A stretch of 64,000 nucleotides of DNA, taken from the IMG/VR virus record IMGVR_UViG_3300044998_001357, positions 84,784-148,783 of that record, one strand, 5' to 3'. Below, piece after piece: positions 1-64,000 of this stretch (its first letter is position 1; the number at the start of each line of letters is the position of its first letter). The notes below the pieces were generated by a model. It had not been told where the DNA came from. It saw nothing but the letters and a program-made list of their open reading frames with translations, and ran no database searches. The DNA is from a virus. The translations under genes were made by a program, and so were the position numbers.

Positions 1-2
1 TA

Positions 3-1031
3 GACCGCTCGGGTGCCCAGGTCGTGCCGCGAGCGGTTAAGCTCAACCGCGAAAAGCCCCAGTTGCCGGCCCGGGTCGCTGAGCTTGAGGGTCGCTCCTC
101 GCGGGGGTGCGATGTCGTCGTCCAGCACCTATTGCCCCACCAGATGGATAGAAATGGTCGGATGCGCAACATCGGACTGTTTTACAGCGAGACCAGCGAT
201 TTTCGTGCTTCAAGCTGGACGGAACACCTCAACCAGATGGACAAGGTGCTTGTTGCGAACCGCCAACAAAAGGAAGCCTGTCTGGTCTCGGGTGTTCGTG
301 CGCCCATCGAGGTGGTTCCCTGTGCCTTTGATATGGAAAAGTATGCCCGGGCTTACTCCCAGCTAACGGCCCTGCAGCCCTACAAGCAAAGAGGCGATTT
401 TTTGTTTTATACGGTGGGTGAGATGGTCAGACGCAAGAATCTCAGCGCGCTTCTTAAAGCGTTTCATCTGGAGTTCGAGGTTTCCGAACCGGTTCAGCTG
501 GTGATTAAATCCAATGTTCCAGGAGAGGGCGAACAAGAATCAAAGAAACATCTTGAGGCGTTTTGTACCAAAATACGAGAAGGTCTCAAGCTGCACCACA
601 CCAAACCGGAAATCCTTTTGCCCCAGCGGTTTACCACCGAAGGGATGATGCGGCTGCACGCCACTTGTGATTGTTTTGTTTTACCCAGCTACGGCGAGGC
701 TTGGTCCCTGCCGGCCTTTGACGCCATGGCCATGGGCAAAACCCCCATTGTGACTGCGTGTACCGGCTTTCTGGATTATCTGAGCGACTCAGAGGGATGG
801 ATGGTGCCCTGGCAGGCTGAACCGGTGTTTGGCGAAAAGGGTTTTGGCGACCTGTTTACCGGTCATGAAACTTGGTGTAGTGTGAACATTCCCGAATTAC
901 GCCGAGCGATGCGAGAAGCCTACGAAAACCGGGATTTACGAGCAAAGAAGGCGGCGGCAGGGAAGCGGCGGCGTTACGATTTCGCTTACGAGACGGTTGG
1001 GCCACGCCTATTACGCGCGATGGGTGTATAG
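3..1031 (+). CDS. Glycosyltransferase family 4 (GT-B), 5' end truncated by the window edge
   Basis: Frame open from position 3; GT4 C-terminal motifs RRKNLSALLKAF and FVLPSYGEAWSLPAFDAMAMGKTPIVT. Confidence 0.85.
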   Translation, partial: DRSGAQVVPRAVKLNREKPQLPARVAELEGRSSRGCDVVVQHLLPHQMDRNGRMRNIGLFYSETSDFRASSWTEHLNQMDKVLVANRQQKEACLVSGVRAPIEVVPCAFDMEKYARAYSQLTALQPYKQRGDFLFYTVGEMVRRKNLSALLKAFHLEFEVSEPVQLVIKSNVPGEGEQESKKHLEAFCTKIREGLKLHHTKPEILLPQRFTTEGMMRLHATCDCFVLPSYGEAWSLPAFDAMAMGKTPIVTACTGFLDYLSDSEGWMVPWQAEPVFGEKGFGDLFTGHETWCSVNIPELRRAMREAYENRDLRAKKAAAGKRRRYDFAYETVGPRLLRAMGV

Positions 1032-1070
1032 GCGATTGGTTCGAAATCACCTCCTGGTCGGGAGCGTACT

Positions 1071-2015
1071 ATGAGTAAGCGAGAACGTGAACGGCACTGG
1101 ACCCACCTGCGTGATGAATCTATTACCGGGCTTTTTAAGTCAAAAATCACCCCCAAAACAACCAATCAACAACGATACATAAAAGCGCTTGAGAGTTCCA
1201 CGGTAACGATTTGTACCGGCCCGGCAGGAACAGGAAAAACCTACCTGGCCTGTGCGATAGCCGCCAACCTCTTTCGGGAACATAAAATCGAGCAAATCAT
1301 TCTCACTCGACCCATTGTGGGTTGTGATGAGAAAATGGGCGACCTGCCCGGCTCGTTGCTCGAAAAGGTTTCCGAAGATATGCAGCCCATGCTCGATGCC
1401 ATGCGAGAGTTTTTTTCCAAACAGGAGGTCGAGAAGATGCTCCTGGAAGAGAAGCTTCTGGTCGTCCCCTTCAGCAAGATGCGCGGCCGGACCTTCAAGC
1501 GCTCCTTTGTTGTTCTCGACGAGGCTCAGAACACCACCTTTCGTCAGATAAAGATGTTTCTCACTCGACTGGGTGAGAAAAGCCGGATGGCGATTTGTGG
1601 CGACCATACGCAGAGCGACCTGCCCAATCGTGGTGAGAACGCCTTGCTTGAGGTGATTCAGCGTTTCCGGGACCGTTGTCATGCGAGCATCTCGATTGTG
1701 GCCCTGGGACGCGAGGATATTGTTCGCCACGAACTCATTCGGTGGATGGATGAGCGATTGAGCGATTCGGTAACCTACGCGCCTCAACAAGAGCTTCCCA
1801 AAGAAGCTTCTGAGGAAGATGAGTGTCTGGTCAAGTGCCCCGAGTGTCATAGCACCCTTGCCTGCGACCCTGTTGTTCAGGAGCATCCAGACCCCCTAGT
1901 GGAGTGCTGGAATTGTCAGGTCTGTATCCAGTTGCTGGATGAAGAGGGGGAGTATGACCCCCTGGCTGTGGATGAGGTTCCTCAGTTTATCTCGCGAGTA
2001 CCCAAAGATGTCTAA
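1071..2015 (+). CDS. phoH: PhoH-family ATPase with C-terminal zinc-ribbon extension
   Basis: GPAGTGKT Walker A, LTRP, GDLPG, MRGRTF, LDEAQN, GDHTQSDL, DIVRH; tail CPEC...CWNC. Confidence 0.93.
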   Translation: MSKRERERHWTHLRDESITGLFKSKITPKTTNQQRYIKALESSTVTICTGPAGTGKTYLACAIAANLFREHKIEQIILTRPIVGCDEKMGDLPGSLLEKVSEDMQPMLDAMREFFSKQEVEKMLLEEKLLVVPFSKMRGRTFKRSFVVLDEAQNTTFRQIKMFLTRLGEKSRMAICGDHTQSDLPNRGENALLEVIQRFRDRCHASISIVALGREDIVRHELIRWMDERLSDSVTYAPQQELPKEASEEDECLVKCPECHSTLACDPVVQEHPDPLVECWNCQVCIQLLDEEGEYDPLAVDEVPQFISRVPKDV

Positions 2016-2421
2016 CTGGTTTCGTCCCGCCCCGGCACCCACACCACCTGGGCCTCAGGTTCGAGCGGAACTGGTTTTCGCTCACAATCTTCGACGACGC
2101 ACCCCCCTGGTGGAGAATCAGCAACTCCATCAGGCAGCCCAGAACCACGCCACACAAATGGCTCGTCTGGGCCGGCTGAGCCACATCGGCCCTGGCGGTA
2201 GCACTGTACGCTCTCGAGCAGCCCAGGCGGGCTACATTGGACAAATGCTGGGAGAAAATATCGCATTTGGACAAAGGACAGTTAGCGAAGTTATGGCTTC
2301 GTGGATGGGAAGCCCCGGACACCGAAGAAACATCGAGGCGGACTTCCGTGATATCGGCGTAGGTATCGCATTTGATGCTAACGGAAGAATTTACTGGTGT
2401 GTTGTTTTTGGAAGGAGATAA
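2008..2421 (+). CDS. CAP/SCP-domain protein
   Basis: HNLRR, AAQNHATQMA, LSH, GENIAFGQ, WMGSPGHRRNI, YWCVVFG; ATG 2008 overlaps the phoH end. Confidence 0.9.
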   Translation: MSNWFRPAPAPTPPGPQVRAELVFAHNLRRRTPLVENQQLHQAAQNHATQMARLGRLSHIGPGGSTVRSRAAQAGYIGQMLGENIAFGQRTVSEVMASWMGSPGHRRNIEADFRDIGVGIAFDANGRIYWCVVFGRR

Positions 2422-2526
2422 TATACAACGAGGCTCCTTGTTTTTCAGCATTGGTCTGCCCTCGCTCGTATGTGGACCTGCTTCCGGCGTTTAATCTATG
2501 ACAACCATATTTAATTGAGTGATGTA

Positions 2527-3576
2527 ATGGCAAATGTTGTTGGCACCCTCACTCGCGCCGCCACGCGTCGAGACAATGAACCGCTAAATATCCTCACTTT
2601 TCCGACCCACGAGCGCTATCAGTCGCAATTTGCCGAGATGTCCGCGAACTTTTACCTGGTGCGAGCCCCCCAGGTCAAGGACTGGAACCCGACCTACGCT
2701 ACAGTGCCCGACAATCATATCCTGCTCGACCCGGCCCTGGGCGAGAAGCAAATTCCTGCCCATGTCGATTTTGATTTGGTGCTTAGCCAGAACAAGTTTG
2801 GTCAGTATCAGCTAGCTCAGCAGATTGCTCGCTCGTTGCAGCTACCGCTGGTGAGCCTTGAACACACTTTGCCTCACCCGGACTGGTCCCGAGCCAAAAT
2901 TGAAGCCATGAAGCAGCTTCGCGGAGACATCAACGTCTTTATCAGCGAGTATTCGGTGGAGCAGTGGGGCTGGAGACTCGATGACCCCAGTGTCCAGGTT
3001 GTTCATCACGCAGTAAATACGGATGTCTTCTCTCCAAAAATTGAAACATCCAAGAATAGGCATATTTTATCAGTTGTTAATGATTGGATTAATCGCGACT
3101 GGTGCTGTGGTTATTCTCTCTGGCGTGAGGTTGTTGATGGGTTACCCACCCATGTCCTAGGAGATACGCCGGGGCTTTCCTCGCCCGCTCCCAACGTCGC
3201 CGGACTTGCGCTTGCCTATGCCATGTCCGCCGTGTTCCTCAACACAAGCCTGATTAGCCCGGTTCCCACGGCCCTTCTGGAGGCTATGTCGTGCGGGTGC
3301 GCCGTTGTTTCCACGGCCACTTGCATGATTCCATCCATCATCGAGAATGGGGTCAATGGATTTATCTCCAACGACCCGGCGGAGCTTCGCAGGTACTGCG
3401 AGCTTCTTCTGGACGACCCAAAACTCCAAAAGAAGCTCGGGCAGGCGGCACGAGAAACCATTACTCAGCGATTTAGCATCAAACAATTTCTCGGCAGGTG
3501 GGAAGCCATTTTTCGTCACGCTGCCGAGATGGCCTGGACAGGAGAAAAACATGAAAATTCGCATCAATGTTCGTGA
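2527..3576 (+). CDS. Glycosyltransferase family 4
   Basis: VHHAVNTDVF, FLNTSLISPVPTALLEAMSCGCAVVST, IIENGVNGF. Confidence 0.88.
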   Translation: MANVVGTLTRAATRRDNEPLNILTFPTHERYQSQFAEMSANFYLVRAPQVKDWNPTYATVPDNHILLDPALGEKQIPAHVDFDLVLSQNKFGQYQLAQQIARSLQLPLVSLEHTLPHPDWSRAKIEAMKQLRGDINVFISEYSVEQWGWRLDDPSVQVVHHAVNTDVFSPKIETSKNRHILSVVNDWINRDWCCGYSLWREVVDGLPTHVLGDTPGLSSPAPNVAGLALAYAMSAVFLNTSLISPVPTALLEAMSCGCAVVSTATCMIPSIIENGVNGFISNDPAELRRYCELLLDDPKLQKKLGQAARETITQRFSIKQFLGRWEAIFRHAAEMAWTGEKHENSHQCS

Positions 3577-3988
3577 TGGTAATGTAGTATCTCCTGGATA
3601 TGTTGCCGTATCACTGGATGAGCTTGGTATGGCGGTGGACGACGGAGAAGCTACGGAAATCATCGCATATAATGTAATTGATTGTATTTCACACAGGACT
3701 GTGGATGATTGTTTGGATGCCATCTTGCGCAAGCTTGCACACGGCGGACTGCTGGTTATCAGTGCCTGCGATTACCAGGCAGTTGCTCGTGCCATCACAC
3801 AAGGAAGGCTCAATCCCGAAGAGGTCAATGACCTACTGTATGGACCCCAGGATGCGGGTTTCTGGAGTACGCGCAAATCGGCTTACTCTATGGATATGTT
3901 GGTAAATTACTTTAAGCATAAAGGATACACAATTGAATCAGCGCGTTTCGATTTATATCAGGTGGTTCTATCTATTCGGAGGCCATAA
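3551..3988 (+). CDS. Class I SAM-methyltransferase-like protein (short or degenerate)
   Basis: RBS GGAG before ATG 3551; EIIAYNVIDCI...ILRKLAHGGLLVIS resembles the MTase C-terminal motifs; motif I is unclear. Confidence 0.55.
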   Translation: MKIRINVRDGNVVSPGYVAVSLDELGMAVDDGEATEIIAYNVIDCISHRTVDDCLDAILRKLAHGGLLVISACDYQAVARAITQGRLNPEEVNDLLYGPQDAGFWSTRKSAYSMDMLVNYFKHKGYTIESARFDLYQVVLSIRRP

Positions 3989-4191
3989 TGGCTGTATCTC
4001 TAAGACCATTACCAAACAACCAGCATCCGGCGTTTGAAGAAACTATCTACAACCTGTATTGCGATATCTGTCAGGGATGGTTCGGTCGAAAACCCGATGG
4101 AACATGGCCGGACCGATGCCCAGTTTGTGAACCAAACAAGGAACTAAAAAAGAATGAACGAGCTATCTCCCGTCCACACGAGTTGCAGTGA
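3988..4191 (+). CDS. Small zinc-ribbon protein
   Basis: CDIC...CPVC; translationally coupled (TAATG overlap). Confidence 0.6.
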   Translation: MAVSLRPLPNNQHPAFEETIYNLYCDICQGWFGRKPDGTWPDRCPVCEPNKELKKNERAISRPHELQ

Positions 4192-4969
4192 GTGTATCTT
4201 TGCCCAGTATCATGAGAAGTCTCAGATTGGCTGTAACTTTCCCACCGATGAGGGGAGCCGACTTTCCGTTTTCTACAAACAAAACAAGGTTCTGGACGCC
4301 ACCAACAACAAGCTCAACTTTGCGATTATCAACGGTCGCTATTGTGTTGCCAAGCGTGAGTCGCACTGGGGTTCCCAGCGACCTCAGGAAACCTGGGTTT
4401 CGACCGTTCAGAAAGAGCTTGAGCAAAAGGTGGATATTCTGATTCCGGTTCAATCTCACGTCGATACTCTGCGGTTGCCCGAGACCCTGCGAAGCCTTAG
4501 GGAGCAGGAGCTTGCGCCGCACAGCCTGGTGGTGGTTAACAACCAGACCGACGTTCCGGTAGAAACGCTTCATCAGACCATTCAGCAGATGGCCGGTGAC
4601 CTGAACTGGTTTACAACCACCATTGCCGAGCGTACCGAGGAAAATCGTCCGGTGTCGCTGGGACGGGCTCTGGATATCGCCATCCGAAATCTACGGGGAC
4701 ACTTCTACGGCTTTTTCTTTGCCGGCACAGTGATTCCCAAAAACTATGTCTCAACCATTAACCGCAAGGTTCTCAACCTGGAACAGTTCGCCGTCCTTAT
4801 AAGCAAATTCATTCCTGGTCACATGACCGTGGCTCTGTCGTTTCACCGACAGGTGGGTGGATTCCAGCCCACGGAAATCGCCGATGATGTGCTGGCCAAA
4901 GCCAGGCATCTGGCCATGGTCCACGAGACACCCTGGCTTGTTGGTGAACTGGAGAATCTATGCGTGTAA
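4154..4969 (+). CDS. Hypothetical protein, Cys-rich N-terminus plus degenerate GT-A-like domain
   Basis: CSECIFA N-terminus; VDILIPV...TLRSLREQELAPHSLVVVNN resembles a GT2 N-terminus but has no DxD. Confidence 0.55.
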   Translation: MNELSPVHTSCSECIFAQYHEKSQIGCNFPTDEGSRLSVFYKQNKVLDATNNKLNFAIINGRYCVAKRESHWGSQRPQETWVSTVQKELEQKVDILIPVQSHVDTLRLPETLRSLREQELAPHSLVVVNNQTDVPVETLHQTIQQMAGDLNWFTTTIAERTEENRPVSLGRALDIAIRNLRGHFYGFFFAGTVIPKNYVSTINRKVLNLEQFAVLISKFIPGHMTVALSFHRQVGGFQPTEIADDVLAKARHLAMVHETPWLVGELENLCV

Positions 4970-5739
4970 TTGCTATTGTTCCGTGTCACAACCACGAACA
5001 ATGGGTGGGAGATGCCCTCGAGTCTCTGTGGAGGCAGCAGGAACCTCCGTGTGGGGTGGTGGTGGTCAACGATGGCTCCACCGACAATTCGCGTGCTGCG
5101 GTTCTAGGAGGTCTGGTTCAGCACCATCCTCTGAAACTGCCGCTGAGCACCCCGCCTGGGGAGTCGGTACTCGGATTCTGGAAGAGATTGCCGGTGTTGT
5201 ATCTGGGTTACCTCCATGCTCGCGGCCCCTCGTTCGCCCGAAACCGGGGACTGGAGGTTGGGCGGATATTCCCCGATTTTGACAGCGATATTGTGGCATT
5301 TCTGGACTCAGACGACATCTATGAGTTTGGGAAAATCGCTCAAAGCGCTTCGCTTTTGCGTCAGTACGAGGGTGAGGTGGGGGTGGTCTATTCGGACTAC
5401 GACACCATTCGCCCCGATGGGTTGCGCATCCGCCACTTCAAGGAGCCGTTCTCTCGTCGTCGTCTGCTTCAGGAATGTATTGTCAATTGCGACTCTCTGG
5501 TGTTGCGCAGTGCCCTGGAAAAGGTAAATGGTTTTGACGAAGAACTTCGGGTCTGCGAAGACTACGATTTGTGGCTTAGAATTAGCGAGCATTATGCCAT
5601 TATGCATGTAGCCCATTCGCTGGTAACCATTCGGGTTGGACCTCATAGTTCGACCACCAAGGTTCGCTCGGAGATTTGGCAGAGGTGCTGGCAGCGAGTG
5701 GCCGAAAAAACAAATCAGCGAAACCAAAGAATATGTTAA
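4960..5739 (+). CDS. Glycosyltransferase family 2
   Basis: IVPCHN, VVVVNDGSTD, FARNRGL, FLDSDD, GFDE, EDYDLWLR. Confidence 0.93.
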   Translation: MRVIAIVPCHNHEQWVGDALESLWRQQEPPCGVVVVNDGSTDNSRAAVLGGLVQHHPLKLPLSTPPGESVLGFWKRLPVLYLGYLHARGPSFARNRGLEVGRIFPDFDSDIVAFLDSDDIYEFGKIAQSASLLRQYEGEVGVVYSDYDTIRPDGLRIRHFKEPFSRRRLLQECIVNCDSLVLRSALEKVNGFDEELRVCEDYDLWLRISEHYAIMHVAHSLVTIRVGPHSSTTKVRSEIWQRCWQRVAEKTNQRNQRIC

Positions 5740-6431
5740 CCCAGAAAGAGATACCATTCTATGAGTGGTTAGATATTATCATTCCTGTGGCGGGTTCTCG
5801 CCTAAGTTCCTACGGCGGGGTGGGTTCTATTTGGTTGGGTAAAGAGACGGTCCTTCAGCGTCAGATTCGTTTATTAGACGGGGTCTTTCCCGGTGCGAGA
5901 TTTTGGATTGTGGTAGGAAAGGGGGTGGAATTGCCCCCGCTTCCTCCCTCGGTGACGGTCCGGGTGGTTCGCAACAACGACCCCAACAGCAATGTCTCTC
6001 ATAGTATTCGGCTGGCCGCAGAGCAAACCCAACCCCCCAATACGTGCTTAATCATCTATGGGGATTTGGTCTTTAGTCGGTCCTTTCTAGACCGCTTGGA
6101 TATTCGGCGTTCCATTGCCGTCTGCTCCAGAGGGAGCGAAGAATCCGACCACATCGGTATCACCAATCTAGAGGGGCCCATCGAGATTTTCTCCTACGGG
6201 TTGCCCCATCGCTGGCTACAGATTTGTGTTTTGCAGCCGCGAGAGAAAAAGCTTTTCGTCAAAGCGGCGTCGGAATCCTACCGCAAACGGTTTTTGGGAC
6301 ATGAGATTCTTAACGAGGTCATCGAGGCCGGAGGTAGTCTCGATGCGTGGACCCCCTCTATTTCTTTGGTCGATATCGACAGTCCTCGGGATATCCCCCG
6401 TGCGGTGAGACTGACAAACCGCGAGGATTGA
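5733..6431 (+). CDS. Sugar/phosphocholine nucleotidyltransferase-like protein (NTP_transf/LicC-like)
   Basis: IIIPVAGSRLSS, ETVLQRQI, LIIYGDLVF, LVDIDSPRDI. Confidence 0.7.
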   Translation: MLTQKEIPFYEWLDIIIPVAGSRLSSYGGVGSIWLGKETVLQRQIRLLDGVFPGARFWIVVGKGVELPPLPPSVTVRVVRNNDPNSNVSHSIRLAAEQTQPPNTCLIIYGDLVFSRSFLDRLDIRRSIAVCSRGSEESDHIGITNLEGPIEIFSYGLPHRWLQICVLQPREKKLFVKAASESYRKRFLGHEILNEVIEAGGSLDAWTPSISLVDIDSPRDIPRAVRLTNRED

Positions 6432-6481
6432 CTACCTGAATTTCCGGGTGATACTCCGTCCTGGAATTCAGGAGAAGCACC

Positions 6482-7522
6482 ATGCGAGTTTTGTGTGAAT
6501 TCACGCCGTGCGGACCATCGTATGTTCGCTCGGGGTGGGGTCGAGTTTTTCAAGCTCTTGGTCATGAGTTTGTTTTTTGGAATCCGCAAACCAAACCAGC
6601 CTTTGATATGTTTGCAGAGTTTGAACCCGACCTTTTTCTGGGTTGTACCTACTCGGTTGACCGCGCAGTTTACAAATGTATTGCCTCCCGACCTCAGATG
6701 AGGGTCGCCCTATTTGCCAGTGCGTGGGGTCATTACCTCCGGGATGTTAATTTGGAGCAGTACCCTCTGGTGGTGGTCACCGAGCAGGAAAAGCGCACCA
6801 TCGAGCAACTCAAGAAGCAAACCGGCCGACCGGACTTTGTGTTTATCCACGCTCACGGCCCCTGGCTGGAGGGGACACTCTCCGGCTGGAAGGAAATTGG
6901 TGTCGATACCTGCGGCATCCTCAACGCGGCGGATGTCTTTGTTTACGCCAACAGCGTGTCGCGACCCGAGTTGGCCTGCGACATCGGTTTTGTGGGGGGT
7001 TACTGGCCCTACAAGGCCCGTAATCTCGACCGCTATCTGTTGCCTTTGTGTCACCCGCAGAAGGGTCTCAACATCCGAATCTTTGGTAATCAGCCCTGGC
7101 CGGTCCATTCCTACCTAGGTACTTGCGACGACCGTATTGCTCGCGACCTGTTTGCCTCGGCCACCGTCTGCCCCAATATCTCCGAACCCCACAGTACCGA
7201 TTTGGGCTGGGATGTGGTCGAGCGAGTCTTCAAAGTGCCCGCAGCGGGTGGGCTTCTGGTTTGCGATGCGGTCCAGGAGGCAATCGACCTCTTTGGGGAT
7301 GATTTGTTGGTGGTGATTAGCCCCTTTGAACTGGAAGAGGCTGTTCAACATTTCAAGAAAAACCCCCATCTGCGGCAACACTATATCAAGCGAATGCAAG
7401 AAAGGGTTCTGATTGAGCACACCTATCATCATCGTGTTGCGACCATGCTCAACAAGCTGGATATGCCGGATGAAGCCGAGAAGTGCATTTTACACCTTAA
7501 ATCCATGATTGGGAGTATCTAA
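6482..7522 (+). CDS. GT-B glycosyltransferase (CgeB/Glyco_trans_1_2-like)
   Basis: CDIGFVGG, PNISEPH, ERVFKVPAAGG, EHTYHHRV. Confidence 0.8.
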   Translation: MRVLCEFTPCGPSYVRSGWGRVFQALGHEFVFWNPQTKPAFDMFAEFEPDLFLGCTYSVDRAVYKCIASRPQMRVALFASAWGHYLRDVNLEQYPLVVVTEQEKRTIEQLKKQTGRPDFVFIHAHGPWLEGTLSGWKEIGVDTCGILNAADVFVYANSVSRPELACDIGFVGGYWPYKARNLDRYLLPLCHPQKGLNIRIFGNQPWPVHSYLGTCDDRIARDLFASATVCPNISEPHSTDLGWDVVERVFKVPAAGGLLVCDAVQEAIDLFGDDLLVVISPFELEEAVQHFKKNPHLRQHYIKRMQERVLIEHTYHHRVATMLNKLDMPDEAEKCILHLKSMIGSI

Positions 7523-7524
7523 AA

Positions 7525-7839
7525 ATGGAGATGGAAACAGTTCGTCAGTACGACCAAGACCGCTGCCTTCTTCGGTTTAATAACGGCTATGTGGTGGAGG
7601 CGGCCGTTCTTATCTGCCGGGACGAGCACGGCAATCCGGATGTCGACGAACGCCGAATTACCCTGGTCGACCCGTGTGATGGTCAGCCCAATATGCGGGT
7701 GGTTGTGGAAGCTACCGTATCCCGAAGCAAAATCCGGCATGTGGGAATTGCGCTCATTGGCACGCGAATACTCTCGATGAGGGTTGGGGTAAGTGCACGT
7801 CAGTCACCAAAATCGATATGTACGAAAACCCCAAGGTAG
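7525..7839 (+). CDS. Hypothetical protein
   Basis: 104-aa ORF directly after the previous stop, same strand. Confidence 0.55.
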   Translation: MEMETVRQYDQDRCLLRFNNGYVVEAAVLICRDEHGNPDVDERRITLVDPCDGQPNMRVVVEATVSRSKIRHVGIALIGTRILSMRVGVSARQSPKSICTKTPR

Positions 7840-7918
7840 GCGCGCTCTTCCATATTCGTACTCATAAAACGGAAGACGAAACCAAACGAATTTTTGGTGC
7901 GCGGCATTCACACAAGCC

Positions 7919-8161
7919 ATGACACGCTCGGATGCCGTGAATTTCCAGGAAATGCTCTTCGGTCGGGCCATGCTCACCGATATCTGCATGGCCCTACGTA
8001 GTGCCTGCAACGGCTCCGCAGACCCCTGGACGGATTACAAGAAGAGTCAGACTATTCGCTTGCTGAAGGCACGTCTGGCCACCTGGCAACTACCCAGCAA
8101 CGAGGTGGACGAGGCGGTGAAACAACTGGTTTGTGCAACCCTGAAAGAGGTGGGTGCGTGA
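7919..8161 (+). CDS. Hypothetical protein
   Basis: 80-aa ORF coupled to the next gene. Confidence 0.55.
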   Translation: MTRSDAVNFQEMLFGRAMLTDICMALRSACNGSADPWTDYKKSQTIRLLKARLATWQLPSNEVDEAVKQLVCATLKEVGA

Positions 8162-8352
8162 TGAGTGGTCAAGAACTTCTTCCTCTGGATAAACAGTGGT
8201 GTGTGGTTCGCACCACCGGTGGTCAAATTTATACCGGAACCATCCATGTTCAGGGGGAGCAAATTCTATTGCTGACGCCCGTGAGTCATGTCATGTTCCC
8301 TTGCGAGGCCATCGCCTTTGCCGAGGCGGTCGCATCCCTCGCTCCTGGTTGA
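8161..8352 (+). CDS. Small hypothetical protein (possible Sm/SH3-like beta fold)
   Basis: RBS GAGGT, TGATG overlap; VVRTTGGQIYTGTI pattern. Confidence 0.5.
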   Translation: MSGQELLPLDKQWCVVRTTGGQIYTGTIHVQGEQILLLTPVSHVMFPCEAIAFAEAVASLAPG

Positions 8353-8430
8353 GTGAAACTCATCGGGATACTTTTGGTTGTCTGTTTTAGGAGAAAACAT
8401 GAAGTTAGAACGACTCTCAGGAAGGAGACC

Positions 8431-8568
8431 GTGAATCGTCCGACCAGGACCAGCAGGTCGTCGACGCCGGCGGTGGTCCTTACCCAGCGATGGGCACTCA
8501 ATCTTGAAGAGATTGACGCGTTTGCAGATAGGCTAAAAAGGTTAATCAAAACAATCGATGTAATATGA
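8431..8568 (+). CDS. Small hypothetical protein
   Basis: AAGGAG before GTG 8431; stop overlaps the next ATG (ATGA). Confidence 0.35.
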   Translation: MNRPTRTSRSSTPAVVLTQRWALNLEEIDAFADRLKRLIKTIDVI

Positions 8569-9437
8569 AAGTAAAAGCATCAATCTTGATTAGTTCGTAT
8601 AATCGAATTAACCTGTTCAGGCGTACACTCGCGTCCATCGCGCGTTATGGGCCTGGGGTGCCTTTTGAGGTGGTGGTGGTCGATGACGGCTCCTCCGAGG
8701 ATATCCTAGGTCTTTTGTCCGAATTTTCCTCGCGGTTCTGGTGGAAACTAGTTCGGTTTGACGCCCGGGTCTTTGAGCAGACGACCGGATTAACAAAGTT
8801 TCACAACAACCCCTGTGTGACCAATAACATCGCCTTTCGTCATGCTGAGGGCGACTGGCTCTTCCAGCAGGGCAACGAAGTGATTGCCCAGCCTGGGGCT
8901 TACGACAAGCTGATTGCCGACATTCCCAACGGCCCTTACTGGATGGTGATGTCGACCACTTACGACATCCCTAAGAGTGTGGTGGACCATCTGGGTCCGT
9001 ATGGGGAAAATATCACCCGGGGGCTGGTGGCTTACCTAGAACGCTTTCCGTTGCAGTCGGCGAGTTACCGCAGCGACGTGACCAACTATCTGAGCCTAGC
9101 CTCACGAGAGCTCTGGCAGGAACTGGGGGGTTACGACGAGCGATACTACGGCGGGATTAGTGCCGAGGACTCAGACTTTGTTCGCCGGGCACGGGCTATT
9201 CCGGGATTCACCCAAATCATCAGCACCGCCACCTCGTTGCATCAGTATCACCAGGGCAAAACCTGTTACTACGACCCACCGGCCGACATCATCACTCCGG
9301 AGCGCTGGGAGGAAGGGGTACGTCTCAATCACGCCATTTACCACCAGTGGGACGGCACGCCGCGCAACCCACAGGACTGGCCAATGGGGTTTTTTGGGGT
9401 GAGTCAAGTGATTACCAATCGTTCGGAGGTGCGATGA
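8565..9437 (+). CDS. Glycosyltransferase family 2
   Basis: SILISSYNR, EVVVVDDGS, GGYDERY, AEDSDFVRR, HQYH. Confidence 0.9.
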   Translation: MKVKASILISSYNRINLFRRTLASIARYGPGVPFEVVVVDDGSSEDILGLLSEFSSRFWWKLVRFDARVFEQTTGLTKFHNNPCVTNNIAFRHAEGDWLFQQGNEVIAQPGAYDKLIADIPNGPYWMVMSTTYDIPKSVVDHLGPYGENITRGLVAYLERFPLQSASYRSDVTNYLSLASRELWQELGGYDERYYGGISAEDSDFVRRARAIPGFTQIISTATSLHQYHQGKTCYYDPPADIITPERWEEGVRLNHAIYHQWDGTPRNPQDWPMGFFGVSQVITNRSEVR

Positions 9438-10327
9438 AACGGATTCTAGTGACCGGTGCGACCGGGTTTTTAGGTCGGCACCTGATGCAGCTGTTGCGAC
9501 GGGAACATTGTCTGTTGGTAGGGATGTCTCGCCACCGCAACGCCACGGGCCGGAGCGATATCGAATCTCTGGATATCACCAGCCCGATGGATGTACGTAA
9601 CCTGCTTTATTCCTTCCTGCCGGATGTTATTTTTCATCTGGCGGGCAACCCTCTGGTCAAGGAAAGTGGTCCGGAGGTGATGCGAGTCAACACTCTGGGG
9701 ACCAACCATCTGCTGGAGTACGCCCCCAAAGGCTGCCGGTTTGTCCTGGCCTCCAGCGCCACGGTTTATGGCGCACACGCTAGCGGTCTTCTGGCCCACG
9801 AGGGCTTTCCCTGCGCGGCGACCTCCACCTATGCCGCCAGCAAAATCGCAGCGGAGAGCCTAGTGGACGCCTATACCTTCACCGGTCGGGTTCGGGGTAT
9901 CTCGCTGCGCTACGTCGCCAATGTCGGTCCTGGGGCCACCCACGGATTGTTACGCGATATCGTTCGCAAGCTTCGTGAGGATAGCAAAAGCCTGGAACTC
10001 CTGGGGGATGCACCCGGCTCGACAAAGCCGTTTATTCACGTTGCCGATACTGCGAGGGCCACGCGGTATTTTGGGCTTGATTGTGATTATATTGGTCATG
10101 TGAACATTTCTAATTCCGATTCGCTGAGCGTTCTGGAAGTCGCAACCATGGCGATAGATGCTCTTGGTATCCACAAGCCCATCGTCTGGAGTGGACAGGA
10201 TTCTCTTTGGCCGGGCGATATAAAGACCGTTCGTATTTCTCCCCGTAAGATGCAGGGGTTGGGTTTTGAGTTGACTTATAACACCTCGGTCAAGGCCGTG
10301 AAAAAAGCGCTGGAAGAAATGGAGTAG
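9434..10327 (+). CDS. NAD-dependent epimerase/dehydratase (extended SDR)
   Basis: ILVTGATGFLG, ASSATVYG, YAASK; RBS GGAGG. Confidence 0.92.
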   Translation: MKRILVTGATGFLGRHLMQLLRREHCLLVGMSRHRNATGRSDIESLDITSPMDVRNLLYSFLPDVIFHLAGNPLVKESGPEVMRVNTLGTNHLLEYAPKGCRFVLASSATVYGAHASGLLAHEGFPCAATSTYAASKIAAESLVDAYTFTGRVRGISLRYVANVGPGATHGLLRDIVRKLREDSKSLELLGDAPGSTKPFIHVADTARATRYFGLDCDYIGHVNISNSDSLSVLEVATMAIDALGIHKPIVWSGQDSLWPGDIKTVRISPRKMQGLGFELTYNTSVKAVKKALEEME

Positions 10328-10329
10328 GG

Positions 10330-11283
10330 ATGATGGCACAAAAAACCATTGTGGTGACGGGCTGTGCGGGTTACATCGGCAGCGTGCTGACCGAGTTGTT
10401 GCTACGCGAACGCTACCGCGTTATTGGGATAGATAATTTTTTCCATAGAGCCCAGCAGATTCAAAGCGTACTGCCTTTTCTCAATCATGCGGCCTACCGC
10501 TTTGTTTGTGGGGATGTTCGCGACAAGAACGACCTGCTGCGTTTTCTCATTGGTGCCGATGCGGTGGTGCCGCTGGCGGCGCTGGTGGGAGCGCCTTTGT
10601 GCGAAGAGCATCCCTTGACCACACACGAGGTGAATTTTGACGCCATCAGGGACATGATGAATCTGCTGGGGTCCGGCGTTCGTGTGATTTACCCCAACAC
10701 GAATTCCGGCTATGGCAAGATGGGTGAGCGTCCCTGTCTGGAAACAGACGAGATGCGGCCCCTATCGCTCTACGCACAAAGCAAGTGCGATGCCGAAAAG
10801 GTGGTTCTGGACCATCCCAATGCGGTGGTCTTCCGGCTCGCGACCGTCTTTGGCATCAGCGCGCGCATGCGTTTTGACCTTCTGGTTAATGACCTGGTTT
10901 CCCAGCTGGTCCTGAAGCGCAAGGTCCGTCTCTACCAGCCGCACTTCCGGCGAAACTACGTGGGTATTCGCGATGTCGCGCGAGCCATTCTCTGGGCGAT
11001 TGAAGGGGAGCAAAAAGGGGTGTTCAACCTGGGACACCCTGAGGTCAATCTCACCAAACTTGAACTAGCCCGGCGGATTTGCGACCTACTGCAGCTAAAC
11101 CCCGCCAAGACCATCGAATTGGTCGAGGGCGAGGACCACGACAAACGCGACTATTTTGTTTCCAATGAGAAAATTCTCCAGGCGGGCTTCCGGTTCGAAC
11201 ACACCCTAGAACAGGGAATTATCGAGGTGGCCGAACTGGTCCGGCTCGCCCCCGAGCTTGTCCGGCAGTGCCGTAATCACTAA
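10330..11283 (+). CDS. NAD-dependent epimerase/dehydratase (extended SDR)
   Basis: VVTGCAGYIGS, LAALVG, YAQSK, FRLATVFG, RMRFDLLVN. Confidence 0.92.
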   Translation: MMAQKTIVVTGCAGYIGSVLTELLLRERYRVIGIDNFFHRAQQIQSVLPFLNHAAYRFVCGDVRDKNDLLRFLIGADAVVPLAALVGAPLCEEHPLTTHEVNFDAIRDMMNLLGSGVRVIYPNTNSGYGKMGERPCLETDEMRPLSLYAQSKCDAEKVVLDHPNAVVFRLATVFGISARMRFDLLVNDLVSQLVLKRKVRLYQPHFRRNYVGIRDVARAILWAIEGEQKGVFNLGHPEVNLTKLELARRICDLLQLNPAKTIELVEGEDHDKRDYFVSNEKILQAGFRFEHTLEQGIIEVAELVRLAPELVRQCRNH

Positions 11284-11350
11284 AGGGCAGACCGATGGAC
11301 GACCCGGCTGGTGTCAATGATTATTGTTCGTAAGAAGGGGAGTGTATCCT

Positions 11351-12346
11351 ATGATTATTACCCGTACACCTTTTCGTGTGTCGCTTCTGGGCGGCGGAAC
11401 AGACTATCCCGTCTGGGTGCGCAAACATGGCGGAGTTGTTCTTGGTGGAGCAATCAATAAGTATTCGTATATTACGGCTCGCCACCTACCGCCATTTCAT
11501 GACTATCGCCACCGTGTGGTTTACCGTGAAACGGAAACCGTTGGCGCATTAAGCGATTTACGCAACAGGACCATCAAGGAATCGATTGAGATTCTGGGTT
11601 GGCCCGATAGCAAGGGGCTGGAAATTTCCCATTTGGGCGACTTGCCGGGTCGTTCGGGCACAGGCAGCAGTTCGACCTTTGTGGTTGGTCTTCTGCATGC
11701 GATATCGGCGTTGCAGGGCAAATTCCTTTCTCAGGACGAACTGGCCTCCCTGGCGATTCGCGTGGAGCAGGAGCGACTGAAGGAAACGGTGGGGTATCAG
11801 GACCAGACCTTCGCTGCTCATGGTGGCTTGAATCTGATTCGGTTTTTGCCCGATGGAACGGTTCACGTCAATCCTCTGGGACTGGAACCAGAGCATGTGC
11901 GCGAGCTTGAATCGCACCTATTGCTCTTTTTTACCCGGATGACACGGACCTCCAGTCATGTCGCCAAAAGCTACGCGGGTAGCCTTCTTGATTTTTCCAA
12001 GGAGCAATTTACCCTCATGAAACTGGCCGAGGATGGGGTCCGGAGTATTCTGGCTCGCGACTGGGAACAGCTGGGTCGAGCTATCGACCAGTCCTGGCGT
12101 ATCAAGTCGTCGTTAAGCAGCCAGGTCAGTGGTATGCCCATCGACCACGCCTACGCCGCTGCCCAACTGGCGGGTGCCTGGGGTGGAAAGCTGACCGGTG
12201 CTGGGGGCGGTGGCTGCATGCTACTGGTCGCACCCCCGGAAAAACAGCAGGCCATTCGTTCGCTCTTGTCGGGATGGGTCCATATTCCCTTTTCGTTTGA
12301 GCAGGCCGGTTCGCGAGTTGTTTTTGCGGAGAAATCCAATGTCTAA
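11351..12346 (+). CDS. hddA: GHMP sugar kinase, D-glycero-alpha-D-manno-heptose-7-phosphate kinase-like
   Basis: RTPFRVSLLGGGTD, PGRSGTGSSS, GYQDQ, GGKLTGAGGGG. Confidence 0.85.
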   Translation: MIITRTPFRVSLLGGGTDYPVWVRKHGGVVLGGAINKYSYITARHLPPFHDYRHRVVYRETETVGALSDLRNRTIKESIEILGWPDSKGLEISHLGDLPGRSGTGSSSTFVVGLLHAISALQGKFLSQDELASLAIRVEQERLKETVGYQDQTFAAHGGLNLIRFLPDGTVHVNPLGLEPEHVRELESHLLLFFTRMTRTSSHVAKSYAGSLLDFSKEQFTLMKLAEDGVRSILARDWEQLGRAIDQSWRIKSSLSSQVSGMPIDHAYAAAQLAGAWGGKLTGAGGGGCMLLVAPPEKQQAIRSLLSGWVHIPFSFEQAGSRVVFAEKSNV

Positions 12347-13355
12347 ACAAACGGTTCTGGTCACGGGCGGTAGCGGCTTTCTGGGCCGCCATGTGGTTCA
12401 AAAACTGCGAGAAAACCCCGACCTTCGGGTGGCCGCAATTGGCCAGACCTCACGGATTGAAAAGGGTATCTCGGTGATTGGTTGCGACCTGACCAATCCT
12501 GGTGAGGTCGACCGGCTCTTTCGGGTTCTTTCTCCTGGGTACGTCTACCATCTGGCGGGGTACAACGGTGGCATCGAGTTTAACCGTCTGAATCCGGCAC
12601 GTATTTTCCATGACAACACCTTGATGGCATTGAACATCCTGGAGGCATGCAAAAACCACAAGGTAACCAAGCTTCTAAGCGTGGTTGCTAGCTGTGCTTA
12701 TCCATCATTAACGTTAAACATTGATGGAGAATTGGTCGAAAGAGAATTCTTGTTTCAAAACAACTTTTTGGATGGTGAGCCTCACCCCAGCGTGGCCTGC
12801 CATGCCTACGCTAAGCGCAATCTGTACCTCGCCTCGCGGTTTTACCGTGAGCAACACAACCTTAACGCTATTTGCGTCTGCCCGACCACCCTGTATGGTC
12901 CCGGGGATAGCTTTGACCCCCAGCGGACCAAGGTGATGGCGGCGCTAGTCAAACGCTTTGTGGATGCGGCGGACGAGGGGCTGCCCTCGGTGACCTGCTG
13001 GGGGACAGGAAACGCCTGGCGTGAGTTTCTTTATGTCGCCGACGCGGCGGATTGTCTGGTGTATGCCATGGACCATTACAATCACCCTGAGCTCTTGAAT
13101 CTGGGAACCGGTCAGGAACTTCTCCTTAAATCGCTTGTCCGTCTCGTTGCCCGGATTGCCGGCTTTAGCGGCGAGATTTACTGGGACCACGAAAAGCCCA
13201 CCGGGCAGATACGTAAGTGCCTGGTGTCGAACGTATTCGCCAACCGGGCATTCCTGCCGCTTGAGCAAGGAATCGAAAAAACTGTCGCCTATTATCGAAA
13301 CTACAAGCTCGGACATGAACGAGCCGCCAACGAATCTCTTGATGGGAGCTTGTGA
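12339..13355 (+). CDS. fcl: GDP-L-fucose synthase-like epimerase/reductase
   Basis: VTGGSGFLG, GGIEFN, SCAYP, YAKR, LYGPGDSF, WGTGNAWREFLYV, NLGTG. Confidence 0.85.
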   Translation: MSKQTVLVTGGSGFLGRHVVQKLRENPDLRVAAIGQTSRIEKGISVIGCDLTNPGEVDRLFRVLSPGYVYHLAGYNGGIEFNRLNPARIFHDNTLMALNILEACKNHKVTKLLSVVASCAYPSLTLNIDGELVEREFLFQNNFLDGEPHPSVACHAYAKRNLYLASRFYREQHNLNAICVCPTTLYGPGDSFDPQRTKVMAALVKRFVDAADEGLPSVTCWGTGNAWREFLYVADAADCLVYAMDHYNHPELLNLGTGQELLLKSLVRLVARIAGFSGEIYWDHEKPTGQIRKCLVSNVFANRAFLPLEQGIEKTVAYYRNYKLGHERAANESLDGSL

Positions 13356-13813
13356 TGAAATTGGGTGTGGCTGTCGACAATCTTGGGGCGAGTCAATTAA
13401 ACTACCTTTTTATCAATCAGGTAAACAAATACCTTGAAAACAATATTCATGATGTAATTGCATTTTATGAAGATGCCTGTAGACCGTGTATGTTGATGCG
13501 ATTTGCCGCGATTCCCCTGGTGGAGGCATGGAGCTTTAACGGCACCATCATTTCCACCTCACTTTCTACCACCCAGAAGCTCCTGCGTCTACCGGGTGTA
13601 CGCCGCCGGTTATTCATGGTGTGGGATTTGGAGTGGCTTCGTGAGCCGCGACCTTTTGAATACCTGAACTCCATTTACCGAGCTTTGGGTATTGAGCTTC
13701 TCTGCCGAACCCCGGAACACCAGAAGATTCTCTCGGATATCTTCCAAAAGCCGGTGAGCGTGGTCGGAGATTTCGACCTAAACCTGATTTTGGCGGTGAT
13801 TAGCAATGAGTGA
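13352..13813 (+). CDS. Hypothetical protein (possible partial GT-B-like domain)
   Basis: 153-aa coupled ORF ending the glycan cluster; FMVWDLEW. Confidence 0.6.
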   Translation: MMKLGVAVDNLGASQLNYLFINQVNKYLENNIHDVIAFYEDACRPCMLMRFAAIPLVEAWSFNGTIISTSLSTTQKLLRLPGVRRRLFMVWDLEWLREPRPFEYLNSIYRALGIELLCRTPEHQKILSDIFQKPVSVVGDFDLNLILAVISNE

Positions 13814-14579
13814 TTTTTTGTTTAATGTTGATGGATATTATTACCTACAGGAGTTTTATGTCAACAGGCAGTATTCAACATACGAAATAGCTAAAGAAAA
13901 TAATACGTATGCAAATAAGGTTCGCCGCGCCTTAATTTACCATCGTATTCCGTTGCGAAACTACAAGGAATCTCAAAAAGCCGCCCAGGAAGCGGGTAGA
14001 TACCACCACCCCACCCAGGGGCGGGAGCGAACTACGGAAGAAAAACGTCGCATTAGTCAGGGTCAGATACGCGCATGGATGAATCTCTCCGAAGAGCAAC
14101 GCGAACGTCGCCGGGAATTTGCCCGACAGCAATGGCTTTCGATGTCTCAGGAGCAACGAACGCGGTTTCGAGAGGAGGCCAAGAAGGCAATTAGCCTGGC
14201 TAGCATGGAAGGCTCGCGGCTGGAGCGGCAACTGGTCGAGTTTCTACGCGCTCATAAGCAATCCGTTCAGCACCGCTGTCTGGTCGCGGGCAAACCGGTT
14301 GAAATCCTGTTGGCCCACAGTAAAGTGGTTATCGAAGTGGACGGACCGGCCTACCACTACCCCATCTGGGGTGAGGACTTGATGATAAAAAACCAGGAGC
14401 GGGTTCGAGGTCAAAACGAGCTTCTGGTAGCCTTGGGATTTTTGGTGATTCGGTTGCAACAATTTGGTCGCTATCGAGAGAGTCAGAAAAAGCGAGCATT
14501 TGAGCATATTATGAATATTCTTTCTTCTCGCGGCAATCATCAGGGTGTTATTCTGCTTGATATTGGAGTAAGTTTATGA
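13806..14579 (+). CDS. DUF559/Vsr-like endonuclease with N-terminal HTH and NUMOD3-like segment
   Basis: STYEIAKE HTH; RTTEEKRRIS; SRLERQL...VVIEVDGPAYH...LGFLVIRL. Confidence 0.75.
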   Translation: MSDFLFNVDGYYYLQEFYVNRQYSTYEIAKENNTYANKVRRALIYHRIPLRNYKESQKAAQEAGRYHHPTQGRERTTEEKRRISQGQIRAWMNLSEEQRERRREFARQQWLSMSQEQRTRFREEAKKAISLASMEGSRLERQLVEFLRAHKQSVQHRCLVAGKPVEILLAHSKVVIEVDGPAYHYPIWGEDLMIKNQERVRGQNELLVALGFLVIRLQQFGRYRESQKKRAFEHIMNILSSRGNHQGVILLDIGVSL

Positions 14580-15352
14580 CAAAGCGAATAATGGAAGAGT
14601 TGTCCAATCTCGAGGATGCTATCTTGGGGGTGGATGATTTATCACTGGATAAGTCTATTGATGAGCCCACCATGACTTCGCCCGAGTGGTCAGAGTTTGT
14701 AATGCGTCAGTTTACGGAGAACGAGCTTGACGCGGAAGGCAGGCCGCTGGTTCATGGACTGAGGCGCGTGGTTCGGCTTCTTCTGGGGCCTATCCTGGAA
14801 TCCCGGGCGCGGGTGGTTCAGGCTCCGTCGCTAATACCGAGTATTGAGAAGGTCGGTATACTCCAACCGGCGGTGGTTGAACACACGGTCCGCATCTTGA
14901 TGACCCGACTGGAGCAGGGGTTGTCCGAGGCCTACCCGGTCGAATTTTGTGAGGCGGCGGACTGCTACTTTGGCAACGTCGGCGATATTGAGTTCGCACG
15001 CTATCAAACTGCCATGGCCTCAACCCGGGCCGAAAGCCGCGCCCTTCGCAAGGCGCTGCAAATCAACACCATCGCCTCGGAAGAAAAATCGGTCCTGCCT
15101 TCCTGCGAGGCCGGCCTTACGGGAATGATTTCGCCTGAACAGGTGAACTTCCTCACCGTCTTGTGCTCCCGGCTTGATATCAATGTTATGAAATATATCA
15201 ACTCTGGGAAAACCAAGTATGACGCCGTGGAAAAGATTCCCTATGGCGTTGCTGCCTTGATGGTCGAGCATCTGTCTAAATATCAGAACAACCCCTCTAC
15301 TATCCCCAGTGAATTTAAGGGGTATGTAAAGGGGTGGAGGAACAATAATTAA
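14576..15352 (+). CDS. Putative single-strand annealing protein (Rad52/Sak-like)
   Basis: AMASTRAESRALRKAL helix motif after beta strands; C-terminal ISPEQVNFL segment. Confidence 0.55.
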   Translation: MTKRIMEELSNLEDAILGVDDLSLDKSIDEPTMTSPEWSEFVMRQFTENELDAEGRPLVHGLRRVVRLLLGPILESRARVVQAPSLIPSIEKVGILQPAVVEHTVRILMTRLEQGLSEAYPVEFCEAADCYFGNVGDIEFARYQTAMASTRAESRALRKALQINTIASEEKSVLPSCEAGLTGMISPEQVNFLTVLCSRLDINVMKYINSGKTKYDAVEKIPYGVAALMVEHLSKYQNNPSTIPSEFKGYVKGWRNNN

Positions 15353-15371
15353 CTCTATCTAAAGGTTTGGT

Positions 15372-15812
15372 ATGAAAGCACAAGTAAAGGTTGGTCCCGG
15401 TCTCATTATCGAAGTCGAGGCTGGTAAACAAAAAGATTTGTACAAGCTGATTGCTTCGGCCCACGAGGTATTTGGCGAAAAGTGTTGCGGTTTGTGTGGC
15501 AGCGAGAACATCGTGCCGGTCTGGCGTACAGTGAGCGTTGCGCGTGGCAAGAAGATGGAAACCTTTGAGTTCCCTGAGTGGCACTGTAATGGCGTCCTCG
15601 AAAACAAGGAGCGTTGTGGAGCCCGACTGTCGCTGGGAACCATCAACGACGATTCGGGCACTCTCTTTCCTCAGCGGCGACTGGTCTTCGAACCCAAGGA
15701 TGTGAAACGCACCCACGGTCGACCGGCGACCAAGGAAGAAAAAGAGAAGGGAATCAACGGCGAGTACGGCCGTCATCGAGGATGGACCCGCTTCAAGGGC
15801 AAGGACGAATAA
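15372..15812 (+). CDS. Zn-ribbon-containing hypothetical protein
   Basis: CGLC...HC...RCGARL; follows the annealing protein. Confidence 0.6.
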   Translation: MKAQVKVGPGLIIEVEAGKQKDLYKLIASAHEVFGEKCCGLCGSENIVPVWRTVSVARGKKMETFEFPEWHCNGVLENKERCGARLSLGTINDDSGTLFPQRRLVFEPKDVKRTHGRPATKEEKEKGINGEYGRHRGWTRFKGKDE

Positions 15813-15821
15813 GCCTGGGTG

Positions 15822-15857
15822 CAACAAAGACCGCAGTACTAAAACTTAGTACTGCGG
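15822..15857 (-). terminator. Intrinsic terminator between convergent operons
   Basis: Perfect 12-bp stem CCGCAGTACTAA-aac-TTAGTACTGCGG (15831-15857), followed by TCTTTGTTG on the minus strand. Confidence 0.75.
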
Positions 15858-15866
15858 CAAGCTAGC

Positions 15867-16499
15867 TTACTGATACTCGATTTCGACCCATAGCCCGTAC
15901 TGCTGTTTGCTGCCGATGCTGTCGGGACTCGCGCTAATTGCGCAATACCAGTCGTGTTGGGTATCCGGACGGGTCGAGTTATTTCCGTTGCCCGCAAACA
16001 AGCCCGACACCCCCGGACTGGGAGCCAGAGGAACCACCACGCCCGAACCCCCGGGAGTCCACCAGGTGCTGTCACCCGAACCATTGGCCACCTGATTGAT
16101 GTCGGGGTGGATAATCTGGGCCACCCGGGTGGTTACTCCAGAAGGGGAACGATTCTCATTGACGCGGTCGTAGGCCCGGAGCCGCGCGGTGGGAACGCGA
16201 ATGGGAGTGTTGGAGACGACCCGAAGATTCAGCGTTGCCTGGTGGTTGGGGATTGCCCGCAGCGCTACTCCGGAACCGGTCTGACCCAAAATACCCGAAC
16301 CGATGTTCAGAAATTTGACGTTGTTCACCTCGGGGCCATGAGTTGTCCCATTGCTGTTGGTGATAAAGGTTCGTCCCTGATACTCACCCACCCGAACCGA
16401 GGCACCAAACCCCGCGTCACCGTAAAAGCCCAGACCCGAACCCGCGAGGTCGGCAATCTGAAACCCCTGTCCTGCCAAAAACTGGATTGCTACCGGCAT
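15867..16499 (-). CDS. Putative virion structural (tail-associated) protein
   Basis: Gly/Ser/Asn-rich beta-type 210-aa ORF with RBS GGAG, downstream of a large tail gene. Confidence 0.6.
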   Translation of the reverse strand: MPVAIQFLAGQGFQIADLAGSGLGFYGDAGFGASVRVGEYQGRTFITNSNGTTHGPEVNNVKFLNIGSGILGQTGSGVALRAIPNHQATLNLRVVSNTPIRVPTARLRAYDRVNENRSPSGVTTRVAQIIHPDINQVANGSGDSTWWTPGGSGVVVPLAPSPGVSGLFAGNGNNSTRPDTQHDWYCAISASPDSIGSKQQYGLWVEIEYQ

Positions 16500-16542
16500 G
16501 ATTTTTCTCCGCTCGTTAAGGACTCATACCCCATGCTCATAC

Positions 16543-19500
16543 TTAACCCGGACAATCTGCGGCAACGATATACCATTTGTTGTCCGTGGGAATGTAACTG
16601 ACGATGACCTTGGTGGGAGCATTGACCGCCGTCCCAAACCAGTTCCAGACCGTTAGGCTTGTGTAGTTGGTATTGTCGCCATCATAGGCTCCCCCGGCCC
16701 GAACCACCATGAGGCCACTTCCCTGCGGAGGAACGTCGTGGTATATCCGGCCCTTGAGAGTACCATGACAGGTCCAGACCCCCCGCATGTCGTCCCACAA
16801 TGGGTCCAGAGGGCCGGCCTTCCATTTGTCTTGTCGGTAGGTATGGTCGTGGTCAAAGGTCGTGCCGTCGCCACTTCCTGGGATGCATTTACCATCCAGA
16901 CCAAAGCCCCAACCCACCAGTACCACCGGTGCTCGCAGCCCAAAGACGCGTGCAGAGGTAGGGGTGGCCCCACGCCGAAACGCATGAAGACCCCGGTAAC
17001 TCTCCCCCCAGGTGTAGACCTCGATATCGTTGGCCTGCTTCCAGGGGTTTAGCTGGGCCACCCCGGGAATAACCCCATTAATCAGCTGGTTCTGTAATCT
17101 GGGCATTGAGCCCTGATAGCCACCGGCTGAAAACGGTCGAAACAGACCGTCAAGCGACATAATTGCCGTGTTCTTGAAAAGTTCCGTATTGGTGGCGTTG
17201 CAGAGCGAGACGCACTCTTCAAAGGTCGCGGTGAAAGTGTTCTGGCGATAGGCCTGGGTGTCGGAGTCCCAGAATCCGTGAGACAGCAAGCAGTCGTGAG
17301 GGGTCTCGCGTTTTCGTGCCTTGGCCTGTCGCTCCATCCAGACCCGTGCCCCTCGGGCGGCGTTACCCAGAGCGATATTTTGCCGGACCTGCTCTTTAAG
17401 CGCCAGCCGCATCGCCCGACGTAGTTCCATGTTGGCCAGGGAATTCTGACGCATCCGCTCAATAAAGGCCTTGGATAGCACCCCGAAGCGAGGGGTGAAG
17501 GTCTGGAATCGATACGAGGTGGTCACCCCCTGGGTGCCACACTGCACATCAATGGAGGTGATATTGGGTCCACCGGCCTCGAGAAGGTTGCCCAGCGAGG
17601 TAGTGGGCGGACCGACCAACTCCATCGTACCGGTCTCGCTGACCTGCATGTTGGTGATGGCCTGCAGCACCCGGGCCTGGCCGGCCAGATTCATCAGGGC
17701 ATGTCCACCGTAATTCCACGGGGTTAATGAGGGGTCTTGTTCCATTCGTACCTTGCCCGGGGCACCGGAGGCAAACCAGGGACCATAAAATGATGTGTTG
17801 GACTTAAGCGGAATACAGGCGACGGTCGGATGTCGAACCGCCGCCGATACCTTGATGGGAATCGGGGCTTGCTGCAAGCGTTTTTGTGCTTGCTGGGGGT
17901 TCATCTGCAACACAGCGGCGACAATATCGAGATTGCCCACGTTGTCCGGCGATTGCTCGACAACCGGTCCGCTCAGCGAGACCACAACACACGGTTCCGG
18001 GGCGGATACCATCCGTGGGTCAACTTGGACCTCCAGATAAAGCGTATTGTTTTCCAGCACCGCTCCCTGGGGGGAAATCCGGGAGAAGTCAACGCCGGCA
18101 AGATTGGAGTAGGCAACAAAAGCGCGAAACCGACCATCGGGATTGCGAAGCATGTCCTCATTGAGCGGAGAGAGACCCAGAGGTGCGGCGGTTTCATCAA
18201 AATATCCCGCATCGGCAACTTCGTAAGAGGTAGTTACACGACGAGTTTCTGAATCTGTCTGAACAAGGATAAAGGGCAATCCAACCAGATACTTCCGCCC
18301 CATGAACTCATCAGCATACCCGCGTACAAATTCATACATACGCATGCATTTTGCGTGAATATCTCCCTGGACGGCATTGTTAACTGCCAGTAAAACCTCC
18401 TTCCACTCGTCGTTGACAAAGTTGGCTCGTACAGGAGCCTGGTTTGCTCCACCCATGTTCAAAAACGGACTTGAGACCCCAATGATGTCGGCCATAATGG
18501 GCCGGTGTCTGCGCAGGTAAAGTGCCCAGGATTCGTAGTTCACCTGAGCCATACGCATTTCCAGAGTGGTGCAGAGATAACGGACGTTGCCCAAAATGTC
18601 TGCAACCGGCGAGGCGTTCAGATTGACAATTTCGGTATTGATTTGCTGAAGAGGTTTTCCCGCTGCGTCGTTAAACATCTCGACATAGGGCGTGCTGAGA
18701 ATCGGATTGCCGGCCGGGTCATAACCCCAAAAGTTGCGAATAGCAATGCTAGACCACATGGTATGCACTTCGCCACCTACCAGAAACGCACTGGTAAGTT
18801 CATTGCGCATTTCCAAGCCAACGGTCGAGCGAATCAGCGAACTACCCCAGTTGGAATTGGCAAGGGCGCTCAGGGTTCCCAGAGGAGGCTGCCGGAATCG
18901 GCTCACGGCCCTGATTTTGATGGTAAAGCCCACAAGCTCGACAAAAAAGTCACAGCCGCAATCCTTACAAACCTGGTCAATAATCTCCAGCAAGCTCGAT
19001 GAAACGCCACCTCCCACCCGGTAGTACTCGGGAGGAATTGGCATGTCATCTAAATCAAGTCCATATGTTTGGTTGGCAAATACCAGCGGGCCTCCATAGG
19101 CCACCGGCCGGGGAGCGTTGACCATGGCGCGGATGGCAACAGCCACCTGTCGCCAGGTCATGCCGCTATCATTAGCCCCGGAGACTCCATAGCCTACACT
19201 TTCCCAGTAACCATAGGGATTGAGCAGATTGGGTACATTTCCGACCGAGCCGGAATACCCACCGGTGATTACCTGGGTGCCCTCAAGAATTTCTCGTGGG
19301 TCACTGAGCACCACGCTGTAAACCGGGTTTCCCTCAGTACCCCGACCCGTCTCGGCCTTCTGGAGTAGCCCCCGGAAGGTGAAGCCGTAAAACTGAAAAG
19401 AAAGGGGGGTGCCGACCTTGGGCAGCTGAACGAACAACCCCTGAACCGGGTCGTCCACCAGCTGGAGATTAAGTTGGCTGGGTGAGCCAAGCCCCAGCCC

Positions 19501-19557
19501 AAGAGAACTCGAAAACGAGCGCACCAAACCACCAAGGAATGTACCTGGAATAATCAT
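16543..19557 (-). CDS. Large tail-tip/baseplate-hub-like protein
   Basis: 1004 aa; N-terminal hub-like pattern SLLEIIDQVCKDCGCDFFVEL...IKIRAVSR; tail context. Confidence 0.6.
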   Translation of the reverse strand: MIIPGTFLGGLVRSFSSSLGLGLGSPSQLNLQLVDDPVQGLFVQLPKVGTPLSFQFYGFTFRGLLQKAETGRGTEGNPVYSVVLSDPREILEGTQVITGGYSGSVGNVPNLLNPYGYWESVGYGVSGANDSGMTWRQVAVAIRAMVNAPRPVAYGGPLVFANQTYGLDLDDMPIPPEYYRVGGGVSSSLLEIIDQVCKDCGCDFFVELVGFTIKIRAVSRFRQPPLGTLSALANSNWGSSLIRSTVGLEMRNELTSAFLVGGEVHTMWSSIAIRNFWGYDPAGNPILSTPYVEMFNDAAGKPLQQINTEIVNLNASPVADILGNVRYLCTTLEMRMAQVNYESWALYLRRHRPIMADIIGVSSPFLNMGGANQAPVRANFVNDEWKEVLLAVNNAVQGDIHAKCMRMYEFVRGYADEFMGRKYLVGLPFILVQTDSETRRVTTSYEVADAGYFDETAAPLGLSPLNEDMLRNPDGRFRAFVAYSNLAGVDFSRISPQGAVLENNTLYLEVQVDPRMVSAPEPCVVVSLSGPVVEQSPDNVGNLDIVAAVLQMNPQQAQKRLQQAPIPIKVSAAVRHPTVACIPLKSNTSFYGPWFASGAPGKVRMEQDPSLTPWNYGGHALMNLAGQARVLQAITNMQVSETGTMELVGPPTTSLGNLLEAGGPNITSIDVQCGTQGVTTSYRFQTFTPRFGVLSKAFIERMRQNSLANMELRRAMRLALKEQVRQNIALGNAARGARVWMERQAKARKRETPHDCLLSHGFWDSDTQAYRQNTFTATFEECVSLCNATNTELFKNTAIMSLDGLFRPFSAGGYQGSMPRLQNQLINGVIPGVAQLNPWKQANDIEVYTWGESYRGLHAFRRGATPTSARVFGLRAPVVLVGWGFGLDGKCIPGSGDGTTFDHDHTYRQDKWKAGPLDPLWDDMRGVWTCHGTLKGRIYHDVPPQGSGLMVVRAGGAYDGDNTNYTSLTVWNWFGTAVNAPTKVIVSYIPTDNKWYIVAADCPG

Positions 19558-19628
19558 ATGCTACTTCCATTCAATTGCTTGAATGATTCTCGTTTCGACG
19601 CCCCAGCGTTAAAGTCTCGATTGTGGGA

Positions 19629-19634
19629 TACACC
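19629..19634 (-). promoter_or_regulatory. Candidate late promoter GGTGTA
   Basis: GGTGTATCCC ~70 nt upstream of the 19557 start; the same 10-mer lies upstream of the portal gene. Confidence 0.5.
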
Positions 19635-19951
19635 GCACACACAAACCCATTCTCGATAGTCGACCACAGGCCCAGTCGGAACTTAATCCACCTTTGCAAT
19701 CCTGCAAGGGGCGTAATGAAAAATTTTGCCGACACACCGCGAACTCCTTCATAATTTTATTTTTTAATTGTGTGAGTTATCGTTAGCGCCGTGCTCCAAG
19801 GCGCAACAGCGAAAAATAAAAATTTTGTGGTAGTCAAAGCTTGGACTCTGGAGATAGAATTAAGCAGGCCATGTTAAGGAGGAATACGTAAATACAGAAT
19901 AAGACAAGAGTCAAGAAACTAAGATTCTAGTGGTCGGTAGTAGACTGCGTC

Positions 19952-19957
19952 GGTGTA
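19952..19957 (+). promoter_or_regulatory. Candidate late promoter GGTGTA
   Basis: 27 nt upstream of ATG 19985, the first gene of the divergent tail operon. Confidence 0.5.
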
Positions 19958-19984
19958 GTATCTCCTAGGATAAGGGGGATTCTA

Positions 19985-20518
19985 ATGCCAAATAAAGTCT
20001 ATACCGCCAATGAGCAGCGAATCTTTTTCGTAGCACCCACGGTCGCCTCAGGACTGCAAAACACCTCGATATTGGTAGCTGGGCTGCCCCATGGTTCGGG
20101 CTATGTGTCCGACCCCAGGGATTTAGGCCCTTTTCCCCGCACGACGCTGTTCAACTGGCGTGCTCGCATGGCTTGTCAGTCCAATCCCACCCTCAACGGC
20201 AAACTTCAGTTGTTCTGGGCTGGTTTTGATAACCCGGATGATATCTCGCCAACAGGCACCCTGATTGGTATGGATGGCAATCTGGGAAGCGGCAACCACA
20301 TGATTGCGGGTCGCGAACGTAAAAGCAATTTGCAGTTTCTGGGTTCCATCACCGCCGACCGCTCTGAGTCGGGAGTTGCCTTTACCAGTAGCGGCCAATG
20401 CCAACTCCAGAGTCGCTTTGGGTCGCTCGTGGCGTGGAATGAAACCGGTGCGCAGCTGTCGACCCAGGATAACGCCTTTGTCTTCAGTCTCACCTTTGCG
20501 CCGGAAGAAATCCAATAA
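19985..20518 (+). CDS. Putative virion structural protein
   Basis: 177-aa beta-rich ORF, RBS AAGGGGG. Confidence 0.6.
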   Translation: MPNKVYTANEQRIFFVAPTVASGLQNTSILVAGLPHGSGYVSDPRDLGPFPRTTLFNWRARMACQSNPTLNGKLQLFWAGFDNPDDISPTGTLIGMDGNLGSGNHMIAGRERKSNLQFLGSITADRSESGVAFTSSGQCQLQSRFGSLVAWNETGAQLSTQDNAFVFSLTFAPEEIQ

Positions 20519-20572
20519 CTCCTGCAGTTCATACAAACAAGTCATTATTGATTTTTGTTTGGAGAAACGAAG

Positions 20573-21838
20573 ATGACACCCGAGGGATTGGTGGGTTTTT
20601 GGCCCCTCATTCTCGATTGGTCAGATATGGCAATGGGGCACATTACTCAGGAAAATCCCGCCTCGGCACTAATTAGCCAGGGGTCTCGCGGGCAGCGGGC
20701 CGGGTGTCAATTTGAACAGGTCTATCCAGGGCCAAGCTTGACGTGGTTGGAGGTGGCCAGCGACCCTGTCTTTTCCTTTGACTACTCCCAGACCTGGAGC
20801 GTTTCGGGCTGGTTCTGGCGAGATGCCAACGATTCGGTTCCTGCCCCCTATGCCTTGTTTTCCAAGATGGATAGTACCGGGCAGACAGGCTGGGAGGTGC
20901 TCCTGTCTTCCACAGGTGCTTTGACCGCACGACTGGTTAGTGACCTGGCCGCCTCTCAAGGGGTCGAGGCGATATCCCAGACCGCTGCTGCTCAGGATGG
21001 GCAATGGTTTCACTTTGCCGTGTGCTTTGATGGTGTGTTTCGGTTCTGGCTGGATGGTCGCCCACTTGAAAGTATAACCACTTTTAACACTCCAGTGGGA
21101 AATCCGGTCAATACAGACACGCTCAAATTCGCCGGAAGAAAGGCCGGCAACGAAGCCAACTTTAATGGTCTGCTTCGATTGATGCGAATCTACGACCGTG
21201 CCTTAAGTGATGATGAGATTTCACGAATCTACAGAAAAGAATCATTCGTCGGTACGCACAAACGGCTCGCACTCCGCAGGGTGCCGCCCCTTACTCAGCT
21301 GGGTCGCTTGGACCTGATGGTCGCGGTTGATTTGCCGGTCGCGCACCAGGCCGCTGTATCCTTGATGGTGAATGGGCACAACTTTGTGGGAAATGGTTAT
21401 TTTGGCAGTCTGGACCTGACCCTGTATTGCGGTCCGGATGGGAAGAGACCCAACGCCGCCCTGGTCTTGTTTCTTGAGACCACCACCACCGAAAGTATTC
21501 GCCGAGGTATGAATCTGACACTAAGTGGTCAGAACTGGTCGGCCTCCCAGGGTCTGGAACTCTGGCTCAACAATTTGCAAACCGGGCTGACTCAGGGCAT
21601 AACGCTCTGGATTCGGGGCCAGGAAGCCCAAGAGACCGCCTCGCTTGGCTGGTTCCTTGCCCGAAATCCCAGTGAAGCGATGACACTCTACCTCCAGGCA
21701 CCCGGAGAGCAACAATCCCAGGCGGTGCCTTTGTTTGTTGGTGGCGAAACAGGGCAAAATTACTCCCTGGAACTGGTGGTCGCGCAAGTAACGGGAGCTT
21801 CGGCAAAGGGCAGCATTCTTTATACCCACGGATTCTAA
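20573..21838 (+). CDS. LamG/concanavalin-A-like domain tail protein
   Basis: GLVGFWPL, WSVSGWF, DGQWFHFAV, WLDG, FNGLLRLMRIYDRALSDDEI; C-terminal LxLx(V/L)xG repeats. Confidence 0.8.
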   Translation: MTPEGLVGFWPLILDWSDMAMGHITQENPASALISQGSRGQRAGCQFEQVYPGPSLTWLEVASDPVFSFDYSQTWSVSGWFWRDANDSVPAPYALFSKMDSTGQTGWEVLLSSTGALTARLVSDLAASQGVEAISQTAAAQDGQWFHFAVCFDGVFRFWLDGRPLESITTFNTPVGNPVNTDTLKFAGRKAGNEANFNGLLRLMRIYDRALSDDEISRIYRKESFVGTHKRLALRRVPPLTQLGRLDLMVAVDLPVAHQAAVSLMVNGHNFVGNGYFGSLDLTLYCGPDGKRPNAALVLFLETTTTESIRRGMNLTLSGQNWSASQGLELWLNNLQTGLTQGITLWIRGQEAQETASLGWFLARNPSEAMTLYLQAPGEQQSQAVPLFVGGETGQNYSLELVVAQVTGASAKGSILYTHGF

Positions 21839-21841
21839 GAT

Positions 21842-23284
21842 ATGAGTGTTAGTTACGATGGCAAAAAGCTGATACCGGCTCCGTTTATCTCCATCCAGAG
21901 AGAACACATAACCAGAGAAGATGGGACGCCCCTTTCCTCTCTTTACACTCTGGTGGTCAAGGGGAAGTTGCTGGCCGACCGTGGTTCGCCCAATTCTCAA
22001 GGGGTGTTTCATCAGCTTTCGGGCTATCCCGCCAACGAATCCCTGGTTGGTCCTAACCGGTTTGGGTCCATTCTGGCCAAACAAAAAGCGTTGCAAAACC
22101 TCTTTGCGACCGATGGCAGGCTGTTCGAGGTTCAGGCCTCGGAAAACCACCCGCCCTTGAAATTCCGACCCCGGATTCGCCGGGTTGACATCCCCGAAGG
22201 AGAAGGTCGAGGGGGTAACTGGACCGAGTATTGCGAATATATCATCACCATGGAAGCAGACAGTATTGATGGTCTGCTTGATATCGCAAACTCGTTGCGG
22301 GTTAGCAAAGTTTCGGAAGATTGGTCGATTGAAATCCTGGATGAAAATCGTAACACCTATCGATTGTCCCATTCCGTGTCGGCCACGGGCAGACGACTGC
22401 TCGATGATAGCGGCAATTTACTGGAAAATAAACAGGCTTGGGAGCACGCCCGCGACCATGTTCTCAACACCCCCGCTGTCCAGGGCAAGGGTATCGGCCT
22501 TGGACTCAAGCCTGAGCGCATGGAAGCCCCCGGCGTCCTCAACGCCTCTTCGCTGCAGGCGTTTAACTATTTACGAACCCAATCGATTGGGGAAGCGGCG
22601 GGCACTTTTGCGGTCAATGAGACCTGGGTATGTTTTGACCCCCAGGGTCAACCACCCGCCGTCAGCGAATACAATATCGTCATCCGTAGTTCGACCAACG
22701 ATAATCGGACCACTGTTTCGGTCGATGGGTCCATCACCGGTCTAGAAGTTCGCGACAATACGACGCATGATATTATCTCGACGCGATGGGATAATGCTTA
22801 CGCGAAATGGACTAATCATGTTTCGCCTAATCTTTTTACAACCGCCCAAAGCGCGACAGCGACAATTCTCAACCCGATTCCCTTAAGCAGCCAACAAGGG
22901 CAGAATCGGCTTAGTGGCACCATCACTTACACCTACGAATTTGACAATCGGCCTGTGGCGACCACACCTGGTGCCCTATCCGAAAGCATCACGATTCAGG
23001 ATGTCGGCGCTGCGGATGTGTTTGCCACCCTGCCTGTGCTGGGTCGACCCCTGGGGCCTATTCTGCAGGGAATTGGGACCAAGACCGCAAAGAAGCGAAC
23101 CATCAATATCGAAATTCAGATGCCGCCCGCCACGACCAATTCGGTAAGCAGTCAGCCCAACACCAACACGGTGGTTTTGTTGTATCTCCCGCCGGGAACT
23201 CAGGTCTATCTTGAGCAAGACGATGAAACCTGGACCCCGCTGACCGGCCGTTATACAAGAAACACTGTTTATGTGTGGGTGTAA
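21842..23284 (+). CDS. Putative tail (distal tail/baseplate) protein
   Basis: 480-aa Thr/Ser-rich beta protein in tail context. Confidence 0.6.
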   Translation: MSVSYDGKKLIPAPFISIQREHITREDGTPLSSLYTLVVKGKLLADRGSPNSQGVFHQLSGYPANESLVGPNRFGSILAKQKALQNLFATDGRLFEVQASENHPPLKFRPRIRRVDIPEGEGRGGNWTEYCEYIITMEADSIDGLLDIANSLRVSKVSEDWSIEILDENRNTYRLSHSVSATGRRLLDDSGNLLENKQAWEHARDHVLNTPAVQGKGIGLGLKPERMEAPGVLNASSLQAFNYLRTQSIGEAAGTFAVNETWVCFDPQGQPPAVSEYNIVIRSSTNDNRTTVSVDGSITGLEVRDNTTHDIISTRWDNAYAKWTNHVSPNLFTTAQSATATILNPIPLSSQQGQNRLSGTITYTYEFDNRPVATTPGALSESITIQDVGAADVFATLPVLGRPLGPILQGIGTKTAKKRTINIEIQMPPATTNSVSSQPNTNTVVLLYLPPGTQVYLEQDDETWTPLTGRYTRNTVYVWV

Positions 23285-23355
23285 ACATAGCTTTAAATAA
23301 TCCATCTTTTGTTTATTGTGTGATGCCACAAAACAGATTCTAGTGGCCAACCCTC

Positions 23356-23384
23356 TTGCAAAATCCATGATGGTTATATAGACT
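23356..23384 (+). promoter_or_regulatory. sigma70-like promoter of the lipoprotein gene
   Basis: TTGCAA-N17-TAGACT in an AT-rich gap. Confidence 0.55.
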
Positions 23385-23452
23385 CATTTTGTCGCCCCTG
23401 GGCTGGGGAGACTCTAAACGCTTGAGGACAGGTAATTAGGAAGACTAACACA

Positions 23453-23857
23453 ATGCAAACAAAACCTTTTCTTGCCATTCCCCTTTTGTGCCTGTTCGTT
23501 GGCTGCGAGCGACCCGCAACCAAGCCTATTCCACAACCAGCTTCTCCGCCTAGTAAAGTTCCAGAACCGTGGTTACAACCACGGCCGGTTGGTCTGACTG
23601 AGAAAGAGAAGGCAATCAAGGAGTTATTGCTCCGAAAAATAGCTCAAAAACGAGCTCGCGAGCGTGATAACGATGAGCATGAACTTCATCTAATCACCGA
23701 AAGGATGCGCGCCGCAGCCGGAAATCAGCCACGATTTCGCGCATCACGAGTCGGTGAGTACACTGAATACTTCATGATTGGACTTCGAGAAGCATTCAAA
23801 GACGCAACACCTGAAGATGTGATGATAGCCATGCGGAATATGGGTATAACTCCCTAA
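23453..23857 (+). CDS. Predicted lipoprotein (moron-like)
   Basis: MQTKPFLAIPLLCLFVG|C lipobox followed by a Pro-rich linker. Confidence 0.75.
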   Translation: MQTKPFLAIPLLCLFVGCERPATKPIPQPASPPSKVPEPWLQPRPVGLTEKEKAIKELLLRKIAQKRARERDNDEHELHLITERMRAAAGNQPRFRASRVGEYTEYFMIGLREAFKDATPEDVMIAMRNMGITP

Positions 23858-26800
23858 TCCAGATTGACCCCCGAATCAGGCATTTGCTCTCGGAAGATGC
23901 GGTTGAGCGAGGCACGCACTTCCTTGGTAATCATGGCCTGAATTTCCGGGCTAATCCGAGACAGAACCTCTGCGCCGTTGATGTTGACATTCACCTGGTG
24001 AGTTCCCTGCAGGGTAATGTTCTGCGGGATTCGTGAAATCGCGTCCGCCAGGGCGTTCGCGCTCCCCAAAAAGGAGGTGAACCCCTGGGAAAGCCGGCCC
24101 ACGACCTCACCAAACCCACCCGCCGCCCGCACAAACGCATTAAGTGTACGCGACAGCTGGTCGATTGCCTCACGCGGAATGGAGGGGCCAGGGATGGACT
24201 GACCACCAACCGCACCACCCTGATTGAGTCGCTCCAGCGTGGGAGCACCCAGACCGCTGGCGGCTCGGCGGTTGAGGACAAACTCTCCTGGGGTGAGCAG
24301 GGCAGGGACAGTATCGAAAATTCCCGAACCCGGAACAGGACCGCCCGTGGCCATCCGGAGCGGTCGCTTTGCACCCACCATCACCACACCGGGTTGTGTG
24401 ACGCTACGCAGCCAACGCTGATACTCGCGACTCTGGCTCGCGTTTTCTTTCCGAATCATCCCTTCGCGAGAAAGCAGGCTCATGGCGATGTTGCGCTGCC
24501 CGTCTTCGCCGGGACGACCCAGCCCGCCAAACGAGCTTCGCTGGATGAAGTTCTCCATCTGGCTCGCCATGGCCAGCTGACCGACCTGAGCGGCCACAAA
24601 GAAGCGTTTTTGTCTCTCGTTAAACTTTCTGTCTCGAAACAGGTTGTTGCGAATGTAGTTGTTCGCTACCCAACCCTGAAGAACCATTGCCGAGGCCCCA
24701 AACGGGTTGATTGCTGCCTCCATTCGCAACTGCTCTTCGAGCTCAGCCGTGCCACCACGCGCCAGATAGACCGGGGAGGTCGACGAGTTAATCCGGCGCA
24801 GCAGTCCGGCGTTAGCCTGGGCAGAACGCCGATTGACCACGAACTCGCCCGGGGTCAGCCAGGCCGGAACCGTGTCCGTTCCCAGGGGGGAGCCAGGATG
24901 GCCGGCGACGTTGCCGCCGGTGGCCAAGCGAGCGGGAGCACCCTGAGGTGGGACATTCCCACCGGGAATTTGTTGCCGCAGACGAGCAATGGTGTCGGCC
25001 AGGGCCTTGAGTTCGGAGTTAACCTTGTTGATTTCCGTACCCAGATTTTCCAGCCGGTTATCCGTGGTATTGAAGGCGTTGAGGGCTTCCAGGAACTCCT
25101 GAGCGGCCCGTGGCCCTCCCTGCTGAAGCCGCTTTTCCAGTCCGGCGGTATCAAGACCACGGATGCCTCTGAGGCTTGCTATCGCTGTTTCAATCTCTTG
25201 ATTCACACGAGCAAACTCACCGCCTGCTTTGGCGTCTCCCAACTCTAGTTTGATTGCCTTACGAATATCATCTCGGAGTACTCGATTATAACCGTCGGGT
25301 GTATGTACCTCCTCAGGAGTGATTGGTTTGGTTCGCACTTTTGCGAATCTTTCATAGGCGATTCGTTGAGCCGATTTCTGATCAACCCCCTGATTTTGGA
25401 GCCACCGAAACAGAGATTCTTGTTGTTGCGGCAAATTCCCATTAATTTGAACATTGTCAACATCGGCAAGCGCTCGTTCTCGTGCTGTGTTGATTTGCGA
25501 GCGTTGCGTTAGCCCACGAATCAGCGACTCGGCGCTTCCCCGCTGGTTCTGAAGGGCGACATATTGGTCGGTCGTGGTGACGCCAATACCGGCAAGCATA
25601 TCACGTTGATTGGCAAGTCGTCCCAGGCGACCACTTTGCGCACTGAGAATGCCCTGACGATTTTCCGCTTCGACCAGGCGTTCTTTCAGCAGAATCGCCT
25701 CCAGACGAGCGAAAAACTGCTCCTGTTGGGTGCCTAGATTACGGAAGAACTCGGCCGAGTTCTGTTGCTGGAATTGAATCAGCTGTATAGTGGCATCCTC
25801 GGCAGCCTTGAATCGCTGACCAATAACATCCTGGAGTTGCCGCTCTTCTTGTTGTTGACCATCATTCAGCCGGAAGGCACCGCCAAACGAATTGGAAAGT
25901 AGATTCTTAAGCAGGTCGTCGGCCCGGGGCGAGCCGGCAAAACCAGTCAACGTCACACCACCGGCCGACCGGAGCGTCTCGATGATGGAACGACGGTCGT
26001 CAGCGGAGAAGTTATCGAGATTCCCCTGGCGGGCCGCCTCATTGGCCAGAAGTAAGCCCCGGTTCATCCGCACCATCTCTTCAGGCCCGGCGGTGGCAAA
26101 CCGTTCGGCAAGCCCCAGTCGGCCCTCCTTTTCCTGCTGAAGTCGGGACAGCTTCTCTTGAGCAACCGAAGTCTGATTGGTGACATCAGTCAGATTGCGC
26201 AAAGCGGTCTGCAGGTCGGCGGCACGCGATTTGAGACGGAGCACTTCTTCGGCCGCTTGAGCAAAAGCGGGGCCTCGACCACCGGTTTTGATAAACTCCT
26301 GTTGCTGGTTTCTTTCAGCATTTAGAAGTTGCGCACGGGTCTCACCCAAGCGACGACCCAAAAGGATAGGGTCAAAAGCCGCAGGCCCTGCCACACCCGC
26401 CAGTCTCGACTGCCGAGAGCGCTGACCAAACTCCAGCTGCTCTAGGCCGGCAAAATCCAGCGCCTGATTCCCACGTCCTGCGCGACTTGCCATGACTTCC
26501 AGATTCTGACGGAAGCGACTGGTTTGTACGGAGGCTAGTTGGTCAAAGGACTCGCCAATCTGACGCAGACGACTAGTCAGTTGAGTAAGCTGCTCGGTCA
26601 GTTGATTCGCGTTGTCCTCCAGTTGACGTGCAACCTTACCGCCGATGTTTTTCAGGGGCTCGGCAAGATTCTGTAGTAGGCTACCACTCAGCGCGGTGGT
26701 ATCCACCTGAACCTGATTGATGAGGTTGGTCAGGCCCCCTCGGTCACTACTAAGTTCCTCGTTGAGCCGTCGACGTACCGAAGCCCGGGCGACACGAGCC

Positions 26801-29800
26801 TCCGTGTCGTCACCCAGACGCTCGCGCAGCAGACGGTCCACCTGAGTGACAACATCGGCCTCGGAATTGTTTTGCGCGCCGGCTACCACGGTAGCCAAAA
26901 TTCCCGGCAGAACACGCGACAGATTGTCCACCTGCGTGCCGGTGTTCAGCAACCTGGCACCCATTTCGCCACCTATGGCAGCAACCGTTTGCAGTGGCTG
27001 CAACCCCCCCCGGTCCAGTCTACCCAGCTGGTCCAGGTTTTCCGCACGAATCGAGACACGACTCGCTCCAATGGTCCCGTCAAAGACCTCAGCCAGGGCC
27101 TGACCACGCTGGCGAAGCTCCAAAAGCGAATCGGAGGCTGATTGAACAGCAAGCAAAAGACGACCAAACGAATTTATATTCTTCTCGTCTGTCTGTCGTC
27201 CCTCCAGATTACGCCGCTCGCTCAGGGTTGCCTGTTGCCCCTGGAGCACACTTTTGCGTAACTCTAAGAAAACATCATCAATGGACAGACCACGAATCGA
27301 GGCAATTAGTCGCACCAGTTCGTCGTTGAGGCCATCACCACTCGCACGCAGCTGCTGAATAATCCGACCAATATCTCCGTTGTATTGGGCTCGGCCCAGC
27401 GATTCCGCGTTGCGTTGCAGGTAGGACATCATCGAAGGCAGCTGCTGACCGAAATCCTGTCGTAGTGAGCGAGCCTGAAGTTCGCCAAAGCCCTTGGGGT
27501 CGTAGCCGCTGAAGAAGTAGGTCGAGGCAATCCGGTTTTTCTCAAACGCCTCTGCTCGGGCGGTTCGCAGCGAATCCCTGGCGGCGGTGATAAACCGACC
27601 ATCGGTGGCCGGACCAAGATTGGCGAGTTGCTGAATCTTGTCGGAAAAAATAGTAAGAGCGTTGTTGATTTTGACCTGGCGAATCTCATCGGCACTCTCT
27701 CGCAGAGCGGACACCACGCCTGCGACACCGCCAACAATTGCGCCCGCCGCACCGCCAATCACCGTTCCCACCAAAGGAATCATGCTGCCGACCGTGGCAC
27801 CGATGGTTCCACCCACCAGAGCACCTTGCAATCCCCCTGAAATCGCCCGGTTGTTCGCATAGTACGAGGTGGAGCCGGCGGTTACCGCGTCTTCCACCCG
27901 GCCTGCACGATTATCAAAGAACGCCGACATCGCCGGAACGGCCATCATGGCCGCAATGGCACCCGGGCCTGAGAAAATGTTGGCAACCGGACTATTGTCC
28001 AGTCGTTGGGCCAGCCTACTTGGTGTGGTCAGCCAGTTCCCCACCGCGCCCGCCATGCCGCCCAGGCGGTAGCCCAGACCACCTGCCAGGGGTGCATCAA
28101 TACCTCGCGTATTGGCCTGTCGGACCGTTGATTCCAGACCCGCGATTTGTCCCGTGTTTAAACGTATCACACGAGCCTGACCCGACATGGCGGCTGCCAC
28201 ATCCTCGGTCGCCTTGCGATGAAGTTCCATGGCCGACATTTGCGGGTTGAGCTTCGCAAGCAATCGGCGTTGCGCCGAATAGAGTTCTCGCTCCGTTTTG
28301 GCGGACTCGGCGGCAAGGGCCTCTTGTTGAATCCGTGTTTGAGTCGTTTGGCTTAAATTATTTGCTCCACCCAGCCGACTCATTCGCCGATTAGCTTCCG
28401 TTTGCGCACGAGAGGCCAATCCGCCAGTAGGTACAATCTCCCCCGCTTCGTTCACCTGGGTGAGCGATTCACTACGAAGACCGATGCTCTGCAACATCCG
28501 CTTTTCAAGAATGGCTAGCTGGGTCGGCGACAGAGACCCCTTGGCCTGCTCCAGGAATGGGGTCATATCCTTAGAGCCGGAATTCCGGAATTGCTCCAGG
28601 ATTCGCATCGTGACCACACCCGGGTCGTTTCGATAATCCTGAAGTTTTTGTTGGTTGTACCGAGCCTGTGCTTCTTGAGCCCTGACCTGTGCTTGCCTTT
28701 TCTCTTCCTGTTTTTGACGCATTTTCGCTACGGCTTCTTCCCTCTTCTTGGAACCGGCGGCTCCAAAGGCATAGACAGCTGCGCCTGTACTTTGGTCTTG
28801 AAGCATCGCTTCTTGGCGTTGTCGAAGAGGGTCCACATAATTTCTGGCCTGGTATCGTTCCTCCTTCTTTTGCATCATTTTTTCGCCGGCTAGGTTTGCG
28901 ATAATCTGCTCTTGATATCGCACTGCCTCCGGGTCAGATTGAATCAGATTGGGATTAAATCCGGGGTCACGCCGCTTGACGGAGTTATCGAAATCTTTCT
29001 GGGTTGCCTTGACCTCCATTTGGAATTTATAATTATCGAGTGCTTTCACGCGTTCGGCACGCAATTTTGTACCGGGAAGACCCTGAGAAACGTATGCGCC
29101 CGGCATACCGGTACTATCTTTTACCATCTGTTTTACATACAGAGGGTCAGCATAACGGTTGCTTTCTTGACGCTGACGCGATTTTTCCATGGCCTGGGCA
29201 GCACGAGCAGCAGCCAGTACCTGCTCTTGATAATGGACAGCCCGTGGGTCTCTGGCCATCAGTGCCGGATTAACCTCGGCCGTGGAGCTAATTCCCAAGA
29301 CCTTCGGTCGAGACTTGTAAGCCTCAAGCTCTTCTAGTTTCTTCTGTCGTAACGAACTACCCGGCAAGCCGTAAGCAACAAAACTACCCGGCATCCCAGA
29401 TGTATCTTTCGCGTACTGTTTAAGGTACAAAGGGTCAACAAAAGGGTTGTTTTGTTGTCGCTGCAACCGAAGAAGAGCAATAGTCGAAGCAGCCGCCTCT
29501 GCCTGGGCTCGTTCAAAATTACGACCCTGCCGTAGCTGTCTTTCAACTGCTTTGTCTAGATTTACTGCACGTGTTGCAGCAAGCATTTGTTCCTGATAAC
29601 GAACCGCTACCGGGTCTTTTGCGGCAAATGCCGGATTGGGTAAACGAGCCAAAAACCATGCCTGCTCCCCGGACTCGGACGGTGTCGACGAAGAGGCGCG
29701 ACCGCTTGTAGGCAGCTGATTCAACCAGGCCGGCGCGGGCATGGCAGGGTTGAGCCCCACGAGGGGGTTGTAGCCTAGTTGAGGGTAAGGCGGACGACCC

Positions 29801-32800
29801 TGAGGGTCGGGCGGGGGCGGAGGAGGGCCGGCCGCAGGCGGTGCCGGCGGTTGATTGGGGGGGACTTGCGCACCACCACCAGCCTGAGCGCGTCGAGCAG
29901 CAAGGCGCTCCTTCATGGAGCCCAATTTAACAGGAGGTGGCGCTTCCGCCGCTTTCATTTGCAAGAGTTGACGGTCTAATTCTTCACCAATACGAGAGTA
30001 GAGCGCGTCATTAGTTCCTGTTGCCGGCAGTCCAAGCTTCTTGGCAAATGATTTTAGTTCATTATAATTCGTCGGCGCAGAAACGCCCATCTTGGTAAGC
30101 AGGCGTTGAATTTCGGCGGACCTTTGTTCCTGAAGGAGCCCGGCAGCACCGCCCTCGCCCTTACCGGCGACATCCATCTCCTCGCCCCACGCCGAGGTCA
30201 TGCGATACTCAAGGGTTTCAGAAATATCGCGTATTTTGGAATAAATGCCGCGACGGACATAGTTCCAGGGACGAAAATCTTTAGGGTCTCCCTGGTGTTG
30301 TATAACGGCTCGAGCAAGAGCACGGCTACCCGTTTCATACAGAATACCCGTGGGGTCCGAACCCCCAGCCACTCTCCCAATCGCCCTATCGATGATTCCC
30401 TTTCCTTCGAACTTGGCATAGAGCGCAGCTTGTTGCGGCGTCATCCGCGAAAGGATATCGGCGGCACTTTGCTTTCCTTTGTCTGTCTGTTTGAGGGACT
30501 GAGTTGCTTCCTGAGCGGCCTGAGCCAGCCCCTTAAAGACAGGCCCCGCCTTAGTCATTTCCAAAACGATTTGAGTGGCGTTGGTGAGTGCTACTTTTAA
30601 CTTGGCTGCCTCGGCCCGAACTGCATTCGCGATATCGGCGTTACCCTTGAAGTCGCCAAACTCAAAGGTTCCAGTCACCGATTCGTCTTTATTCGATACT
30701 TTGCCGCCTTTGGCATAGCCCCGAACCTTACCGGTCTGGTTCATATGATTCAGGTTCGCCAGCCCAATCCGAGAGGCCGCTTCTTTGTTGATGACAAATT
30801 CACCCGGCGTAAGCAAGGCAGGCACGGTGTCACTGGGGGACATTCCGCCCATAGCGAACTTCCGCTGCAGGAGCTTTGCCTGAAATATTGGGTCCGCCGG
30901 GTCGATGATGGCGGAGAAGGAGTTGCCTTTTGCCTTCCAGTACCGCTCGCCACCGGGCATCGCTAGTAGGGAGCGAACATCCCTGGGGGAAGCGGCAATA
31001 ATATCCTCCGCCTCCTTCTCGCTCAGTAGGCCGCATTTGACCGCTGTGGCCATGCTTGACCTGAGTCGTGACCCAATGAACCGCCTATCCAGCCGGCCGT
31101 TCGCACCGAACTTTGTCGGCCAGACGTAGTAGCCTTGGAAGTCCTCGCCACGGGCTGCTAGCAGGGACATCTTCGGGGTTTCCACAAACCCCCCCGTAAG
31201 TGACGCCAGGGCTTGTCGCGCCAGCATCCGCGATGCCGAGCCGGATTGCCGAAAATCCTCATTTACAACGAATATTGAATTATTAATGCTGGCCTCGTAG
31301 GGGCTACTGGACGGGTCAACCCCACTATGTTTCTGGTAGGTCACCATACGCTTGGCGGAATACAGGTCATCCTTGTGTCTAAACCGGACATTGACCCAGC
31401 CGTAATTTTCCCTGCTGTCCTTCGACACGTTCAGGTGTACGATGTCGTCTGGACCAGCGCCCGCCAGCATGGCCGTATTTTCGAAGCCGTGTCGCTTGAT
31501 GAAACTGTTTTCCAGTGCCCCTGATACCCATATATTGCGGCTCAGCGGGCCGGTCACGCCACGCCTCCTGAGCTCCTCGACGAAAGCCGTGTGATTCGAG
31601 CGGTCGACACTACCACCGCTGGCGAACCCTAACCAACGGGTGATTCCCCCCACCCATCCCTTGCCGCGAGCCAGATTACCAAAGAAGCCCAGGTCTTTGG
31701 GCTTGTAGTTTGCGTTGGTGCTCAACGCCACTCGCTCGATGATGTTCCGCTGAAAACCGCGTTGACGCAACGAATCAAGCTGGGTATTCTCTCGAAGGTT
31801 GCGGTCCATACCGGTTAGTGACTGGGCAAAAAGGTCCGCAAACCCCTCGTGGGCGGCGTACCGATAACGGCCCATCTGAGCACTAACATTGAGCCTGTCG
31901 GCACGGTCGCGTCTTCGGGTAATCTCGCCCTGAATACGGCCATAACGGTGAGCGCTCGTAAAATCGCGCTTGCTGGCCAGACCACGCCAACCATCCAGGT
32001 AGTTGTCGGCCGCATGCCCCAACTCGTGAGCAAGCGTGTACTTCAGTTGCTCAAACGAATTGATTTTTGATTTCGCGAGAGTGATAGTACCACGCAGGTC
32101 GCTCACATCTTTGGATTGCCTGTATACCCCTCTTGCCCCTGGAGACTTATCGTAGGTGTCGACGACATCGATGGTTCGCACCAGCTTGCGAAAATCAATC
32201 CCGGAATTTTGGCTTAGTTCCAGCAGGGCCTTCTTGATGGTATCGTTATTTAGGACGAAACCGTCTGAGGTGTGCTTCCGGCCTGTCATTCCCCTGAATG
32301 AAGGTCCGCCGGGAGCACTTCCCATCAGTGTGTTGGCCTGACCACCCCGAGCAAAGCGCTGAACTCTTCCCTCGTTGAGTTCGGTCAGACGGTCGTAGCC
32401 AATCTGTCGGGCAGAGGATTTGCGAATGATGAATTCGCCCGGAGTGAGCACCGCCGGAACAGTATCGCTATCTCCCACACCGGGAACGACGCCGCCACGG
32501 GCAAACCCACGAATGGGTTTGCCAACCTGGGCCGTTAAGCTGTTGACAAAGGCCCGAGTGGCTCCCCCCAGGCTTGTACCAATCTTGACTGCGGCAATCG
32601 CGGCCAGAACCGGCACCAGAGGCTGAGCGTATTCCAGGATTTTCGCAAACCCACCGGCAATTGTGATGAGCGAGTTAGCCAGGCCCTGAAAGCCCTTGCT
32701 ATCGACCAGGCCGCGAATGAGTTTGAGGTATTCCTCACCCAGACGTGCCGTCTTGTTGGCCAATGTTTCCTGCCGGGCCTCGGCCGCCGCGAGCAAGGAA

Positions 32801-34005
32801 ATCTGACCGGTCATGGCGACATTGACCGCCTCCTGGGCAACCCGATTTTCCTTCAGGAGCGGAATCACCTTGGAGATTTGCCGGTAACCGCCCAGCTGCT
32901 CCACCACGGCGGCGAAGCGGGTATCGGTCTCGCGAAGACCCGCCAGGCCGGTGCTGAGCCGGTTGACTGCCTCGTAGGCCCCGACGAACTGGTTTTCGAG
33001 GTTTATATCACCCAGCGCCCGAGCTTCTTCTGCTGTGTAGCGAAGATTAATCCCCAGTTCGCGCACCGCCTGAACCGTGTCGGAACGCTGCAGACGAGTA
33101 AAAATGGTCCGTAAGCCCGTGGCAATCGTATCAGCCGATTCTCGAGTGGTTGCCCGTACCGAGGTGAACAGACCCATGAATTCGGCCAGGGCTTCCTGAC
33201 CGGTCTTGGCATCACCGGCGACCGCAACGAAGGCACCACCCGCCTTTTGTATGGCGGTGATAAGGTCGCGCGACTCAACGGCGAAAGCACCGGCCACGGC
33301 GTTCATCGACCCGAGCACCGAATTAAAATCCGCTGCCTGGGTCTTGAACTGACGCCATACAGCAATCAAACCTTCGGTGGTTTGCTTAATGGACTCAAAG
33401 TTGGGAGCCAGGTCGGAGCGTGCCAGCGCTTCCATGGCCACCTTGATCTCCGTCGAGGCCAGACCCGCCTGTTTCAAGACCACAGCCGATTCGGCGAGGG
33501 CCTGACTCGACACGCCCAAGGAGGTCGATAGCCGATTAATCTCGGTCCGGATTTCCGAGATACGATTGGTGGTATCACCTGAAACCTGGGCAATCTTGTT
33601 CATCTCGACATCAAAACGAACCGCCGCAGTGACTGCCTGCTGGAAGGCACGAACGAAAGTAATCAACGAGCCTGCGGCCGCGCTAAAGGCCACAAATCGT
33701 CGAGTGGCCAGACCGGCCTGGCTGGCAAAATTTTCTAGCTGATTCACCCCGCCCTGGGTAACCCGGACTGTGGCAGCCAGGGTGGCATTCATGGTGGCGG
33801 CCTGAGACTGCACCCGACGAAGGGCTGCTTGGGTTGCCCCCAGGCCCGAATTCAGACGTGCGATGCCCTGCCGAGAACCAGAACTGTCAATCGAGATGGT
33901 CGTATTTGCGCCGCGAAGTTGCTGATTGATACCATTGAGAACCTGCGGCAGATTGCGAGGCCCCTGAATGTTTAACTGAGCGACAATGTCGAAGACCTGA
34001 GCCAT
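23854..34005 (-). CDS. Tape measure protein (3383 aa) with embedded cargo domains
   Basis: N-terminal phage-tail TMP domain (FDVEMNKIAQVSG...TTRESADTIATGLRTIFTRL); four DTVPAxLTPGEF motifs; HELGH metallopeptidase, GNAT-like and SAP-like segments; Gly-rich hydrophobic stretch; coiled coils. Confidence 0.9.
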   Translation of the reverse strand: MAQVFDIVAQLNIQGPRNLPQVLNGINQQLRGANTTISIDSSGSRQGIARLNSGLGATQAALRRVQSQAATMNATLAATVRVTQGGVNQLENFASQAGLATRRFVAFSAAAGSLITFVRAFQQAVTAAVRFDVEMNKIAQVSGDTTNRISEIRTEINRLSTSLGVSSQALAESAVVLKQAGLASTEIKVAMEALARSDLAPNFESIKQTTEGLIAVWRQFKTQAADFNSVLGSMNAVAGAFAVESRDLITAIQKAGGAFVAVAGDAKTGQEALAEFMGLFTSVRATTRESADTIATGLRTIFTRLQRSDTVQAVRELGINLRYTAEEARALGDINLENQFVGAYEAVNRLSTGLAGLRETDTRFAAVVEQLGGYRQISKVIPLLKENRVAQEAVNVAMTGQISLLAAAEARQETLANKTARLGEEYLKLIRGLVDSKGFQGLANSLITIAGGFAKILEYAQPLVPVLAAIAAVKIGTSLGGATRAFVNSLTAQVGKPIRGFARGGVVPGVGDSDTVPAVLTPGEFIIRKSSARQIGYDRLTELNEGRVQRFARGGQANTLMGSAPGGPSFRGMTGRKHTSDGFVLNNDTIKKALLELSQNSGIDFRKLVRTIDVVDTYDKSPGARGVYRQSKDVSDLRGTITLAKSKINSFEQLKYTLAHELGHAADNYLDGWRGLASKRDFTSAHRYGRIQGEITRRRDRADRLNVSAQMGRYRYAAHEGFADLFAQSLTGMDRNLRENTQLDSLRQRGFQRNIIERVALSTNANYKPKDLGFFGNLARGKGWVGGITRWLGFASGGSVDRSNHTAFVEELRRRGVTGPLSRNIWVSGALENSFIKRHGFENTAMLAGAGPDDIVHLNVSKDSRENYGWVNVRFRHKDDLYSAKRMVTYQKHSGVDPSSSPYEASINNSIFVVNEDFRQSGSASRMLARQALASLTGGFVETPKMSLLAARGEDFQGYYVWPTKFGANGRLDRRFIGSRLRSSMATAVKCGLLSEKEAEDIIAASPRDVRSLLAMPGGERYWKAKGNSFSAIIDPADPIFQAKLLQRKFAMGGMSPSDTVPALLTPGEFVINKEAASRIGLANLNHMNQTGKVRGYAKGGKVSNKDESVTGTFEFGDFKGNADIANAVRAEAAKLKVALTNATQIVLEMTKAGPVFKGLAQAAQEATQSLKQTDKGKQSAADILSRMTPQQAALYAKFEGKGIIDRAIGRVAGGSDPTGILYETGSRALARAVIQHQGDPKDFRPWNYVRRGIYSKIRDISETLEYRMTSAWGEEMDVAGKGEGGAAGLLQEQRSAEIQRLLTKMGVSAPTNYNELKSFAKKLGLPATGTNDALYSRIGEELDRQLLQMKAAEAPPPVKLGSMKERLAARRAQAGGGAQVPPNQPPAPPAAGPPPPPPDPQGRPPYPQLGYNPLVGLNPAMPAPAWLNQLPTSGRASSSTPSESGEQAWFLARLPNPAFAAKDPVAVRYQEQMLAATRAVNLDKAVERQLRQGRNFERAQAEAAASTIALLRLQRQQNNPFVDPLYLKQYAKDTSGMPGSFVAYGLPGSSLRQKKLEELEAYKSRPKVLGISSTAEVNPALMARDPRAVHYQEQVLAAARAAQAMEKSRQRQESNRYADPLYVKQMVKDSTGMPGAYVSQGLPGTKLRAERVKALDNYKFQMEVKATQKDFDNSVKRRDPGFNPNLIQSDPEAVRYQEQIIANLAGEKMMQKKEERYQARNYVDPLRQRQEAMLQDQSTGAAVYAFGAAGSKKREEAVAKMRQKQEEKRQAQVRAQEAQARYNQQKLQDYRNDPGVVTMRILEQFRNSGSKDMTPFLEQAKGSLSPTQLAILEKRMLQSIGLRSESLTQVNEAGEIVPTGGLASRAQTEANRRMSRLGGANNLSQTTQTRIQQEALAAESAKTERELYSAQRRLLAKLNPQMSAMELHRKATEDVAAAMSGQARVIRLNTGQIAGLESTVRQANTRGIDAPLAGGLGYRLGGMAGAVGNWLTTPSRLAQRLDNSPVANIFSGPGAIAAMMAVPAMSAFFDNRAGRVEDAVTAGSTSYYANNRAISGGLQGALVGGTIGATVGSMIPLVGTVIGGAAGAIVGGVAGVVSALRESADEIRQVKINNALTIFSDKIQQLANLGPATDGRFITAARDSLRTARAEAFEKNRIASTYFFSGYDPKGFGELQARSLRQDFGQQLPSMMSYLQRNAESLGRAQYNGDIGRIIQQLRASGDGLNDELVRLIASIRGLSIDDVFLELRKSVLQGQQATLSERRNLEGRQTDEKNINSFGRLLLAVQSASDSLLELRQRGQALAEVFDGTIGASRVSIRAENLDQLGRLDRGGLQPLQTVAAIGGEMGARLLNTGTQVDNLSRVLPGILATVVAGAQNNSEADVVTQVDRLLRERLGDDTEARVARASVRRRLNEELSSDRGGLTNLINQVQVDTTALSGSLLQNLAEPLKNIGGKVARQLEDNANQLTEQLTQLTSRLRQIGESFDQLASVQTSRFRQNLEVMASRAGRGNQALDFAGLEQLEFGQRSRQSRLAGVAGPAAFDPILLGRRLGETRAQLLNAERNQQQEFIKTGGRGPAFAQAAEEVLRLKSRAADLQTALRNLTDVTNQTSVAQEKLSRLQQEKEGRLGLAERFATAGPEEMVRMNRGLLLANEAARQGNLDNFSADDRRSIIETLRSAGGVTLTGFAGSPRADDLLKNLLSNSFGGAFRLNDGQQQEERQLQDVIGQRFKAAEDATIQLIQFQQQNSAEFFRNLGTQQEQFFARLEAILLKERLVEAENRQGILSAQSGRLGRLANQRDMLAGIGVTTTDQYVALQNQRGSAESLIRGLTQRSQINTARERALADVDNVQINGNLPQQQESLFRWLQNQGVDQKSAQRIAYERFAKVRTKPITPEEVHTPDGYNRVLRDDIRKAIKLELGDAKAGGEFARVNQEIETAIASLRGIRGLDTAGLEKRLQQGGPRAAQEFLEALNAFNTTDNRLENLGTEINKVNSELKALADTIARLRQQIPGGNVPPQGAPARLATGGNVAGHPGSPLGTDTVPAWLTPGEFVVNRRSAQANAGLLRRINSSTSPVYLARGGTAELEEQLRMEAAINPFGASAMVLQGWVANNYIRNNLFRDRKFNERQKRFFVAAQVGQLAMASQMENFIQRSSFGGLGRPGEDGQRNIAMSLLSREGMIRKENASQSREYQRWLRSVTQPGVVMVGAKRPLRMATGGPVPGSGIFDTVPALLTPGEFVLNRRAASGLGAPTLERLNQGGAVGGQSIPGPSIPREAIDQLSRTLNAFVRAAGGFGEVVGRLSQGFTSFLGSANALADAISRIPQNITLQGTHQVNVNINGAEVLSRISPEIQAMITKEVRASLNRIFREQMPDSGVNLD
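28720..29640 (-). repeat. Three tandem ~105-120 aa repeats inside the tape measure
   Basis: DPxAVxYQEQ at ~29587-29616, 29221-29250 and 28906-28935, each followed by (F/Y)xDPL...G..G..(L/K)R. Confidence 0.8.
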
Positions 34006-34065
34006 CGTAGCACCGATGATTGGTTCAGGCCCCCAACATCAAACGGGCCAGGGTTGCTCAAACAA

Positions 34066-34848
34066 TTAGTTCAAATCGTCAACGAATTCGGTGAATTCGA
34101 CCTTGAACTCACCCTCTTCGGTCAACAGATTACCATCGATATCGATGAGTTGACCGGCCTCGTTCACCAGACGACCCTTGTCGTCGATTAGCCGACCCTT
34201 GTCGTCAATCGGGCGGCCGTCCTTCCGAATGAGCCGCAGGTCGCTTGCTCGACAGAAACCGTACTTGATAAGGAAACGGTTTTCCGGAAGTTTCTGGAGG
34301 TAGTCATCTTCCAGACCGTAAAGCAAATTCCCAAGCTGTTGTGAGGCAGGGAAGATAACAGGGTCGTTTTCCCGGCTCAGATAGTCATCCACATCACGGA
34401 AGTACGGTTTGCCTGTATCGCTATACACCACCAGAGTGGCCATCAGGTAGTTGAAACGAGCCCGTTCGGCGTAGGCCTCGGCGGTGTGTTCATCAAGCTC
34501 ATTTCGCTCGGCTGTCATCTGACGAAGCTCATTTCGCTGCTCCCGCATCTGGATGGCAATGTCCCGAGCTACCGACAGGGGGATACCACCCTGGGCCAGT
34601 TTCTTCTCGTTGGCCCACAAATCGCGATTGATTTGCTTGAACTTCGCTTCCTTCTCGTCATCCCAGAGATTTTGTTCTCGCAGAACGCGTTCGATGGCCT
34701 GCCGGACCATCAGGCCCGACTGAGTGGCGTTGCGAAACTCGCGGTTGTAAACGAGTTGAGCCTGCTGCGAGACCCGGTGGTTAGGCCTGAGTACCGAAAA
34801 AGCGACCTTCTTGCCCTCAATCTCTACCTCAAAATTCTTCTTGTTCAT
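34066..34848 (-). CDS. Putative tail assembly chaperone
   Basis: Immediately upstream of the TMP; C-terminal (D/N)xxGxL(I/V) short repeats. Confidence 0.55.
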   Translation of the reverse strand: MNKKNFEVEIEGKKVAFSVLRPNHRVSQQAQLVYNREFRNATQSGLMVRQAIERVLREQNLWDDEKEAKFKQINRDLWANEKKLAQGGIPLSVARDIAIQMREQRNELRQMTAERNELDEHTAEAYAERARFNYLMATLVVYSDTGKPYFRDVDDYLSRENDPVIFPASQQLGNLLYGLEDDYLQKLPENRFLIKYGFCRASDLRLIRKDGRPIDDKGRLIDDKGRLVNEAGQLIDIDGNLLTEEGEFKVEFTEFVDDLN

Positions 34849-35129
34849 GCCTTCTCCTGACGACTGTTTCTGGTATTGGTTTCTCGATTGTTTAATTCTT
34901 TTTCAATACTTCGCAACTGATGGTTGGCATGATTGAGAATATCGGTACGACAATTCTCCCACTCCCTCCGCCACGCGAGCTCATTCTCTGTACAATCTTT
35001 CTGGGACTTGCCATGCCCCCAGAGATGGCCAAAATAGTGCTCAAACCGAGCTAGCGCCCCAATAAAACTCGTTCTGCTCTTAGATGCAACTATCTGACTA
35101 ATTGACTTGGGTTTTTTGATGTTATCCAT
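34845..35129 (-). CDS. Hypothetical protein
   Basis: 94 aa, overlapping start and stop with neighbours. Confidence 0.65.
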   Translation of the reverse strand: MDNIKKPKSISQIVASKSRTSFIGALARFEHYFGHLWGHGKSQKDCTENELAWRREWENCRTDILNHANHQLRSIEKELNNRETNTRNSRQEKA

Positions 35130-36193
35130 TATCCACCTTTCATCATTCGATTCAGTTCCATCTTAATTTTACGCTGAGTGTCTGGCATGTCTTGTTCGTT
35201 AACAACCCCCTTTTTGTTCAAGTAGCTAAAGCGCTGCTTTTGAATACTGCGCGCAAAATCATCGTTCAGTTCCATTACTCTACGCGCATCATCATCGTTT
35301 TCGGCCACTAGGAAAACTTCCTGGGCCTTGGAAATTTTTTCATTGGAGATATCCTGACTGACGTTACGAGACTTGAGCTCCGACTCATGCTTTCGTTTTT
35401 GTTTAATTAGCCATCCATCAAACATGTCATCGTCTGAAAGTATCTCTTCATCGGGACAATCTGGTGAAGAGTAAACTTTCTCGTAAAGTGAGGATATCTC
35501 AACCAGAGCTATTTGTTCTTCGGTATGCATCGAAGCAGGAACGCCAAATAACTTTCCCTCGGTGGTTCGGGCGTTCCAGATTGACCGCCATGGGTCTGTC
35601 CTGGCTAGTTCTCGAAGCGTGGCTTCGTCCAGTCGTGTCTGTCCATAAGTAACCATCGCTTCCTCAATGATGGTGTCTTCGGAGTTCCAGTACGCCTCCT
35701 CGTCGGCAAAAACAGGTCTTCCATCGGGGTAACGCAGAGCAAAAGCCAGTAATAGTCTTGCCTTGGCCATGTCGGCGACTCCGTTGGCGGAATAGTGATA
35801 ATAAACATTTCGCTCAGACTGAAGGCTGTGAAGTGTCTCCTTGGCCCTGGTCAGAGCTTTTCGAATCGAGGCGTTTTCCGACGAGCGAAACCGGCTATCC
35901 AGAAGACCAACCTTGAATTGCTCAATTTCCTTGGGTAGGGAGAGCAAAAGTTTTTGTTTCTCCTCCGTCCACAGACCCAGTTCCATCAGCAGGCCGAGTG
36001 CTTCCTCAGCGGAATATAAATTTTGCTCCATCGCGGCCTGATAGGTTCGCTCGTGTAATTCGCATGCGAGATACTTCTGCTCCTGGGTTACGTTGGTAAT
36101 CAGGATAACCCCACGCTCCAGTCGCAAACGAACCGTGCCTGAACAAATCCGCGCCACAAGAAGTTCCCTGCGGTCACGACTTCTGCTCACCAC
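35129..36193 (-). CDS. Hypothetical protein (tail-assembly region)
   Basis: 354-aa helical ORF between tail tube and TMP; RBS AAGGAG. Confidence 0.7.
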   Translation of the reverse strand: MVSRSRDRRELLVARICSGTVRLRLERGVILITNVTQEQKYLACELHERTYQAAMEQNLYSAEEALGLLMELGLWTEEKQKLLLSLPKEIEQFKVGLLDSRFRSSENASIRKALTRAKETLHSLQSERNVYYHYSANGVADMAKARLLLAFALRYPDGRPVFADEEAYWNSEDTIIEEAMVTYGQTRLDEATLRELARTDPWRSIWNARTTEGKLFGVPASMHTEEQIALVEISSLYEKVYSSPDCPDEEILSDDDMFDGWLIKQKRKHESELKSRNVSQDISNEKISKAQEVFLVAENDDDARRVMELNDDFARSIQKQRFSYLNKKGVVNEQDMPDTQRKIKMELNRMMKGG

Positions 36194-36329
36194 GCTGCTC
36201 CTTTAGTAAACGAAGAAGTTCGTCACGCTCCTGAATCAGTTTCAGTTTCTCCTGTCGCTCCTTATCAATTTGCTGGCAGGATTCGATGTATAGTTGCCCG
36301 ACATACTTGCAAATTTCCGTGAAGTCCAT
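36174..36329 (-). CDS. Small coiled-coil protein, 51 aa (not in the ORF track)
   Basis: MDFTEICKYVGQLYIESCQQIDKERQEKLKLIQERDELLRLLKEQRGEQKS; RBS GAGGG; fills the gap. Confidence 0.6.
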   Translation of the reverse strand: MDFTEICKYVGQLYIESCQQIDKERQEKLKLIQERDELLRLLKEQRGEQKS

Positions 36330-36340
36330 ATATACCCTCA

Positions 36341-36367
36341 AACAAAAACCCTCGTTTTCACGAGGGT
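36341..36367 (-). terminator. Rho-independent terminator after the major tail gene
   Basis: ACCCTCG-tgaaaa-CGAGGGT followed by TTTTGTT on the minus strand. Confidence 0.8.
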
Positions 36368-36402
36368 AAAAAGAATCCCCTGAAATAGTACAAGGCGAAC
36401 GC

Positions 36403-37404
36403 TTAGGTCAGACCACTCGGGTCTTGCGGGTGAGTAACCTTCATATCGTTGAAGTTACTGTACGTGTACGTCAGTGTCATGTTGCCACCGTTCTGACCGG
36501 CGTTCGCGCCACCCTGGGTCACGCCCGAAAGCTTGTTCTTGGAACCGCAGTGGACCACCAGGCCTTCGCGGGTCTTAATCACGATGGTTCGGTCCACGAG
36601 GTTCGAGGCATCTTCCAGTGCCGACACCTTATCGCCCTCGGTGGCAATCACCTCAATTTCCGTGGTGACCTCGACCGGGAAGGTCGCATAACGGTGATAG
36701 GGGCCTTTTCGTCCCAGTTCGAACATTTGCTCGCGACCTAGGTTGGTCGACACGCGAATACTCTGAATCGGCACCTGGAACCGGTCGCCGGTAACCGCCA
36801 GTTCGTTGGTGCCCGAGGCCGAAATGCCCGGAATATCCTGGGGCAGAAGGCAGCCGGCCGAACCAAAGAGTACGTCCTCGCGGCGATTCACGCCCTCAGG
36901 CGCGAGCGGCGAGTCGTTGTTGTTAAAGGCCGTGGCGGTAAAGGTATTGTTCCAGACCTTGTTGTTACCCACCAGTGTCACCGATTCGGTGCTGTTGTTA
37001 CCCACATTAAAGCTGTAGCTTACCGAACTCACATAGACTCCCGAAACCGTCATCTGCGACAGCGGGACGCCCGAAGCCGATTCCTGCACGTCCGAATAAA
37101 TACTCGCGCCAATCGTGGCTCGAATATTGGAGCGGCCCGACAGGGTAGCGCTCGAAGCCCCTTTGGTGGCCAGCAAATAAATCGGGCAATAACCGTCGAG
37201 CACCTTCTCGAGGGTAACCTCCACATCCGGAATGTTTTCGATGTTTTCGTAAATCGAAATCTGGCCAATTTCGAACACCTGCTCCAGGTTGAATCGAGTA
37301 TTGACGCCGGCCTGCTGCAAACCCTTAACGCTAGTGTAAATGTTCTCACCGCATCTGGAAATGCCAACCTGCTGTACCGCGTAGTAAATACGCTTATTGC
37401 TCAT
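36403..37404 (-). CDS. Major tail tube protein
   Basis: MSNKRIYYAVQQVG start with RBS GGAG; tandem tube-like motifs LEQVFEIGQ and REQMFELGRKGPY; own terminator. Confidence 0.75.
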   Translation of the reverse strand: MSNKRIYYAVQQVGISRCGENIYTSVKGLQQAGVNTRFNLEQVFEIGQISIYENIENIPDVEVTLEKVLDGYCPIYLLATKGASSATLSGRSNIRATIGASIYSDVQESASGVPLSQMTVSGVYVSSVSYSFNVGNNSTESVTLVGNNKVWNNTFTATAFNNNDSPLAPEGVNRREDVLFGSAGCLLPQDIPGISASGTNELAVTGDRFQVPIQSIRVSTNLGREQMFELGRKGPYHRYATFPVEVTTEIEVIATEGDKVSALEDASNLVDRTIVIKTREGLVVHCGSKNKLSGVTQGGANAGQNGGNMTLTYTYSNFNDMKVTHPQDPSGLT

Positions 37405-37447
37405 TTTGGACTCCGTGTACACCTCGCCGTGTTTATCCACGAACAGG

Positions 37448-37453
37448 TACACC
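37448..37453 (-). promoter_or_regulatory. Candidate late promoter GGTGTA (second copy at 37418-37423)
   Basis: Two copies in the 63-nt gap upstream of the tail tube gene. Confidence 0.5.
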
Positions 37454-37467
37454 GGAATCCAAAACGA

Positions 37468-38412
37468 TTAGGGAATATCTACCTCGATGCGCAAGTTGAC
37501 CTGGCAATACCGAATCCCACCCAGACCGGCTCGCTCGTAACTGCGGGCATGCTGGATACGAATCTGACGCCACTCGAAACCCCCCTCACCAGAGGGTTTG
37601 ATTAGGTCTGGATACATCATTCCTGAGGGTTTGGGGGTTCCGTTCCAGTCCAACGGAAACGCGTCCCGGGCAAACATCTGATTCACGTCAAAACCAACCA
37701 GTCTCTTTCCGACCTGATTGGTGATTGCATCGTGTAACCAGCGGTAGGTGTCGGGGTCTTCCGCGAGGATGTGAAAGTGGACCTCTTGCTCAACGATTTG
37801 TACCTGGCTACCCAGTTCGTATCCTTTTCGCGAGGTGACATTGGGAACCACGTCAACCACCACAGCGGGTAGCTGAAGACGATACTCACCGGGAATATCC
37901 CAGACCCCTGAACCGGTCTGGGTAAAATGCGGGTCGTCGGAGCGGAACGAATCTTTCTGGAGTCGTCTCCAGCCCTCGTTGTTCGACGTGTAGACCTGAA
38001 AAAGTCGATAGCTATGTTCGCACTGAACAATACTTGTGGGTGAAACCGGCGGATGGAAATGGACCTGGCCATTGGGATAATCCACGAAGTGACCCGATGC
38101 CCGAAAAGTGCCGTTTACCCACACGCCCGAGACCCGGATGGGTTGCTGGTCAAACTCCACGCCGGTTTCCCATACCCAGTCTTTTCGAAATCCCTGCCAG
38201 ACCTGACCATCGGGATAACGCGGGTCCGAGACGGGTCGCAATCGCGTTTCGTCGATGTTAAAACAATTGGGCTGACCCATTCGAGCAGAGAAGAAGCCAC
38301 CCACCCCCAAAAAACCCCACTGGAAAAAAGTGGTCAAATTGGCTTCCAGCTGTTTGGACAACAGAGACTCGTGAACACCCCGGACACCTTTTAGCTGTGT
38401 GTGGGTCGGCAT
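37468..38412 (-). CDS. Putative tail completion/terminator protein
   Basis: Position just before the tail tube; LQLPAVVVDV motif. Confidence 0.55.
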   Translation of the reverse strand: MPTHTQLKGVRGVHESLLSKQLEANLTTFFQWGFLGVGGFFSARMGQPNCFNIDETRLRPVSDPRYPDGQVWQGFRKDWVWETGVEFDQQPIRVSGVWVNGTFRASGHFVDYPNGQVHFHPPVSPTSIVQCEHSYRLFQVYTSNNEGWRRLQKDSFRSDDPHFTQTGSGVWDIPGEYRLQLPAVVVDVVPNVTSRKGYELGSQVQIVEQEVHFHILAEDPDTYRWLHDAITNQVGKRLVGFDVNQMFARDAFPLDWNGTPKPSGMMYPDLIKPSGEGGFEWRQIRIQHARSYERAGLGGIRYCQVNLRIEVDIP

Positions 38413-39053
38413 TAGAAACCTCGCTGAATCTCTTCGATGATGACTGCCGGAATGACTTTTTCCAGGGGGTACAGTGCTCGCGTAATCCAGTTATCCTGAG
38501 AGGTGCCGGAATACTCAGGTGGAACCTGCCAAGTACCCGAGCGCACCATGATGGCACTATCGGTTCGGGAACGTGCCGGATGGCCATAACTAATCCGGTG
38601 GTCCAAGACCAGTACCTCCTGGCCACGAAGAGTCAGCCACTCCAGCCAGTCAATTATGTAGCCACCCTCTGAGCGATAACTCCCATCAGCCGCGAGAACT
38701 TCAGAGTAGTCTCCTTTAAGTATCTCGATGCGTAAACCGCCATGAACCTCTCCACCCAGAGGTTTGACCCCCTGAGAGGTCACGCGACAACCTGCCGATA
38801 GATTCTGAATCACCCTCTGAATCACAAAGGCCGCATCCACCACACCCAGTTCTGAGCGAAGCGCTCCTTTCAGGAGCGAGTCGTACTCGGGAGACTGGGT
38901 AAGTCGTTCAGCAATCAAAATTCCAATCCGGTTACGAATAGGAGTCACCGCTTGTCCCAAAGCTCGATTAAGCTCTTTGGCAATCGCCTTCAGAATTGCG
39001 TCATAAGTCTCGGAGGGACTCATGAGGCTTAGTTGAAAGCGAATATCAGCCAT
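38412..39053 (-). CDS. Putative neck/tail-component protein
   Basis: Head-tail block; WLEWL...GTSQDNWITRAL resembles HK97-gp10-like C-termini. Confidence 0.5.
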   Translation of the reverse strand: MADIRFQLSLMSPSETYDAILKAIAKELNRALGQAVTPIRNRIGILIAERLTQSPEYDSLLKGALRSELGVVDAAFVIQRVIQNLSAGCRVTSQGVKPLGGEVHGGLRIEILKGDYSEVLAADGSYRSEGGYIIDWLEWLTLRGQEVLVLDHRISYGHPARSRTDSAIMVRSGTWQVPPEYSGTSQDNWITRALYPLEKVIPAVIIEEIQRGF

Positions 39054-39588
39054 TGAACTGTTCCCATACCGCGTAGAAGTAGCGGTTTTGAATGATATTG
39101 CTTCGGTCGCCGGGTTGGACCAGTAACCGAAATTTGTTGCGAATCAAACCCTGAATCGGTAGTTGCAAAACTAAATGGTCACACTTCAAAATTTTGGGTA
39201 GGTCTTTCAAGAACCCCTTGGTCTCCACCAAAGAGTAAGGAACAAACATATTCTGTTTTGCTATTGGCAATGGCGTAACAAAACGTCTTAAATCCCAGTT
39301 GCATCCAAGCGTTATTTGCTCGGACACCTCTTCGGGCTTTCGGCCCTCACCACCGCACAAGGGGCACTTCCCGCCGGTAAAAGGCGAGGGGCCCCCACTG
39401 CGGTAACGGCCCATCGAACGACCCGAGAGCGGGTCGACAATACAATTCGAACACGCAACGAAACGAGGAGGGTAAACCAGAGAACAGGTTTTTCCCAGTC
39501 CGCCCTCCTCCCCATTGGCAAGAAGGTCATCCAGGGCATCCTGGATAACCTGTTTGGTCTGCGCATCGAGGGCAAAGATTTTAGCCAT
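39046..39588 (-). CDS. Putative head-closure protein with Zn-finger insert
   Basis: CSNC...CPLCGGEG; head-tail block. Confidence 0.5.
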   Translation of the reverse strand: MAKIFALDAQTKQVIQDALDDLLANGEEGGLGKTCSLVYPPRFVACSNCIVDPLSGRSMGRYRSGGPSPFTGGKCPLCGGEGRKPEEVSEQITLGCNWDLRRFVTPLPIAKQNMFVPYSLVETKGFLKDLPKILKCDHLVLQLPIQGLIRNKFRLLVQPGDRSNIIQNRYFYAVWEQFNG

Positions 39589-39776
39589 TATGCGTTCCAG
39601 CCGCTGGGTGCCACTTTATACCGGTTATCGAGATTCACGACCGTCTGCATCGAATCGATATTGGGTAACGAAGGAACCTCGGGCCGCTGAAACAGACTGG
39701 TCTTGCCGGGTCGAGCAACCGCTGCCGCGCCGTCACGAATCGGTTCCGAGGGTACTGCCTTGGAATAAATCGCCAT
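39588..39776 (-). CDS. Small hypothetical (virion) protein
   Basis: 62 aa, RBS GGGAG, TAATG coupling. Confidence 0.55.
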   Translation of the reverse strand: MAIYSKAVPSEPIRDGAAAVARPGKTSLFQRPEVPSLPNIDSMQTVVNLDNRYKVAPSGWNA

Positions 39777-39788
39777 GTTGAGACTCCC

Positions 39789-40280
39789 TTAAAAGTAACG
39801 ATTGTAATCGTTTTGGTGTGCGTAAAGCCGAAACGGGGTCATCACCGCAGCACCTGCAATGCCGCCCGACTGAGTGGTCAGATATTCCGCCTTGGCGTCC
39901 GTATAGACGGCGCACCACCCCTTCTCCAGGAGCTTTAGCTTACCCTGGAGATTACCTCGCAGGTCGATGGCCGAAGTACCATCCTTGACCGCGATAGCCT
40001 GCTTGGCCGCAAGGATGGCCGCACCCCGGTCAGCGATACAGGCCGCTTTCAAACAGACGAGGTTGATAAACGATTCGTCTCTCGTCCCCATGGTTGGGTC
40101 CGGCGTCAGGGTCTCATTAACAACATCCGCGCGATAATCAAGTGGGAAGGGAAGCTCCTGAGCCACCTGAAACGCCGCCACCAGGATAAGACGCAACAGC
40201 GAATCATCGGTGTAGGTTTGAGCTTCCTGGTCGTTGACCATCACCCGAACCACCAGAAGCATTTCTTCGTCCCAGGCCAT
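39789..40280 (-). CDS. Putative head-tail adaptor
   Basis: VRVMVND...YTDDSL helical adaptor-like pattern; RBS GAGGT. Confidence 0.55.
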   Translation of the reverse strand: MAWDEEMLLVVRVMVNDQEAQTYTDDSLLRLILVAAFQVAQELPFPLDYRADVVNETLTPDPTMGTRDESFINLVCLKAACIADRGAAILAAKQAIAVKDGTSAIDLRGNLQGKLKLLEKGWCAVYTDAKAEYLTTQSGGIAGAAVMTPFRLYAHQNDYNRYF

Positions 40281-40287
40281 GACCACC

Positions 40288-40602
40288 TCACTTCAAATTG
40301 GGATATACCTTAAACTTTTGAATTTCGGAGTGGTTAATCATCCCACTGGGAAACCCCACCACGGCCTGAACCTTCCAGTTGCCGGGAAGATTGATATCCC
40401 CTGGTTCAACAATGTATTCCATCTTGCCATCCGTACCATCGGTGACCAGCACCGCCTGTTTGTCCAGCACGCTACCGTCAGGTCGAGAGAACCACATACG
40501 CAGATTATTGGCATTCTGCAAATTCATAATGGAACCATCCTCGTTTTTCAGAGTGACCCGAAACGAGGTGCCCACATCACCAACATGGATTTCGCCCGTC
40601 AT
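40288..40602 (-). CDS. BppU-N-like baseplate/Ig-type small protein
   Basis: IHVGDVGTSFRVTL...GKMEY...GDINLPGNWKVQ. Confidence 0.65.
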   Translation of the reverse strand: MTGEIHVGDVGTSFRVTLKNEDGSIMNLQNANNLRMWFSRPDGSVLDKQAVLVTDGTDGKMEYIVEPGDINLPGNWKVQAVVGFPSGMINHSEIQKFKVYPNLK

Positions 40603-40604
40603 GA

Positions 40605-41285
40605 TTAAAACTCCTTTTGTCTCTTAGGAGTCCACAGAAACGGATAGACTAGCTGGATGGCCGAATCAAACTCGTACTGCGAAGCCAGCATCAACTCGAC
40701 TTCGAGAATGGTGCCTGGTGCCGCACGTACCACCCAGAACAGTTCGGCCGCTGTCAGGACGCTATTGAGGTCTTGCCACCCCAAGACCATCTCAGCACCC
40801 AGTCGGCTACGAGTACCCCAAACCGGCTGACAAAGAGTACCGGTTCGTTGGTAAACATTCCATTCGGGAACAAGGTCGTGAGCCAAAACCGCTCGCAGGG
40901 ACCACGGAACCGACGAGATGAGCCCCACCCGTCCACGGGCCGGCCAGGTCAAGGTGAGCAGAGCAGCCAGTGTGGAGCGTTGGTTCCAGATTGTTTGAGC
41001 CGACCGATTAGCTAGCGACCGAACCGACCATTGCAAACCATCCTCCGTCCCAGCCGGCGTCCGGGCTGACCACAAAAGCTCCTCTTCTTGGCCAATAGGC
41101 ACATAGGTATTCCACATATAAGAATAAGTGCTGGAGAGCGGCGCATAAACAGACCACACCGTCTCGCTACTGGATGACACCGCCTGGACTGAGCCAAGCT
41201 CTGAAACATAGAGCGAACCCAGCTGGTACTGGCGATTGCTGACCTGCTGGAGAGTACCCTCGGGAGTTTGCAAAAGCCGTGTCAT
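40605..41285 (-). CDS. Fibre-shaft-like protein with 14-residue Trp periodicity
   Basis: 11 Trp residues spaced exactly 14 aa apart. Confidence 0.65.
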   Translation of the reverse strand: MTRLLQTPEGTLQQVSNRQYQLGSLYVSELGSVQAVSSSSETVWSVYAPLSSTYSYMWNTYVPIGQEEELLWSARTPAGTEDGLQWSVRSLANRSAQTIWNQRSTLAALLTLTWPARGRVGLISSVPWSLRAVLAHDLVPEWNVYQRTGTLCQPVWGTRSRLGAEMVLGWQDLNSVLTAAELFWVVRAAPGTILEVELMLASQYEFDSAIQLVYPFLWTPKRQKEF

Positions 41286-42643
41286 GAAAACTCCAGTCGC
41301 GGACAGACAAAGAGCGTGGTGCTCGGCCGAGCCAGATAAACCATCAGTCGCACAGGCCCTTTTTTCTGGGGGGTAAAGGTCAAGCTTAACTGCTGGCGAA
41401 TCGGGTTTGTGATACCGGTAGTATCCCAGGTCGCCAGACTAGTGGGATGACTAACCCCTGCTGCCAAGAAGGGGTTTATCCGCCCACTTAAAAACGTCGA
41501 CCGAGGAAAGTTTGCGTCCGCCAGGTATTCGGCTTCCAGCCACACATCTTTATTTGTAAGTGTTACGCCGTTATTCAGAATATGAAGCGTGACTGTAACT
41601 GGTACTTCCTCCTGGTCATTCCAGAAAGTAATCGGGTCACTGATGAGCGGCCAGAACAGACTGGTGTTGGAGCGAGAGACCATGGCCCTAGAGAAAGGCG
41701 TCACTCCATTGCCGGCACCATTCTCTCGAACCACAACTGTTTCGGTTGTGAGTGTGCCCGCAAAGGACTCATCCTGAAAACGATAGTTGGTGCTGGCGCT
41801 ATCACAATTGAGCAGACGAATATTTCCGGAACCCGGACCCGGTGGCGGACCGGAGACCAGGGCAACTCCCGCCCCCAGGCGACAGTTCCTAAAGAGGTAA
41901 TCAACGCGGTCTTGCCCAGGCTGGATAAGAGCATGACCACTACCCAGAGCCGAAAGGTCCACACCGTGAAGCTCGGCGTGTCCACCCATGCAACCATTAC
42001 CCGGACCAATAAATAGACGGGTGGCAGTAGTTCCTGTTAAAATCAGACTTCCACCCCGCCAGGAAAAGCGAGCACGAACCGCGATACGGCAGTTTGTGTT
42101 GTTGAAACGAATATCTGTATTTACAAGTTCGAGAAAAGCATCATCCTGACCAGTGTTGGAAACACCAATATTGATTCGGTTTGCTGCAGTCGATGCACTA
42201 GGAGGAAGAACGCTGATGCGTCCTGACTCAATACGCCACCACCAGGGGGAGAGCGAAGTAAAATTGATTTCCGTACCGCCGCTATTGTTTTGCACGTTCA
42301 TGCGAATCTCAATACCGTAGGCGTAGGCAAATCCAGCCAAGGCAACGCCCCCTGCGTTCGCAGTTGTTGTTTGTATGACAGCTGTGGTGCGAAAATCTTC
42401 TGGAGTGGGCGGAACATTGCCACCAACTCGCCGAACACACAATACCTGACAGGGGTTGGCGGCAGTTCCTGGTGAGGTGATTGTTCGAGACCAGGTAATA
42501 TTCTCGTTATGGTCGTCGGCGATATAAAAAACATCCCCGGCCAACCGTCCGGTAAACGCGGTGTCCAGACGGGTAAAGGCATTGGCCCAATCCGCGCCCG
42601 TCCCGGCACCCGTCGCTCCGCTCCAGACATAATAGCTTGCCAT
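41282..42643 (-). CDS. Virion beta-helix-like protein (paralog B)
   Basis: MASYYVWSGATGAGTGADWANAF start (TGATG coupling); paralogous to the upstream gene. Confidence 0.7.
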   Translation of the reverse strand: MASYYVWSGATGAGTGADWANAFTRLDTAFTGRLAGDVFYIADDHNENITWSRTITSPGTAANPCQVLCVRRVGGNVPPTPEDFRTTAVIQTTTANAGGVALAGFAYAYGIEIRMNVQNNSGGTEINFTSLSPWWWRIESGRISVLPPSASTAANRINIGVSNTGQDDAFLELVNTDIRFNNTNCRIAVRARFSWRGGSLILTGTTATRLFIGPGNGCMGGHAELHGVDLSALGSGHALIQPGQDRVDYLFRNCRLGAGVALVSGPPPGPGSGNIRLLNCDSASTNYRFQDESFAGTLTTETVVVRENGAGNGVTPFSRAMVSRSNTSLFWPLISDPITFWNDQEEVPVTVTLHILNNGVTLTNKDVWLEAEYLADANFPRSTFLSGRINPFLAAGVSHPTSLATWDTTGITNPIRQQLSLTFTPQKKGPVRLMVYLARPSTTLFVCPRLEFS

Positions 42644-44412
42644 CAGCTTATCTCCGGCTTGGGGCAGAAATACAGGGTTGTCGAGGGACGCGCCAGACAG
42701 ACCACACAAGAAACAAATCCGGCCATTGCAGCCGTGAAGTTGGTCCGGAGTCTCTGGGTTACCGGTGAGGAGATTCCTGTTGTTACCCAGGTTGCGTTAC
42801 TGGATTCCTTGTTCACGGCAGTACTCAGTATCGTTAGCTTTCGGTCCGAAGCAAAGCTCGAACGAGGATGAGTGGCCGAACCCAGGAACTCAATTTCTAG
42901 CCATACATCCTCATCTGTAAGAGTGATACCATCGCTAAGTATTTCGATAACCACACTCTGTTCGACGCCAGTAACCTCATTCCACAGGTAAATTGGGTCG
43001 CTTGTGAGCGGCAGGAAAAACTTGGTATTGGCACTTGAAATCATAGAACGACAAACCGGGGTCGTTCCGTCTGTGGCACCACCCACGCGATAGATATTTG
43101 TGCCGTGAAAAATCGACCCCGTGTAGTCACGCCGAAAATAACGGTAGTTGGTGCCGGCGCTGTCAGAGTTGACCACACGAAGGTTGGTGCCTCCAGGACC
43201 AACCACGGCACCAAGCGCCAAATTGACCGAGGAACCCAGTTTGCAGTTCTCAACCTGAATTCGGTGTGGGGCAGCCAGGGAAACATTAAACAAATTTCGC
43301 GAAACACCAAAAGGGGAAAGGTCCACACCACGAATGAGGATGTTCTGACTCACACCGATGGTTGTGGATGCTAGAGTCGTGGGAACGGTGGATGAAGGAT
43401 GTAGACCGCCCCCCAACCACTCCAGGGTTGAATTTACACTCATCAATTGCGAGGTTGACCCAAATCGAAGCATACAGTTTATAAGTGTCAGCTTGGCATT
43501 GTCAAGCGATGAGCTATTGATACCAACATTAATTCGCGATAGAGTATTTGTGCTTGGGATAGATAAAACGCAATTTTCGAGAGTCCAGGCCCAAGGATTA
43601 TTCGAGTTAAAACTAATATTGGTTGTTGAATTGCTTGCATTTGCGGAGAATGTTAAGCCATACACATAAGCAAAACCACTAAAGGAAAAGTCGCCTGTAC
43701 GATTTTGGCTTTCTGAACCGGTGGTGGCGAGTTGGGTGGGCGGCGCAATCGAAAATGCCGAGATATCAAATGGGCCTGTAAAGCGCTGAACACAAATGAT
43801 GGAAACAGGATTTGCGGCCGTTCCCGGGCTGGGAAAAGAGATGATGTTGCTGGTGGTGGTTGCGGCGTGGGTGTGACCCACGTAAATCGTGTCTCCTGGA
43901 GCGACAATAGTTAAAAGATGGGAAATTCGCGCAGCCGGCGCGGTCCATTTTCCAGTTGCTCCCTCAAATAGTTTAACCCACGTAACGGTTCCATCGGTAT
44001 AATTTTGTCCGTATGGTCCGCTCCAGCCCGGCTCGGTCGCGCCGGTGGTACCGGTATACCTACAAATCATGAAGTATCCGCTTATGGCGGCGGACTGAAT
44101 CACTCGCCCAATCGGAATGACGGTATTGGGAGTCCAGAGGGGTGCGTCGGCACTATCCCCATTGAGCGCACCAACACCGGTACATTCCTGCCACACAGCG
44201 GTGCCGTCATTAACGACAGCGCCACGTGTCAAGCCCCAGGCCGGCTCGGTTGCACCCGTAGTGCCGGCCTGAATACAAACATAAACACGTTCAGTGTTGT
44301 AGGTTGCTGTAGTCTGGCGTACACGGGCGTTTATATTAACTGTCGTGTTGGCAGTCCAGGGGACGACAAAATTTGTGTACGCAAGGCTATCACAGTACCA
44401 GTTCGGCATCAT
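42643..44412 (-). CDS. Virion beta-helix-like protein with two N-terminal carbohydrate-binding-like repeats (paralog A)
   Basis: Two W(T)xNT...GTTGATEPxW...DGTxxW repeats; shares SPGTAANP, IRGVDLS, NYR and LARPSTTLxxCP with paralog B. Confidence 0.7.
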   Translation of the reverse strand: MMPNWYCDSLAYTNFVVPWTANTTVNINARVRQTTATYNTERVYVCIQAGTTGATEPAWGLTRGAVVNDGTAVWQECTGVGALNGDSADAPLWTPNTVIPIGRVIQSAAISGYFMICRYTGTTGATEPGWSGPYGQNYTDGTVTWVKLFEGATGKWTAPAARISHLLTIVAPGDTIYVGHTHAATTTSNIISFPSPGTAANPVSIICVQRFTGPFDISAFSIAPPTQLATTGSESQNRTGDFSFSGFAYVYGLTFSANASNSTTNISFNSNNPWAWTLENCVLSIPSTNTLSRINVGINSSSLDNAKLTLINCMLRFGSTSQLMSVNSTLEWLGGGLHPSSTVPTTLASTTIGVSQNILIRGVDLSPFGVSRNLFNVSLAAPHRIQVENCKLGSSVNLALGAVVGPGGTNLRVVNSDSAGTNYRYFRRDYTGSIFHGTNIYRVGGATDGTTPVCRSMISSANTKFFLPLTSDPIYLWNEVTGVEQSVVIEILSDGITLTDEDVWLEIEFLGSATHPRSSFASDRKLTILSTAVNKESSNATWVTTGISSPVTQRLRTNFTAAMAGFVSCVVCLARPSTTLYFCPKPEIS

Positions 44413-44909
44413 CCAACCTCAGACAACGGGTCGCTCGCGTTGGCAAGGGCGGCATCTTGCTGAGCCAAAGCGGTCAAAACACCCTGAGCCCAGGCCTTGA
44501 CCTTCCCGGCGCTTTCAGGAGTAACTCCAAGCATTGTCTCGATTTGCTGGAGGGTTGCTGCGGCGACACGCTGGGCAAACCCCCGCGCAGTTGTAAAATC
44601 CGTTTGTGCAGCAAAATAACGCAGGAGATGCCGAGCCCCCTCCTGGGCCGTCAGGTCAACAAACATAAAATGAAAAAGACTATTGCCGGCCTCAACCCAC
44701 TGAATGAGCCTGAGCCGTTCTGCCTGGCGAAGTTGGTCGTTAATCGCTGCGGCAGAAACCGGTAGCTCGGCCTCAACATCCTGATTGGCCTCGGCGAGAT
44801 AAACTCGCTGATGAATCGTGTTGGTATGGTCAACATGTTCCTCCTGAATAAAGCGTCGACCATCCTTCTGAACGAGGTCTTGCACCACCCGACTCAAAAC
44901 AATGGGCAT
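44409..44909 (-). CDS. Hypothetical protein
   Basis: 166 aa, RBS GGAGG, coupled. Confidence 0.65.
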   Translation of the reverse strand: MPIVLSRVVQDLVQKDGRRFIQEEHVDHTNTIHQRVYLAEANQDVEAELPVSAAAINDQLRQAERLRLIQWVEAGNSLFHFMFVDLTAQEGARHLLRYFAAQTDFTTARGFAQRVAAATLQQIETMLGVTPESAGKVKAWAQGVLTALAQQDAALANASDPLSEVG

Positions 44910-44921
44910 CGAAAAACCTCC

Positions 44922-45464
44922 TTATGCCATCGTGTCACCTTCGACACGCAACGTAACGCCGTCGTTGTTAATGGGTGCCGAGTTGGTCGCCGTTCGGCGA
45001 ATCCAGACGGCGCGACATTGCCCCGGAGCAAGATTCCCCAGGGCCAGACCGGTTCCTTTGGTTGTCGGAGACGAAAAGGTCACGCCTGCCGGCGCACTGT
45101 TTTCGTCGGCAATTTCTGCGGCCTGGGCGGAGGAAGAACCAATATCCGAAGCGACGGCAGGGTCAACACCAATAGCGGCATTTGCACCACCTGAGACCTC
45201 GCTACTAATCCACACCACGGGCGAAATGTAAGTAAGTGATGCGTGTGAGTTATGAATAAAGATGCATCGATAATCAACGGTCATGTTGACGTTTTCGTCG
45301 CCCGAGATATCATCAAAGAGATTATTAAGTGTTGCATCTACGATTTCTGTGGTAGAAATATACTTACCCAGGGAGTCGTTGGGGTTTGCTTGGGGATTGG
45401 AGTTCCCAGCGCTTCCTGCTGTGGTGGAGAGTTTCCACTTGATGTCTGAGGCTGCAATCGGCAT
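44922..45464 (-). CDS. Putative virion structural protein
   Basis: MPIAASDIKWKLS start; LNNLFDDISG, DYRCIFIHN, AVWIRRT. Confidence 0.65.
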   Translation of the reverse strand: MPIAASDIKWKLSTTAGSAGNSNPQANPNDSLGKYISTTEIVDATLNNLFDDISGDENVNMTVDYRCIFIHNSHASLTYISPVVWISSEVSGGANAAIGVDPAVASDIGSSSAQAAEIADENSAPAGVTFSSPTTKGTGLALGNLAPGQCRAVWIRRTATNSAPINNDGVTLRVEGDTMA

Positions 45465-45477
45465 CGTATTCTCCGAT

Positions 45478-45510
45478 AAAAAAGGGGCGCTCAAACACTG
45501 AGCGCCCCTT
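45478..45510 (-). terminator. Rho-independent terminator after the major capsid gene
   Basis: 12-bp stem AAGGGGCGCTCA/TGAGCGCCCCTT plus T-run on the minus strand. Confidence 0.85.
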
Positions 45511-45530
45511 GTCATGGATTGATGAAGAGC

Positions 45531-46529
45531 TTAGAAAGCGCCCAGCAAGACCCGACGATTGTCGAGAACACCATAACCATGCTCAGCCCAGCCGTACATG
45601 CCGGCTCTCTGCTGACGATGGAACATCATGTCCTCGTAAATCTCCAGCTTCTGTCGCACCGGATTAACGAACGAGTCGTTATTTTCCCGGTCCAGAGCCA
45701 CAAGAATTTCCTGCTTGTCGCCCGGCATGGTGCCACCCAGCAGATTGGTGAAGTAGTGCTGGTATTCCTGGCCGACGCCAAACTCGTCCACATCATGCAA
45801 AAAGACGTTGAAGACCTTGCTGACACCGTTTTCGTCATCAGCCAGGAAAATCTCCCGACGAGTCATTTCATCGACCTGGGTGGCGTCCCAGCTGCGGATA
45901 TCTTCGATACCCTCAGGACTCATATAAACATCAGTCACGCGACCACGACTCAGCGAAGTGCGGTTGCCACCGGAGGCTCTGCGCATCTGGGTACGCAGCA
46001 GCGAAATCAGTCGCTTGGTGAACAGGCCGGACACCGCGCTAGCATCGTGAATCACGATGTTGCGGAACACTGCGGCTGCCAGGATGGTACGCCAACCGTC
46101 GTCGTTCGACTTACGAACAAACATGGCTTCCAGAACCTGCAGGGCGCGACCAACCACGTCCCAACGAGCCTGGCGGGCATACTTGAGCGGCCAGTCAATG
46201 GCGGCACCCACGCTGAAGGTGGGAACCATCAGGTAATCGCCTTCCACCGAACGCTCGGGGATACGACCCGTGTTGGGGATGGCAAAAGCCGAGTAATCCT
46301 TTTCGGTGCCCGGAGCGACAAAGTCGAGCGGAAACTCCGTAGCAGCGCCCGGTTCGAATTCAATTTCTTCGAAAATCCCACCGATATTGTCGCCCTTGAG
46401 AACACCACGCTTCAGGGGCAGCGTCAGGGCCTTGGCCAGTTCACGCTGGGCTGTCTTGGCAATCTCAAAATCAAAACTTCCTGCGGCACGCAGAAGTTCC
46501 TTCATCTCATCCGTAATCTTCTTCTTCAT
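45531..46529 (-). CDS. Major capsid protein (HK97 fold)
   Basis: 332 aa after scaffold and decoration genes, followed by a strong terminator; VYMSPE and C-terminal GMYGWAEHGYGVLD patterns. Confidence 0.85.
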   Translation of the reverse strand: MKKKITDEMKELLRAAGSFDFEIAKTAQRELAKALTLPLKRGVLKGDNIGGIFEEIEFEPGAATEFPLDFVAPGTEKDYSAFAIPNTGRIPERSVEGDYLMVPTFSVGAAIDWPLKYARQARWDVVGRALQVLEAMFVRKSNDDGWRTILAAAVFRNIVIHDASAVSGLFTKRLISLLRTQMRRASGGNRTSLSRGRVTDVYMSPEGIEDIRSWDATQVDEMTRREIFLADDENGVSKVFNVFLHDVDEFGVGQEYQHYFTNLLGGTMPGDKQEILVALDRENNDSFVNPVRQKLEIYEDMMFHRQQRAGMYGWAEHGYGVLDNRRVLLGAF

Positions 46530-46562
46530 CGAAATTCTCCGAGTGCTAAATGTATTGATTGG

Positions 46563-47030
46563 TTACGCCGGGAGGTTGAAATCAATCGCGGCGAACCCGC
46601 TCTCGTCTTTGCGAGAAGCAAAAGCACCCACTTTCGGACGAGCAACAAGGCCACCGGTGGGGTGAGGAGTCGGCGTAAAGTTACCGCTCGAATCCAGATA
46701 CGCGGTATCGCCCGGCATCGGGTTGCCGATGATATTGTCTAGGGTTAAACGACCCTTCTTGAGCAGACGGCAAGGAGCATTCACCATAGTTTCATCCTTA
46801 TGGAAGTTACGATGGTAACGCGTCTCATCAATGTTCACAACATCATTAAGTAGGATGCCGGCAACACGCTGACCCGAAGGGTTAGCAGCCAGCAAAACCG
46901 AGCCGGCCCGGTCACCCAGGGCAACCCCCGACCCCTGCTTGTTGTACACCAGACCAACACCACGAAGAGTCACCGAATCACAGCTTAGCGTGATATCGTC
47001 TTCGATAATCACGCGCTCACCTTTAATCAT
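46563..47030 (-). CDS. Capsid decoration/cement protein
   Basis: 155 aa between scaffold and MCP; GILLNDVV, PGDTAYL. Confidence 0.65.
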   Translation of the reverse strand: MIKGERVIIEDDITLSCDSVTLRGVGLVYNKQGSGVALGDRAGSVLLAANPSGQRVAGILLNDVVNIDETRYHRNFHKDETMVNAPCRLLKKGRLTLDNIIGNPMPGDTAYLDSSGNFTPTPHPTGGLVARPKVGAFASRKDESGFAAIDFNLPA

Positions 47031-47061
47031 CTATCTTCTCCCACTTTCACGGTTATGTGTG

Positions 47062-47664
47062 TTACTCGCCCCGACCCAGATAGCTCGCAATCGCCACAGC
47101 GACAGTGTTTACACCAACATCGCTTCCGCTCACATTCAAGGTCACGCTATCGGTTGGCTGAATATTGTCGAGTTGGCTAGCCTTGGCATTTTGCACCCCC
47201 TTAGCATCCTTTTCGATGTCCAACTTGTCCGCCTTGGCCACCTGGGGGGTCGGTGTCGAAGCGGGAGTATTCGGAGCGGGAGTCTGAACCTGAGTAGAAG
47301 GTTGCGGAAGTTTGACTCGCTCCATGGCCTTAGCCATTAGTTCAACTTGTTTCTTAAACGCCTCGTCGGTCGTTGTTTCATTGATGGAAACAAGCTCGGC
47401 GGCTTCGGCGGATTCAAGGGACAATAGTTCCTTGACCAGTGCCAGCCGCGCAACCGTGCGCTTTTCTTTTTCAAGAGAAGCCAGCGACTCACGCAGAGCG
47501 GTAATTTCCTGTTTGGCCGTGGCCAGTTCGCTCTGTGCACTCTTCAGCTGTTCTTCCGCCTTGGCGCGGGCAGCATCACTCGTCTCGATAGTCTTGGTCG
47601 CTTCCTTTAGCTGGCTCTTGGCCTGCTCCAGTTCGGCCTTCAGAGTATCAATTTCGATAGACAT
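47062..47664 (-). CDS. Putative nested in-frame scaffold protein (internal start)
   Basis: ATG 47664 (MSIEIDTLKAEL) begins the coiled coil; purine-rich leader; GGTGTA at 47699-47704. Confidence 0.5.
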   Translation of the reverse strand: MSIEIDTLKAELEQAKSQLKEATKTIETSDAARAKAEEQLKSAQSELATAKQEITALRESLASLEKEKRTVARLALVKELLSLESAEAAELVSINETTTDEAFKKQVELMAKAMERVKLPQPSTQVQTPAPNTPASTPTPQVAKADKLDIEKDAKGVQNAKASQLDNIQPTDSVTLNVSGSDVGVNTVAVAIASYLGRGE

Positions 47665-48507
47665 TTCTTTTCTCTCGTGAGTGATTGATGCAGTCGTATA
47701 CACCTGCTCTGGGAAATGTTCCAACTTTTTTGCTGCTTGCGCAGAAAAGGGTTGCGTATCTGAGAAAATCACGGAGTTGGTGTTGGCCGGATTTCGTACC
47801 AGTCCCTTGCCTGAAAAGACAAAGTTCCGGGGCAGGCGACCAACGCGATAACCGTTGTACATCCCCGAGCCTTCATAGGCCCGGAGGTGCTTGGTCAGAA
47901 ACGCGGTTTGTGGATTACGCTTGACGACCCGTTGTGTCCCATCAGGTGCCACCAGTGCGTAGTCGAAGCTACTAAAGAGACACTCCATGGAAACAAACCA
48001 CTTTCCCTCTTCAATTTCAGAGATAATTGTGTTCATCCGCTCCTGGAGTTCTTCCTTTTCCCAGTACTTGTAAAGCACATCGCCATTACACACATGGAGG
48101 GTTGCAGGCAATTGCTCAGGCGGTGTCTCATCCGCAATGGTCGCGCCCTGCGCGTCGATAACCCAGTTACTGATGGTGTGGCCAATAATGTTGGAGCAGT
48201 CGTGTTCCAGGTTGAACGGTTTATGCTCGGGGGTTCTGCGTGCTTTCCAGACCTCGATTGGGTCAAAAACGTCGTCGTTCGCGTTCCAGCCTGTGCTCAC
48301 CAACACCGACTTCATGAAGTAGAGGTCGATATCGTTGACGGACGCCCTGGCCTGTTCGGGTGGCTGAATGGATGCAACCGCAGGCGTTCGAATGCCCGAC
48401 TCCCATCGGCTGGCAGCGGCCGCAACCAGAATTCGATTTGAGTTCTCGTTCTCGAGCAGTGGTGCCAGACCCGCTTCTCGCTCAGAATCAAAAATTTCTA
48501 GCTCCAC
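47062..48507 (-). CDS. Prohead protease-scaffold fusion
   Basis: LVSTGWNANDDVF, KPFNLEH, IIGH, VSMEC, FSGKGLVRNPA; C-terminal coiled coil; GTG 48507 after GAGGT. Confidence 0.8.
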   Translation of the reverse strand: MELEIFDSEREAGLAPLLENENSNRILVAAAASRWESGIRTPAVASIQPPEQARASVNDIDLYFMKSVLVSTGWNANDDVFDPIEVWKARRTPEHKPFNLEHDCSNIIGHTISNWVIDAQGATIADETPPEQLPATLHVCNGDVLYKYWEKEELQERMNTIISEIEEGKWFVSMECLFSSFDYALVAPDGTQRVVKRNPQTAFLTKHLRAYEGSGMYNGYRVGRLPRNFVFSGKGLVRNPANTNSVIFSDTQPFSAQAAKKLEHFPEQVYTTASITHERKEMSIEIDTLKAELEQAKSQLKEATKTIETSDAARAKAEEQLKSAQSELATAKQEITALRESLASLEKEKRTVARLALVKELLSLESAEAAELVSINETTTDEAFKKQVELMAKAMERVKLPQPSTQVQTPAPNTPASTPTPQVAKADKLDIEKDAKGVQNAKASQLDNIQPTDSVTLNVSGSDVGVNTVAVAIASYLGRGE

Positions 48508-48514
48508 ATGAACC

Positions 48515-48808
48515 TCACTTATCAAAGAATTGAGCGATATCGCGAATCACCTTACTGTTCTCCGGAGTCTCGAAAAAGCCCGGGTACTTGGAAGGTGTCG
48601 CACCGTCTGTGTTTTTGGAGGCCGAGATTCGGGTCATCTCGCGCACGTCAGAGTATTTGTCTTTTTTGGATGTGTAAATATCGATGGAGGCCTCATCACA
48701 ACAATAGCGATAAATCATCAATTCATAAACATTGGCCACTTCCTGGCCGTCGATGGACACACTCAGTTCTTTGCTAACCGTATCAAATTCAATGTTTACC
48801 TTGGACAT
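48515..48808 (-). CDS. Hypothetical protein
   Basis: 97 aa between portal and protease, RBS GGAG. Confidence 0.65.
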   Translation of the reverse strand: MSKVNIEFDTVSKELSVSIDGQEVANVYELMIYRYCCDEASIDIYTSKKDKYSDVREMTRISASKNTDGATPSKYPGFFETPENSKVIRDIAQFFDK

Positions 48809-51007
48809 TTACGATTCTCCTGTATTCGGATTGGATACATCGGCGGCGTGCCAGACAGCAAATACACCCGCCTGGTAGCCGCGCATGATTTCCAGGCTGG
48901 GATTTTTTCCATTGACACGTACATGTTCGGCGACGGTGGCGTTGAGCAGCTGGACCATCGGTGCCGGCACATTAAGCTCCGAGAGGCACAGTTCCCGGAT
49001 GGTGGTTTCGTCAAAAGTCTGATTGGGCTGTAGCTGGCAGAGCAAATGGAACTTGAGCGTCTCGTACTTGCTCGACTCCTCGTCGGTCAGGTCGCGGAGC
49101 GTTTTTTTGCCCAGGGAACGCAAATACGCCGGCGCGGTAATCTGCCCCACTTTCTCCTGGGCCTGTTCAGCCCAGCTTTGCACCTGGAAAAATGTCGTGC
49201 TGGCGCGTGGGTTGACCATCTTTTGTTTACGTTTTTGGCTATCCTTCTTGTTCTTTGGTCGACCCTGGCCGGGCTGTCCCTTGGGGGTGGCGTCCTGCTG
49301 TTGTTGCCCCTGCTTCTTCTCGTATGCCTGCTTGGTTTCGTTAAGCGATTTTTCGCCAGGTTTGCGTGGCTGCAGTTCCAGTCCGGTCTCGCTGGGCGCG
49401 ATATGCCCTTGATTCAAAAGAATCTTGGTGTACTCATGGTCTTTTTCGGCCATGTGGAACGGGCTGGCCTTGGGAGGCAGCTGACGATTTTTTCGTCTGC
49501 GCTCCTCACGACGAATGCGTACACGTTCGATTTCCGGAGATGCGCCCAGACGCTCCTGGAGGGTTTCCATGGAAATCAAATCTCGGTCAGCCAGATTAAT
49601 CAGCAACTGTTTCTCGGCAGCCTCGTCGGTCAATTGCATCCGGTCAAAGACCAGGGTGCCCGGGAATCGAAAGCCCATGGCCTTTTGGACCAGGCGAATC
49701 TCCTCGGTCCAGAATTCCGTGAGGATATCTCGCCCGTACTGCAATCGTTCGACCAGTGTTTTCAGGCTCACTGAGTTGTTGGTAAAGCCGCTGCTCTGAC
49801 CCGGCGTCCCCGTGAGGGTGGGTGGAATACCCAGACCGGCATAAATGGCTGTCAGCACCGGCTGGTATTTGGTGTCACCCAGGAAGTGATGGACATCGGT
49901 TTTGGTTTCCAGCAGTTCGAGTTCCGGACCCCAAATCAGGTCCATAACACCGCCACCCACGTTGTTGCAAAGCATCTCGGCCAGCCGCTGAATGGCGACC
50001 TGGGTGGGCATGATACGGTGTTCCAGACTTCCCAGCTTCCAAACGCGGATACAGGAAATCGCACCATCCAGAGCGGCCAGGTCGGCTAGCTTCATTTTCT
50101 GAAGCACCTGGATATCCGCCAGAACGGCATAAGTAATGGGCTGAGCCCAGACATCCCAGTCGTCGCGCTTGTAGAAGTACCCACGGACCTTTTCGGGGTC
50201 GAGCGTCAGAAACTGCTCCCCCTTTAGAATCAGATTGCGGATTTTTTCAGGGATTTTGGCAACCAGGCTCTTTTCCAGGTCACCCTTTGGGTTCTTGATT
50301 TTCTTGGCCAGATTTTGAGGAACCTTAATACCGTAAACAAAATTGTCCTGCCCCAGAAACAAGGAAAGTTCATTGGACAGCACCTCGGTACTGAGGGGGT
50401 TATGAAAGGTGTATCGCCAGGGAATCTCTCTGGTGGATACATTGGGGCCTGGCTCAATTTTGATATCCGGAGAAGCCTTGGCCCGGCGCATCTGCTTGTC
50501 CAGACGTATCGGGAGCTTGGCGGTGTGTCTCTGCACAATGACGTTAGCGGTCCGGAACAAAAGATTCATAAACCGTTCGCTTCGGTCCTTGCCACGGACC
50601 CGACGAAACCAATCCTTGTACCAGCGCTCAATGCGTTCGTTGGGGTGATTGATATCAATCCCCTGGGTCGCAAAATCGCCCATTAGGTCGATGATGTTGC
50701 GAATAATCCCCACCTGAGAATAGGCCTGCATGCAGGCCTTGATGATTTCTTTTGGTTTGGTGGGCAGAGCATCGCCTCGCCGGAAATCATCGAAATCATC
50801 TCGATTAAACGAATCCCGAACAGAGACACTATTTGGTGCGATGTTTAGCCACAGTTTGGAACCGTGACTGCGAACCACCGGCTCAACTTTTCGAAGTGCC
50901 TGACCGGCTTCGTACACGGCCAGAGCCTGGGCTTGGTTATCCCCATTTTCCCAGGTGGTAAACATTTTGCCGCTGGGGGCTTGAACGGGTTTTGCTTGTT
51001 TGCTCAA
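48809..51007 (-). CDS. Portal protein
   Basis: Directly downstream of TerL; IIRNIIDLMGDF, IYAGLGIPPTLTG, LISMETL, GRPK portal-like motifs. Confidence 0.85.
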   Translation of the reverse strand: MSKQAKPVQAPSGKMFTTWENGDNQAQALAVYEAGQALRKVEPVVRSHGSKLWLNIAPNSVSVRDSFNRDDFDDFRRGDALPTKPKEIIKACMQAYSQVGIIRNIIDLMGDFATQGIDINHPNERIERWYKDWFRRVRGKDRSERFMNLLFRTANVIVQRHTAKLPIRLDKQMRRAKASPDIKIEPGPNVSTREIPWRYTFHNPLSTEVLSNELSLFLGQDNFVYGIKVPQNLAKKIKNPKGDLEKSLVAKIPEKIRNLILKGEQFLTLDPEKVRGYFYKRDDWDVWAQPITYAVLADIQVLQKMKLADLAALDGAISCIRVWKLGSLEHRIMPTQVAIQRLAEMLCNNVGGGVMDLIWGPELELLETKTDVHHFLGDTKYQPVLTAIYAGLGIPPTLTGTPGQSSGFTNNSVSLKTLVERLQYGRDILTEFWTEEIRLVQKAMGFRFPGTLVFDRMQLTDEAAEKQLLINLADRDLISMETLQERLGASPEIERVRIRREERRRKNRQLPPKASPFHMAEKDHEYTKILLNQGHIAPSETGLELQPRKPGEKSLNETKQAYEKKQGQQQQDATPKGQPGQGRPKNKKDSQKRKQKMVNPRASTTFFQVQSWAEQAQEKVGQITAPAYLRSLGKKTLRDLTDEESSKYETLKFHLLCQLQPNQTFDETTIRELCLSELNVPAPMVQLLNATVAEHVRVNGKNPSLEIMRGYQAGVFAVWHAADVSNPNTGES

Positions 51008-51054
51008 GGGTCTCCTCCATGGAATCGCAATGGCAAAGCAATTCCATTGGGGGA

Positions 51055-51060
51055 TACACC
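51055..51060 (-). promoter_or_regulatory. Candidate late promoter GGTGTA
   Basis: GGTGTATCCC in the short TerL-portal gap. Confidence 0.5.
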
Positions 51061-51061
51061 A

Positions 51062-54000
51062 CTAATCTCGTCTCACGACAGCACCGTAGGGCTTGTCCTT
51101 GCCCCAGTGTTGTTTCCAGTTTTCGGCCCACCAGCCGCCCTGTCCATCGCGGGCAATCCATAGGTCACCCTGGGTATTTCTTGGTCCTATGGAATGGGCA
51201 AAACCACCCTGCGGGTCGTATTCCGGCACAGACTGCTGTCGCTGGAGCGTGCGGCCGACCATGTTGGCCATCAACAGTGCTGAATAGCGGTCCTTGCGCA
51301 AACGACCCTTCTTGCTGCCCACCGATTTCACCGAGGGTGTATCCCAGCGGTCACGCATGGAAGTGCCGGTCTGGGTGTGGATGATGGAGGCCAGTTCATC
51401 CTTGAGTTCCTCGATTTCCATGACGCAGTCTTCCAAGGTGTCGTAGAGTCGTCGAACGGAGGAGTCCTCAGGGTCGACCTGGACGCGCCCCAGGGCTTTG
51501 TCTTCCTCAAAGGCCAGCGCGACAATGGCCGGGTCAAAGGCAGGGAAGAGCAGGGCGCGGTCTTCGAAATCCTTTCGCATTCCGTGATTGGCGTCCCGCA
51601 CCCAGTCGGCATTGGCAAACGGGGCTGTCTCGATGATGTGCTCGCCCGAAAGCACATCAGTGGGACTGGGCTTTTTTTCGTCGATAATGGGCAAAATACG
51701 CACCTCACCGGGCTGTAGCCGGTTGGTGTCCTGGAGGGCCTCGATGATAGACACGCCACCACCTTGCATGTCCATGCAGATTCTCTGGCAGGGAAAGACG
51801 GCCAGTAGTTCGCGAATTTTCCGGGCGCAAAAACCGTAAAAGTCCTGGTCGGAAGCGAGACCCTTTTCCAGTCGCGACTTAAAGCGGGAGCGGGTGGTGG
51901 TCCAGCAGTAGACGATGCGGCGGTGTTCCGGCCAGCACTCCAGCACCACAATGCTGAAGTTATCCAGTTCGCTGGCCGGGTCGACCCCCATCACATAGTG
52001 ACGATTGGGCACCCCCTTGAGTACGGCATTGAAATGTACCGGTCCCGAGGAGGGATGCTCAATTACCCGTTCGCGGCGACCCACGACACAGGCCTCGATA
52101 AGGCTCCGCTTGAAGAAGCCGTTGGAATCCGTGGCGAAGACTGCCCCATATTCCATTTGGTAGGTGCCGATGTGGACCGTGGCCTTGGCCTGGGCAATCT
52201 GCTTAGGGTTCATGAATCCAGGCGGAAGGGCTTCAACCGGAATACGGATGATGCAATAGTCCTTCCAGTTTAGGTTCTTGTCGACCTTATCTGGGCCGCC
52301 AAACGCCTCGGCGAGCTTTCTCAGGTCTCCCTTGGATTCGATAATCGCCTTGTATCGTTTCCAGTAGTCGTAGAAATGGTTGAAGCTGTAGTAAGCGGTG
52401 CCGCTGATAATGGTCTGGTTGGTGACCGTCATCGACTCCTGGAGCGCCTGGTGGGCATCGGTCCACAGGCCCAGTTCCCGGATGGCCGACTTGCGTGCTT
52501 CTTGGATGGCCTCATCGACCGGGTTCATGTTCACGGCGGCAAAGCCGCGAACCACGGTCTCGAAGATGTCCTTCGGAATAGAGTTATGTTGAATAAAACA
52601 GTTGCCAATAAAACGATGTGTACCCGGGACGTGGTAGTCGTACAGGACGCGTTGGCCGGGAAGCGCCTCAACGAGACGGACACGCTCGCAGGAAGGTTTC
52701 TGCCCCTCTGCACCAGAAACGCCCGAATCAAGTAATCGAAACAGTTGCCCAAAGGAGCAGGAGTCAAATCTCAAGCACCAACACCCCTTAACCTCGCCGG
52801 CCGAACGGTGACAGACGATTCCGAACTTATGCAGCAGCACCTGCAACTCCCTGACGAGTTGCTCCGAGGGTGACTCGTACCGGCAGCTGCTAACGCCAAT
52901 GGTTCGGCTCAGGGCCTTGCCCTTATCAAACAATCCCGAAAGGAACGAGACAACAACCTCTCGTGGCGAGCGCAGGATGAACCAGGGGATTTTGCCGGGC
53001 TGCGCCGAGAGCTCCCTGCCGGTCGCCCTGGCAAAAGCCTCATCGACCACGCTGCCGTCGACGCTCGCCATTGTCTCAGGGAAGCGTCCGCTTGATTGGT
53101 GAACCAGATAATCCTCGGCGGAGAGTTCGTGGCCCAGTTTCCATCCCTTGGTCGTCAGAACCTTGTGGATGGAGGAACACACGAACTCGTAGCCGTTGGT
53201 CGTCGTCACCCGGTAGGCTTCGGTGGGGGGAGTCTCCACAAACAGGTCGGGAACGATAGGCTTGGAGTCGTCGGGTTGCAAGAGCGCATAACCGCCCGAG
53301 TCTGCTTCGTGGTCTCCAATGCGGACGAGGCCGCAGTCCGTTTCAATGAGCGTGTCCCTGTCTAGACAAGCAAATTCATCAGAGATGATGATGTTTGCTC
53401 TTTGTCCGCGAATCTTACTATTGTGGCTGATTATTCCAAATGCACAATATTCATGTATGTCTGGCACATGAATATCGTATGTTGCACATGAAGAGTCAAC
53501 TATTTCTTCAATTGTATCGTAGTAGATATCGGGATTGGCAAGCTCACGGAGCTTGGGCAGGAAGGCGTCTTGGACATGCGCGTACTTATCAACGAATTCC
53601 CGCGTGATACACGTCTCCTGCTTGGCGGAAAGCGCCTCTTTTAGTTGGTGCGACTTATGCGAAAGGCGAAAACCGATATGCTCGGCGAACCTGCGAACAT
53701 CCTGCCCGTAGATGAGCAACTCATATTTCTCGTTGTGTTCCCTTATGCGCAATCGGGAAATGATTCCGAAGTGAAGCAGGATGAACTGGAGTTGCCTCAC
53801 GAGCCGCTCGCTCGAGTTCGTGAAGCCGACAGTGACACCGCTTTTGGCTTTGCCGACCTGGATGTAGCCATTGGTGTCGTAGAGCCCCCGAATACAAGCC
53901 GACATCGCGTCGCGACCGGCGCGAAGTATCGCCGGCGGCAAGACCTTATCTTTCGTCGTCGAGTGCTCGGATTTGTCGTAGGCGTTGAAATGGGGGTGGT

Positions 54001-56140
54001 CGGAAATATTCGTCCCTCGATATAGCCATTCCTGGTCCATCGTGGCGCAGCCCAGCTTATATGGGTTGGTCCAGCAGCCGTCCCCAATCATGAGACCAAG
54101 GGTGTACGCCTCGTCTGTGGTTACCGGCTCCTGGCCCTTGTGCCACCGCCAAGAACGGTCGATGGGTAAGCGGTCGCCAGGACGGACTTGGTCGAGCCGT
54201 TTCCAGACAAACTCCAGACCTTCAAGCACTCGTATCTTGTGGTTGTGCGTTCCTTCCAGGCGAAGGCCTAGGGCCGTGGTTAGTACTTTGGTGTCCTTTA
54301 CGCCGTTGAAGTAGGACTCGTCAGAACGGACGAACTCCTTGCGTTCCGAAGACCAGACACGACGCTCGCGCGCGACCACAGGCTCCGCCACGCCGCCGCT
54401 GTCTTCGCCAATGGTTCCAAATCCGTCCTCATAGGTCACCATCGTATCGGCCGACAGGCAGCCATCTCCAAGGGGTAGGGCCACCAAGAGCGATTCGCCC
54501 AGACGAAGCGTGCAGCGGTCGATATCGCGTCGGGGGCCATTCTTTTTGTTATCACCAACGATATCGCGCAGGATGGGTGATTTTTCCCAGAAGTCGGCAC
54601 AGTAATCAAAAACCACTTTGGCCTGTCGAAAGGCCGCGCCGACAATCACTATCTTGCTACCCTGGTGAAAAAGACCGCGCAGCATGGCGTACAGGGCAAC
54701 GATGAAGCTATTGTGGGAGACGAAACCATTGCTGATAAAGGAGTTACCCTCCGGAACATGAACATCGTAGGTGACGCACCGCCCGGTCGATACCTTGGAA
54801 ATAGTGTCGAAATACCATCCTCGCGAGACCCATTCCCGCAGACGGCGATGAGCATCAGTATTGTAGTATTCCGACATATGAGCGAGAAACCCGTTAAGCC
54901 ACTCGTAAGTGCAGCAATAGTTTCGCGAAAACTTTGTAGTTCCACTTTGTCGTCTAACGCCGGTGCGCATCTGCATCAGCGAAATAACATCTTTTTCGAT
55001 AATAGAATAAGGTACGAAATCCTGGTCGGTGTTGTGCTTAAGCCCCGGCAGTTGCTTTCGCGTGAGACCAAAACCAATCTTGTCGCGAAACGCTACCAGG
55101 TCGTTGCTACGAATCTCCAGAACCCAATCGTTTTTTTGGTGGGGCTTGCTACGTTTGGCAATGATTCCGAAGCGAGTTAACAAGAACTGCACGGTCCTGA
55201 TGAGCTTTTCCGACTTCGCGGAGAGATGAACCGAGGATTCATCAACACCGCCATTGGTGTCGTAAAGACCCCGCAAAAACGCGGCGCACGCCTCCTTAGA
55301 ACCGGTAAGGATAGAGCGGGGAACATCTTTCTCTTCACAGACACTGGAAGGAAAACCGTATTCGGCAAGTGTTTCCTTGCTCGAATGGGTGTAGGCGTAC
55401 TTGGCCTTGCCCCAGTATTTTGCGACGACCTCGGCCAGTTCAGAGTCTGCTGTGGTAAGAGTGAAACCATCATCTCCTGCGATTAGACCAAGCAGATAGG
55501 CCAGGTCTTCAGGCAGACTTTTTTCCGGGGTGTGCCAGGACTCTCGTCTTTCAACAAGGATACTATCCCCGACCCGAACATCTGCGAGATTTCTCCAGAC
55601 AACTTTACCATCAGCCACAACCCGAACAGGATGATTGAGTGTTCCCTCAAGCTCAAAGCCCATTTTGCTCTCAATCCGAACCGTCTCCGACATCCCGTTG
55701 TTCCAGGAGTAGGCCACGTCCCGGAAGCCGTTTTCACCGTCGATGGTCAGCCCAGGCTTAAAAACGGGCTCCTGAATAGCTTCTGTTTGAGCAAGTTCAT
55801 CTATCCTGCAAATTCCCTGATTGGTGTGGACCAGAGTGTCTCCACGAACGCATTTTCCCAAACCTCGGCTTCCAATAAGCATTGGAAACGGACGTTTCCA
55901 GAGCTCCTGGAGAATGGCCAGCTGAAAAGGGTGGAGCCGGATTCCGAAGAGATGCTTCACAGTGAAATAAAAGTATTCAGGCTGCCGCATCAAATCGAGA
56001 CAATGCACCAGCGGCTGCTCGACCGCCTCGGGGGTCTGAGCCTCCAAAGGATTGATGGTCTGGATTTTGGTGGTATCACCCAAACCCATCCAGGCATTCT
56101 CGATATATTGTCTCTGCCACTCAATCGGCTTGTTTGACAT
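51062..56140 (-). CDS. terL: Terminase large subunit containing three inteins (~702 aa after splicing)
   Basis: Reconstructed exteins: Walker A GSRGLGK|S, LPLGDG|SKIRGQRANIIISDEFA|S (Walker B), ISGTA, nuclease MGVDPA, RKDRYSAL. Confidence 0.92.
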   Translation of the reverse strand: MSNKPIEWQRQYIENAWMGLGDTTKIQTINPLEAQTPEAVEQPLVHCLDLMRQPEYFYFTVKHLFGIRLHPFQLAILQELWKRPFPMLIGSRGLGKCVRGDTLVHTNQGICRIDELAQTEAIQEPVFKPGLTIDGENGFRDVAYSWNNGMSETVRIESKMGFELEGTLNHPVRVVADGKVVWRNLADVRVGDSILVERRESWHTPEKSLPEDLAYLLGLIAGDDGFTLTTADSELAEVVAKYWGKAKYAYTHSSKETLAEYGFPSSVCEEKDVPRSILTGSKEACAAFLRGLYDTNGGVDESSVHLSAKSEKLIRTVQFLLTRFGIIAKRSKPHQKNDWVLEIRSNDLVAFRDKIGFGLTRKQLPGLKHNTDQDFVPYSIIEKDVISLMQMRTGVRRQSGTTKFSRNYCCTYEWLNGFLAHMSEYYNTDAHRRLREWVSRGWYFDTISKVSTGRCVTYDVHVPEGNSFISNGFVSHNSFIVALYAMLRGLFHQGSKIVIVGAAFRQAKVVFDYCADFWEKSPILRDIVGDNKKNGPRRDIDRCTLRLGESLLVALPLGDGCLSADTMVTYEDGFGTIGEDSGGVAEPVVARERRVWSSERKEFVRSDESYFNGVKDTKVLTTALGLRLEGTHNHKIRVLEGLEFVWKRLDQVRPGDRLPIDRSWRWHKGQEPVTTDEAYTLGLMIGDGCWTNPYKLGCATMDQEWLYRGTNISDHPHFNAYDKSEHSTTKDKVLPPAILRAGRDAMSACIRGLYDTNGYIQVGKAKSGVTVGFTNSSERLVRQLQFILLHFGIISRLRIREHNEKYELLIYGQDVRRFAEHIGFRLSHKSHQLKEALSAKQETCITREFVDKYAHVQDAFLPKLRELANPDIYYDTIEEIVDSSCATYDIHVPDIHEYCAFGIISHNSKIRGQRANIIISDEFACLDRDTLIETDCGLVRIGDHEADSGGYALLQPDDSKPIVPDLFVETPPTEAYRVTTTNGYEFVCSSIHKVLTTKGWKLGHELSAEDYLVHQSSGRFPETMASVDGSVVDEAFARATGRELSAQPGKIPWFILRSPREVVVSFLSGLFDKGKALSRTIGVSSCRYESPSEQLVRELQVLLHKFGIVCHRSAGEVKGCWCLRFDSCSFGQLFRLLDSGVSGAEGQKPSCERVRLVEALPGQRVLYDYHVPGTHRFIGNCFIQHNSIPKDIFETVVRGFAAVNMNPVDEAIQEARKSAIRELGLWTDAHQALQESMTVTNQTIISGTAYYSFNHFYDYWKRYKAIIESKGDLRKLAEAFGGPDKVDKNLNWKDYCIIRIPVEALPPGFMNPKQIAQAKATVHIGTYQMEYGAVFATDSNGFFKRSLIEACVVGRRERVIEHPSSGPVHFNAVLKGVPNRHYVMGVDPASELDNFSIVVLECWPEHRRIVYCWTTTRSRFKSRLEKGLASDQDFYGFCARKIRELLAVFPCQRICMDMQGGGVSIIEALQDTNRLQPGEVRILPIIDEKKPSPTDVLSGEHIIETAPFANADWVRDANHGMRKDFEDRALLFPAFDPAIVALAFEEDKALGRVQVDPEDSSVRRLYDTLEDCVMEIEELKDELASIIHTQTGTSMRDRWDTPSVKSVGSKKGRLRKDRYSALLMANMVGRTLQRQQSVPEYDPQGGFAHSIGPRNTQGDLWIARDGQGGWWAENWKQHWGKDKPYGAVVRRD
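52583..53368 (-). mobile_element. Intein 3 (262 aa, decayed endonuclease) just after TerL Walker B
   Basis: CLDRDT...CSSIHKV...YDYHV...IQHN|S; only FLSGLFDK remains. Confidence 0.9.
53420..54460 (-). mobile_element. Intein 2 (347 aa, LAGLIDADG-type) in TerL
   Basis: CLSADT...GTHNHKI...YDIHV...ISHN|S; LGLMIGDG and IRGLYDTNG. Confidence 0.92.
54710..55852 (-). mobile_element. Intein 1 (381 aa, LAGLIDADG-type) in TerL Walker A
   Basis: CVRGDT...GTLNHPV...YDVHV...VSHN|S; LLGLIAGDDG and FLRGLYDTNG. Confidence 0.92.
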
Positions 56141-56588
56141 TTTCGATAACTCGCTTAAACAGAGAAGAAGCAAACTCTCGCCCCATTTGCCCCGCGAAAA
56201 TAAAGCGAGTTCGATAACGAATTTGAAACTCGTTTAATCTCTTGAGAAGAAACTGTGGCGAGATTCGCAGTGTGGACCAGCGAGAACGAGGAATTCCTGA
56301 GTTGTGGGGGAAATTTATAACGTCTTCAAGTGTAAATTCACACACAAGAAAAGGGTAAGCAAAAGATTCGAGACGCTGGAGTTCTCTCTCAAACCGGGAC
56401 TGAACGATGTTTTGAGAGATTTCACCCGTGCTCATTTTGCGTTCAATAACAAACACATTTTCATAGCCATCAAGCGTGTAGTCGCCCGTCTTGAGGGTGG
56501 CATCAACGGTCCCCAGACATAAGTCCTTCGCGGGAAAGTCCCAGCCTTGCTGCTCCCGGGTGTCGCGAAGAACCTTATATTTTTCCAT
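56121..56588 (-). CDS. ERCC4/XPF-family nuclease
   Basis: DTREQ, LKTGDY, IERK, RFERELQRL. Confidence 0.88.
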   Translation of the reverse strand: MEKYKVLRDTREQQGWDFPAKDLCLGTVDATLKTGDYTLDGYENVFVIERKMSTGEISQNIVQSRFERELQRLESFAYPFLVCEFTLEDVINFPHNSGIPRSRWSTLRISPQFLLKRLNEFQIRYRTRFIFAGQMGREFASSLFKRVIENVKQAD

Positions 56589-56713
56589 ATCTTTGTATCA
56601 GTATTCTCATCAAGACGTTCGAATGGGAGCGACGGATATGGTGGGCGCTTTAGTTGACAACCAGGCATTCGACAGCGACGGCGGTCTCGCTGCGGGTCTT
56701 GGTAATTTCTCAT
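56589..56713 (-). pseudogene. Probable HNH endonuclease remnant
   Basis: ATG overlaps the gmd stop; MRNYQDPQ-RDRRRCRMPGC-...YPSLPFE keeps the RDxxxCxxxxC start but has no HH/N/CxxCH. Confidence 0.5.
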
Positions 56714-57840
56714 AACTCCATTTTGGTCGGGTTGGCCGGCAACAACGGACAACGACTCATGTCTGCATACACCATCCGCTTAACCAGTTGCGTAAAGTTA
56801 ATCTCGGGCTTCCATCCGAGCTTTTGGTGCGCTTTGGTGGCCAGTCCCCGCAGATAGGGGACTTCGCACGGTCGGTCGTGTTCAGAGCTGTAGGCGACCT
56901 GGTAATTTTCGATGCCGGCAACCGCAAAGGCCTCGCGGTAAAACTGCTCAACCGAGTGGGTTTCCCCGGTAGCCAGGACATAGTCGTCGGGGGTCTCCTG
57001 CTGGAGCATGAGCCACATCCCACGGACATAATCCTCGGCATGTCCCCAGTCGCGTTTGGCGTGGATATTACCCAGTTCCAGTACGGGCAGAGGAAGCCCC
57101 CTGACTTGTTGCTCGGCGCAACGGGCGACATGCATGGAAATTTTCCGGGTTACGAAGTTCTCGCCCCGGTATTCCGACTCGTGGTTGAAGAGAATACCTG
57201 AGCAGGCGAAAAGACAATAGCTTTCCCGGTAGACTCGCACCAGGTGGTGCGCGGCCAGCTTGGCGATGGCGTAGGGGGAGTTGGGAAGCATGGGGGTTAA
57301 TTCGTCCTGGAAGGGTTCGAAATAGAAGGCCCGGTGGGACGACGGCATCCCTTGCGGAAAATCGCGTCGTTGTCCCTGGTAACCTTCGGGGTCGCCCAAA
57401 TCAGGAGCTTTCCGGGCACTGCAGGCCGAGCCAAACATCTCGCTACTGCCGGCCTGATAAAATCGCACTTTGTGACGAGGCGTAATGGAGTTAATGGCCT
57501 CCAGACAATTAAGAGCCCCCAGGTAGGTGGCGTTGGTGGTATGGGTCGGCTCGTGGAAGGAGTCGCCGACGTGGGACTGAGCAGCGAGGTTGTAGATTTC
57601 AACATCCGACTGCGAGGCTACCATCGAGATGATGCGATGAACCGAGGCGGCATCGGTCACATCTCCCCGAACGGAACGGTACTCCGGATAGAGGGTTACT
57701 CCCAGACGAGTCAGTCGCTCGTTGTTGGGGAGACTGGTGCGCCGACTGACACCAAAGACCTCGTACCCCTTCTGGAGCAGGAAACGCGCCAGATAAGCCC
57801 CGTCCTGACCGGTGACGCCAAAAATAATCGCCTTTTTCAT
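56710..57840 (-). CDS. gmd: GDP-mannose 4,6-dehydratase
   Basis: GVTGQDGAYLA, YNLAAQSHV, SSEMFG, SPYAIAK, GILFNHES, FVTRKI, RDWGHA; RBS GAGGAG. Confidence 0.95.
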   Translation of the reverse strand: MKKAIIFGVTGQDGAYLARFLLQKGYEVFGVSRRTSLPNNERLTRLGVTLYPEYRSVRGDVTDAASVHRIISMVASQSDVEIYNLAAQSHVGDSFHEPTHTTNATYLGALNCLEAINSITPRHKVRFYQAGSSEMFGSACSARKAPDLGDPEGYQGQRRDFPQGMPSSHRAFYFEPFQDELTPMLPNSPYAIAKLAAHHLVRVYRESYCLFACSGILFNHESEYRGENFVTRKISMHVARCAEQQVRGLPLPVLELGNIHAKRDWGHAEDYVRGMWLMLQQETPDDYVLATGETHSVEQFYREAFAVAGIENYQVAYSSEHDRPCEVPYLRGLATKAHQKLGWKPEINFTQLVKRMVYADMSRCPLLPANPTKMEL

Positions 57841-57841
57841 A

Positions 57842-58681
57842 TCACTCCTCCTCTCCATACTCCAAGGTATCGGCAGATAAAATAGGTAAGTCTTCGCTAT
57901 TGTCTTCGTACTTAAACGGCTTACCAAAATTCTCGTGGGCTTTCTGGCCGGCGAGTCGCATCAACTCCATCTCACGGCCCTCGCGGGCCTTGGCATCGCG
58001 CTGCTGGAGCATCTTGATGATAGAGATAAGATTGGTCTTGCTGCCCTCGATTTCCTTGATACGCTGGTCGCGAATGGCCTTAAGTGATTTCATCAACGAC
58101 TCGTGCCGCTCCTGCAGCTTCACGTACTCGTTGGTTCGACTTTGCTCAGCCGAGCGGTACGCATTCAACTGGTTTTCTAGATTCGTGGCGTATTCTCGGT
58201 CGCTCTCATCCATCGCGTTGTGGTCTTCAGCGAACTGCTCCAGGTGGTCGCGAAGTACCCGCTCCAGGCGGTCAATCTCATCCCGAGCCCGGCGACGCTC
58301 CTTAAGGTTACGCGCCATCAGTAGTTCATATTTGATTGCCTGGAAAAGTTGCGTCTCTTCAGACGGCAGAACGTCGTCCTTAAACTGACTCATCAGCTTA
58401 ACATACGTCTCTTCAAAATATTTGATTTCTTCGTTGGAGAATTCGTTGCGAAGCATTTTCCACGCCTCGCTTAATCGAAGCTCCTGGCGGATGACCAGTT
58501 TTTTGGCTTCGCTCTCATCAATCTCGCGCATGGTTTCCGGGGCGTGCAACCGAAGAAATTCGGTCACACACTCCACGGTCCGTTTGAGTTTAACAGCGAT
58601 GTCATCGGGTTTCATCGTATCTGACCAGCGGAGAATCAGGTCTTGCTCCGCCTTACTCAATCGGCCCCGTTTAATGTTCAT
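57842..58681 (-). CDS. HTH/coiled-coil protein, candidate terminase small subunit
   Basis: N-terminal HTH (PDDIAVKLKRT) plus long coiled coil, upstream of TerL. Confidence 0.5.
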   Translation of the reverse strand: MNIKRGRLSKAEQDLILRWSDTMKPDDIAVKLKRTVECVTEFLRLHAPETMREIDESEAKKLVIRQELRLSEAWKMLRNEFSNEEIKYFEETYVKLMSQFKDDVLPSEETQLFQAIKYELLMARNLKERRRARDEIDRLERVLRDHLEQFAEDHNAMDESDREYATNLENQLNAYRSAEQSRTNEYVKLQERHESLMKSLKAIRDQRIKEIEGSKTNLISIIKMLQQRDAKAREGREMELMRLAGQKAHENFGKPFKYEDNSEDLPILSADTLEYGEEE

Positions 58682-59252
58682 GGATTACCTCTTTCAGAAT
58701 GGTTCGAACCGCTTCCTCGACCTGCGTGCGTTGATGCTTAGGCACAGAGACGCCATCACGCATCTTCAGATAAAGAGACTGAAGTTCCAAAGGCAGGTGT
58801 TCTCGAATCCGATGGATGAGCTCGCGAACCTCAACATCATCACTTTGTCTGGCCTCGCAGGTGCCCTCGACAAACTCTCCGGGTCGAATGAGGTTAGATT
58901 TGGTTTGGTTGAGCTTCGACCACCGGGCATATCGCTTGCAAAAACCCCCATCAGGCATGCAGGGATTGCCTGAGTGGCATTTCTTGCAGGGAGGGTCGTG
59001 TCGATGGACCTTGTCGCGCACCAGATTGATTAGTCTGTTCCTTACATGAATATATAAGAAATTGGCTAGTGGTCTGGATGGGTCGTATTTACCACTATTG
59101 AGAAGTCTTAATGCGAAGAGTCTCCCGTCCTGCTTGATGTCTTCGATGTCATGATAGCCAAAAACATAGGTCCGAGCTAGAACAGAAACTACTTTATCGA
59201 TAGTCTCCAGCACCTCAGCTTCTGTCTTGCCCGGGGGTAAAATCATCGTCAC
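58671..59252 (-). CDS. Phage sigma70-family factor with Cys/His insert (alternative start ATG 59246)
   Basis: Region 2 pattern DIEDIKQDG...YDPSRPLANFLYIHVRNRLINLVRD; CKKCH...C...C insert; truncated region 4. Confidence 0.75.
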   Translation of the reverse strand: MTMILPPGKTEAEVLETIDKVVSVLARTYVFGYHDIEDIKQDGRLFALRLLNSGKYDPSRPLANFLYIHVRNRLINLVRDKVHRHDPPCKKCHSGNPCMPDGGFCKRYARWSKLNQTKSNLIRPGEFVEGTCEARQSDDVEVRELIHRIREHLPLELQSLYLKMRDGVSVPKHQRTQVEEAVRTILKEVIHEH

Positions 59253-59376
59253 CAGTCTCCGAAAATAGGGCAGCCATCGCCTTCTCTTGGGGCGGGTCAG
59301 GGGTTAGAAGCTCCTGTTCCGTGGGTTTCGCGGCGGAGCCTGAGGCCTTCACGACAAGATGGCAAAAAATATCCAT
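59215..59376 (-). CDS. Small hypothetical protein, 53 aa (not in the ORF track)
   Basis: MDIFCHLVVKASGS...; lies 35 nt downstream of a GGTGTA motif. Confidence 0.35.
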   Translation of the reverse strand: MDIFCHLVVKASGSAAKPTEQELLTPDPPQEKAMAALFSETGDDDFTPGQDRS

Positions 59377-59410
59377 GTATAGTACTCACGATGAGGCGAT
59401 AAAAACCGCA

Positions 59411-59416
59411 TACACC
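59411..59416 (-). promoter_or_regulatory. Candidate late promoter GGTGTA at the head of the sigma/packaging operon
   Basis: TACACC on the + strand at 59411-59416. Confidence 0.45.
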
Positions 59417-59574
59417 GGCTCTTGATTTTTTGAAGCTAACCAGTAAGCTAGTTAGGGCGATACAGATGGGCTAGTGGGGGACTGTTGTGTCTGAACCCCC
59501 GCCGGGTTCTGAGGCCCTCCCCCGGGGCCTGCGCGAGAACAGAAAAACCCCCCCTACCCGTGACGCCAGGAAAA

Positions 59575-59627
59575 AAATTTTCTCTCTCGCGCGCCTCCCC
59601 CCCTATATCTGGGTGAGCCAAACGGAC
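59575..59627 (+). promoter_or_regulatory. Duplicated early promoter, copy 1
   Basis: AAATTTTC-N21-TATATCTGGGTGAGCCAAACGGAC; 28-bp exact repeat 59600-59627. Confidence 0.65.
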
Positions 59628-59680
59628 CGCACGGTGCGGCACACGGGTGGCGGGGCACACGGGACACACGGGGGACGGAC

Positions 59681-59914
59681 ATGATGACGCTGAACCAAAT
59701 CGCGGCACGATTCCATCAGCTCAAGCGAGAGCTCATGGCGACGATGCACGCCGAGGAGTTTGAACTGCGAAGAGCGGTTAGCGGCCTTGGCCTAACCGCA
59801 AAAGAATGCGAAGAAACTCTGGCGGAATGCCTAGAGTTGGCAGGAAACGGCACGGGCGAGATTATCGCTCAAATGGCGGACATGTACGACATGTACGTCA
59901 AATTTTCGAGGTGA
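59681..59914 (+). CDS. Hypothetical early protein
   Basis: 77 aa, RBS GGGGA/GGA, between the two promoter repeats. Confidence 0.7.
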   Translation: MMTLNQIAARFHQLKRELMATMHAEEFELRRAVSGLGLTAKECEETLAECLELAGNGTGEIIAQMADMYDMYVKFSR

Positions 59915-59952
59915 AGCGGTTTCACCCCTATATCTGGGTGAGCCAAACGGAC
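59900..59952 (+). promoter_or_regulatory. Duplicated early promoter, copy 2
   Basis: Same bipartite motif and spacing; 28-bp repeat 59925-59952. Confidence 0.65.
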
Positions 59953-60050
59953 GCAAGCGTAGAGGGAGTCGCGCCCCAACGTCCGGATGGGTGGTATGTC
60001 GCCACCCCAACACAACACCGACATGCCCTCATCGGGCAAAGGGAGATGCT

Positions 60051-60455
60051 ATGCAACTGCAAGACTACACGAAGGCCCAGCTGGTTATGATGCTCGCGGA
60101 CAACGGCGTGACCGCGCCGAAGTCGTGGACGAAGGAGAAATGCATTGAGGCCCTGGAAGGCAAGCGCCTTCCAAAGGGGATGGCAAAGTCGGTAGCCGCA
60201 CTCAAGGCCGAGGCAAAGGCCCGTGGCCTGGCGGGTTACTCGACCATGAACCGGGACCAACTCGTGGAGTACCTGCGGACGGGCGTCCGTCCGCAGAAGG
60301 CCTCCGTCAAGGAAGGCACGATGGACTACCTGCGTCATCTGGCCACGCAGTTCCGCGTCAAGGGCCGTAGCGCGGCCACCAACAAGGCCGCGCTCATCAA
60401 GCTCCTACGGGAGAACGGCGTCAATATCACCCCTGAAGGGAGACGCGCCGCGTAA
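60051..60455 (+). CDS. Protein with three tandem Rho-N/SAP-like (helix-extension-helix) domains
   Basis: YTKAQL...TKEKCIEAL; SVAALKAEAKARGLAGYSTMNRDQLVEYL; TMDYLRHLA...NKAALIKLL; RBS GGGAG. Confidence 0.75.
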   Translation: MQLQDYTKAQLVMMLADNGVTAPKSWTKEKCIEALEGKRLPKGMAKSVAALKAEAKARGLAGYSTMNRDQLVEYLRTGVRPQKASVKEGTMDYLRHLATQFRVKGRSAATNKAALIKLLRENGVNITPEGRRAA

Positions 60456-60776
60456 GGGGCGCTGACGCCACAAGAAGAAACCGTCCGCACGGTGGGAAGT
60501 GCGGAACCCCAGACTGGGTGGGACACCGGAGATGCGGCCTACCGCATCGGACGTAGGTGTTACGGCGGACAACGTCCGCTTGGGGCCGAACGAGTAATCG
60601 TCGGACTTTCCCCTGGGGTACGCGGCATCTGAAAGGACCGCGTCTGGTGTGGCCGTGTGAGGCTTACACCAATCGTCGCACGCCACTAGCTCTACCTTCC
60701 TCGGAAGGGAGCCAGACGTGCAGAGGGGGACCGTAATCTCCTCGCGTCCGAAGGGTACGTCATCACCCTTCGCTAT
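60456..60776 (+). ncRNA. Candidate large structured non-coding RNA (unidentified)
   Basis: ~320-nt gap with no credible sense ORF and many stems (GATGCGG/CCGCATC, GGACGT/ACGTCC, ACGCGG/CCGCGT, TGGTGT/ACACCA, CCTTCC/GGAAGG, CGAAGGGT/ACCCTTCG). Confidence 0.45.
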
Positions 60777-60857
60777 GCAGAGTGGCCCACTCTCCATTGG
60801 GAGAGTGGGTTAATGCCCCAGCACTATGTGGTGTAGTGCTGGCCGTCACAAGGCGGC
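60777..60857 (+). ncRNA. Twister ribozyme, type-P5 permutation, copy 1 (predicted cut U60811/A60812)
   Basis: GCA-GAGUG-[P1 hairpin]-UAA-UGC-CC-[P3]-GCCG-UCACAAGG-CGGC; pseudoknots AC:GU and CC:GG. Confidence 0.85.
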
Positions 60858-60891
60858 ATTCGTGCGGAGACGCCGCTCCGCAAGGTGAACA

Positions 60892-61812
60892 ATGTTTGCA
60901 CTACCAATGGCCCCCACTCGGGGGGCTACCCCAAAAAAGGGGACCAAGGGGTACACACCCATTATGAGCATGGGGAAACTCCATGCTCTCACGAAGCGGT
61001 TGATGTCTGCCGCATCCCTTGAGGATGCGGCAGACATCCTCACTCAGGCAGCTGCTCAGCTGCCCGAGGGGAAAAGAAATTGGCGGTACTTCATACTGGC
61101 CCTCGCTGAGGGCCTACGGACACACAAAACGCCCTTCGCTGTCTTCGCGAAGGGCAACAGTAAGTTGCCATTCTACTCATTCTCCACACTGCCCCAGTAC
61201 ACGTGTCCTGGGGCAGGGGAGTGCCTCGACTTCTGCTACTCTTTCACCGGGTGGCGGTATCCCGCCACCTGGGCTCGCCAGGTACAGAACACACTGTACC
61301 TGCGCTTCCTCCCGGAGGTCATCCGGGAGGCTTTCCTCGGACTACCTAGTGATGTAGTGGTCCGACTATACGTGGATGGCGACTTCGGCAGCCATGCCGA
61401 CTTCGCCTTCTGGATGAACGCCCTAGCCGCCAGGCCCGACATTAGGGCCTACGGGTACTCAAAGTCTTGGGACATCATCTGGGAGTATTCCCGGACTGCC
61501 GCCGTCCCAAACAACTACGTTCTCAACTTGTCCTCTGGGGCAAAACCCCAGGGGGTTAGCAAAGAGCAGATGTTCACTCTCCCCTTTGTGCGGGGGGAGT
61601 TTGTGGCGGTCACCCCTCAGAGCGAGGGGATAGCCCGAGGGTTCAAACGGTACGACGACCCGGCCTACCATCGGGCGGTCAGAGCGGCCGCGAAGGAAGC
61701 CGGGATGGGCAAGGTGTTCTCATGCCCCGGCAAATGCGGGGAATGCTGTGGGGCCAACCATGCCTGTGGCATGATTGGCCTAAAGGTCACAATCGCTATC
61801 GGAACACACTAA
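60892..61812 (+). CDS. GP88-family (radical-SAM-like, Fe-S) phage protein
   Basis: GNSKL...TCPGAGECLDFCY, VRLYVDGDF, YGYSK, C-terminal CPGKCGEC...HAC; alternative start 60964. Confidence 0.75.
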   Translation: MFALPMAPTRGATPKKGTKGYTPIMSMGKLHALTKRLMSAASLEDAADILTQAAAQLPEGKRNWRYFILALAEGLRTHKTPFAVFAKGNSKLPFYSFSTLPQYTCPGAGECLDFCYSFTGWRYPATWARQVQNTLYLRFLPEVIREAFLGLPSDVVVRLYVDGDFGSHADFAFWMNALAARPDIRAYGYSKSWDIIWEYSRTAAVPNNYVLNLSSGAKPQGVSKEQMFTLPFVRGEFVAVTPQSEGIARGFKRYDDPAYHRAVRAAAKEAGMGKVFSCPGKCGECCGANHACGMIGLKVTIAIGTH

Positions 61813-61821
61813 CTAATACGA

Positions 61822-61857
61822 TGTTGCCCACCACTTCTGGGGAGGTGGTGGGCGATA
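61822..61857 (+). other. 16-bp intergenic RNA hairpin abutting the next RBS
   Basis: TGTTGCCCACCACTTC-tggg-GAGGTGGTGGGCGATA, with G-U pairs and no U-tract. Confidence 0.65.
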
Positions 61858-61869
61858 GAGGAGGTTCAA

Positions 61870-62229
61870 ATGAAGTTCCAGTTGAACTGTGTGGAGTTGA
61901 AGCTTGAGCTTGTGTCATCCGGGGACGGATGGCACAATGGGGTTGTGACAACCCCGGATGGGCAGGTTTTCCATGTGGGCGGGGGCTGGACGCATACGCC
62001 AGAGTCTGCCCTCCGCGATAACCACTGCCGTGGATTGGCGGTGGACGCTTGCCCCGGCATTCGCTGGCCGGGGGCGGTCGAAGAGGGGGAATTTGAGGCC
62101 TACGCCGGCGATGATATAGGCGACCTTGACGGCCTGCTTCGGGCCGTCGGCCTCTCAAACGAAGAGAGGCAGCAAGCAGTATGTGTGGTTCAGGACGCCT
62201 CACGCGAGGCGTTCCTGGCTCTAGACTAG
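61870..62229 (+). CDS. Hypothetical acidic early protein
   Basis: 119 aa, RBS GAGGAGG. Confidence 0.75.
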   Translation: MKFQLNCVELKLELVSSGDGWHNGVVTTPDGQVFHVGGGWTHTPESALRDNHCRGLAVDACPGIRWPGAVEEGEFEAYAGDDIGDLDGLLRAVGLSNEERQQAVCVVQDASREAFLALD

Positions 62230-62315
62230 CAGAGTGGCCCGTCCCCCTATAGAGGGGGGGCGGGTTAATGCCCCGGCTTGTCGCATGGTGCGGCAGTCGG
62301 CCGTCACAAGGCGGC
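62229..62315 (+). ncRNA. Twister ribozyme, type-P5 permutation, copy 2 (predicted cut U62266/A62267)
   Basis: Same core; P1 and P3 sequences differ but still pair (UGUCGCA/UGCGGCA). Confidence 0.85.
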
Positions 62316-62357
62316 ATTCACGCGGGGAGCCGCCCCGCGCAGGAGAAGATAAGACCG

Positions 62358-63458
62358 ATGGAAAAGAACATGCTCGTTATCCTCGGGGCATCCGACCCCG
62401 AGATGGCCCTTATCGAAGAGTTGTGCAGGGACTACAGCATCCCCTACGCCTACGCCATCGGGGGTGACGGTCGCCGGGTGCACCCCGGCGACGCCTATAA
62501 GGCATCAGGCCTGCAATGGCCTGGCAAGGCAGGCGGACCCGGGTGGGGGGATGTGACCCACTTGATTGAATGCTCGCCATCCGGCGAGCACCAGGACGCC
62601 ATACGCTCCGATGTGGTGGTGATTGACCACCACCGGCCGGGCGACCCCGGCTATGGTCGTGGTCCCGAGGAGTTCATGGCTGCCTCCTCGGTCGGGCAGT
62701 TCATTGCCGAGCTTGCCCGGCTCGGCATCTACGGATGTCGACATAGCAGTAACGACCCGGCCTACGACCTGTGGGGAGGCCGGGGAAAGGCGTTCGCCGG
62801 AGCAATCGACCGGCGAAAGGATTGGCAGTGGGACTACTATGTAGCCACCACTGCCCCCGCCTCGGGCGGGGTTATTGGTATCTCCTCTCGCGGCGCTCGG
62901 CGGTCCAGCGCCTCCGACATGGAGGCGTACGGGAAACGGGAAGGGGGGATGCTGTCCCCCGACGAGCGGCGCATCCTTGAAGACTCGTCCCCACCAGTGG
63001 AGAAGGTCACACTGCGTTGGGTTGCCATCCTGCAAGACATCGTGAGGGCCGCAGCGGCCGACCATTGCTTGGAGGCCGCATACCGGGGACGGTGCCCTGG
63101 GGTCGACCCCGATGCCCTCATGCGGTGGAGAGCGGACTCCCGTGCCGCTTTCCAGCGTCGGCCTGTCGAGGCCGTGCTGGCCGACATCGAGGCGGCACGG
63201 CAGCGGCTGCGAATGGCTTCATCGGGTGAATTCGCTGACCTGCGAGGGGAGTCTATCCCCGAGCTACCGGAGGCGGCGGCCCGGGAAGGAATTCCGTTCT
63301 TGGCCGACCAGACCGACCGCTCCGGTCGGCGCAAGGTGGTGCTGATGGCGGCACCGGCAGACCTTGTACAGCGGTTCTTGGCCGGGGAAATCGTCCCCAG
63401 CCTGGTGGACCACTACGGCGACCCCGCACGTGGGTTTGCCGGTGGTTACATACAGTGA
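62358..63458 (+). CDS. DHH-motif protein (DHH phosphoesterase-like)
   Basis: Start MEKNMLVILGASDPEM after AGGAG; VVVIDHHRPG; AAADH. Confidence 0.6.
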   Translation: MEKNMLVILGASDPEMALIEELCRDYSIPYAYAIGGDGRRVHPGDAYKASGLQWPGKAGGPGWGDVTHLIECSPSGEHQDAIRSDVVVIDHHRPGDPGYGRGPEEFMAASSVGQFIAELARLGIYGCRHSSNDPAYDLWGGRGKAFAGAIDRRKDWQWDYYVATTAPASGGVIGISSRGARRSSASDMEAYGKREGGMLSPDERRILEDSSPPVEKVTLRWVAILQDIVRAAAADHCLEAAYRGRCPGVDPDALMRWRADSRAAFQRRPVEAVLADIEAARQRLRMASSGEFADLRGESIPELPEAAAREGIPFLADQTDRSGRRKVVLMAAPADLVQRFLAGEIVPSLVDHYGDPARGFAGGYIQ

Positions 63459-63459
63459 T

Positions 63460-63545
63460 GCAGAGTGGCCCGCTCTCCCTATAGAGGGGGGAGCGGGTTA
63501 ATGCCCCAGCACTATGTGGTGTAGTGCTGGCCGTCACAAGGCGGC
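63460..63545 (+). ncRNA. Twister ribozyme, type-P5 permutation, copy 3 (predicted cut U63499/A63500)
   Basis: Same core; 55 nt identical to copy 1 (63495-63549 = 60807-60861). Confidence 0.85.
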
Positions 63546-63584
63546 ATTCAAGCGGGGACGCCGCCCCGCAAGGAGATGAGACCA

Positions 63585-64000
63585 ATGGAAAAAAACACCC
63601 CCACTGAAGCGGCAGCAGCGCTCGCTGGGCTGCTGACGCAATATAAGGCGGCTCTAGCGGCCCGCCACGCGGCCGAAGAGGCCCTAGACCAGGAGGCCAT
63701 TGATGCGGCCAACGCGGGTCTGGGACAGATACGCGACAAAGTCCGGGAGATGATGAAGAACATCTCCCCGGAGGAGTTGAGCGACCGCCGATGTTATACG
63801 CTCGTGTTAGCCGCATCTCGCGGCGCAACGCCGCGAGGCCTCCGCGATATTGCGGAGGCTCTCGTAGTCTCTTGCGAGGACGGTATCACCGTCCCAGCGC
63901 ACCGGTACGAGTCTATGTTCCGGGGCCGTGGCTGGGCGCGGCTTGAGAAAGGTGATGGTGATGGTGAGGTCTGGGCCGAACGTGTGGCAGGCGGATACCG
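63585..64000 (+). CDS. Hypothetical early protein, runs off the window (not in the ORF track)
   Basis: AAGGAG-N9-ATG; MEKNTPTEAAAALAGLL... open to the window end. Confidence 0.7.
   Translation, partial: MEKNTPTEAAAALAGLLTQYKAALAARHAAEEALDQEAIDAANAGLGQIRDKVREMMKNISPEELSDRRCYTLVLAASRGATPRGLRDIAEALVVSCEDGITVPAHRYESMFRGRGWARLEKGDGDGEVWAERVAGGY

Follow-up and report, generated by a model that had tools for sequence, protein, structure and literature searches.

Cargo slots bounded by a conserved hAxGG module in the giant tape measure protein of an uncultured tailed phage

Why does a protein built to measure a phage tail carry enzyme-like domains, and why is one short glycine motif repeated at their borders? 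This question is raised by a single uninterrupted 3,383-aa frame (P0001) at positions 23854–34005 of a 64,000-nt stretch of the IMG/VR record IMGVR_UViG_3300044998_001357, which was analysed as a whole (the window; all features given below lie on its minus strand). The translation matches the Pfam family PhageMin_Tail with an E-value of 1.2e-15, scoring above the family cut-off, as well as PHROG tape measure families, and the flanking genes are syntenic in three relatives (L001, L004, and L006). P0001 is the tape measure protein (TMP) of a ∼149-kb uncultured tailed phage, so that the initial annotation, which had described a TMP with embedded cargo, is supported by these matches and by the fold assignments of the cargo. 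The N-terminal region of P0001 recurs in at least 2,477 giant TMPs (E≤1e-5), a very large clade in which a fixed chassis carries cargo slots.

The chassis comprises an N-terminal PhageMin_Tail domain (aa 154–373; 32887–33546), a hydrophobic stretch detected by hydropathy directly ahead of the first module (aa 462–482; 32560–32622), a long, helical body that includes a glycine-zipper segment, and, at the C terminus, a putative tip-binding tail. Three internal repeats of ∼105–120 aa each (repeat family D1, DPxAVxYQEQ ... DPLYxKQ ... GMPG) occupy aa ∼1440–1760 (28726–29688). The glycine-zipper-like hydrophobic region at aa ∼2040–2110 (27676–27888), a presumed membrane segment, was recognized by weak DUF1269 and PHROG matches together with hydropathy. 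The C-terminal tail (aa 3273–3383; 23857–24189) is kept in ∼100 of 135 relatives, and the part beyond the last module has a median length of 115 aa across the family. Its position suggests that it corresponds to the end of lambda gpHC that binds the tip; according to the literature, residues 818–849 of lambda gpH bind gpI.

A motif scan located [FYLM]AxGG at aa 501, 551, 794, 1050, 1097, 3027, 3081, and 3218 (window positions 32491, 32341, 31612, 30844, 30703, 24913, 24751, and 24340) and DTVPAxLTPGEF at aa 514, 1059, 3044, and 3231; the positions of the eight motifs, the four cores, and an HELGH at 32014–32028 had all been annotated exactly. Residue shuffling (2,000 shuffles) gave a mean of 0.63 and a maximum of 5 matches compared to the eight observed, seven of which are the ends of four copies of one module and are hence not independent. 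Their density is 2.36 per 1,000 aa, compared to 0.12 in the other frames of at least 150 aa in the window. The module spans ∼60 aa and follows the pattern hAxGG-(8–14 aa)-DTVPAxLTPGEF-(∼30 aa)-hAxGG.

Module 1 (aa 496–561; 32323–32520; FARGG ... DTVPAVLTPGEF ... FARGG) opens cargo slot 1, and module 2 (aa 1045–1106; 30688–30873; FAMGG ... DTVPALLTPGEF ... YAKGG), also seen in the relatives' alignments, closes it. Module 3 (aa 3022–3090; 24736–24942; LATGG ... DTVPAWLTPGEF ... LARGG) opens slot 2, with 43 homology end-points at aa 3080–3089, and module 4 (aa 3213–3272; 24190–24369; MATGG ... DTVPALLTPGEF ... GAVGG), with 52 homology start-points at aa 3210–3219, bounds its other side. GAVGG thus ends the fourth copy, and FASGG at aa 794 stands outside the modules.

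Slot 1 holds two domains. The core of cargo A (aa 584–774; 31684–32256) carries the HExxH motif as HELGH, followed by HEGFADLFA with a candidate third zinc ligand. Its AlphaFold model has a mean pLDDT of 79, and VIA-align relates it to the catalytic domain of anthrax lethal factor (Z 9.9) and to PPEP-2 and PPEP-3 (Z 7.5–7.7). HExxH, E, and FA are invariant across nine aligned homologues with 26–38% identity. The fold supports a lethal-factor/PPEP-like (M34-like) zincin and agrees with the metallopeptidase initially assigned to the segment between 32341 and 31612. A lone FASGG separator (aa 794–798; 31612–31626) marks the boundary to cargo B (aa 799–1049; 30859–31611), which is probably GNAT-like and contains a motif-A-like FRQSGSASRML. 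Here phmmer matched the Pfam-annotated GNAT motif-A region of another protein (P0019) and also a second one (P0020), the top VIA-align rows are mostly GNATs (Z ≤6.8 with a weak model, pLDDT 54), and an ESM Atlas cluster in which 20% of the members are Acetyltransf_1 ranked fourth. The earlier GNAT-like call is thus only moderately supported, with weak scores. Slot 2 contains cargo C (aa 3086–3217; 24355–24750), a small segment that is variable among relatives (covered by ∼25 of 135) and matched no Pfam family. The folded domains inside the slots measure ∼200–250 aa, with predicted-disordered linkers between them.

Comparison with relatives shows that the motifs coincide with the borders of the cargo, as had been claimed. 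Both motifs that flank the zincin lie in stretches with pLDDT <50, and in the nine homologues the zincin starts after one hAxGG and stops at another, with GG invariant at both ends. Coverage of P0001 by 135 relatives collapses in aa 556–1049 and 3086–3217, and in relatives without cargo, one and the same module aligns to module 1 as well as to module 2. A motif is no more than 10 aa away for 42% of the 553 internal homology end-points against these relatives, compared to 6% of positions, end-points not being independent events and a conserved motif by itself tending to extend alignments up to it; cargo boundaries in homologues and motifs thus coincide, and the proposal survived this check. Other relatives harbor different cargo, in particular ADP-ribosyltransferases (ARTs), each delimited by hAxGG; Pfam ART-PolyVal is recorded in several relatives, and one protein (P0005) has three ART domains and the zincin, each set between hAxGG motifs. 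Lone separators between cargo domains keep hAxGG and lack the module core.

This repertoire resembles that of the polyvalent proteins, for which zincin metallopeptidase, ART, and GNAT domains are typical (Iyer et al. 2017, PMC5512222): both combine lethal-factor-like zincin, ART, and GNAT domains in a huge virion-borne protein. The nearest viral structural neighbors of our zincin are polyvalent-type proteins, its BFVD matches being zincin domains of polyvalent, MuF-type, and virion-RNA-polymerase proteins, which supports the initial annotation in calling the metallopeptidase–GNAT pair typical of this group. Polyvalent proteins differ from P0001 in their anchor, which is a component associated with the head or portal (e.g., MuF or the N4-type virion RNA polymerase). 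The word "tape" has 0 occurrences in the text of PMC5512222, which does not mention a tape measure protein, and no conserved separator motif is described there.

The module itself leads to better-studied tails. Its profile scores 32.6 bits on residues 728–786 of lambda gpH, compared to ≤5.0 in 1,000 shuffles, and gpH was retrieved with an E-value of 8e-6 in a profile search of PDB sequences. The match is full-length and includes both hAxGG ends; judged by these profile scores, the module is homologous to gpH 729–786. The order of elements is also shared, with a hydrophobic/Gly-rich stretch, the module, and a C-terminal tip-binding tail of ∼70–115 aa, whereas lambda gpH has one module and no cargo compared to four modules and two slots in P0001. 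A ∼14-kDa C-terminal piece is lost from the glycine-rich region of gpH, yielding gpH* and gpHC, a cut placed only by gel mass (PMC12617516). We calculated that a cut after FATGG737 would give 80.1 and 12.2 kDa. Lambda is taken here as a parallel and not as proof. In T5, pb2 is cut after R1127 into pb2* and pb2C, the enzymatic C-terminal piece staying in the tail (PMC10038345). pb2 is the sole TMP whose maturation site has been mapped, and the site lies directly before AEGG (...SFVPR/AEGGMMYPGV). T5 pb2 shares with gpH and P0001 a hydrophobic/Gly-rich stretch followed by an AxGG region. In contrast to hAxGG, however, A is preceded by Arg instead of an aromatic residue, the cut falls ahead of A and not after GG, and the module profile gave no detection on pb2; we therefore take the T5 parallel, noticed after the fact, as a coincidence of short motifs.

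How might such a protein work? The model we favor, and to which we would give an even chance, combines the chassis and its module-bounded slots with cargo that leaves with the TMP and hAxGG linkers that are cut by another protease. Given the two domains in a slot bounded by copies of this joint, delivery of ready-made enzymes into the host by the tail is probable. Cargo would ride in the tail lumen and exit with the TMP at infection, and at least part of the TMP should reach the cytoplasm, because ART and GNAT enzymes depend on NAD+ or acetyl-CoA. In Thermus phage P23-45, gp96 joins a TMP and a virion RNA polymerase in one chain of 5,002 aa and provides experimental support for TMP-borne cargo reaching host DNA (PMC10770324). 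Like P0001, it is a giant TMP with an enzyme and an annotated metallopeptidase domain; unlike P0001, it has the enzyme at its N terminus and has not been described with a swappable slot. Our motif scan of gp96 found no module and two chance-level hAxGG-like matches, both MSLGG. Cleavage at the hAxGG motifs is plausible on circumstantial grounds, since the linkers are predicted to be disordered and cleavage occurs close to the module in lambda gpH and immediately ahead of AEGG in T5 pb2. The hAxGG linkers would be the most likely cut places, either in tail maturation or after ejection, and the cutting might be done by an enzyme of the host, by a different one of the phage, or by the module itself rather than by the embedded zincin. 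It would leave the domains as individual beads, one behind another in the narrow lumen, and let them work as free enzymes.

Alternatively, the module and its hAxGG ends may be assembly elements that are never cleaved, with the cargo acting while tethered to the ejected TMP; we regard this as possible but somewhat doubtful. Such joints, which any globular insert would need on either side for the ruler to assemble, might clamp TMP chains in register, let the tail assembly chaperone, the tube wall, or the hub dock, or serve as flexible GG hinges. A conserved unit of ∼60 aa with an invariant core is not a short site and far exceeds what a protease site needs, and thus the module probably has a structural or binding role besides or in place of cleavage. 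Its end motif, [R/K/G]-[F/Y/L/M]-A-x-G-G-x-V, is also carried by linkers between cargo domains and occurs in tandem hAxGGxV units spaced 8–9 aa apart, which look like a repeated structural unit and not like single cleavage sites. Modules are present at fixed positions in every family member examined, with cargo or without, the first at a median of aa 494 (within slots, there is one hAxGG per ∼211 aa). At the DNA level, the copies in P0001 share only 19–26-nt stretches with 69–74% identity and no long identity, and 20 peptide positions are invariant across copies, indicating selection on the protein and not a recent scar. Release is also not required, given that for P23-45 gp96, the only TMP with a cytoplasm-acting enzyme to have been studied by experiment, the authors model the polymerase as working while still fused (PMC10770324). 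On the other hand, the lambda module sits in a region that is actually cut, several 25-kDa domains on three to six chains would be hard to fit side by side in the lumen unless unfolded or separated, and lone hAxGG separators without a core are more in keeping with a minimal site or a hinge than with docking.

The initial annotation had also proposed the embedded peptidase or the prohead protease as cutter; the former reading, in which the HELGH zincin processes the TMP at hAxGG in cis or in trans, now appears improbable. In line with this idea, hAxGG is found on both sides of the zincin in all ∼17 homologues retrieved with it as query, it is frequently the sole cargo, or the final one, ahead of the closing module, and autoprocessing has been proposed for the zincin metallopeptidase domains of polyvalent proteins (PMC5512222). 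However, only 26 of the 131 members examined have this zincin although all carry 3–26 hAxGG motifs, seven of 12 ART-bearing members lack it, and no such domain accompanies the module in lambda gpH or mycobacteriophage Douge gp16. Other kinds of cargo are flanked alike, so that flanking is not zincin-specific, and AlphaFold docked neither of the two low-confidence flanking motifs into the active site. Being absent from most relatives, the zincin probably does not serve as the general protease; under cleavage by another enzyme it would more likely be one cargo among many, an effector or at most a local processing helper. That the motifs are only scars of cassette exchange in module-coding DNA, with no role for the peptide, is very improbable: the earlier reading as recombination joints fits the homology breakpoints piled up at the motifs and the two modules around an insert here where relatives have one, resembling insertion with joint duplication, but not the lack of long shared DNA identity between copies that keep the same peptide, which is conserved from lambda to actinophages.

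Actinophage TMPs such as TM4 gp17 (PMC1796659) and Gordonia phage Mcklovin gp18 likewise have globular enzyme inserts inside the TMP. In Mcklovin gp18, which lies outside the clade of P0001, the SLT domain (aa 1933–2023) ends at a module-opening YANGG at position 2020, and Douge gp16 has two modules ∼380 aa apart (E 4e-13, profile search of PDB sequences); bounding modules are not pointed out in the descriptions of actinophage TMPs that we consulted, including PMC1796659. In contrast to P0001, the actinophage cargo consists of peptidoglycan hydrolase motifs with cell-wall and not cytoplasmic targets, in one or two inserts and not in trains. According to PMC13277306, the TMP-related effectors of the Sle1 type also combine a TMP-like chassis with an exchangeable domain and are tube-loaded and ejected, whereas they belong to bacterial (actinobacterial) contractile injection systems and have a single C-terminal functional domain. 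Among the relatives of P0001, one derives from a metagenome-assembled genome of Urbifossiella (Planctomycetota), a weak hint to the host.

[quoted passage not shown] Translation gives a single open frame of 3,383 codons. Pfam detects PhageMin_Tail (PF10145) at aa 154-373 (58.3 bits with a cut-off of 33.2, E 1.2e-15), and several PHROG tape-measure families also match. It is preceded on the same strand by portal, major head and tail genes. Two genes in the chaperone position (34066-34848 and 34845-35129) are also found upstream, and the TMP gene sits in the tail module, with the tail-tip genes after it. The IMG/VR source record (148,783 bp) is rated 99% complete. All relatives of the TMP were obtained solely through all-protein searches; the isolate phage collection yielded no close DNA or protein relatives of the TMP gene or of slot 1, which lies between modules 1 and 2, and zincin pattern scans of IMG/VR and JGI metagenomes revealed no relatives. 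The source of one related TMP is a metagenome-assembled genome of Urbifossiella (Planctomycetota, Gemmataceae), which hints weakly at the range of hosts used by the clade.

The positions reported in the initial annotation for the motifs, the DTVPAxLTPGEF cores and the HELGH motif proved correct throughout. The TMP contains eight [FYLM]AxGG motifs, compared to a mean of 0.63 and a maximum of 5 in 2,000 shuffles, and their density is ~20-fold that of the other long frames in the window. Only three matches are found outside the TMP in the window. One of them, KKLAQGGIPL, is located in the ORF directly upstream of the TMP (34069-34902, minus strand), at the position of the chaperone gene, and may be there by chance. 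Motifs and cores together form one feature, a module of ~60 aa with the layout hAxGG-(8-14 aa)-DTVPAxLTPGEF-(~30 aa)-hAxGG, in which 20 positions are invariant across the four copies (modules 1-4). A lone FASGG is present at aa 794. Based on 145 sites in 21 related proteins, the consensus of the short motif is [R/G/K]-[F/Y/L/M]-A-x-G-G-x-V, and it often occurs in tandem as two or three units spaced by 8-9 aa.

Profile searches showed that the module is an old TMP element. Its profile aligns at full length to residues 728-786 of gpH, the TMP of phage lambda, including FATGG, YATGG and the PAxxxxGEFV core (32.6 bits, compared to at most 5.0 in 1,000 shuffles). Among PDB sequences, it retrieves lambda gpH with an E-value of 8.2e-6 and mycobacteriophage Douge gp16 at two places (E 4e-13), and tblastn revealed the module in TMPs of Gordonia, Stenotrophomonas and cyanobacterial phages. 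No Pfam or NCBIfam family matches the module, and phrog_35029 is its sole PHROG match. The core, written as GDTVPAxLTPGEFV, might be likened to SGSMxPTLxxGDxxLV, the Ser-Lys peptidase strand of the signal-peptidase/LexA family. This link was rejected because the module has an Asp at the nucleophile position, is too short for the fold and receives no profile support.

The initial annotation had placed the motifs at domain borders, and four independent lines of evidence bear this out. The N-terminal region 150-560 recurs in at least 2,477 giant TMPs. Across 135 relatives, similarity to the window TMP collapses at aa ~556-1049 and aa ~3086-3217, that is in slot 1 and in slot 2, the latter lying between modules 3 and 4. 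Cargo borders in homologs likewise coincide with the motifs: 42% of 553 internal alignment end-points, which are non-independent events, lie within 10 aa of a motif, compared to 6% of positions. Both motifs flanking the zincin domain of slot 1 are found in stretches with a pLDDT below 50, ~20-30 aa beyond the fold, and nine homologs with 26-38% identity carry hAxGG before and after the zincin (FNSGG in one), separated from it by linkers of variable length. In the related protein P0005, three ADP-ribosyltransferase (ART) domains and a zincin are each framed by hAxGG, and a similar arrangement is seen in P0002, P0010 and P0021. Outside the clade, the end of the SLT domain in the TMP of Gordonia phage Mcklovin coincides exactly with a module-opening hAxGG.

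Among 131 family members, the first module is located at a median of aa 494 and the tail after the last module has a median length of 115 aa. The N-proximal slot is empty in 18 of them and exceeds 150 aa in 101, reaching up to 2,038 aa, and hAxGG motifs occur in the slots at a rate of one per ~211 aa. The 1,729-aa relative P0002 (L003:6001-11190) starts 13 aa before an hAxGG and continues with zincin, ART and module, in this order. It has no PhageMin_Tail part and no obvious N-terminal gene upstream, and possibly represents a TMP that was split or truncated and that begins at a joint. The window TMP additionally harbors three diverged repeats of ~105-120 aa (DPxAVxYQEQ ... DPLYxKQ ... GMPG) at aa ~1440-1760 (window 28726-29688, minus strand), a region common to almost no relative. 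The repeats are preceded by a proline-rich stretch (aa 1375-1420) and a weak SAP-like motif (aa 1315-1347).

The motifs had also been proposed to be recombination joints. In the closest relatives (P0022, P0025, P0037 and others), one module aligns to both modules 1 and 2 and is followed directly by the post-module-2 sequence. This pattern of a joint with duplication, one module in the relatives versus two here, indicates that the modules are the places where cassettes are gained and lost. DNA similarity among the module copies of the TMP gene is confined to stretches of 19-26 nt with 69-74% identity, which is too low for a recent duplication or ongoing homologous recombination between copies. 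The low identity argues that the module peptide is kept by selection on the protein and is not a passive scar. The breakpoints and the duplication at modules fit the proposal of recombination joints.

The first cargo of slot 1, cargo A (TMP aa 556-793, core aa 584-774), adopts a zincin fold in a model with a pLDDT of 79. Its best structural match in VIA-align is the catalytic domain of anthrax lethal factor (1yqy_A, Z 9.9, rmsd 4.2 over 170 residues), followed by the Pro-Pro endopeptidases PPEP-2 (Z 7.7) and PPEP-3 (Z 7.5) and then by other zincins. HELGH is located at aa 660 with HEGFADLFA downstream, and the nine homologs retain H, E, H, E, F and A without exception. This corresponds to the M34 motif pattern, in which HExxH is followed by a Glu within an E-x-FA-[DE]-x-F helix. 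The model places cargo A closest to M34-like gluzincins and the polyvalent zincin metallopeptidase domain, as a predicted peptidase. Pfam reported only sub-threshold rows for Reprolysin_3 and M76 (E ~0.2), and two homologs showed weak SprT-like matches; slot 1 had no matches among PDB sequences. The neighbors of cargo A among viral protein models are zincin domains of MuF-type "minor capsid", ART-PolyVal, virion-RNA-polymerase and "large polyvalent" proteins, and cargo A corresponds to the domain that Iyer et al. 2017 call metallopeptidase (MPTase). Its family has only ~17 carriers in 1.84 billion representative proteins, nearly all of them giant TMPs.

Cargo B (TMP aa 799-1049), for which the initial annotation had suggested a GNAT-like domain, is probably GNAT-like, although this is not established. 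It contains the sequence FRQSGSASRML; for comparison, GNAT motif A reads R/Q-x-x-G-x-G/A after strand 4. Its model has a pLDDT of 54 and is usable over aa ~805-940 only. VIA-align mostly returned GNATs with Z-scores of at most 6.8; Foldseek on this weak model gave E-values of 0.02-0.1, with GNATs dominant at low scores. A language-model search also points to GNATs. Two weak relatives were detected, with aa 906-976 aligning in phmmer to a stretch of the related protein P0019 that Pfam calls Acetyltransf_1 motif A, and no further relatives were found among proteins of 1,860-5,921 aa. The grading as probable follows from these two relatives, the low-scoring structure searches on a poor model and the language-model search; cargo B itself has no Pfam match. 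Slot 2 holds cargo C (TMP aa 3086-3217), and neither Pfam nor NCBIfam assigned a family to cargo A, B or C.

As an inferred mechanism, cutting of the TMP at the motifs or next to them, by some protease distinct from the embedded zincin, is in our judgment close to evenly poised, and the evidence for it is circumstantial. Maturation of lambda gpH has been recorded as a mass shift of ~14 kDa (PMC12617516), and a computed cut after FATGG737 yields fragments of 80.1 and 12.2 kDa, which is consistent with the masses in the literature. T5 pb2, the only TMP whose site has been mapped, is cut after R1127 (PMC10038345) and continues there with AEGGMMYPGV. Since the T5 cut falls before the A and the module profile has no match in T5, this parallel is weakened: pb2 was rejected as a module homolog and, sharing just the short AEGG at the mapped cut, serves as a lead. 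Several recent structures contain six copies of the TMP body versus three of the C-terminal piece, and cleavage was deduced from this ratio. Moreover, separate domains might be easier to stack in the narrow lumen. No protease gene, e.g., of the lambda gpK-like JAB/NlpC type, is recognizable among the 30 ORFs neighboring the TMP gene.

In a somewhat less probable alternative, the module is a structural joint that stays uncut. The conserved unit far exceeds the size of a protease site and the tandem units look structural, both of which argue against cleavage. In addition, the RNA polymerase in gp96, the TMP of phage P23-45, is proposed to be active while fused to the TMP, which argues against a need for release. 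Less likely than not is a broader scheme, in which the module would be a site of TMP maturation that is conserved widely, with the cut falling at hAxGG or next to it (for lambda, at a predicted junction adjoining F733-ATGG737). Environmental phages, planctomycete-associated ones among them, would have multiplied this site in their giant TMPs to free trains of cytoplasm-acting enzymes (zincin, GNAT, ART) from the tail lumen at infection. If true, polyvalent effectors would have a second, tail-borne route beside the head-borne one. Self-processing of the TMP at the motifs by its zincin, one of the two cutters named in the initial annotation, is improbable, as the zincin is a poor general candidate: it is present in 26 of the 131 members although all have 3-26 motifs, seven of the 12 ART-bearing members lack it, and lambda and Douge have the module without a zincin. 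Modeling the zincin core in complex with module 1 gave a score of 0.00, which is uninformative either way.

The usual description of TMPs is that of rulers and channel formers carrying at most a cell-wall hydrolase. The ruler in the window TMP, as in its thousands of relatives, serves as a chassis whose standard slots hold enzymes requiring cytoplasmic cofactors, which implies large-scale protein delivery via the tail into the cytoplasm. Experimentally, TMP-borne delivery to the cytoplasm is so far documented for P23-45 gp96 only. This protein and the TMP-like CIS effector Sle1 are the closest precedents; gp96 was rejected as an example of the same architecture, as the module is absent and only two chance-level hAxGG-like matches, both MSLGG, are found. 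Two known kinds of proteins meet here, TMPs that have enzymes embedded in them, and the polyvalent proteins of Iyer et al. 2017. Like the latter, the window TMP is a very large phage protein with a zincin and a GNAT-like domain, and its relatives bear ARTs (ADPrib_exo_Tox, ART-PolyVal) with or without a zincin. In contrast to the described anchors, which are MuF/head proteins, N4-type virion RNA polymerases and conjugation proteins, the anchor here is a TMP. The defining paper on polyvalent proteins does not mention TMPs (PMC5512222), and no paper in the literature searched ties TMPs to ART, GNAT or zincin metallopeptidase cargo or reports the separator. The peptide that marks the slots also occurs in lambda gpH, within the region of maturation cleavage. 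For this cleavage, whose site and protease have been at issue since 1974, our peptide comparison provides a concrete candidate site. Standard joints account for the swapping of cargo between phages and, in laboratory phages, could be used to insert engineered proteins for delivery by the tail.

Both flanks of the TMP gene are syntenic with three related contigs (L001, L004, L006), save three inverted downstream genes. In the window, these genes lie on the plus strand (19985-23857) between the TMP and a gene for a 1,004-aa protein (16543-19557, minus strand), while in the three contigs they come after the TMP on the same strand. Their products measure 177, 427 (with a Laminin_G_3 domain) and 480 aa, and the block includes an unmatched ORF of 134 aa. 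No convincing inverted repeats flank the block, which may represent an inversion that became fixed, an invertible segment for host range or an artefact of the assembly. In L004, an IS605 OrfB/TnpB gene (Cas12f1-like_TNB; 20380-21582) just downstream of the TMP breaks the conserved gene order. Elsewhere in the window, a 1,703-aa ORF (51062-56173, minus strand) shows terminase-large-subunit matches split by three stretches of intein splicing domains and by two homing-endonuclease domains of the LAGLIDADG type, and is probably an intein-bearing TerL. A nucleotide-sugar epimerase-like gene (56710-57927, minus strand; phrog_540, E 4e-64) adjoins the packaging genes.

Follow-up and report, generated by a model that had tools for sequence, protein, structure and literature searches.

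In this study, we identified five Twister-P5 copies, all on the + strand, in the 148.8-kb virus record of an uncultivated hot-spring phage. Three of them lie in the 64,000-nt stretch of DNA that was analysed here (the window), and two further copies, A (C1:19157) and B (C1:19821), lie in a paralogous gene module near 19 kb. On the evidence of sequence and covariance models, the five copies belong to the P5 permutation of the twister ribozyme, and all are probably functional and would cut gene-sized mRNAs with standard ends out of a + strand polycistronic RNA.

Identification of five Twister-P5 copies

The initial annotation had recognised twister ribozymes at three intergenic sites and had called for a covariance-model search, which returned Rfam Twister-P5 (RF02684) at all three with 34.8–38.0 bits. 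The cmscan matches, all on the + strand, cover window positions 60776-60857 (copy 1, 37.0 bits), 62228-62315 (copy 2, 34.8 bits) and 63459-63545 (copy 3, 38.0 bits). A genome-wide scan showed that the three copies are all real but that the count was incomplete, adding copies A and B with 37.3 and 37.4 bits. The gathering score of RF02684 is 37.6 bits, which only copy 3 reaches; copies 1, 2, A and B fall 0.2–2.8 bits short because of a P3 insertion and variant T2 nucleotides. The same Twister-P5 search of 14 control genomes gave nothing above the cut-off, and a model of the whole cassette (R1) scored 121–129 bits (E about 1e-25), so that the copies are far beyond chance. Within the Twister clan, the best match was to the P5 model, from end to end (positions 1–58), the permutation in which P1 is closed by a loop and the ends lie beside P2/P4. 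No other ribozyme and no tRNA reached its gathering score anywhere in the genome. The sequencing runs listed for the region are all DNA runs, labelled as hot-spring and microbial-mat metagenomes, with no RNA run among them.

When the sequence was read, every coordinate of the initial annotation proved correct, including those of the predicted U^AA sites. The window copies and the parts of copy 1 are as follows.

60777..60857, + strand: Twister-P5 copy 1; Rfam 37.0 bits, R1 129.2 bits; sequence read
60777-79 with 60814-16, + strand: copy 1 P2; sequence read
60780-84, + strand: copy 1 L1
60785-60810, + strand: copy 1 P1 hairpin
between U60811 and A60812, + strand: copy 1 predicted cleavage (60811/60812)
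60817-18, + strand: copy 1 L2 (CC)
60819-41, + strand: copy 1 P3
60842-45 with 60854-57, + strand: copy 1 P4
60846-53, + strand: copy 1 L4
62229..62315, + strand: Twister-P5 copy 2; predicted cleavage 62266/62267; Rfam 34.8 bits, R1 121.2 bits
63460..63545, + strand: Twister-P5 copy 3; predicted cleavage 63499/63500; Rfam 38.0 bits, R1 125.6 bits

Invariant core and covarying helices

Covariation was assessed in 20 distinct related copies from viral and metagenome contigs. Over P1, P3 and the trailing hairpin, 97.2% of cells were paired, compared with 37–49% when the partners were slid. Changes on both sides were found at 8/9 pairs of P1, 10/10 of P3 and 5/6 of the trailing hairpin, and none of 500 shuffles reached the observed covariation values. 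The earlier observation that the hairpins vary in sequence but keep their pairing holds across the wider set. RNAalifold, run unguided, recovered P2, P1, P3, P4 and the trailing hairpin, and the 4-bp P4 had 97.5% of its cells paired. The same cassette with wholly different P1 and trailing-hairpin sequences was present on an AT-rich contig (L023).

The two L1 strands, GAGUG and UAA with the scissile U^A, are invariant in 20/20 copies and align to the Rfam consensus. L4 is likewise invariant and equals the consensus save at compensated T1 and T2 positions. The T1 pseudoknot between L1 and L4 can form G-C, U-A and G-C in 20/20 copies, without variation in this subfamily; its middle pair is U-A here as opposed to G-C in both the Rfam consensus and L029, a natural copy. 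For T2, all copies have CC:GG, where the consensus has GC:GC and L029 has AC:GU. By comparison of these sequences, the T1 and T2 changes relative to the consensus are compensatory double changes, as had been proposed for T2, and the original assignment of L1, P2, L4, T1 and T2 is right. At the strongly conserved (uppercase) core positions the copies agree with the consensus, the exceptions being the compensated T2 pair and helix positions that covary. L2 consists of exactly two nucleotides, because the column that follows it covaries with the last column of P3 (C-G to U-A). P2 (GCA/UGC) has three Watson-Crick pairs versus four in the consensus, the fourth being a mismatch in every copy; since L029, which scores 50 bits, also has a three-pair P2, this is a tolerated P5-type variant and no ground for exclusion. 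A P5 helix between the flanks was rejected on reading the sequences, as at most two pairs are possible.

It is highly improbable that cleavage has been lost and that the elements now act as structured RNA only, for example as stabilising hairpins, protein-binding sites or RNase III-type targets. The four copies slightly under the gathering score and the P2 that is one pair short would fit such a loss, as would two decayed copies in relatives, which retain the hairpins, RBS and gene. However, none of the 20 copies departs from the common sequence in L1, L4, UAA or either pseudoknot while the helices are free to vary, the pattern of an active site that is being maintained. The two decayed copies, L054:9889-10008 and L009:1781-1898 (minus strand), have lost L1 and L4 and have the look of relaxed constraint, showing that the invariant core found elsewhere is under selection.

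Folding models give the P1 hairpins −21 to −26 kcal/mol at 37 °C and −12 to −16 kcal/mol at 65 °C, predicted values that fit both a host from hot springs and a protective role at the 3′ end.

Position of the cassettes at gene boundaries

The order stop codon, ribozyme, hairpin, RBS and ATG described in the initial annotation is real and recurs in relatives. The genes and trailing modules of the window are listed below.

60858..60894, + strand: copy 1 trailing module; AUUC 60858-61; hairpin 60864-81 (6 bp, 6-nt loop); SD-like AAGGUG 60882-87; ATG 60892 of gene a
60892..61812, + strand: gene a, 306 aa, first gene after copy 1; Pfam GP88 family (PF17338, E 1.9e-16), a phage protein of a family whose function is not known
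61870..62229, + strand: gene b, 119 aa, without known family; paralogue b′ at C1:18782-19156, upstream of copy A
62316..62360, + strand: copy 2 trailing module; AUUC 62316-19; 7-bp hairpin 62321-39; AGGAG 62341-45; ATG 62358 of gene c
62358..63458, + strand: gene c, 366 aa, between copies 2 and 3; DHH/DHHA1-like phosphoesterase
63546..63587, + strand: copy 3 trailing module; AUUC 63546-49; 6-bp hairpin 63552-69; AAGGAG 63570-75; ATG 63585 of gene d, with an in-frame ATG also at 63576
63585..64000, + strand: gene d, cut by the contig end; full-length paralogue d′, 174 aa, at C1:19274-19798

Copy 2 overlaps the TAG stop codon of gene b by one base, its own first G (sequence read), and copy 3 begins 1 nt past the TGA stop of gene c (63456-58). 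Copies A and B, like copies 2 and 3, abut or closely follow the upstream stop codon; copy 1 is preceded by a gene-free spacer of ~320 nt downstream of a SAP/Rho_N gene. Downstream of each window copy come, in order, AUUC, 2 nt, a 6–7-bp GC hairpin, a Shine-Dalgarno (SD)-like sequence and an ATG (60892, 62358 and 63585 for copies 1, 2 and 3, respectively). Among 19 copies, the start lies at −1 to +5 nt relative to a stop codon in 12, and 13 have a same-strand start codon, with an SD-like sequence upstream of it, 4–52 nt past P4; the trailing hairpin ends 0–6 nt ahead of the SD in 12 copies. The a/b junction has a plain hairpin only.

Together the five + strand copies flank genes a-b, c, d, d′ and e, with d′ sitting between copies A and B, and the + strand block begins at a divergent junction near 59.4 kb of the window. 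No terminator-like sites were found between the flanked genes, which suggests that these genes form one transcription unit. The initial annotation had placed the cassettes in an early region; this label is unsupported, as the terminase, portal and capsid genes share the strand of the cassettes and lie between the two twister clusters, with cassettes on both sides of them, and the replication genes are ~40–60 kb further on. Searches of Pfam, PHROGs and NCBIfam gave no family for genes b, c and d. An obligatory link between gene c and the twister was rejected, since Twister-P5 lies upstream in only 2/20 other viral loci of the c family. The cassette was found in no GenBank phage, and no isolate has a terminase more than 30% identical to the one encoded here.

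The contig ends inside a duplicated stretch. This stretch is 89% identical overall to C1:19157-19689, and over its last ~200 bases no difference from the d′ copy is apparent. A circular join of the contig was rejected: its two ends do not fit together, and gene d is not continued at the contig start.

The cassettes might have their main value at the DNA level, each ~125–150-nt unit serving as a module boundary for homologous recombination with RNA cleavage secondary; we regard this as quite unlikely as the principal explanation. Several features do point to recombination. Gene order in relatives changes exactly at the cassettes (a-b, then c, then d in the window; b′, d′, e near 19 kb; b, d, c in L005), P1 and P3 have been reassorted from copy to copy, and in the second L005 copy P1 itself is chimeric, with parts of two types. 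Moreover, the conserved sequence does not stop at the cassette: it takes in the last ~30 nt of gene b and the opening codons (M-E-K) of genes c and d, which are unrelated to each other, and assembly breaks occur at or near cassettes. Nevertheless, recombination alone leaves an invariant core with compensatory changes in every helix unexplained; selection acts on the RNA fold itself, and the RNA and DNA roles are not mutually exclusive.

A proposed model for the processing of the polycistronic RNA

Under the reading that we consider the most probable, namely excision of gene-sized mRNAs by functional ribozymes, each ribozyme would fold in the nascent RNA through P2, P1 and then P3 and P4, with the pseudoknots T1 and T2, and would self-cleave at the U^AA site. 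This would leave the upstream message with an end just beyond its stop codon, in the very stable 11–13-bp P1 hairpin with a 2′,3′-cyclic phosphate, and the downstream message would begin with a 5′-OH followed by P3 and P4, the AUUC linker and the small GC hairpin, with the Shine-Dalgarno sequence and start codon directly after it. The outcome would be gene-sized mRNAs with uniform structured ends, whose stability and translation would be uncoupled from neighbouring cistrons without need of a host RNase. Catalysis, in vivo cleavage and the effects on mRNA stability and translation are inferred from sequence in this model. With an RNase J host, the 5′-OH end could destabilise rather than protect the message. 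Given the decayed copies that relatives tolerate ahead of gene c and the plain hairpin between a and b, cleavage is not required at every junction.

In nested-fold calculations, which left out copy 2 and the second L005 copy because the SD pattern fell inside the hairpin, the accessibility of SD and AUG was about equal before and after cleavage. Cleavage-activated translation was therefore rejected in this fold model, and no translational benefit is evident. A post-cleavage clamp, in which the new 5′ end would pair with the GCAUU after P4, was disfavoured in minimum-energy folds because it competes with P4. As an alternative, UUC could pair with GGA in the SD, the two being separated by a 2x2 internal loop; some minimum-energy folds show this pairing, whose two sides are invariant and so offer no covariation.

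The ribozymes might also be active and yet down-regulate or time expression, not insulate or stabilise the messages, which we consider unlikely. Cleavage would then detach accessory genes and expose a 5′-OH or a cut 3′ end to host nucleases, so that the flanked genes would be expressed briefly or at a set low level. The unimproved SD accessibility is consistent with this, as is the nature of the flanked genes, which are small accessory genes whose function is not known plus a DHH-type phosphoesterase, and there is a precedent in glmS, whose 5′-OH product is degraded (PMC6765202). On the other hand, both new ends would be strongly structured, the 3′ end by P1 (−21 to −26 kcal/mol) and the 5′ end by P3, which starts 7 nt from it. 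This looks protective, and the conserved hairpin-plus-SD module suggests that the downstream gene is meant for translation.

Alongside the favoured reading, we tentatively suggest, with low confidence, that selection acts on a portable unit of ribozyme, AUUC, hairpin and initiation region with two roles, RNA-level excision with standard ends and a DNA-level recombination joint where the accessory genes of hot-spring phages are duplicated, swapped and reordered. The genes so shuffled include the NrN-like DHH phosphoesterase, which could be a candidate counter-defence enzyme.

Comparison with known systems

The twister class was described by Roth et al. (2014) and is reviewed in PMC5408937. The phage copies share with Rfam Twister-P5 the permutation (P1 loop-closed, ends after P4), the optional P3, and the conserved L1, UAA site, P2, L4 and T1 and T2 pseudoknots. 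They differ from it in their long P3 (about 10 bp) and P1 of 11–13 bp, in the three instead of four P2 pairs, in the compensated T1 (middle U-A) and T2 (CC:GG), and in the lack of a P5 helix; in addition, they carry a conserved AUUC linker and a covarying hairpin after P4 that are not part of the Rfam model.

This arrangement is already known in phages, and there is no new RNA class, kind of element or principle here. Clustered hammerhead ribozymes flank single genes in prophages and cleave in vitro and in E. coli, and it was proposed in 2011 that such arrays divide the polycistronic RNA of phages into mRNAs for single genes (Perreault et al., 2011; PMC3088659), an idea that a 2019 review restated for twisters (PMC6765202). 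As in the hammerhead arrays, several ribozymes of the same orientation flank small phage accessory genes here, and the same function is proposed. The ribozyme class is different, however; the hammerheads cleave in assays, whereas for the present twisters cleavage is predicted from sequence, and no standard trailing hairpin-plus-RBS module has been described for the hammerheads.

In phage T7, RNase III sites cut the polycistronic RNA of the early genes into gene-sized mRNAs. The two systems are alike in their intergenic structured sites and in gene-sized mRNAs that end in a protective hairpin, but T7 needs a host enzyme, whereas the RNA described here would cut itself and leave 5′-OH and cyclic-phosphate ends. 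RiboJ is an engineered hammerhead insulator that removes the variable 5′ UTR and consists of a ribozyme and a hairpin upstream of the RBS. The phage cassettes show the same order of ribozyme, short hairpin, RBS and start codon, and most of the ribozyme would likewise stay on the 5′ end of the downstream mRNA; in contrast to RiboJ, they are natural twisters, and copies 2, 3, A and B abut or closely follow stop codons. The resemblance is one of analogy, not of family membership. The comparison with RiboJ drawn in the initial annotation is fair for the architecture, but the idea of mRNA cutting had been published in 2011 (PMC3088659).

The role of self-cleaving ribozymes in bacteria and phages is still called largely elusive (PMC6765202). 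The locus described here is a compact test case, offering catalytic cores that are nearly the same in five copies while the helices differ, a fixed position after the stop codon and a conserved trailing hairpin-plus-RBS module, and the natural 'dead' copies in close relatives are possible controls. If cleavage takes place, the phage has a way of processing the RNA of its operons that does not rely on host RNases, and the cassettes would be a source of thermostable natural parts akin to synthetic ribozyme insulators. If the cassettes do have the dual role, self-cleaving ribozymes would be the boundaries of a natural gene-cassette system.

Results

Five Twister-P5 copies in the viral genome

At gathering thresholds, Rfam cmscan returned copy 3 (63459-63545, 38.0 bits) as the sole match in the window, to Twister-P5 (RF02684; gathering score 37.6 bits). 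With a permissive threshold applied to 55000-64000, copy 1 (60776-60857, 37.0 bits, E 6e-5) and copy 2 (62228-62315, 34.8 bits, E 2e-4) also gave full-length Twister-P5 matches. The three twister cassettes proposed in the initial annotation are thus all matched by this model, at 34.8-38.0 bits. Read from the sequence, the 5′ strand of P2 starts at 60777, 62229 and 63460 and the predicted cleavage site U^AA lies at 60811/60812, 62266/62267 and 63499/63500, exactly as it had placed them. The count of three holds for the window, which is the final 64 kb of the 148,783-bp record (C1; completeness estimate about 99%), but the whole record has five: a motif scan, the Rfam model and R1, our own covariance model of the whole cassette (126 positions), agree on exactly five copies, all on the + strand.

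Twister-P5 copies in the record
C1:19157, + strand, copy A
C1:19821, + strand, copy B
C1:145560, + strand, copy 1 of the window
C1:147012, + strand, copy 2 of the window
C1:148243, + strand, copy 3 of the window

The module near 19 kb, in the order b′, twister A, d′, twister B, e, is paralogous to the right-end module (74-89% identical). Across the whole genome, no other Rfam family scored at or above its gathering threshold, and no tRNA was found.

Covariation and core architecture

Five further viral contigs, eight metagenome contigs and one Bacillota MAG carry this variant, as shown by exact-pattern matching of the L1/P2/L2 and P4/L4 cores. From ten complete cassettes and with no structural guidance, RNAalifold predicted all of P2, P1, P3, P4 and the trailing hairpin. 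In a model-based alignment of 20 distinct copies, which is itself fitted to the model and has the pseudoknots T1 and T2 entered, standard pairs occupy 97.2% of cells, compared with 37-49% after the partners have been displaced by 1-3 columns; both-sided changes occur in 24 of 37 pairs, and none of 500 shuffles reached any observed pairing measure. By helix, double-sided changes affect 8 of 9 pairs in P1, all 10 in P3 and 5 of 6 in the trailing hairpin.

P2, T1, T2, L1, L4 and the UAA are invariant within the subfamily. The middle T1 pair is U-A here but G-C in both the Rfam consensus and L029, a 50-bit Twister-P5 from another phage used for comparison, and T2 is CC:GG rather than GC:GC (consensus) or AC:GU (L029). 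Both pseudoknots have therefore been preserved via double changes, which bears out the compensatory change that had been proposed for T2. The published twister architecture has three Watson-Crick pairs in T1 and a conserved dinucleotide in L2 that pairs with two bulged nucleotides of L4 (PMC5408937), and the arrangement here agrees with it. P2 has three Watson-Crick pairs, not the defining four; since L029 has this too, it is a tolerated P5 variant.

A composite cassette between stop and start codons

Downstream of each window copy, AUUC and two variable bases lead into a 6-7-bp GC hairpin, after which come an SD-like sequence and ATG, essentially the layout originally described. The first G of copy 2 is shared with the end of the upstream ORF's TAG stop, and a TGA stop ends 1 nt before copy 3. 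In the set of 20 copies, AUUC plus hairpin follows P4 in 12 (once as AUUU, and in one copy shifted by 4 nt); all six copies without the hairpin also lack AUUC. In most hairpin-bearing copies, including all five of this genome, the SD begins 0-6 nt past the hairpin. In 12 of 19 cases the copy starts within -1 to +5 nt of a stop codon, and in 13 of these 19 a start codon with an SD-like sequence before it lies 4-52 nt past P4. Sequence comparison indicates that the trailing hairpin is a selected RNA structure, the strongest evidence being the AT-rich contig L023, where the layout is identical and the P1 and hairpin sequences are wholly different. In some minimum-energy folds AUUC pairs with the first SD bases across a 2x2 internal loop, so a weak interaction of this kind may exist; AUUC is also compatible with a single-stranded A/U-rich nuclease site, which is our own conjecture.

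In two metagenome copies (L020:7206-7308 and L022:3445-3538 (-)), the start codon comes only 4-5 nt after P4, so that the AAGG of the catalytic L4 is the only SD-like sequence; at these sites, folding of the ribozyme would be in competition with initiation of translation. At the a/b junction (61826-61853, + strand), an RBS follows a GC-rich hairpin of 12 bp and the ribozyme core is absent; a twister is thus not present at every junction of the module.

Genomic context

The + strand block begins at a divergent junction near 59.4 kb of the window. An exact 28-nt repeat occurs twice there and at no other place in the genome (59600-59627 and 59925-59952, + strand), one copy before each of the first two + strand ORFs. 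The two copies are candidates for phage promoters or operators, and a neighbouring ORF (58671-59252, - strand) is sigma-70 region-2-like. On the same strand as the twisters, the record starts with a gpA-type terminase, a lambda-family portal and a capsid gene, followed by a beta-helix fibre protein, a peptidase and then twisters A and B. The position of the terminase, portal and capsid genes between them means that the twister clusters bracket the head module. The 61-82 kb interval holds the genes for ribonucleotide reductase, DnaB helicase and a DNA polymerase split into two ORFs (C1:77646-79589 and 80914-82584); the tape-measure protein is encoded on the - strand. Given the same-strand head genes between the clusters and the replication genes at 61-82 kb, the label 'early region' given to this locus is unsupported.

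A 320-nt gene-free GC-rich stretch (60456-60776, + strand) separates a SAP/Rho_N-domain gene (60051-60455) from twister 1. Its predicted fold is more stable than those of shuffled versions (z -3.3), its last element is an 8-bp hairpin (60749-60772) 4 nt before copy 1, and it would leave with the upstream product on cleavage. Elsewhere in the window, a 1703-aa ORF (51062-56173, - strand) carries intein splicing and LAGLIDADG homing-endonuclease domains.

Flanked genes

Gene a encodes a GP88-family protein; no known family was found for genes b and d. Gene c (62358-63458, + strand), between twisters 2 and 3, encodes a member of an unannotated family that numbers at least 893 proteins, mostly from metagenomes and phages, and in which the DHH motif is invariant. 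Its AlphaFold model (mean pLDDT 77.8) is closest to NrN, a SAM-AMP-degrading phosphodiesterase of the DHH family solved with SAM-AMP (Z 11.1, rmsd 4.1 Å, 212 residues aligned), followed by RecJ, GdpP, NrnA and other DHH/DHHA1 proteins (Z 5.5-7.6). Motif and model mark the gene c protein as a divergent DHH/DHHA1-type phosphoesterase, possibly a nanoRNase or a counter-defence enzyme that degrades signals. Twister-P5 lies upstream in only 2 of 20 other c-family viral loci, and hammerheads in two, indicating that the association is with ribozyme-rich phage neighbourhoods rather than with gene c specifically. In L029, a gene c homologue is preceded, at a distance of about 300 nt, by a tandem of two ribozymes on the + strand: a type II hammerhead (679-744, 49.5 bits) and, 83 nt from it, a Twister-P5 (827-894, 50.1 bits).

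Rearrangement and decay of cassettes

Comparison of the window, the 19-kb locus and the related contig L005 revealed that gene order changes exactly at the cassettes.

Gene order around the cassettes
Window, right end: a - b, cassette, c, cassette, d
19 kb, left: b′, cassette, d′, cassette, e
L005: b, cassette, d, cassette, c

P1 and P3 have been reshuffled from copy to copy: one P3 is common to copies 1 and 3, another to copy A and the second L005 copy, and P1 of the latter is a chimera of two types. Sequence conservation does not stop at the cassette edges: it takes in the 3′ end of gene b and, in genes c and d, which are unrelated, the opening codons (M-E-K). Decayed copies in two relatives lack L1 and L4 but still have three hairpins (P1-like, P3 and trailing), together with the SD and the gene downstream.

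Decayed cassettes
L009:1781-1898, - strand
L054:9889-10008, + strand, before a gene c homologue (89% identical)

Both serve as natural 'dead' controls and point to turnover of the ribozymes. Taken together, the gene-order shifts, reassortment, extended conservation and decayed copies suggest that any single ribozyme can be lost and that recombination may use the cassettes as joints, a role that we keep as a less likely rival to RNA processing. The record itself ends within a duplicated stretch (63800-64000 of the window, C1:19157-19689), and its ends do not join; three related contigs (L005, L007 and L008) likewise terminate at or beside a cassette. Because cassette repeats break assemblies, copy numbers in relatives are probably underestimated.

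Discussion

The RNA described here belongs to a known class, and its occurrence at these sites is confirmed, while the interpretation first attached to it is partly supported. As the P5 permutation closes P1 with a loop, cleavage at U^AA would leave the entire P1 hairpin at the extreme 3′ end of the upstream product, predicted to lie 35-40 nt beyond the stop codon; the downstream product, with a 5′-OH end, would keep P3, P4 and the trailing hairpin. The predicted stability of P1 is -21 to -26 kcal/mol at 37 °C and -12 to -16 kcal/mol at 65 °C. The sequence occurs in DNA runs labelled hot-spring and microbial-mat metagenomes, and long GC-rich P1 and P3 helices suit this apparent source. In nested-fold calculations, SD accessibility did not rise after cleavage, so a translational benefit is unsupported.

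Hammerheads in prophages were reported in 2011 in the same arrangement and with the same proposed function, and their cleavage was demonstrated in vitro and in E. coli (PMC3088659), whereas here the fold and placement are observed and we infer catalytic activity and its consequences from them. A 2019 review made the same suggestion for twisters, noted their position near phage genes, and termed the function of bacterial ribozymes largely elusive (PMC6765202). In the literature searched, we found no account of twister arrays in phage operons or of a natural ribozyme-hairpin-RBS module. We favour, as reasonably probable, the view that the polycistronic RNA of this phage is self-processed into gene-sized mRNAs with protected, standardised ends, and the locus offers a tidy experimental system.

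Follow-up and report, generated by a model that had tools for sequence, protein, structure and literature searches.

The role of twister ribozymes in phages and bacteria is unsettled, and it has been suggested that they divide polycistronic RNA into pieces that differ in stability or translation (PMC6765202). Type-P5 twisters (RF02684, reviewed in PMC5408937) share common core letters, the stems P1, P2 and P4, an optional P3, both pseudoknots and a cut between U and A. Intergenic siting in phage operons is recurrent for this type, with six copies in L073 and four in L075. Neither the Rfam model nor the class reviews (PMC5408937) describe anything past P4. In type-P1 twisters (RF03160), the 3' strand of P2 lies downstream of P4 (in the order P4-gUAAA-P2b), so that the 3' product keeps a helix beside its 5' end. 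What becomes of a self-cleaved message is documented for the glmS ribozyme, whose cleavage yields a 3' product with a 5'-hydroxyl and a fate set by a 5'-end-dependent nuclease, RNase J1 (PMC7125110). There, the cut triggers decay of the message, whereas our proposal is the opposite, that the new end is hidden.

Synthetic insulators of the RiboJ type combine a ribozyme with a hairpin before the SD; the upstream context is removed and a structured 5' end is left. The cassettes described here differ from RiboJ in being natural, in using a twister instead of a hammerhead, and in a remnant that may refold onto its own 5' end. Inactive folds in which flanks compete with core helices are familiar from the HDV, hammerhead and hairpin ribozymes, mostly before cleavage or favoring ligation in rolling-circle replicons. 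In the literature searched, we found no report of an alternative inactive fold for twisters.

Twister-P5 cassettes and a complementary strand after P4

Scanning of the window, the whole 64,000-nucleotide stretch of DNA analyzed here, with cmscan identified three twister ribozymes of type P5 (Rfam RF02684), which lie between genes of a hot-spring phage, all on the plus strand. Copy 1 lies at 60776..60857 (37.0 bits, E 4.4e-4), copy 2 at 62228..62315 (34.8 bits, E 1.6e-3) and copy 3 at 63459..63545 (38.0 bits). Copy 3 is above the curated gathering score of 37.6 bits; copies 1 and 2 are below it, and both are paralogues of copy 3. Two further Twister-P5 cassettes (G000 19157 and G000 19821) are found elsewhere in the same 148.8-kb phage record. 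The core letters GCAGAG.G, UAAUGC and GUC.CAAG (L1, L4) are present in all five copies. Copy 1 runs from the P2 3' strand and L1 through the P1 hairpin, the cut site and P3 (60819..60841, retained in both folds considered below) to P4/L4 (60842..60857; GCCG, an 8-nt loop, CGGC). P1 and P3 differ among copies and relatives with pairing maintained, and P4 is GCCG/CGGC. P2 has three standard pairs and a mismatched fourth, which we dismissed as a special sign because it is common (34 of 80 other phage examples). Both pseudoknots (L1-L4 and L2-L4) are present, as GUG:CAC and CC:GG in the phage copies. Indeed, the T1 pseudoknot covaries in relatives: L1 GAGUGG goes with L4 UCACAAG and L1 GAGGGG with L4 UCCCAAG, GGG:CCC replacing GUG:CAC in L014, L054 and L246. 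The stop codon of the preceding gene lies directly against the 5' end of the ribozyme or overlaps it. By score, core letters, stems and pseudoknots, the cassettes are Twister-P5, and self-cleavage is predicted. According to the Rfam model, the cut falls after the U of UAAUGC, so that the 3' products would begin at 60812, 62267 and 63500.

The ribozyme itself is thus of a known kind; the new part is the strand downstream. The initial annotation had claimed that the first six nucleotides after the cut, AAUGCC, are the exact complement of an invariant GGCAUU in all three copies, and the coordinates confirm it. With all coordinates checked by script, AAUGCC occupies 60812..60817 in copy 1 (cut between 60811 and 60812), 62267..62272 in copy 2 and 63500..63505 in copy 3. 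GGCAUU plus C, the candidate strand for re-pairing the new 5' end, follows on the same plus strand at 60855..60861 (hexamer 60855-60), 62313..62319 (62313-18) and 63543..63549 (63543-48). The match recurs in both extra genome copies; hence, AAUGCC and GGCAUU are invariant in 5/5 phage copies, which differ from one another in P1, P3, linker and hairpin. It is also correct that GGCAUU overlaps the P4 3' strand and extends beyond the core: its GGC is the end of P4, where the Rfam model stops, and AUU lies outside. The pairings named in the annotation and the active fold are mutually exclusive because UGC serves P2 and GGC serves P4; UGC pairs either with the upstream GCA or within AAUGCC:GGCAUU, and GGC belongs either to P4 or to the helix with the 5' end. 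In addition to the GGCAUU(C) overlap, this subfamily differs from type-P5 twisters as described by its 3-bp P2 with the mismatched fourth pair and by the lack of an A-rich junction.

A second pairing had been proposed, between GGCGGC in L4/P4 and a GCCGC(C/U) in the hairpin further downstream. This hairpin lies on the plus strand at 60864..60881 in copy 1 (GCCGCU at 60872-77; a weak SD and the ATG at 60892 come next), at 62322..62338 in copy 2 (GCCGCC at 62329-34, then an SD and the ATG at 62358) and at 63552..63569 in copy 3 (GCCGCC at 63560-65, SD AAGGAG at 63570-75, ATG at 63576 or 63585). The motif is therefore located in all three window copies. Of the two extra genome cassettes, one has no GCCGC and the other has CCGCC only. 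We reject the pairing because it is energetically implausible, with a predicted cost of +3.9 to +8.0 kcal/mol (P ≤ 0.001), and unconserved: among the related cassettes compared, it is absent in G000-19821, L014, L243, L247 and L249.

In the leading explanation, to which we give a probability of about 0.42, the cassettes are working twisters and GGCAUU is an "anti-P2" strand that re-pairs the freed 5' end. Each cassette would cut the polycistronic early RNA just past the upstream stop codon. In type P5, the partner of UGC at the cut site (GCA, then the catalytic GAG) sits in the 5' fragment, which after the cut would be held by the 3-bp P2 and a 3-bp pseudoknot alone and would depart. The freed AAUGCC may then pair with GGCAUU, the downstream strand that overlaps and follows P4, and the P4 5' strand GCC may slip onto the first GGC of GGCGGC (60852-57 in copy 1), which permits such a slip. 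The 3' product would then form a three-way junction whose 5' end is blunt and fully paired. Probable consequences would be an irreversible cut, the release of the upstream RNA and the concealment of the 5'-hydroxyl end from 5'-end-dependent nucleases and ribosomes, the hidden segment including the AUG at product positions 2-4. We infer that the helix forms in vivo and acts in this way, decay shielding included. The downstream strand would restore a type-P1-like arrangement after the cut. Unlike the type-P1 strand, it lacks the catalytic GAGNG and a P1 strand and so cannot support cleavage; furthermore, it also pairs the two A's at the cut site and, in this phage, overlaps P4.

Conservation of AUU(C) after P4

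When one 84-nt product was subjected to dinucleotide shuffling, 1.7-4.5% of the shuffles contained an exact GGCAUU by chance. The motif in one cassette alone thus says little, and as paralogues the copies do not count as independent cases. What exceeds chance is its conservation in relatives, together with the cross-family statistics. We compared 14 distinct related cassettes on at least 9 contigs, the AT-rich L249 included. After P4 they read A in 14/14, U in 14/14, U in 14/14 and C in 13/14, and the next two positions vary freely. Hence, AUU is conserved in the homologous cassettes, a set whose stems, linkers and downstream hairpins all differ. AUU is kept throughout this long-P3 subfamily and is absent in four short-P3 relatives; L112, L244, L245 and L261 have the same P4 and position 6 without AUU. 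In L250, GCAUUC is displaced 2 nt from P4 together with a GC of its own, which preserves a 5-bp match. Covariation cannot arise inside the family because AAUGC is invariant in all twisters. AUU was rejected as a general twister feature: about half of type-P5 twisters have A as the first letter after P4, and the second and third letters are unconserved. A P5 stem of the 5' flank with AUUC was rejected as well, since it shows no covariation; the flanks vary freely and AUUC is fixed.

The helix leaves the conserved C of AUUC without a role, since this letter lies opposite the U upstream of the cut. That this C would be idle makes it possible, if on the doubtful side, that something other than 5'-end pairing keeps AUUC constant and that its complementarity to AAU is incidental. 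AUUC could serve the active ribozyme as a family-specific junction or tertiary element, form a single-stranded linker in which a host endonuclease cuts between two stable hairpins, or pair weakly with the first letters of the SD. The first of these would fit a family without the A-rich junction that immediately precedes GCAGAG elsewhere (A at -3 in 2/14, compared with 57/88 other type-P5 twisters) and in which AUUC could substitute for it, as in type-P1 twisters gUAAA links P4 to the 3' strand of P2; moreover, A at -3 is present in 4/5 relatives without a P4-adjacent AUUC. However, the type-P1 junction is matched by U alone, and a search of the viral collection for AUUC directly after P4 gave only this family and one other cassette (L108, identical to L366), which argues against a general twister junction. 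As to an endonuclease, enzymes of the RNase E type prefer RN↓WUU, which GC↓AUU fits. The third variant accords with the predicted minimum-energy folds of several copies, in which UC or UUC pairs with GA or GGA of the SD. The chance level of the hexamer per cassette also leaves room for a role outside pairing. Against all of these, GCAUUC moved as a unit in L250, with GC kept, and pairing gains prior plausibility from the enrichment and covariation that downstream anti-P2 strands show across families.

It is improbable that the match has no function at all and follows from the twister core UAAUGC, a P4 ending in GGC and shared cassette ancestry. Five of the six letters of the 5' side indeed do not vary in any twister, and P4 dictates GGC, which leaves only AUU free, a 1-in-64 coincidence; the copies are also paralogues. 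Yet AUU(C) varies no more than the catalytic core does in cassettes whose stems, loops and neighboring linker positions have fully diverged, one of them very different in base composition.

Predicted folds in this phage and in other type-P5 twisters

In this phage, the nearest-neighbor model argues against re-pairing of the 5' end by GGCAUU as the most stable state. The predicted minimum of the 3' product retains P3 and P4, and the re-paired fold, which requires a 3-nt slip of P4, is never the minimum. Cutting reduces its cost from +3.4 to +5.6 kcal/mol in the precursor (two pseudoknots not counted) to +1.0 to +2.5 kcal/mol in the 3' product, where its share would be about 3-30%; by copy and flank, the cost spans +0.9 to +6.7 kcal/mol and the predicted share 0.01-30%. 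These values come from a model that ignores the T2 pseudoknot, which favors the ribozyme-like fold, and that has pseudoknots and coaxial stacking outside its scope. The source is a hot-spring mat, and at 60-70 °C, the calculated cost is 1.8-3.2 kcal/mol. Since both folds are predicted to be close in energy, an equilibrium is expected in this phage and not a clean switch. Re-pairing here would be at best marginally favorable. Of the claim that the new 5' end becomes base-paired after cleavage, the conserved AUU and the support from other phages stand; the re-paired fold as the most stable structure does not.

This support comes from 170 phage type-P5 twisters in 98 clusters that are not fully independent phylogenetically. 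A helix was counted if it had at least 6 bp, was anchored on U3-G4-C5 and lay within 35 nt after P4; matches from loose pattern scans were mostly due to chance and were filtered out. A helix to the new 5' end is present in 30/98 clusters versus 7-12 in four control windows. With permuted tails, 16.0±2.9 clusters had one, and 0/1000 permutations reached 30. Under a stricter family collapse, based on clustering of the P4-proximal 22 nt (single-linkage on tails had chained all members via SD-like words), about 20 of 69-81 families have the helix, compared with 7-8 in controls and 12.5±2.5 with permuted tails. Furthermore, the letter that precedes a downstream GCA is complementary to product position 6 in 50/97 cases versus 62/276 in controls (Fisher p=1.8e-7), and GCA is lengthened to GCAU in 37/101 versus 49/287 (p=9e-5). 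Extension to both terminal A's outside this family was not significant (10/88 versus 15/254, p=0.10), and among the listed phage helices, the count of extensions across the cut site was not above expectation. In the family of L005, L062, L079 and L296, an A-U pair is changed to G-C, and other changes preserve G-U pairs.

The predicted folds point in the same direction. In partition function calculations, pairing of nucleotides 1-5 to the tail was 0.392, compared with 0.308±0.014 for permuted tails. For 11 other lineages, the predicted minimum-energy fold of the 3' product is a terminal helix that encloses P3 and P4; those checked among them are Rfam Twister-P5 matches. Together, the enrichment, the covariation at position 6 and the predicted folds back the general idea of re-pairing across type-P5 twisters of phages that are unrelated.

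The least likely reading is that the competing folds gate cleavage, as the initial annotation had offered as an alternative, with slow transcripts trapped in an inactive fold and transcription speed or upstream ribosomes setting the cut fraction: the pairings do exclude P2 and P4, the stop codon does sit at the ribozyme 5' end, and the alternative helix instead of P2 is the predicted precursor minimum in L005, L079, L314, L091, L344 and L093, but gating is unlikely here because the competing fold would cost 3.4-5.6 kcal/mol in the precursor before pseudoknots are counted, and moreover, the complementarity reaches the cut site and goes no further, C facing U-1, and the competing strand is transcribed last.

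Implications for phage twisters and message fate

Re-pairing of the new 5' end may extend beyond this phage. Tentatively, we propose that many phage type-P5 twisters carry an undescribed strand between P4 and the RBS that closes the new 5' end, makes cleavage irreversible and protects or insulates the downstream message; GGCAUU would be a compact, P4-overlapping variant of this strand with a 3-nt slip. If so, the re-pairing strand would couple cleavage to how the new 5' end is folded and would explain how a message with a 5'-hydroxyl escapes decay of the kind that the glmS ribozyme provokes. Long run-off transcripts would be predicted to cleave incompletely in vitro, and the arrangement would provide a natural design rule for ribozyme insulators.

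Type-P5 twister cassettes of the phage

The window forms the final 64 kb of an IMG/VR phage record 148.8 kb in length; the runs listed as containing it, all of DNA and none of RNA, are metagenomes from hot springs and microbial mats. It carries three Rfam matches to the type-P5 twister, at 60776-60857 (copy 1, 37.0 bits), 62228-62315 (copy 2, 34.8 bits), and 63459-63545 (copy 3, 38.0 bits); with a gathering score of 37.6 bits, copy 3 lies above and copies 1 and 2 lie below the threshold. A pattern scan of the entire record (G000) revealed two extra copies at 19157 and 19821. These cassettes (G000:C1:19157-19292 and 19821-19958), ~125 kb from the window copies, belong to the same twister family and share the core and AUUC, differ in P1, P3, and the hairpin, and, in the case of 19821, have no GCCGC in the hairpin. 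Each cassette begins at, or directly after, the stop codon of the upstream gene and runs from the P2 3' strand with the catalytic GAGUGG through a long P1 hairpin, the cut site between U and AAUGC, P3, and P4 to AUUC, two variable letters, a GC-rich hairpin, the SD, and ATG. Neighboring genes are small phage genes without known function, one of which matches Pfam GP88. Both the ribozymes and the operon layout are of a known kind. Twisters have P0, P3, and P5 as optional stems and conserved letters in L1 and L4 (PMC5408937); their role in bacteria and phages was considered unresolved in a 2019 review, in which polycistronic processing was only suggested (PMC6765202).

The hairpin 3' of AUUC (usually GCGGGG, loop, CCCCGC), followed by the SD (window 60776-63590), recurs in relatives on other contigs (L006, L242, L243, L054, and L084), and several of the downstream genes start with Met-Glu-Lys. 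Hence, the unit that is repeated starts at the stop codon and takes in the opening codons of the following gene.

Proposed re-pairing of the cut end

The 3' product begins with AAUGCC in 5/5 copies of the phage, and GGCAUU follows 37 to 40 nt downstream; the 3' strand of P4 ends in its GGC. The initial annotation had described this exact complementarity in the three window copies; it holds for the two further copies of the record as well and is real and conserved. GGCAUU also reaches past the described core, as had been stated, since the Rfam model stops at its GGC and leaves AUU outside. By itself, the window proves little, because an exact match arises by chance in 1.7 to 4.5% of shuffles of one product and the copies are paralogous.

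To see whether pairing with the new 5' end is a wider theme, 170 distinct phage type-P5 twisters with intact P4 (98 clusters) were scored for a helix of at least 6 bp that includes U3-G4-C5 of the product and lies within 35 nt after P4. Such a helix was found in 30/98 clusters, versus 7 to 12 in four control windows; swapping tails between clusters gave 16.0 ± 2.9, and 0/1000 permutations reached 30. A stricter collapse by P4-proximal tail left 69 to 81 families, ~20 of them with the helix, compared to 7 to 8 in controls and 12.5 ± 2.5 after permutation. The letter on the 5' side of a downstream GCA is complementary to position 6 of the product in 50/97 cases versus 62/276 controls (p = 1.8e-7), and extension to GCAU is commoner than in controls (37/101 versus 49/287); extension to both terminal A's was not significant (p = 0.10) with this phage's family taken out. 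In the L005/L062/L079/L296 family, G-C takes the place of an A-U pair, and G-U pairs are maintained through other changes. In an energy-based test, predicted pairing of product nucleotides 1 to 5 to the tail was 0.392, and permuting the tails lowered it to 0.308 ± 0.014. For 11 other lineages, the predicted minimum-energy structure of the cleaved 3' product has precisely this helix between the new 5' end and the tail, enclosing P3 and P4, and the helix is predicted to be favored in the precursor, too, in 6 of the 11; the examples checked are good Rfam matches (up to 62 bits). In sum, the proposal of a downstream strand that re-pairs the cut end has statistical support across phage type-P5 twisters. 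The arrangement looks undescribed, and no mention of an anti-P2 strand downstream was found in PMC5408937, PMC6765202, and PMC7125110.

The downstream strands occupy the place of the P2 3' strand in the type-P1 twister, which follows P4 (consensus P4-gUAAA-P2b), but lack the catalytic GAGNG and are therefore unable to support cleavage. The L005, L062, L079, and L314 contigs combine type-P5 twisters with sub-threshold type-P1 matches in neighboring intergenic spacers (32 to 44 bits; gathering score 67.2), and those of L079 also have a sub-threshold hammerhead match (31 bits; gathering score 48.5). In L022 and L056, the tail past P4 leads directly into another AAUGCAGAGUGA; this points to twisters spaced by just a few letters.

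In this phage, the candidate strand GGCAUU overlaps P4, and AAUGCC:GGCAUU would form only if the P4 5' strand GCC slipped onto the first GGC of GGCGGC, producing a three-way junction. With a 45-nt flank, this junction is predicted to lie 0.9 to 1.7 kcal/mol above the minimum in the three window copies and 3.1 and 6.7 kcal/mol above it in the two copies outside. With a 28-nt flank, the alternative fold costs 1.0 to 2.5 kcal/mol at 37 °C and 1.8 to 3.2 kcal/mol at 60 to 70 °C, in a model that leaves out T2, which would favor the ribozyme-like fold, and coaxial stacking, which would favor the alternative. In the precursor, the predicted cost is 3.4 to 5.6 kcal/mol before any pseudoknot bonus, which argues against the proposed gating of cleavage before the cut; cleavage would shift the balance toward the alternative fold without tipping it. 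For this P4-overlapping variant, re-pairing after the cut stands at about even odds, with a credible rival in other roles of AUUC. A second proposed pairing, GGCGGC:GCCGC(C/U), was rejected: GCCGC(C/U) is present in all three window hairpins, but the two copies outside the window, along with L014, L243, L247, and L249, lack it or carry a shorter form, and forcing the pairing costs 3.9 to 8.0 kcal/mol.

AUUC in related cassettes

Patterns that left the post-P4 letters free were used to look for relatives in collections of viral, metagenome, and genome sequences. GGC followed by AUU was found in 14 distinct cassettes, five in the phage and the others in L006 (two copies), L014, L054, L084, L243, L246, L247, and L249; L242 has the same motif but was left out of the letter count because the locus is too short. 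AUU is conserved in these homologs, as the initial annotation would expect, with A, U, and U each in 14/14 and C in 13/14. The cassettes diverge in P1, P3, both letters of the linker, and the hairpin that follows, and L249 is AT-rich. The motif is absent in a short-P3 subgroup sharing P4 (L112, L244, L245, and L261); in L250, GCAUUC is displaced 2 letters from P4 and brings its own GC, keeping a 5-bp match. Elsewhere in the entire viral collection, AUUC directly after P4 occurs once (L108, identical to L366), and type-P5 twisters outside the family show a tendency at position +1 only, to A. This invariance amid divergent cassettes and near-absence elsewhere mark AUUC as a selected trait of this subfamily and not of twisters generally.

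On the - strand of L054, a second cassette, possibly a decayed copy, lies at position 3784 of the reversed locus, next to an intact one; its GUCCCAAG is followed by letters with which P4 cannot be closed, and GGCAUU is missing.

Other roles of AUUC are credible and are compatible with pairing to the new 5' end. The proposed helix makes no use of the C, and the A-rich junction usual 5' of GCAGAG is missing here (A at -3 in 2/14 cassettes versus 57/88 other type-P5 twisters), while A at -3 is present in 4/5 relatives without P4-adjacent AUUC; AUUC could therefore replace the junction or be a family-specific tertiary element. It may also join two hairpins as a linker open to nucleases or be a weak SD partner, and some minimum-energy folds hint at AUUC-SD pairing. 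In the subfamily, it is the stop codon of the preceding gene (UGA, UAG) that dictates the letters just 5' of GCAGAG.

Possible meaning for the new 5' end

All twister 3' products start with A-AUG. In copy 2, the AUG at 62268 shares its frame with the downstream gene, giving one 396-aa ORF (window 62268-63458), and in copies 1 and 3 the 5'-proximal AUG opens a 7-codon frame. Unless paired, the 5'-terminal AUG could be a leaderless start. As for function, re-pairing may, as the initial annotation proposed, shield the new 5' end. RNase J1 degrades the glmS 3' product, which carries a 5'-hydroxyl (PMC7125110), showing that there could be something to gain from concealing an end of this type.
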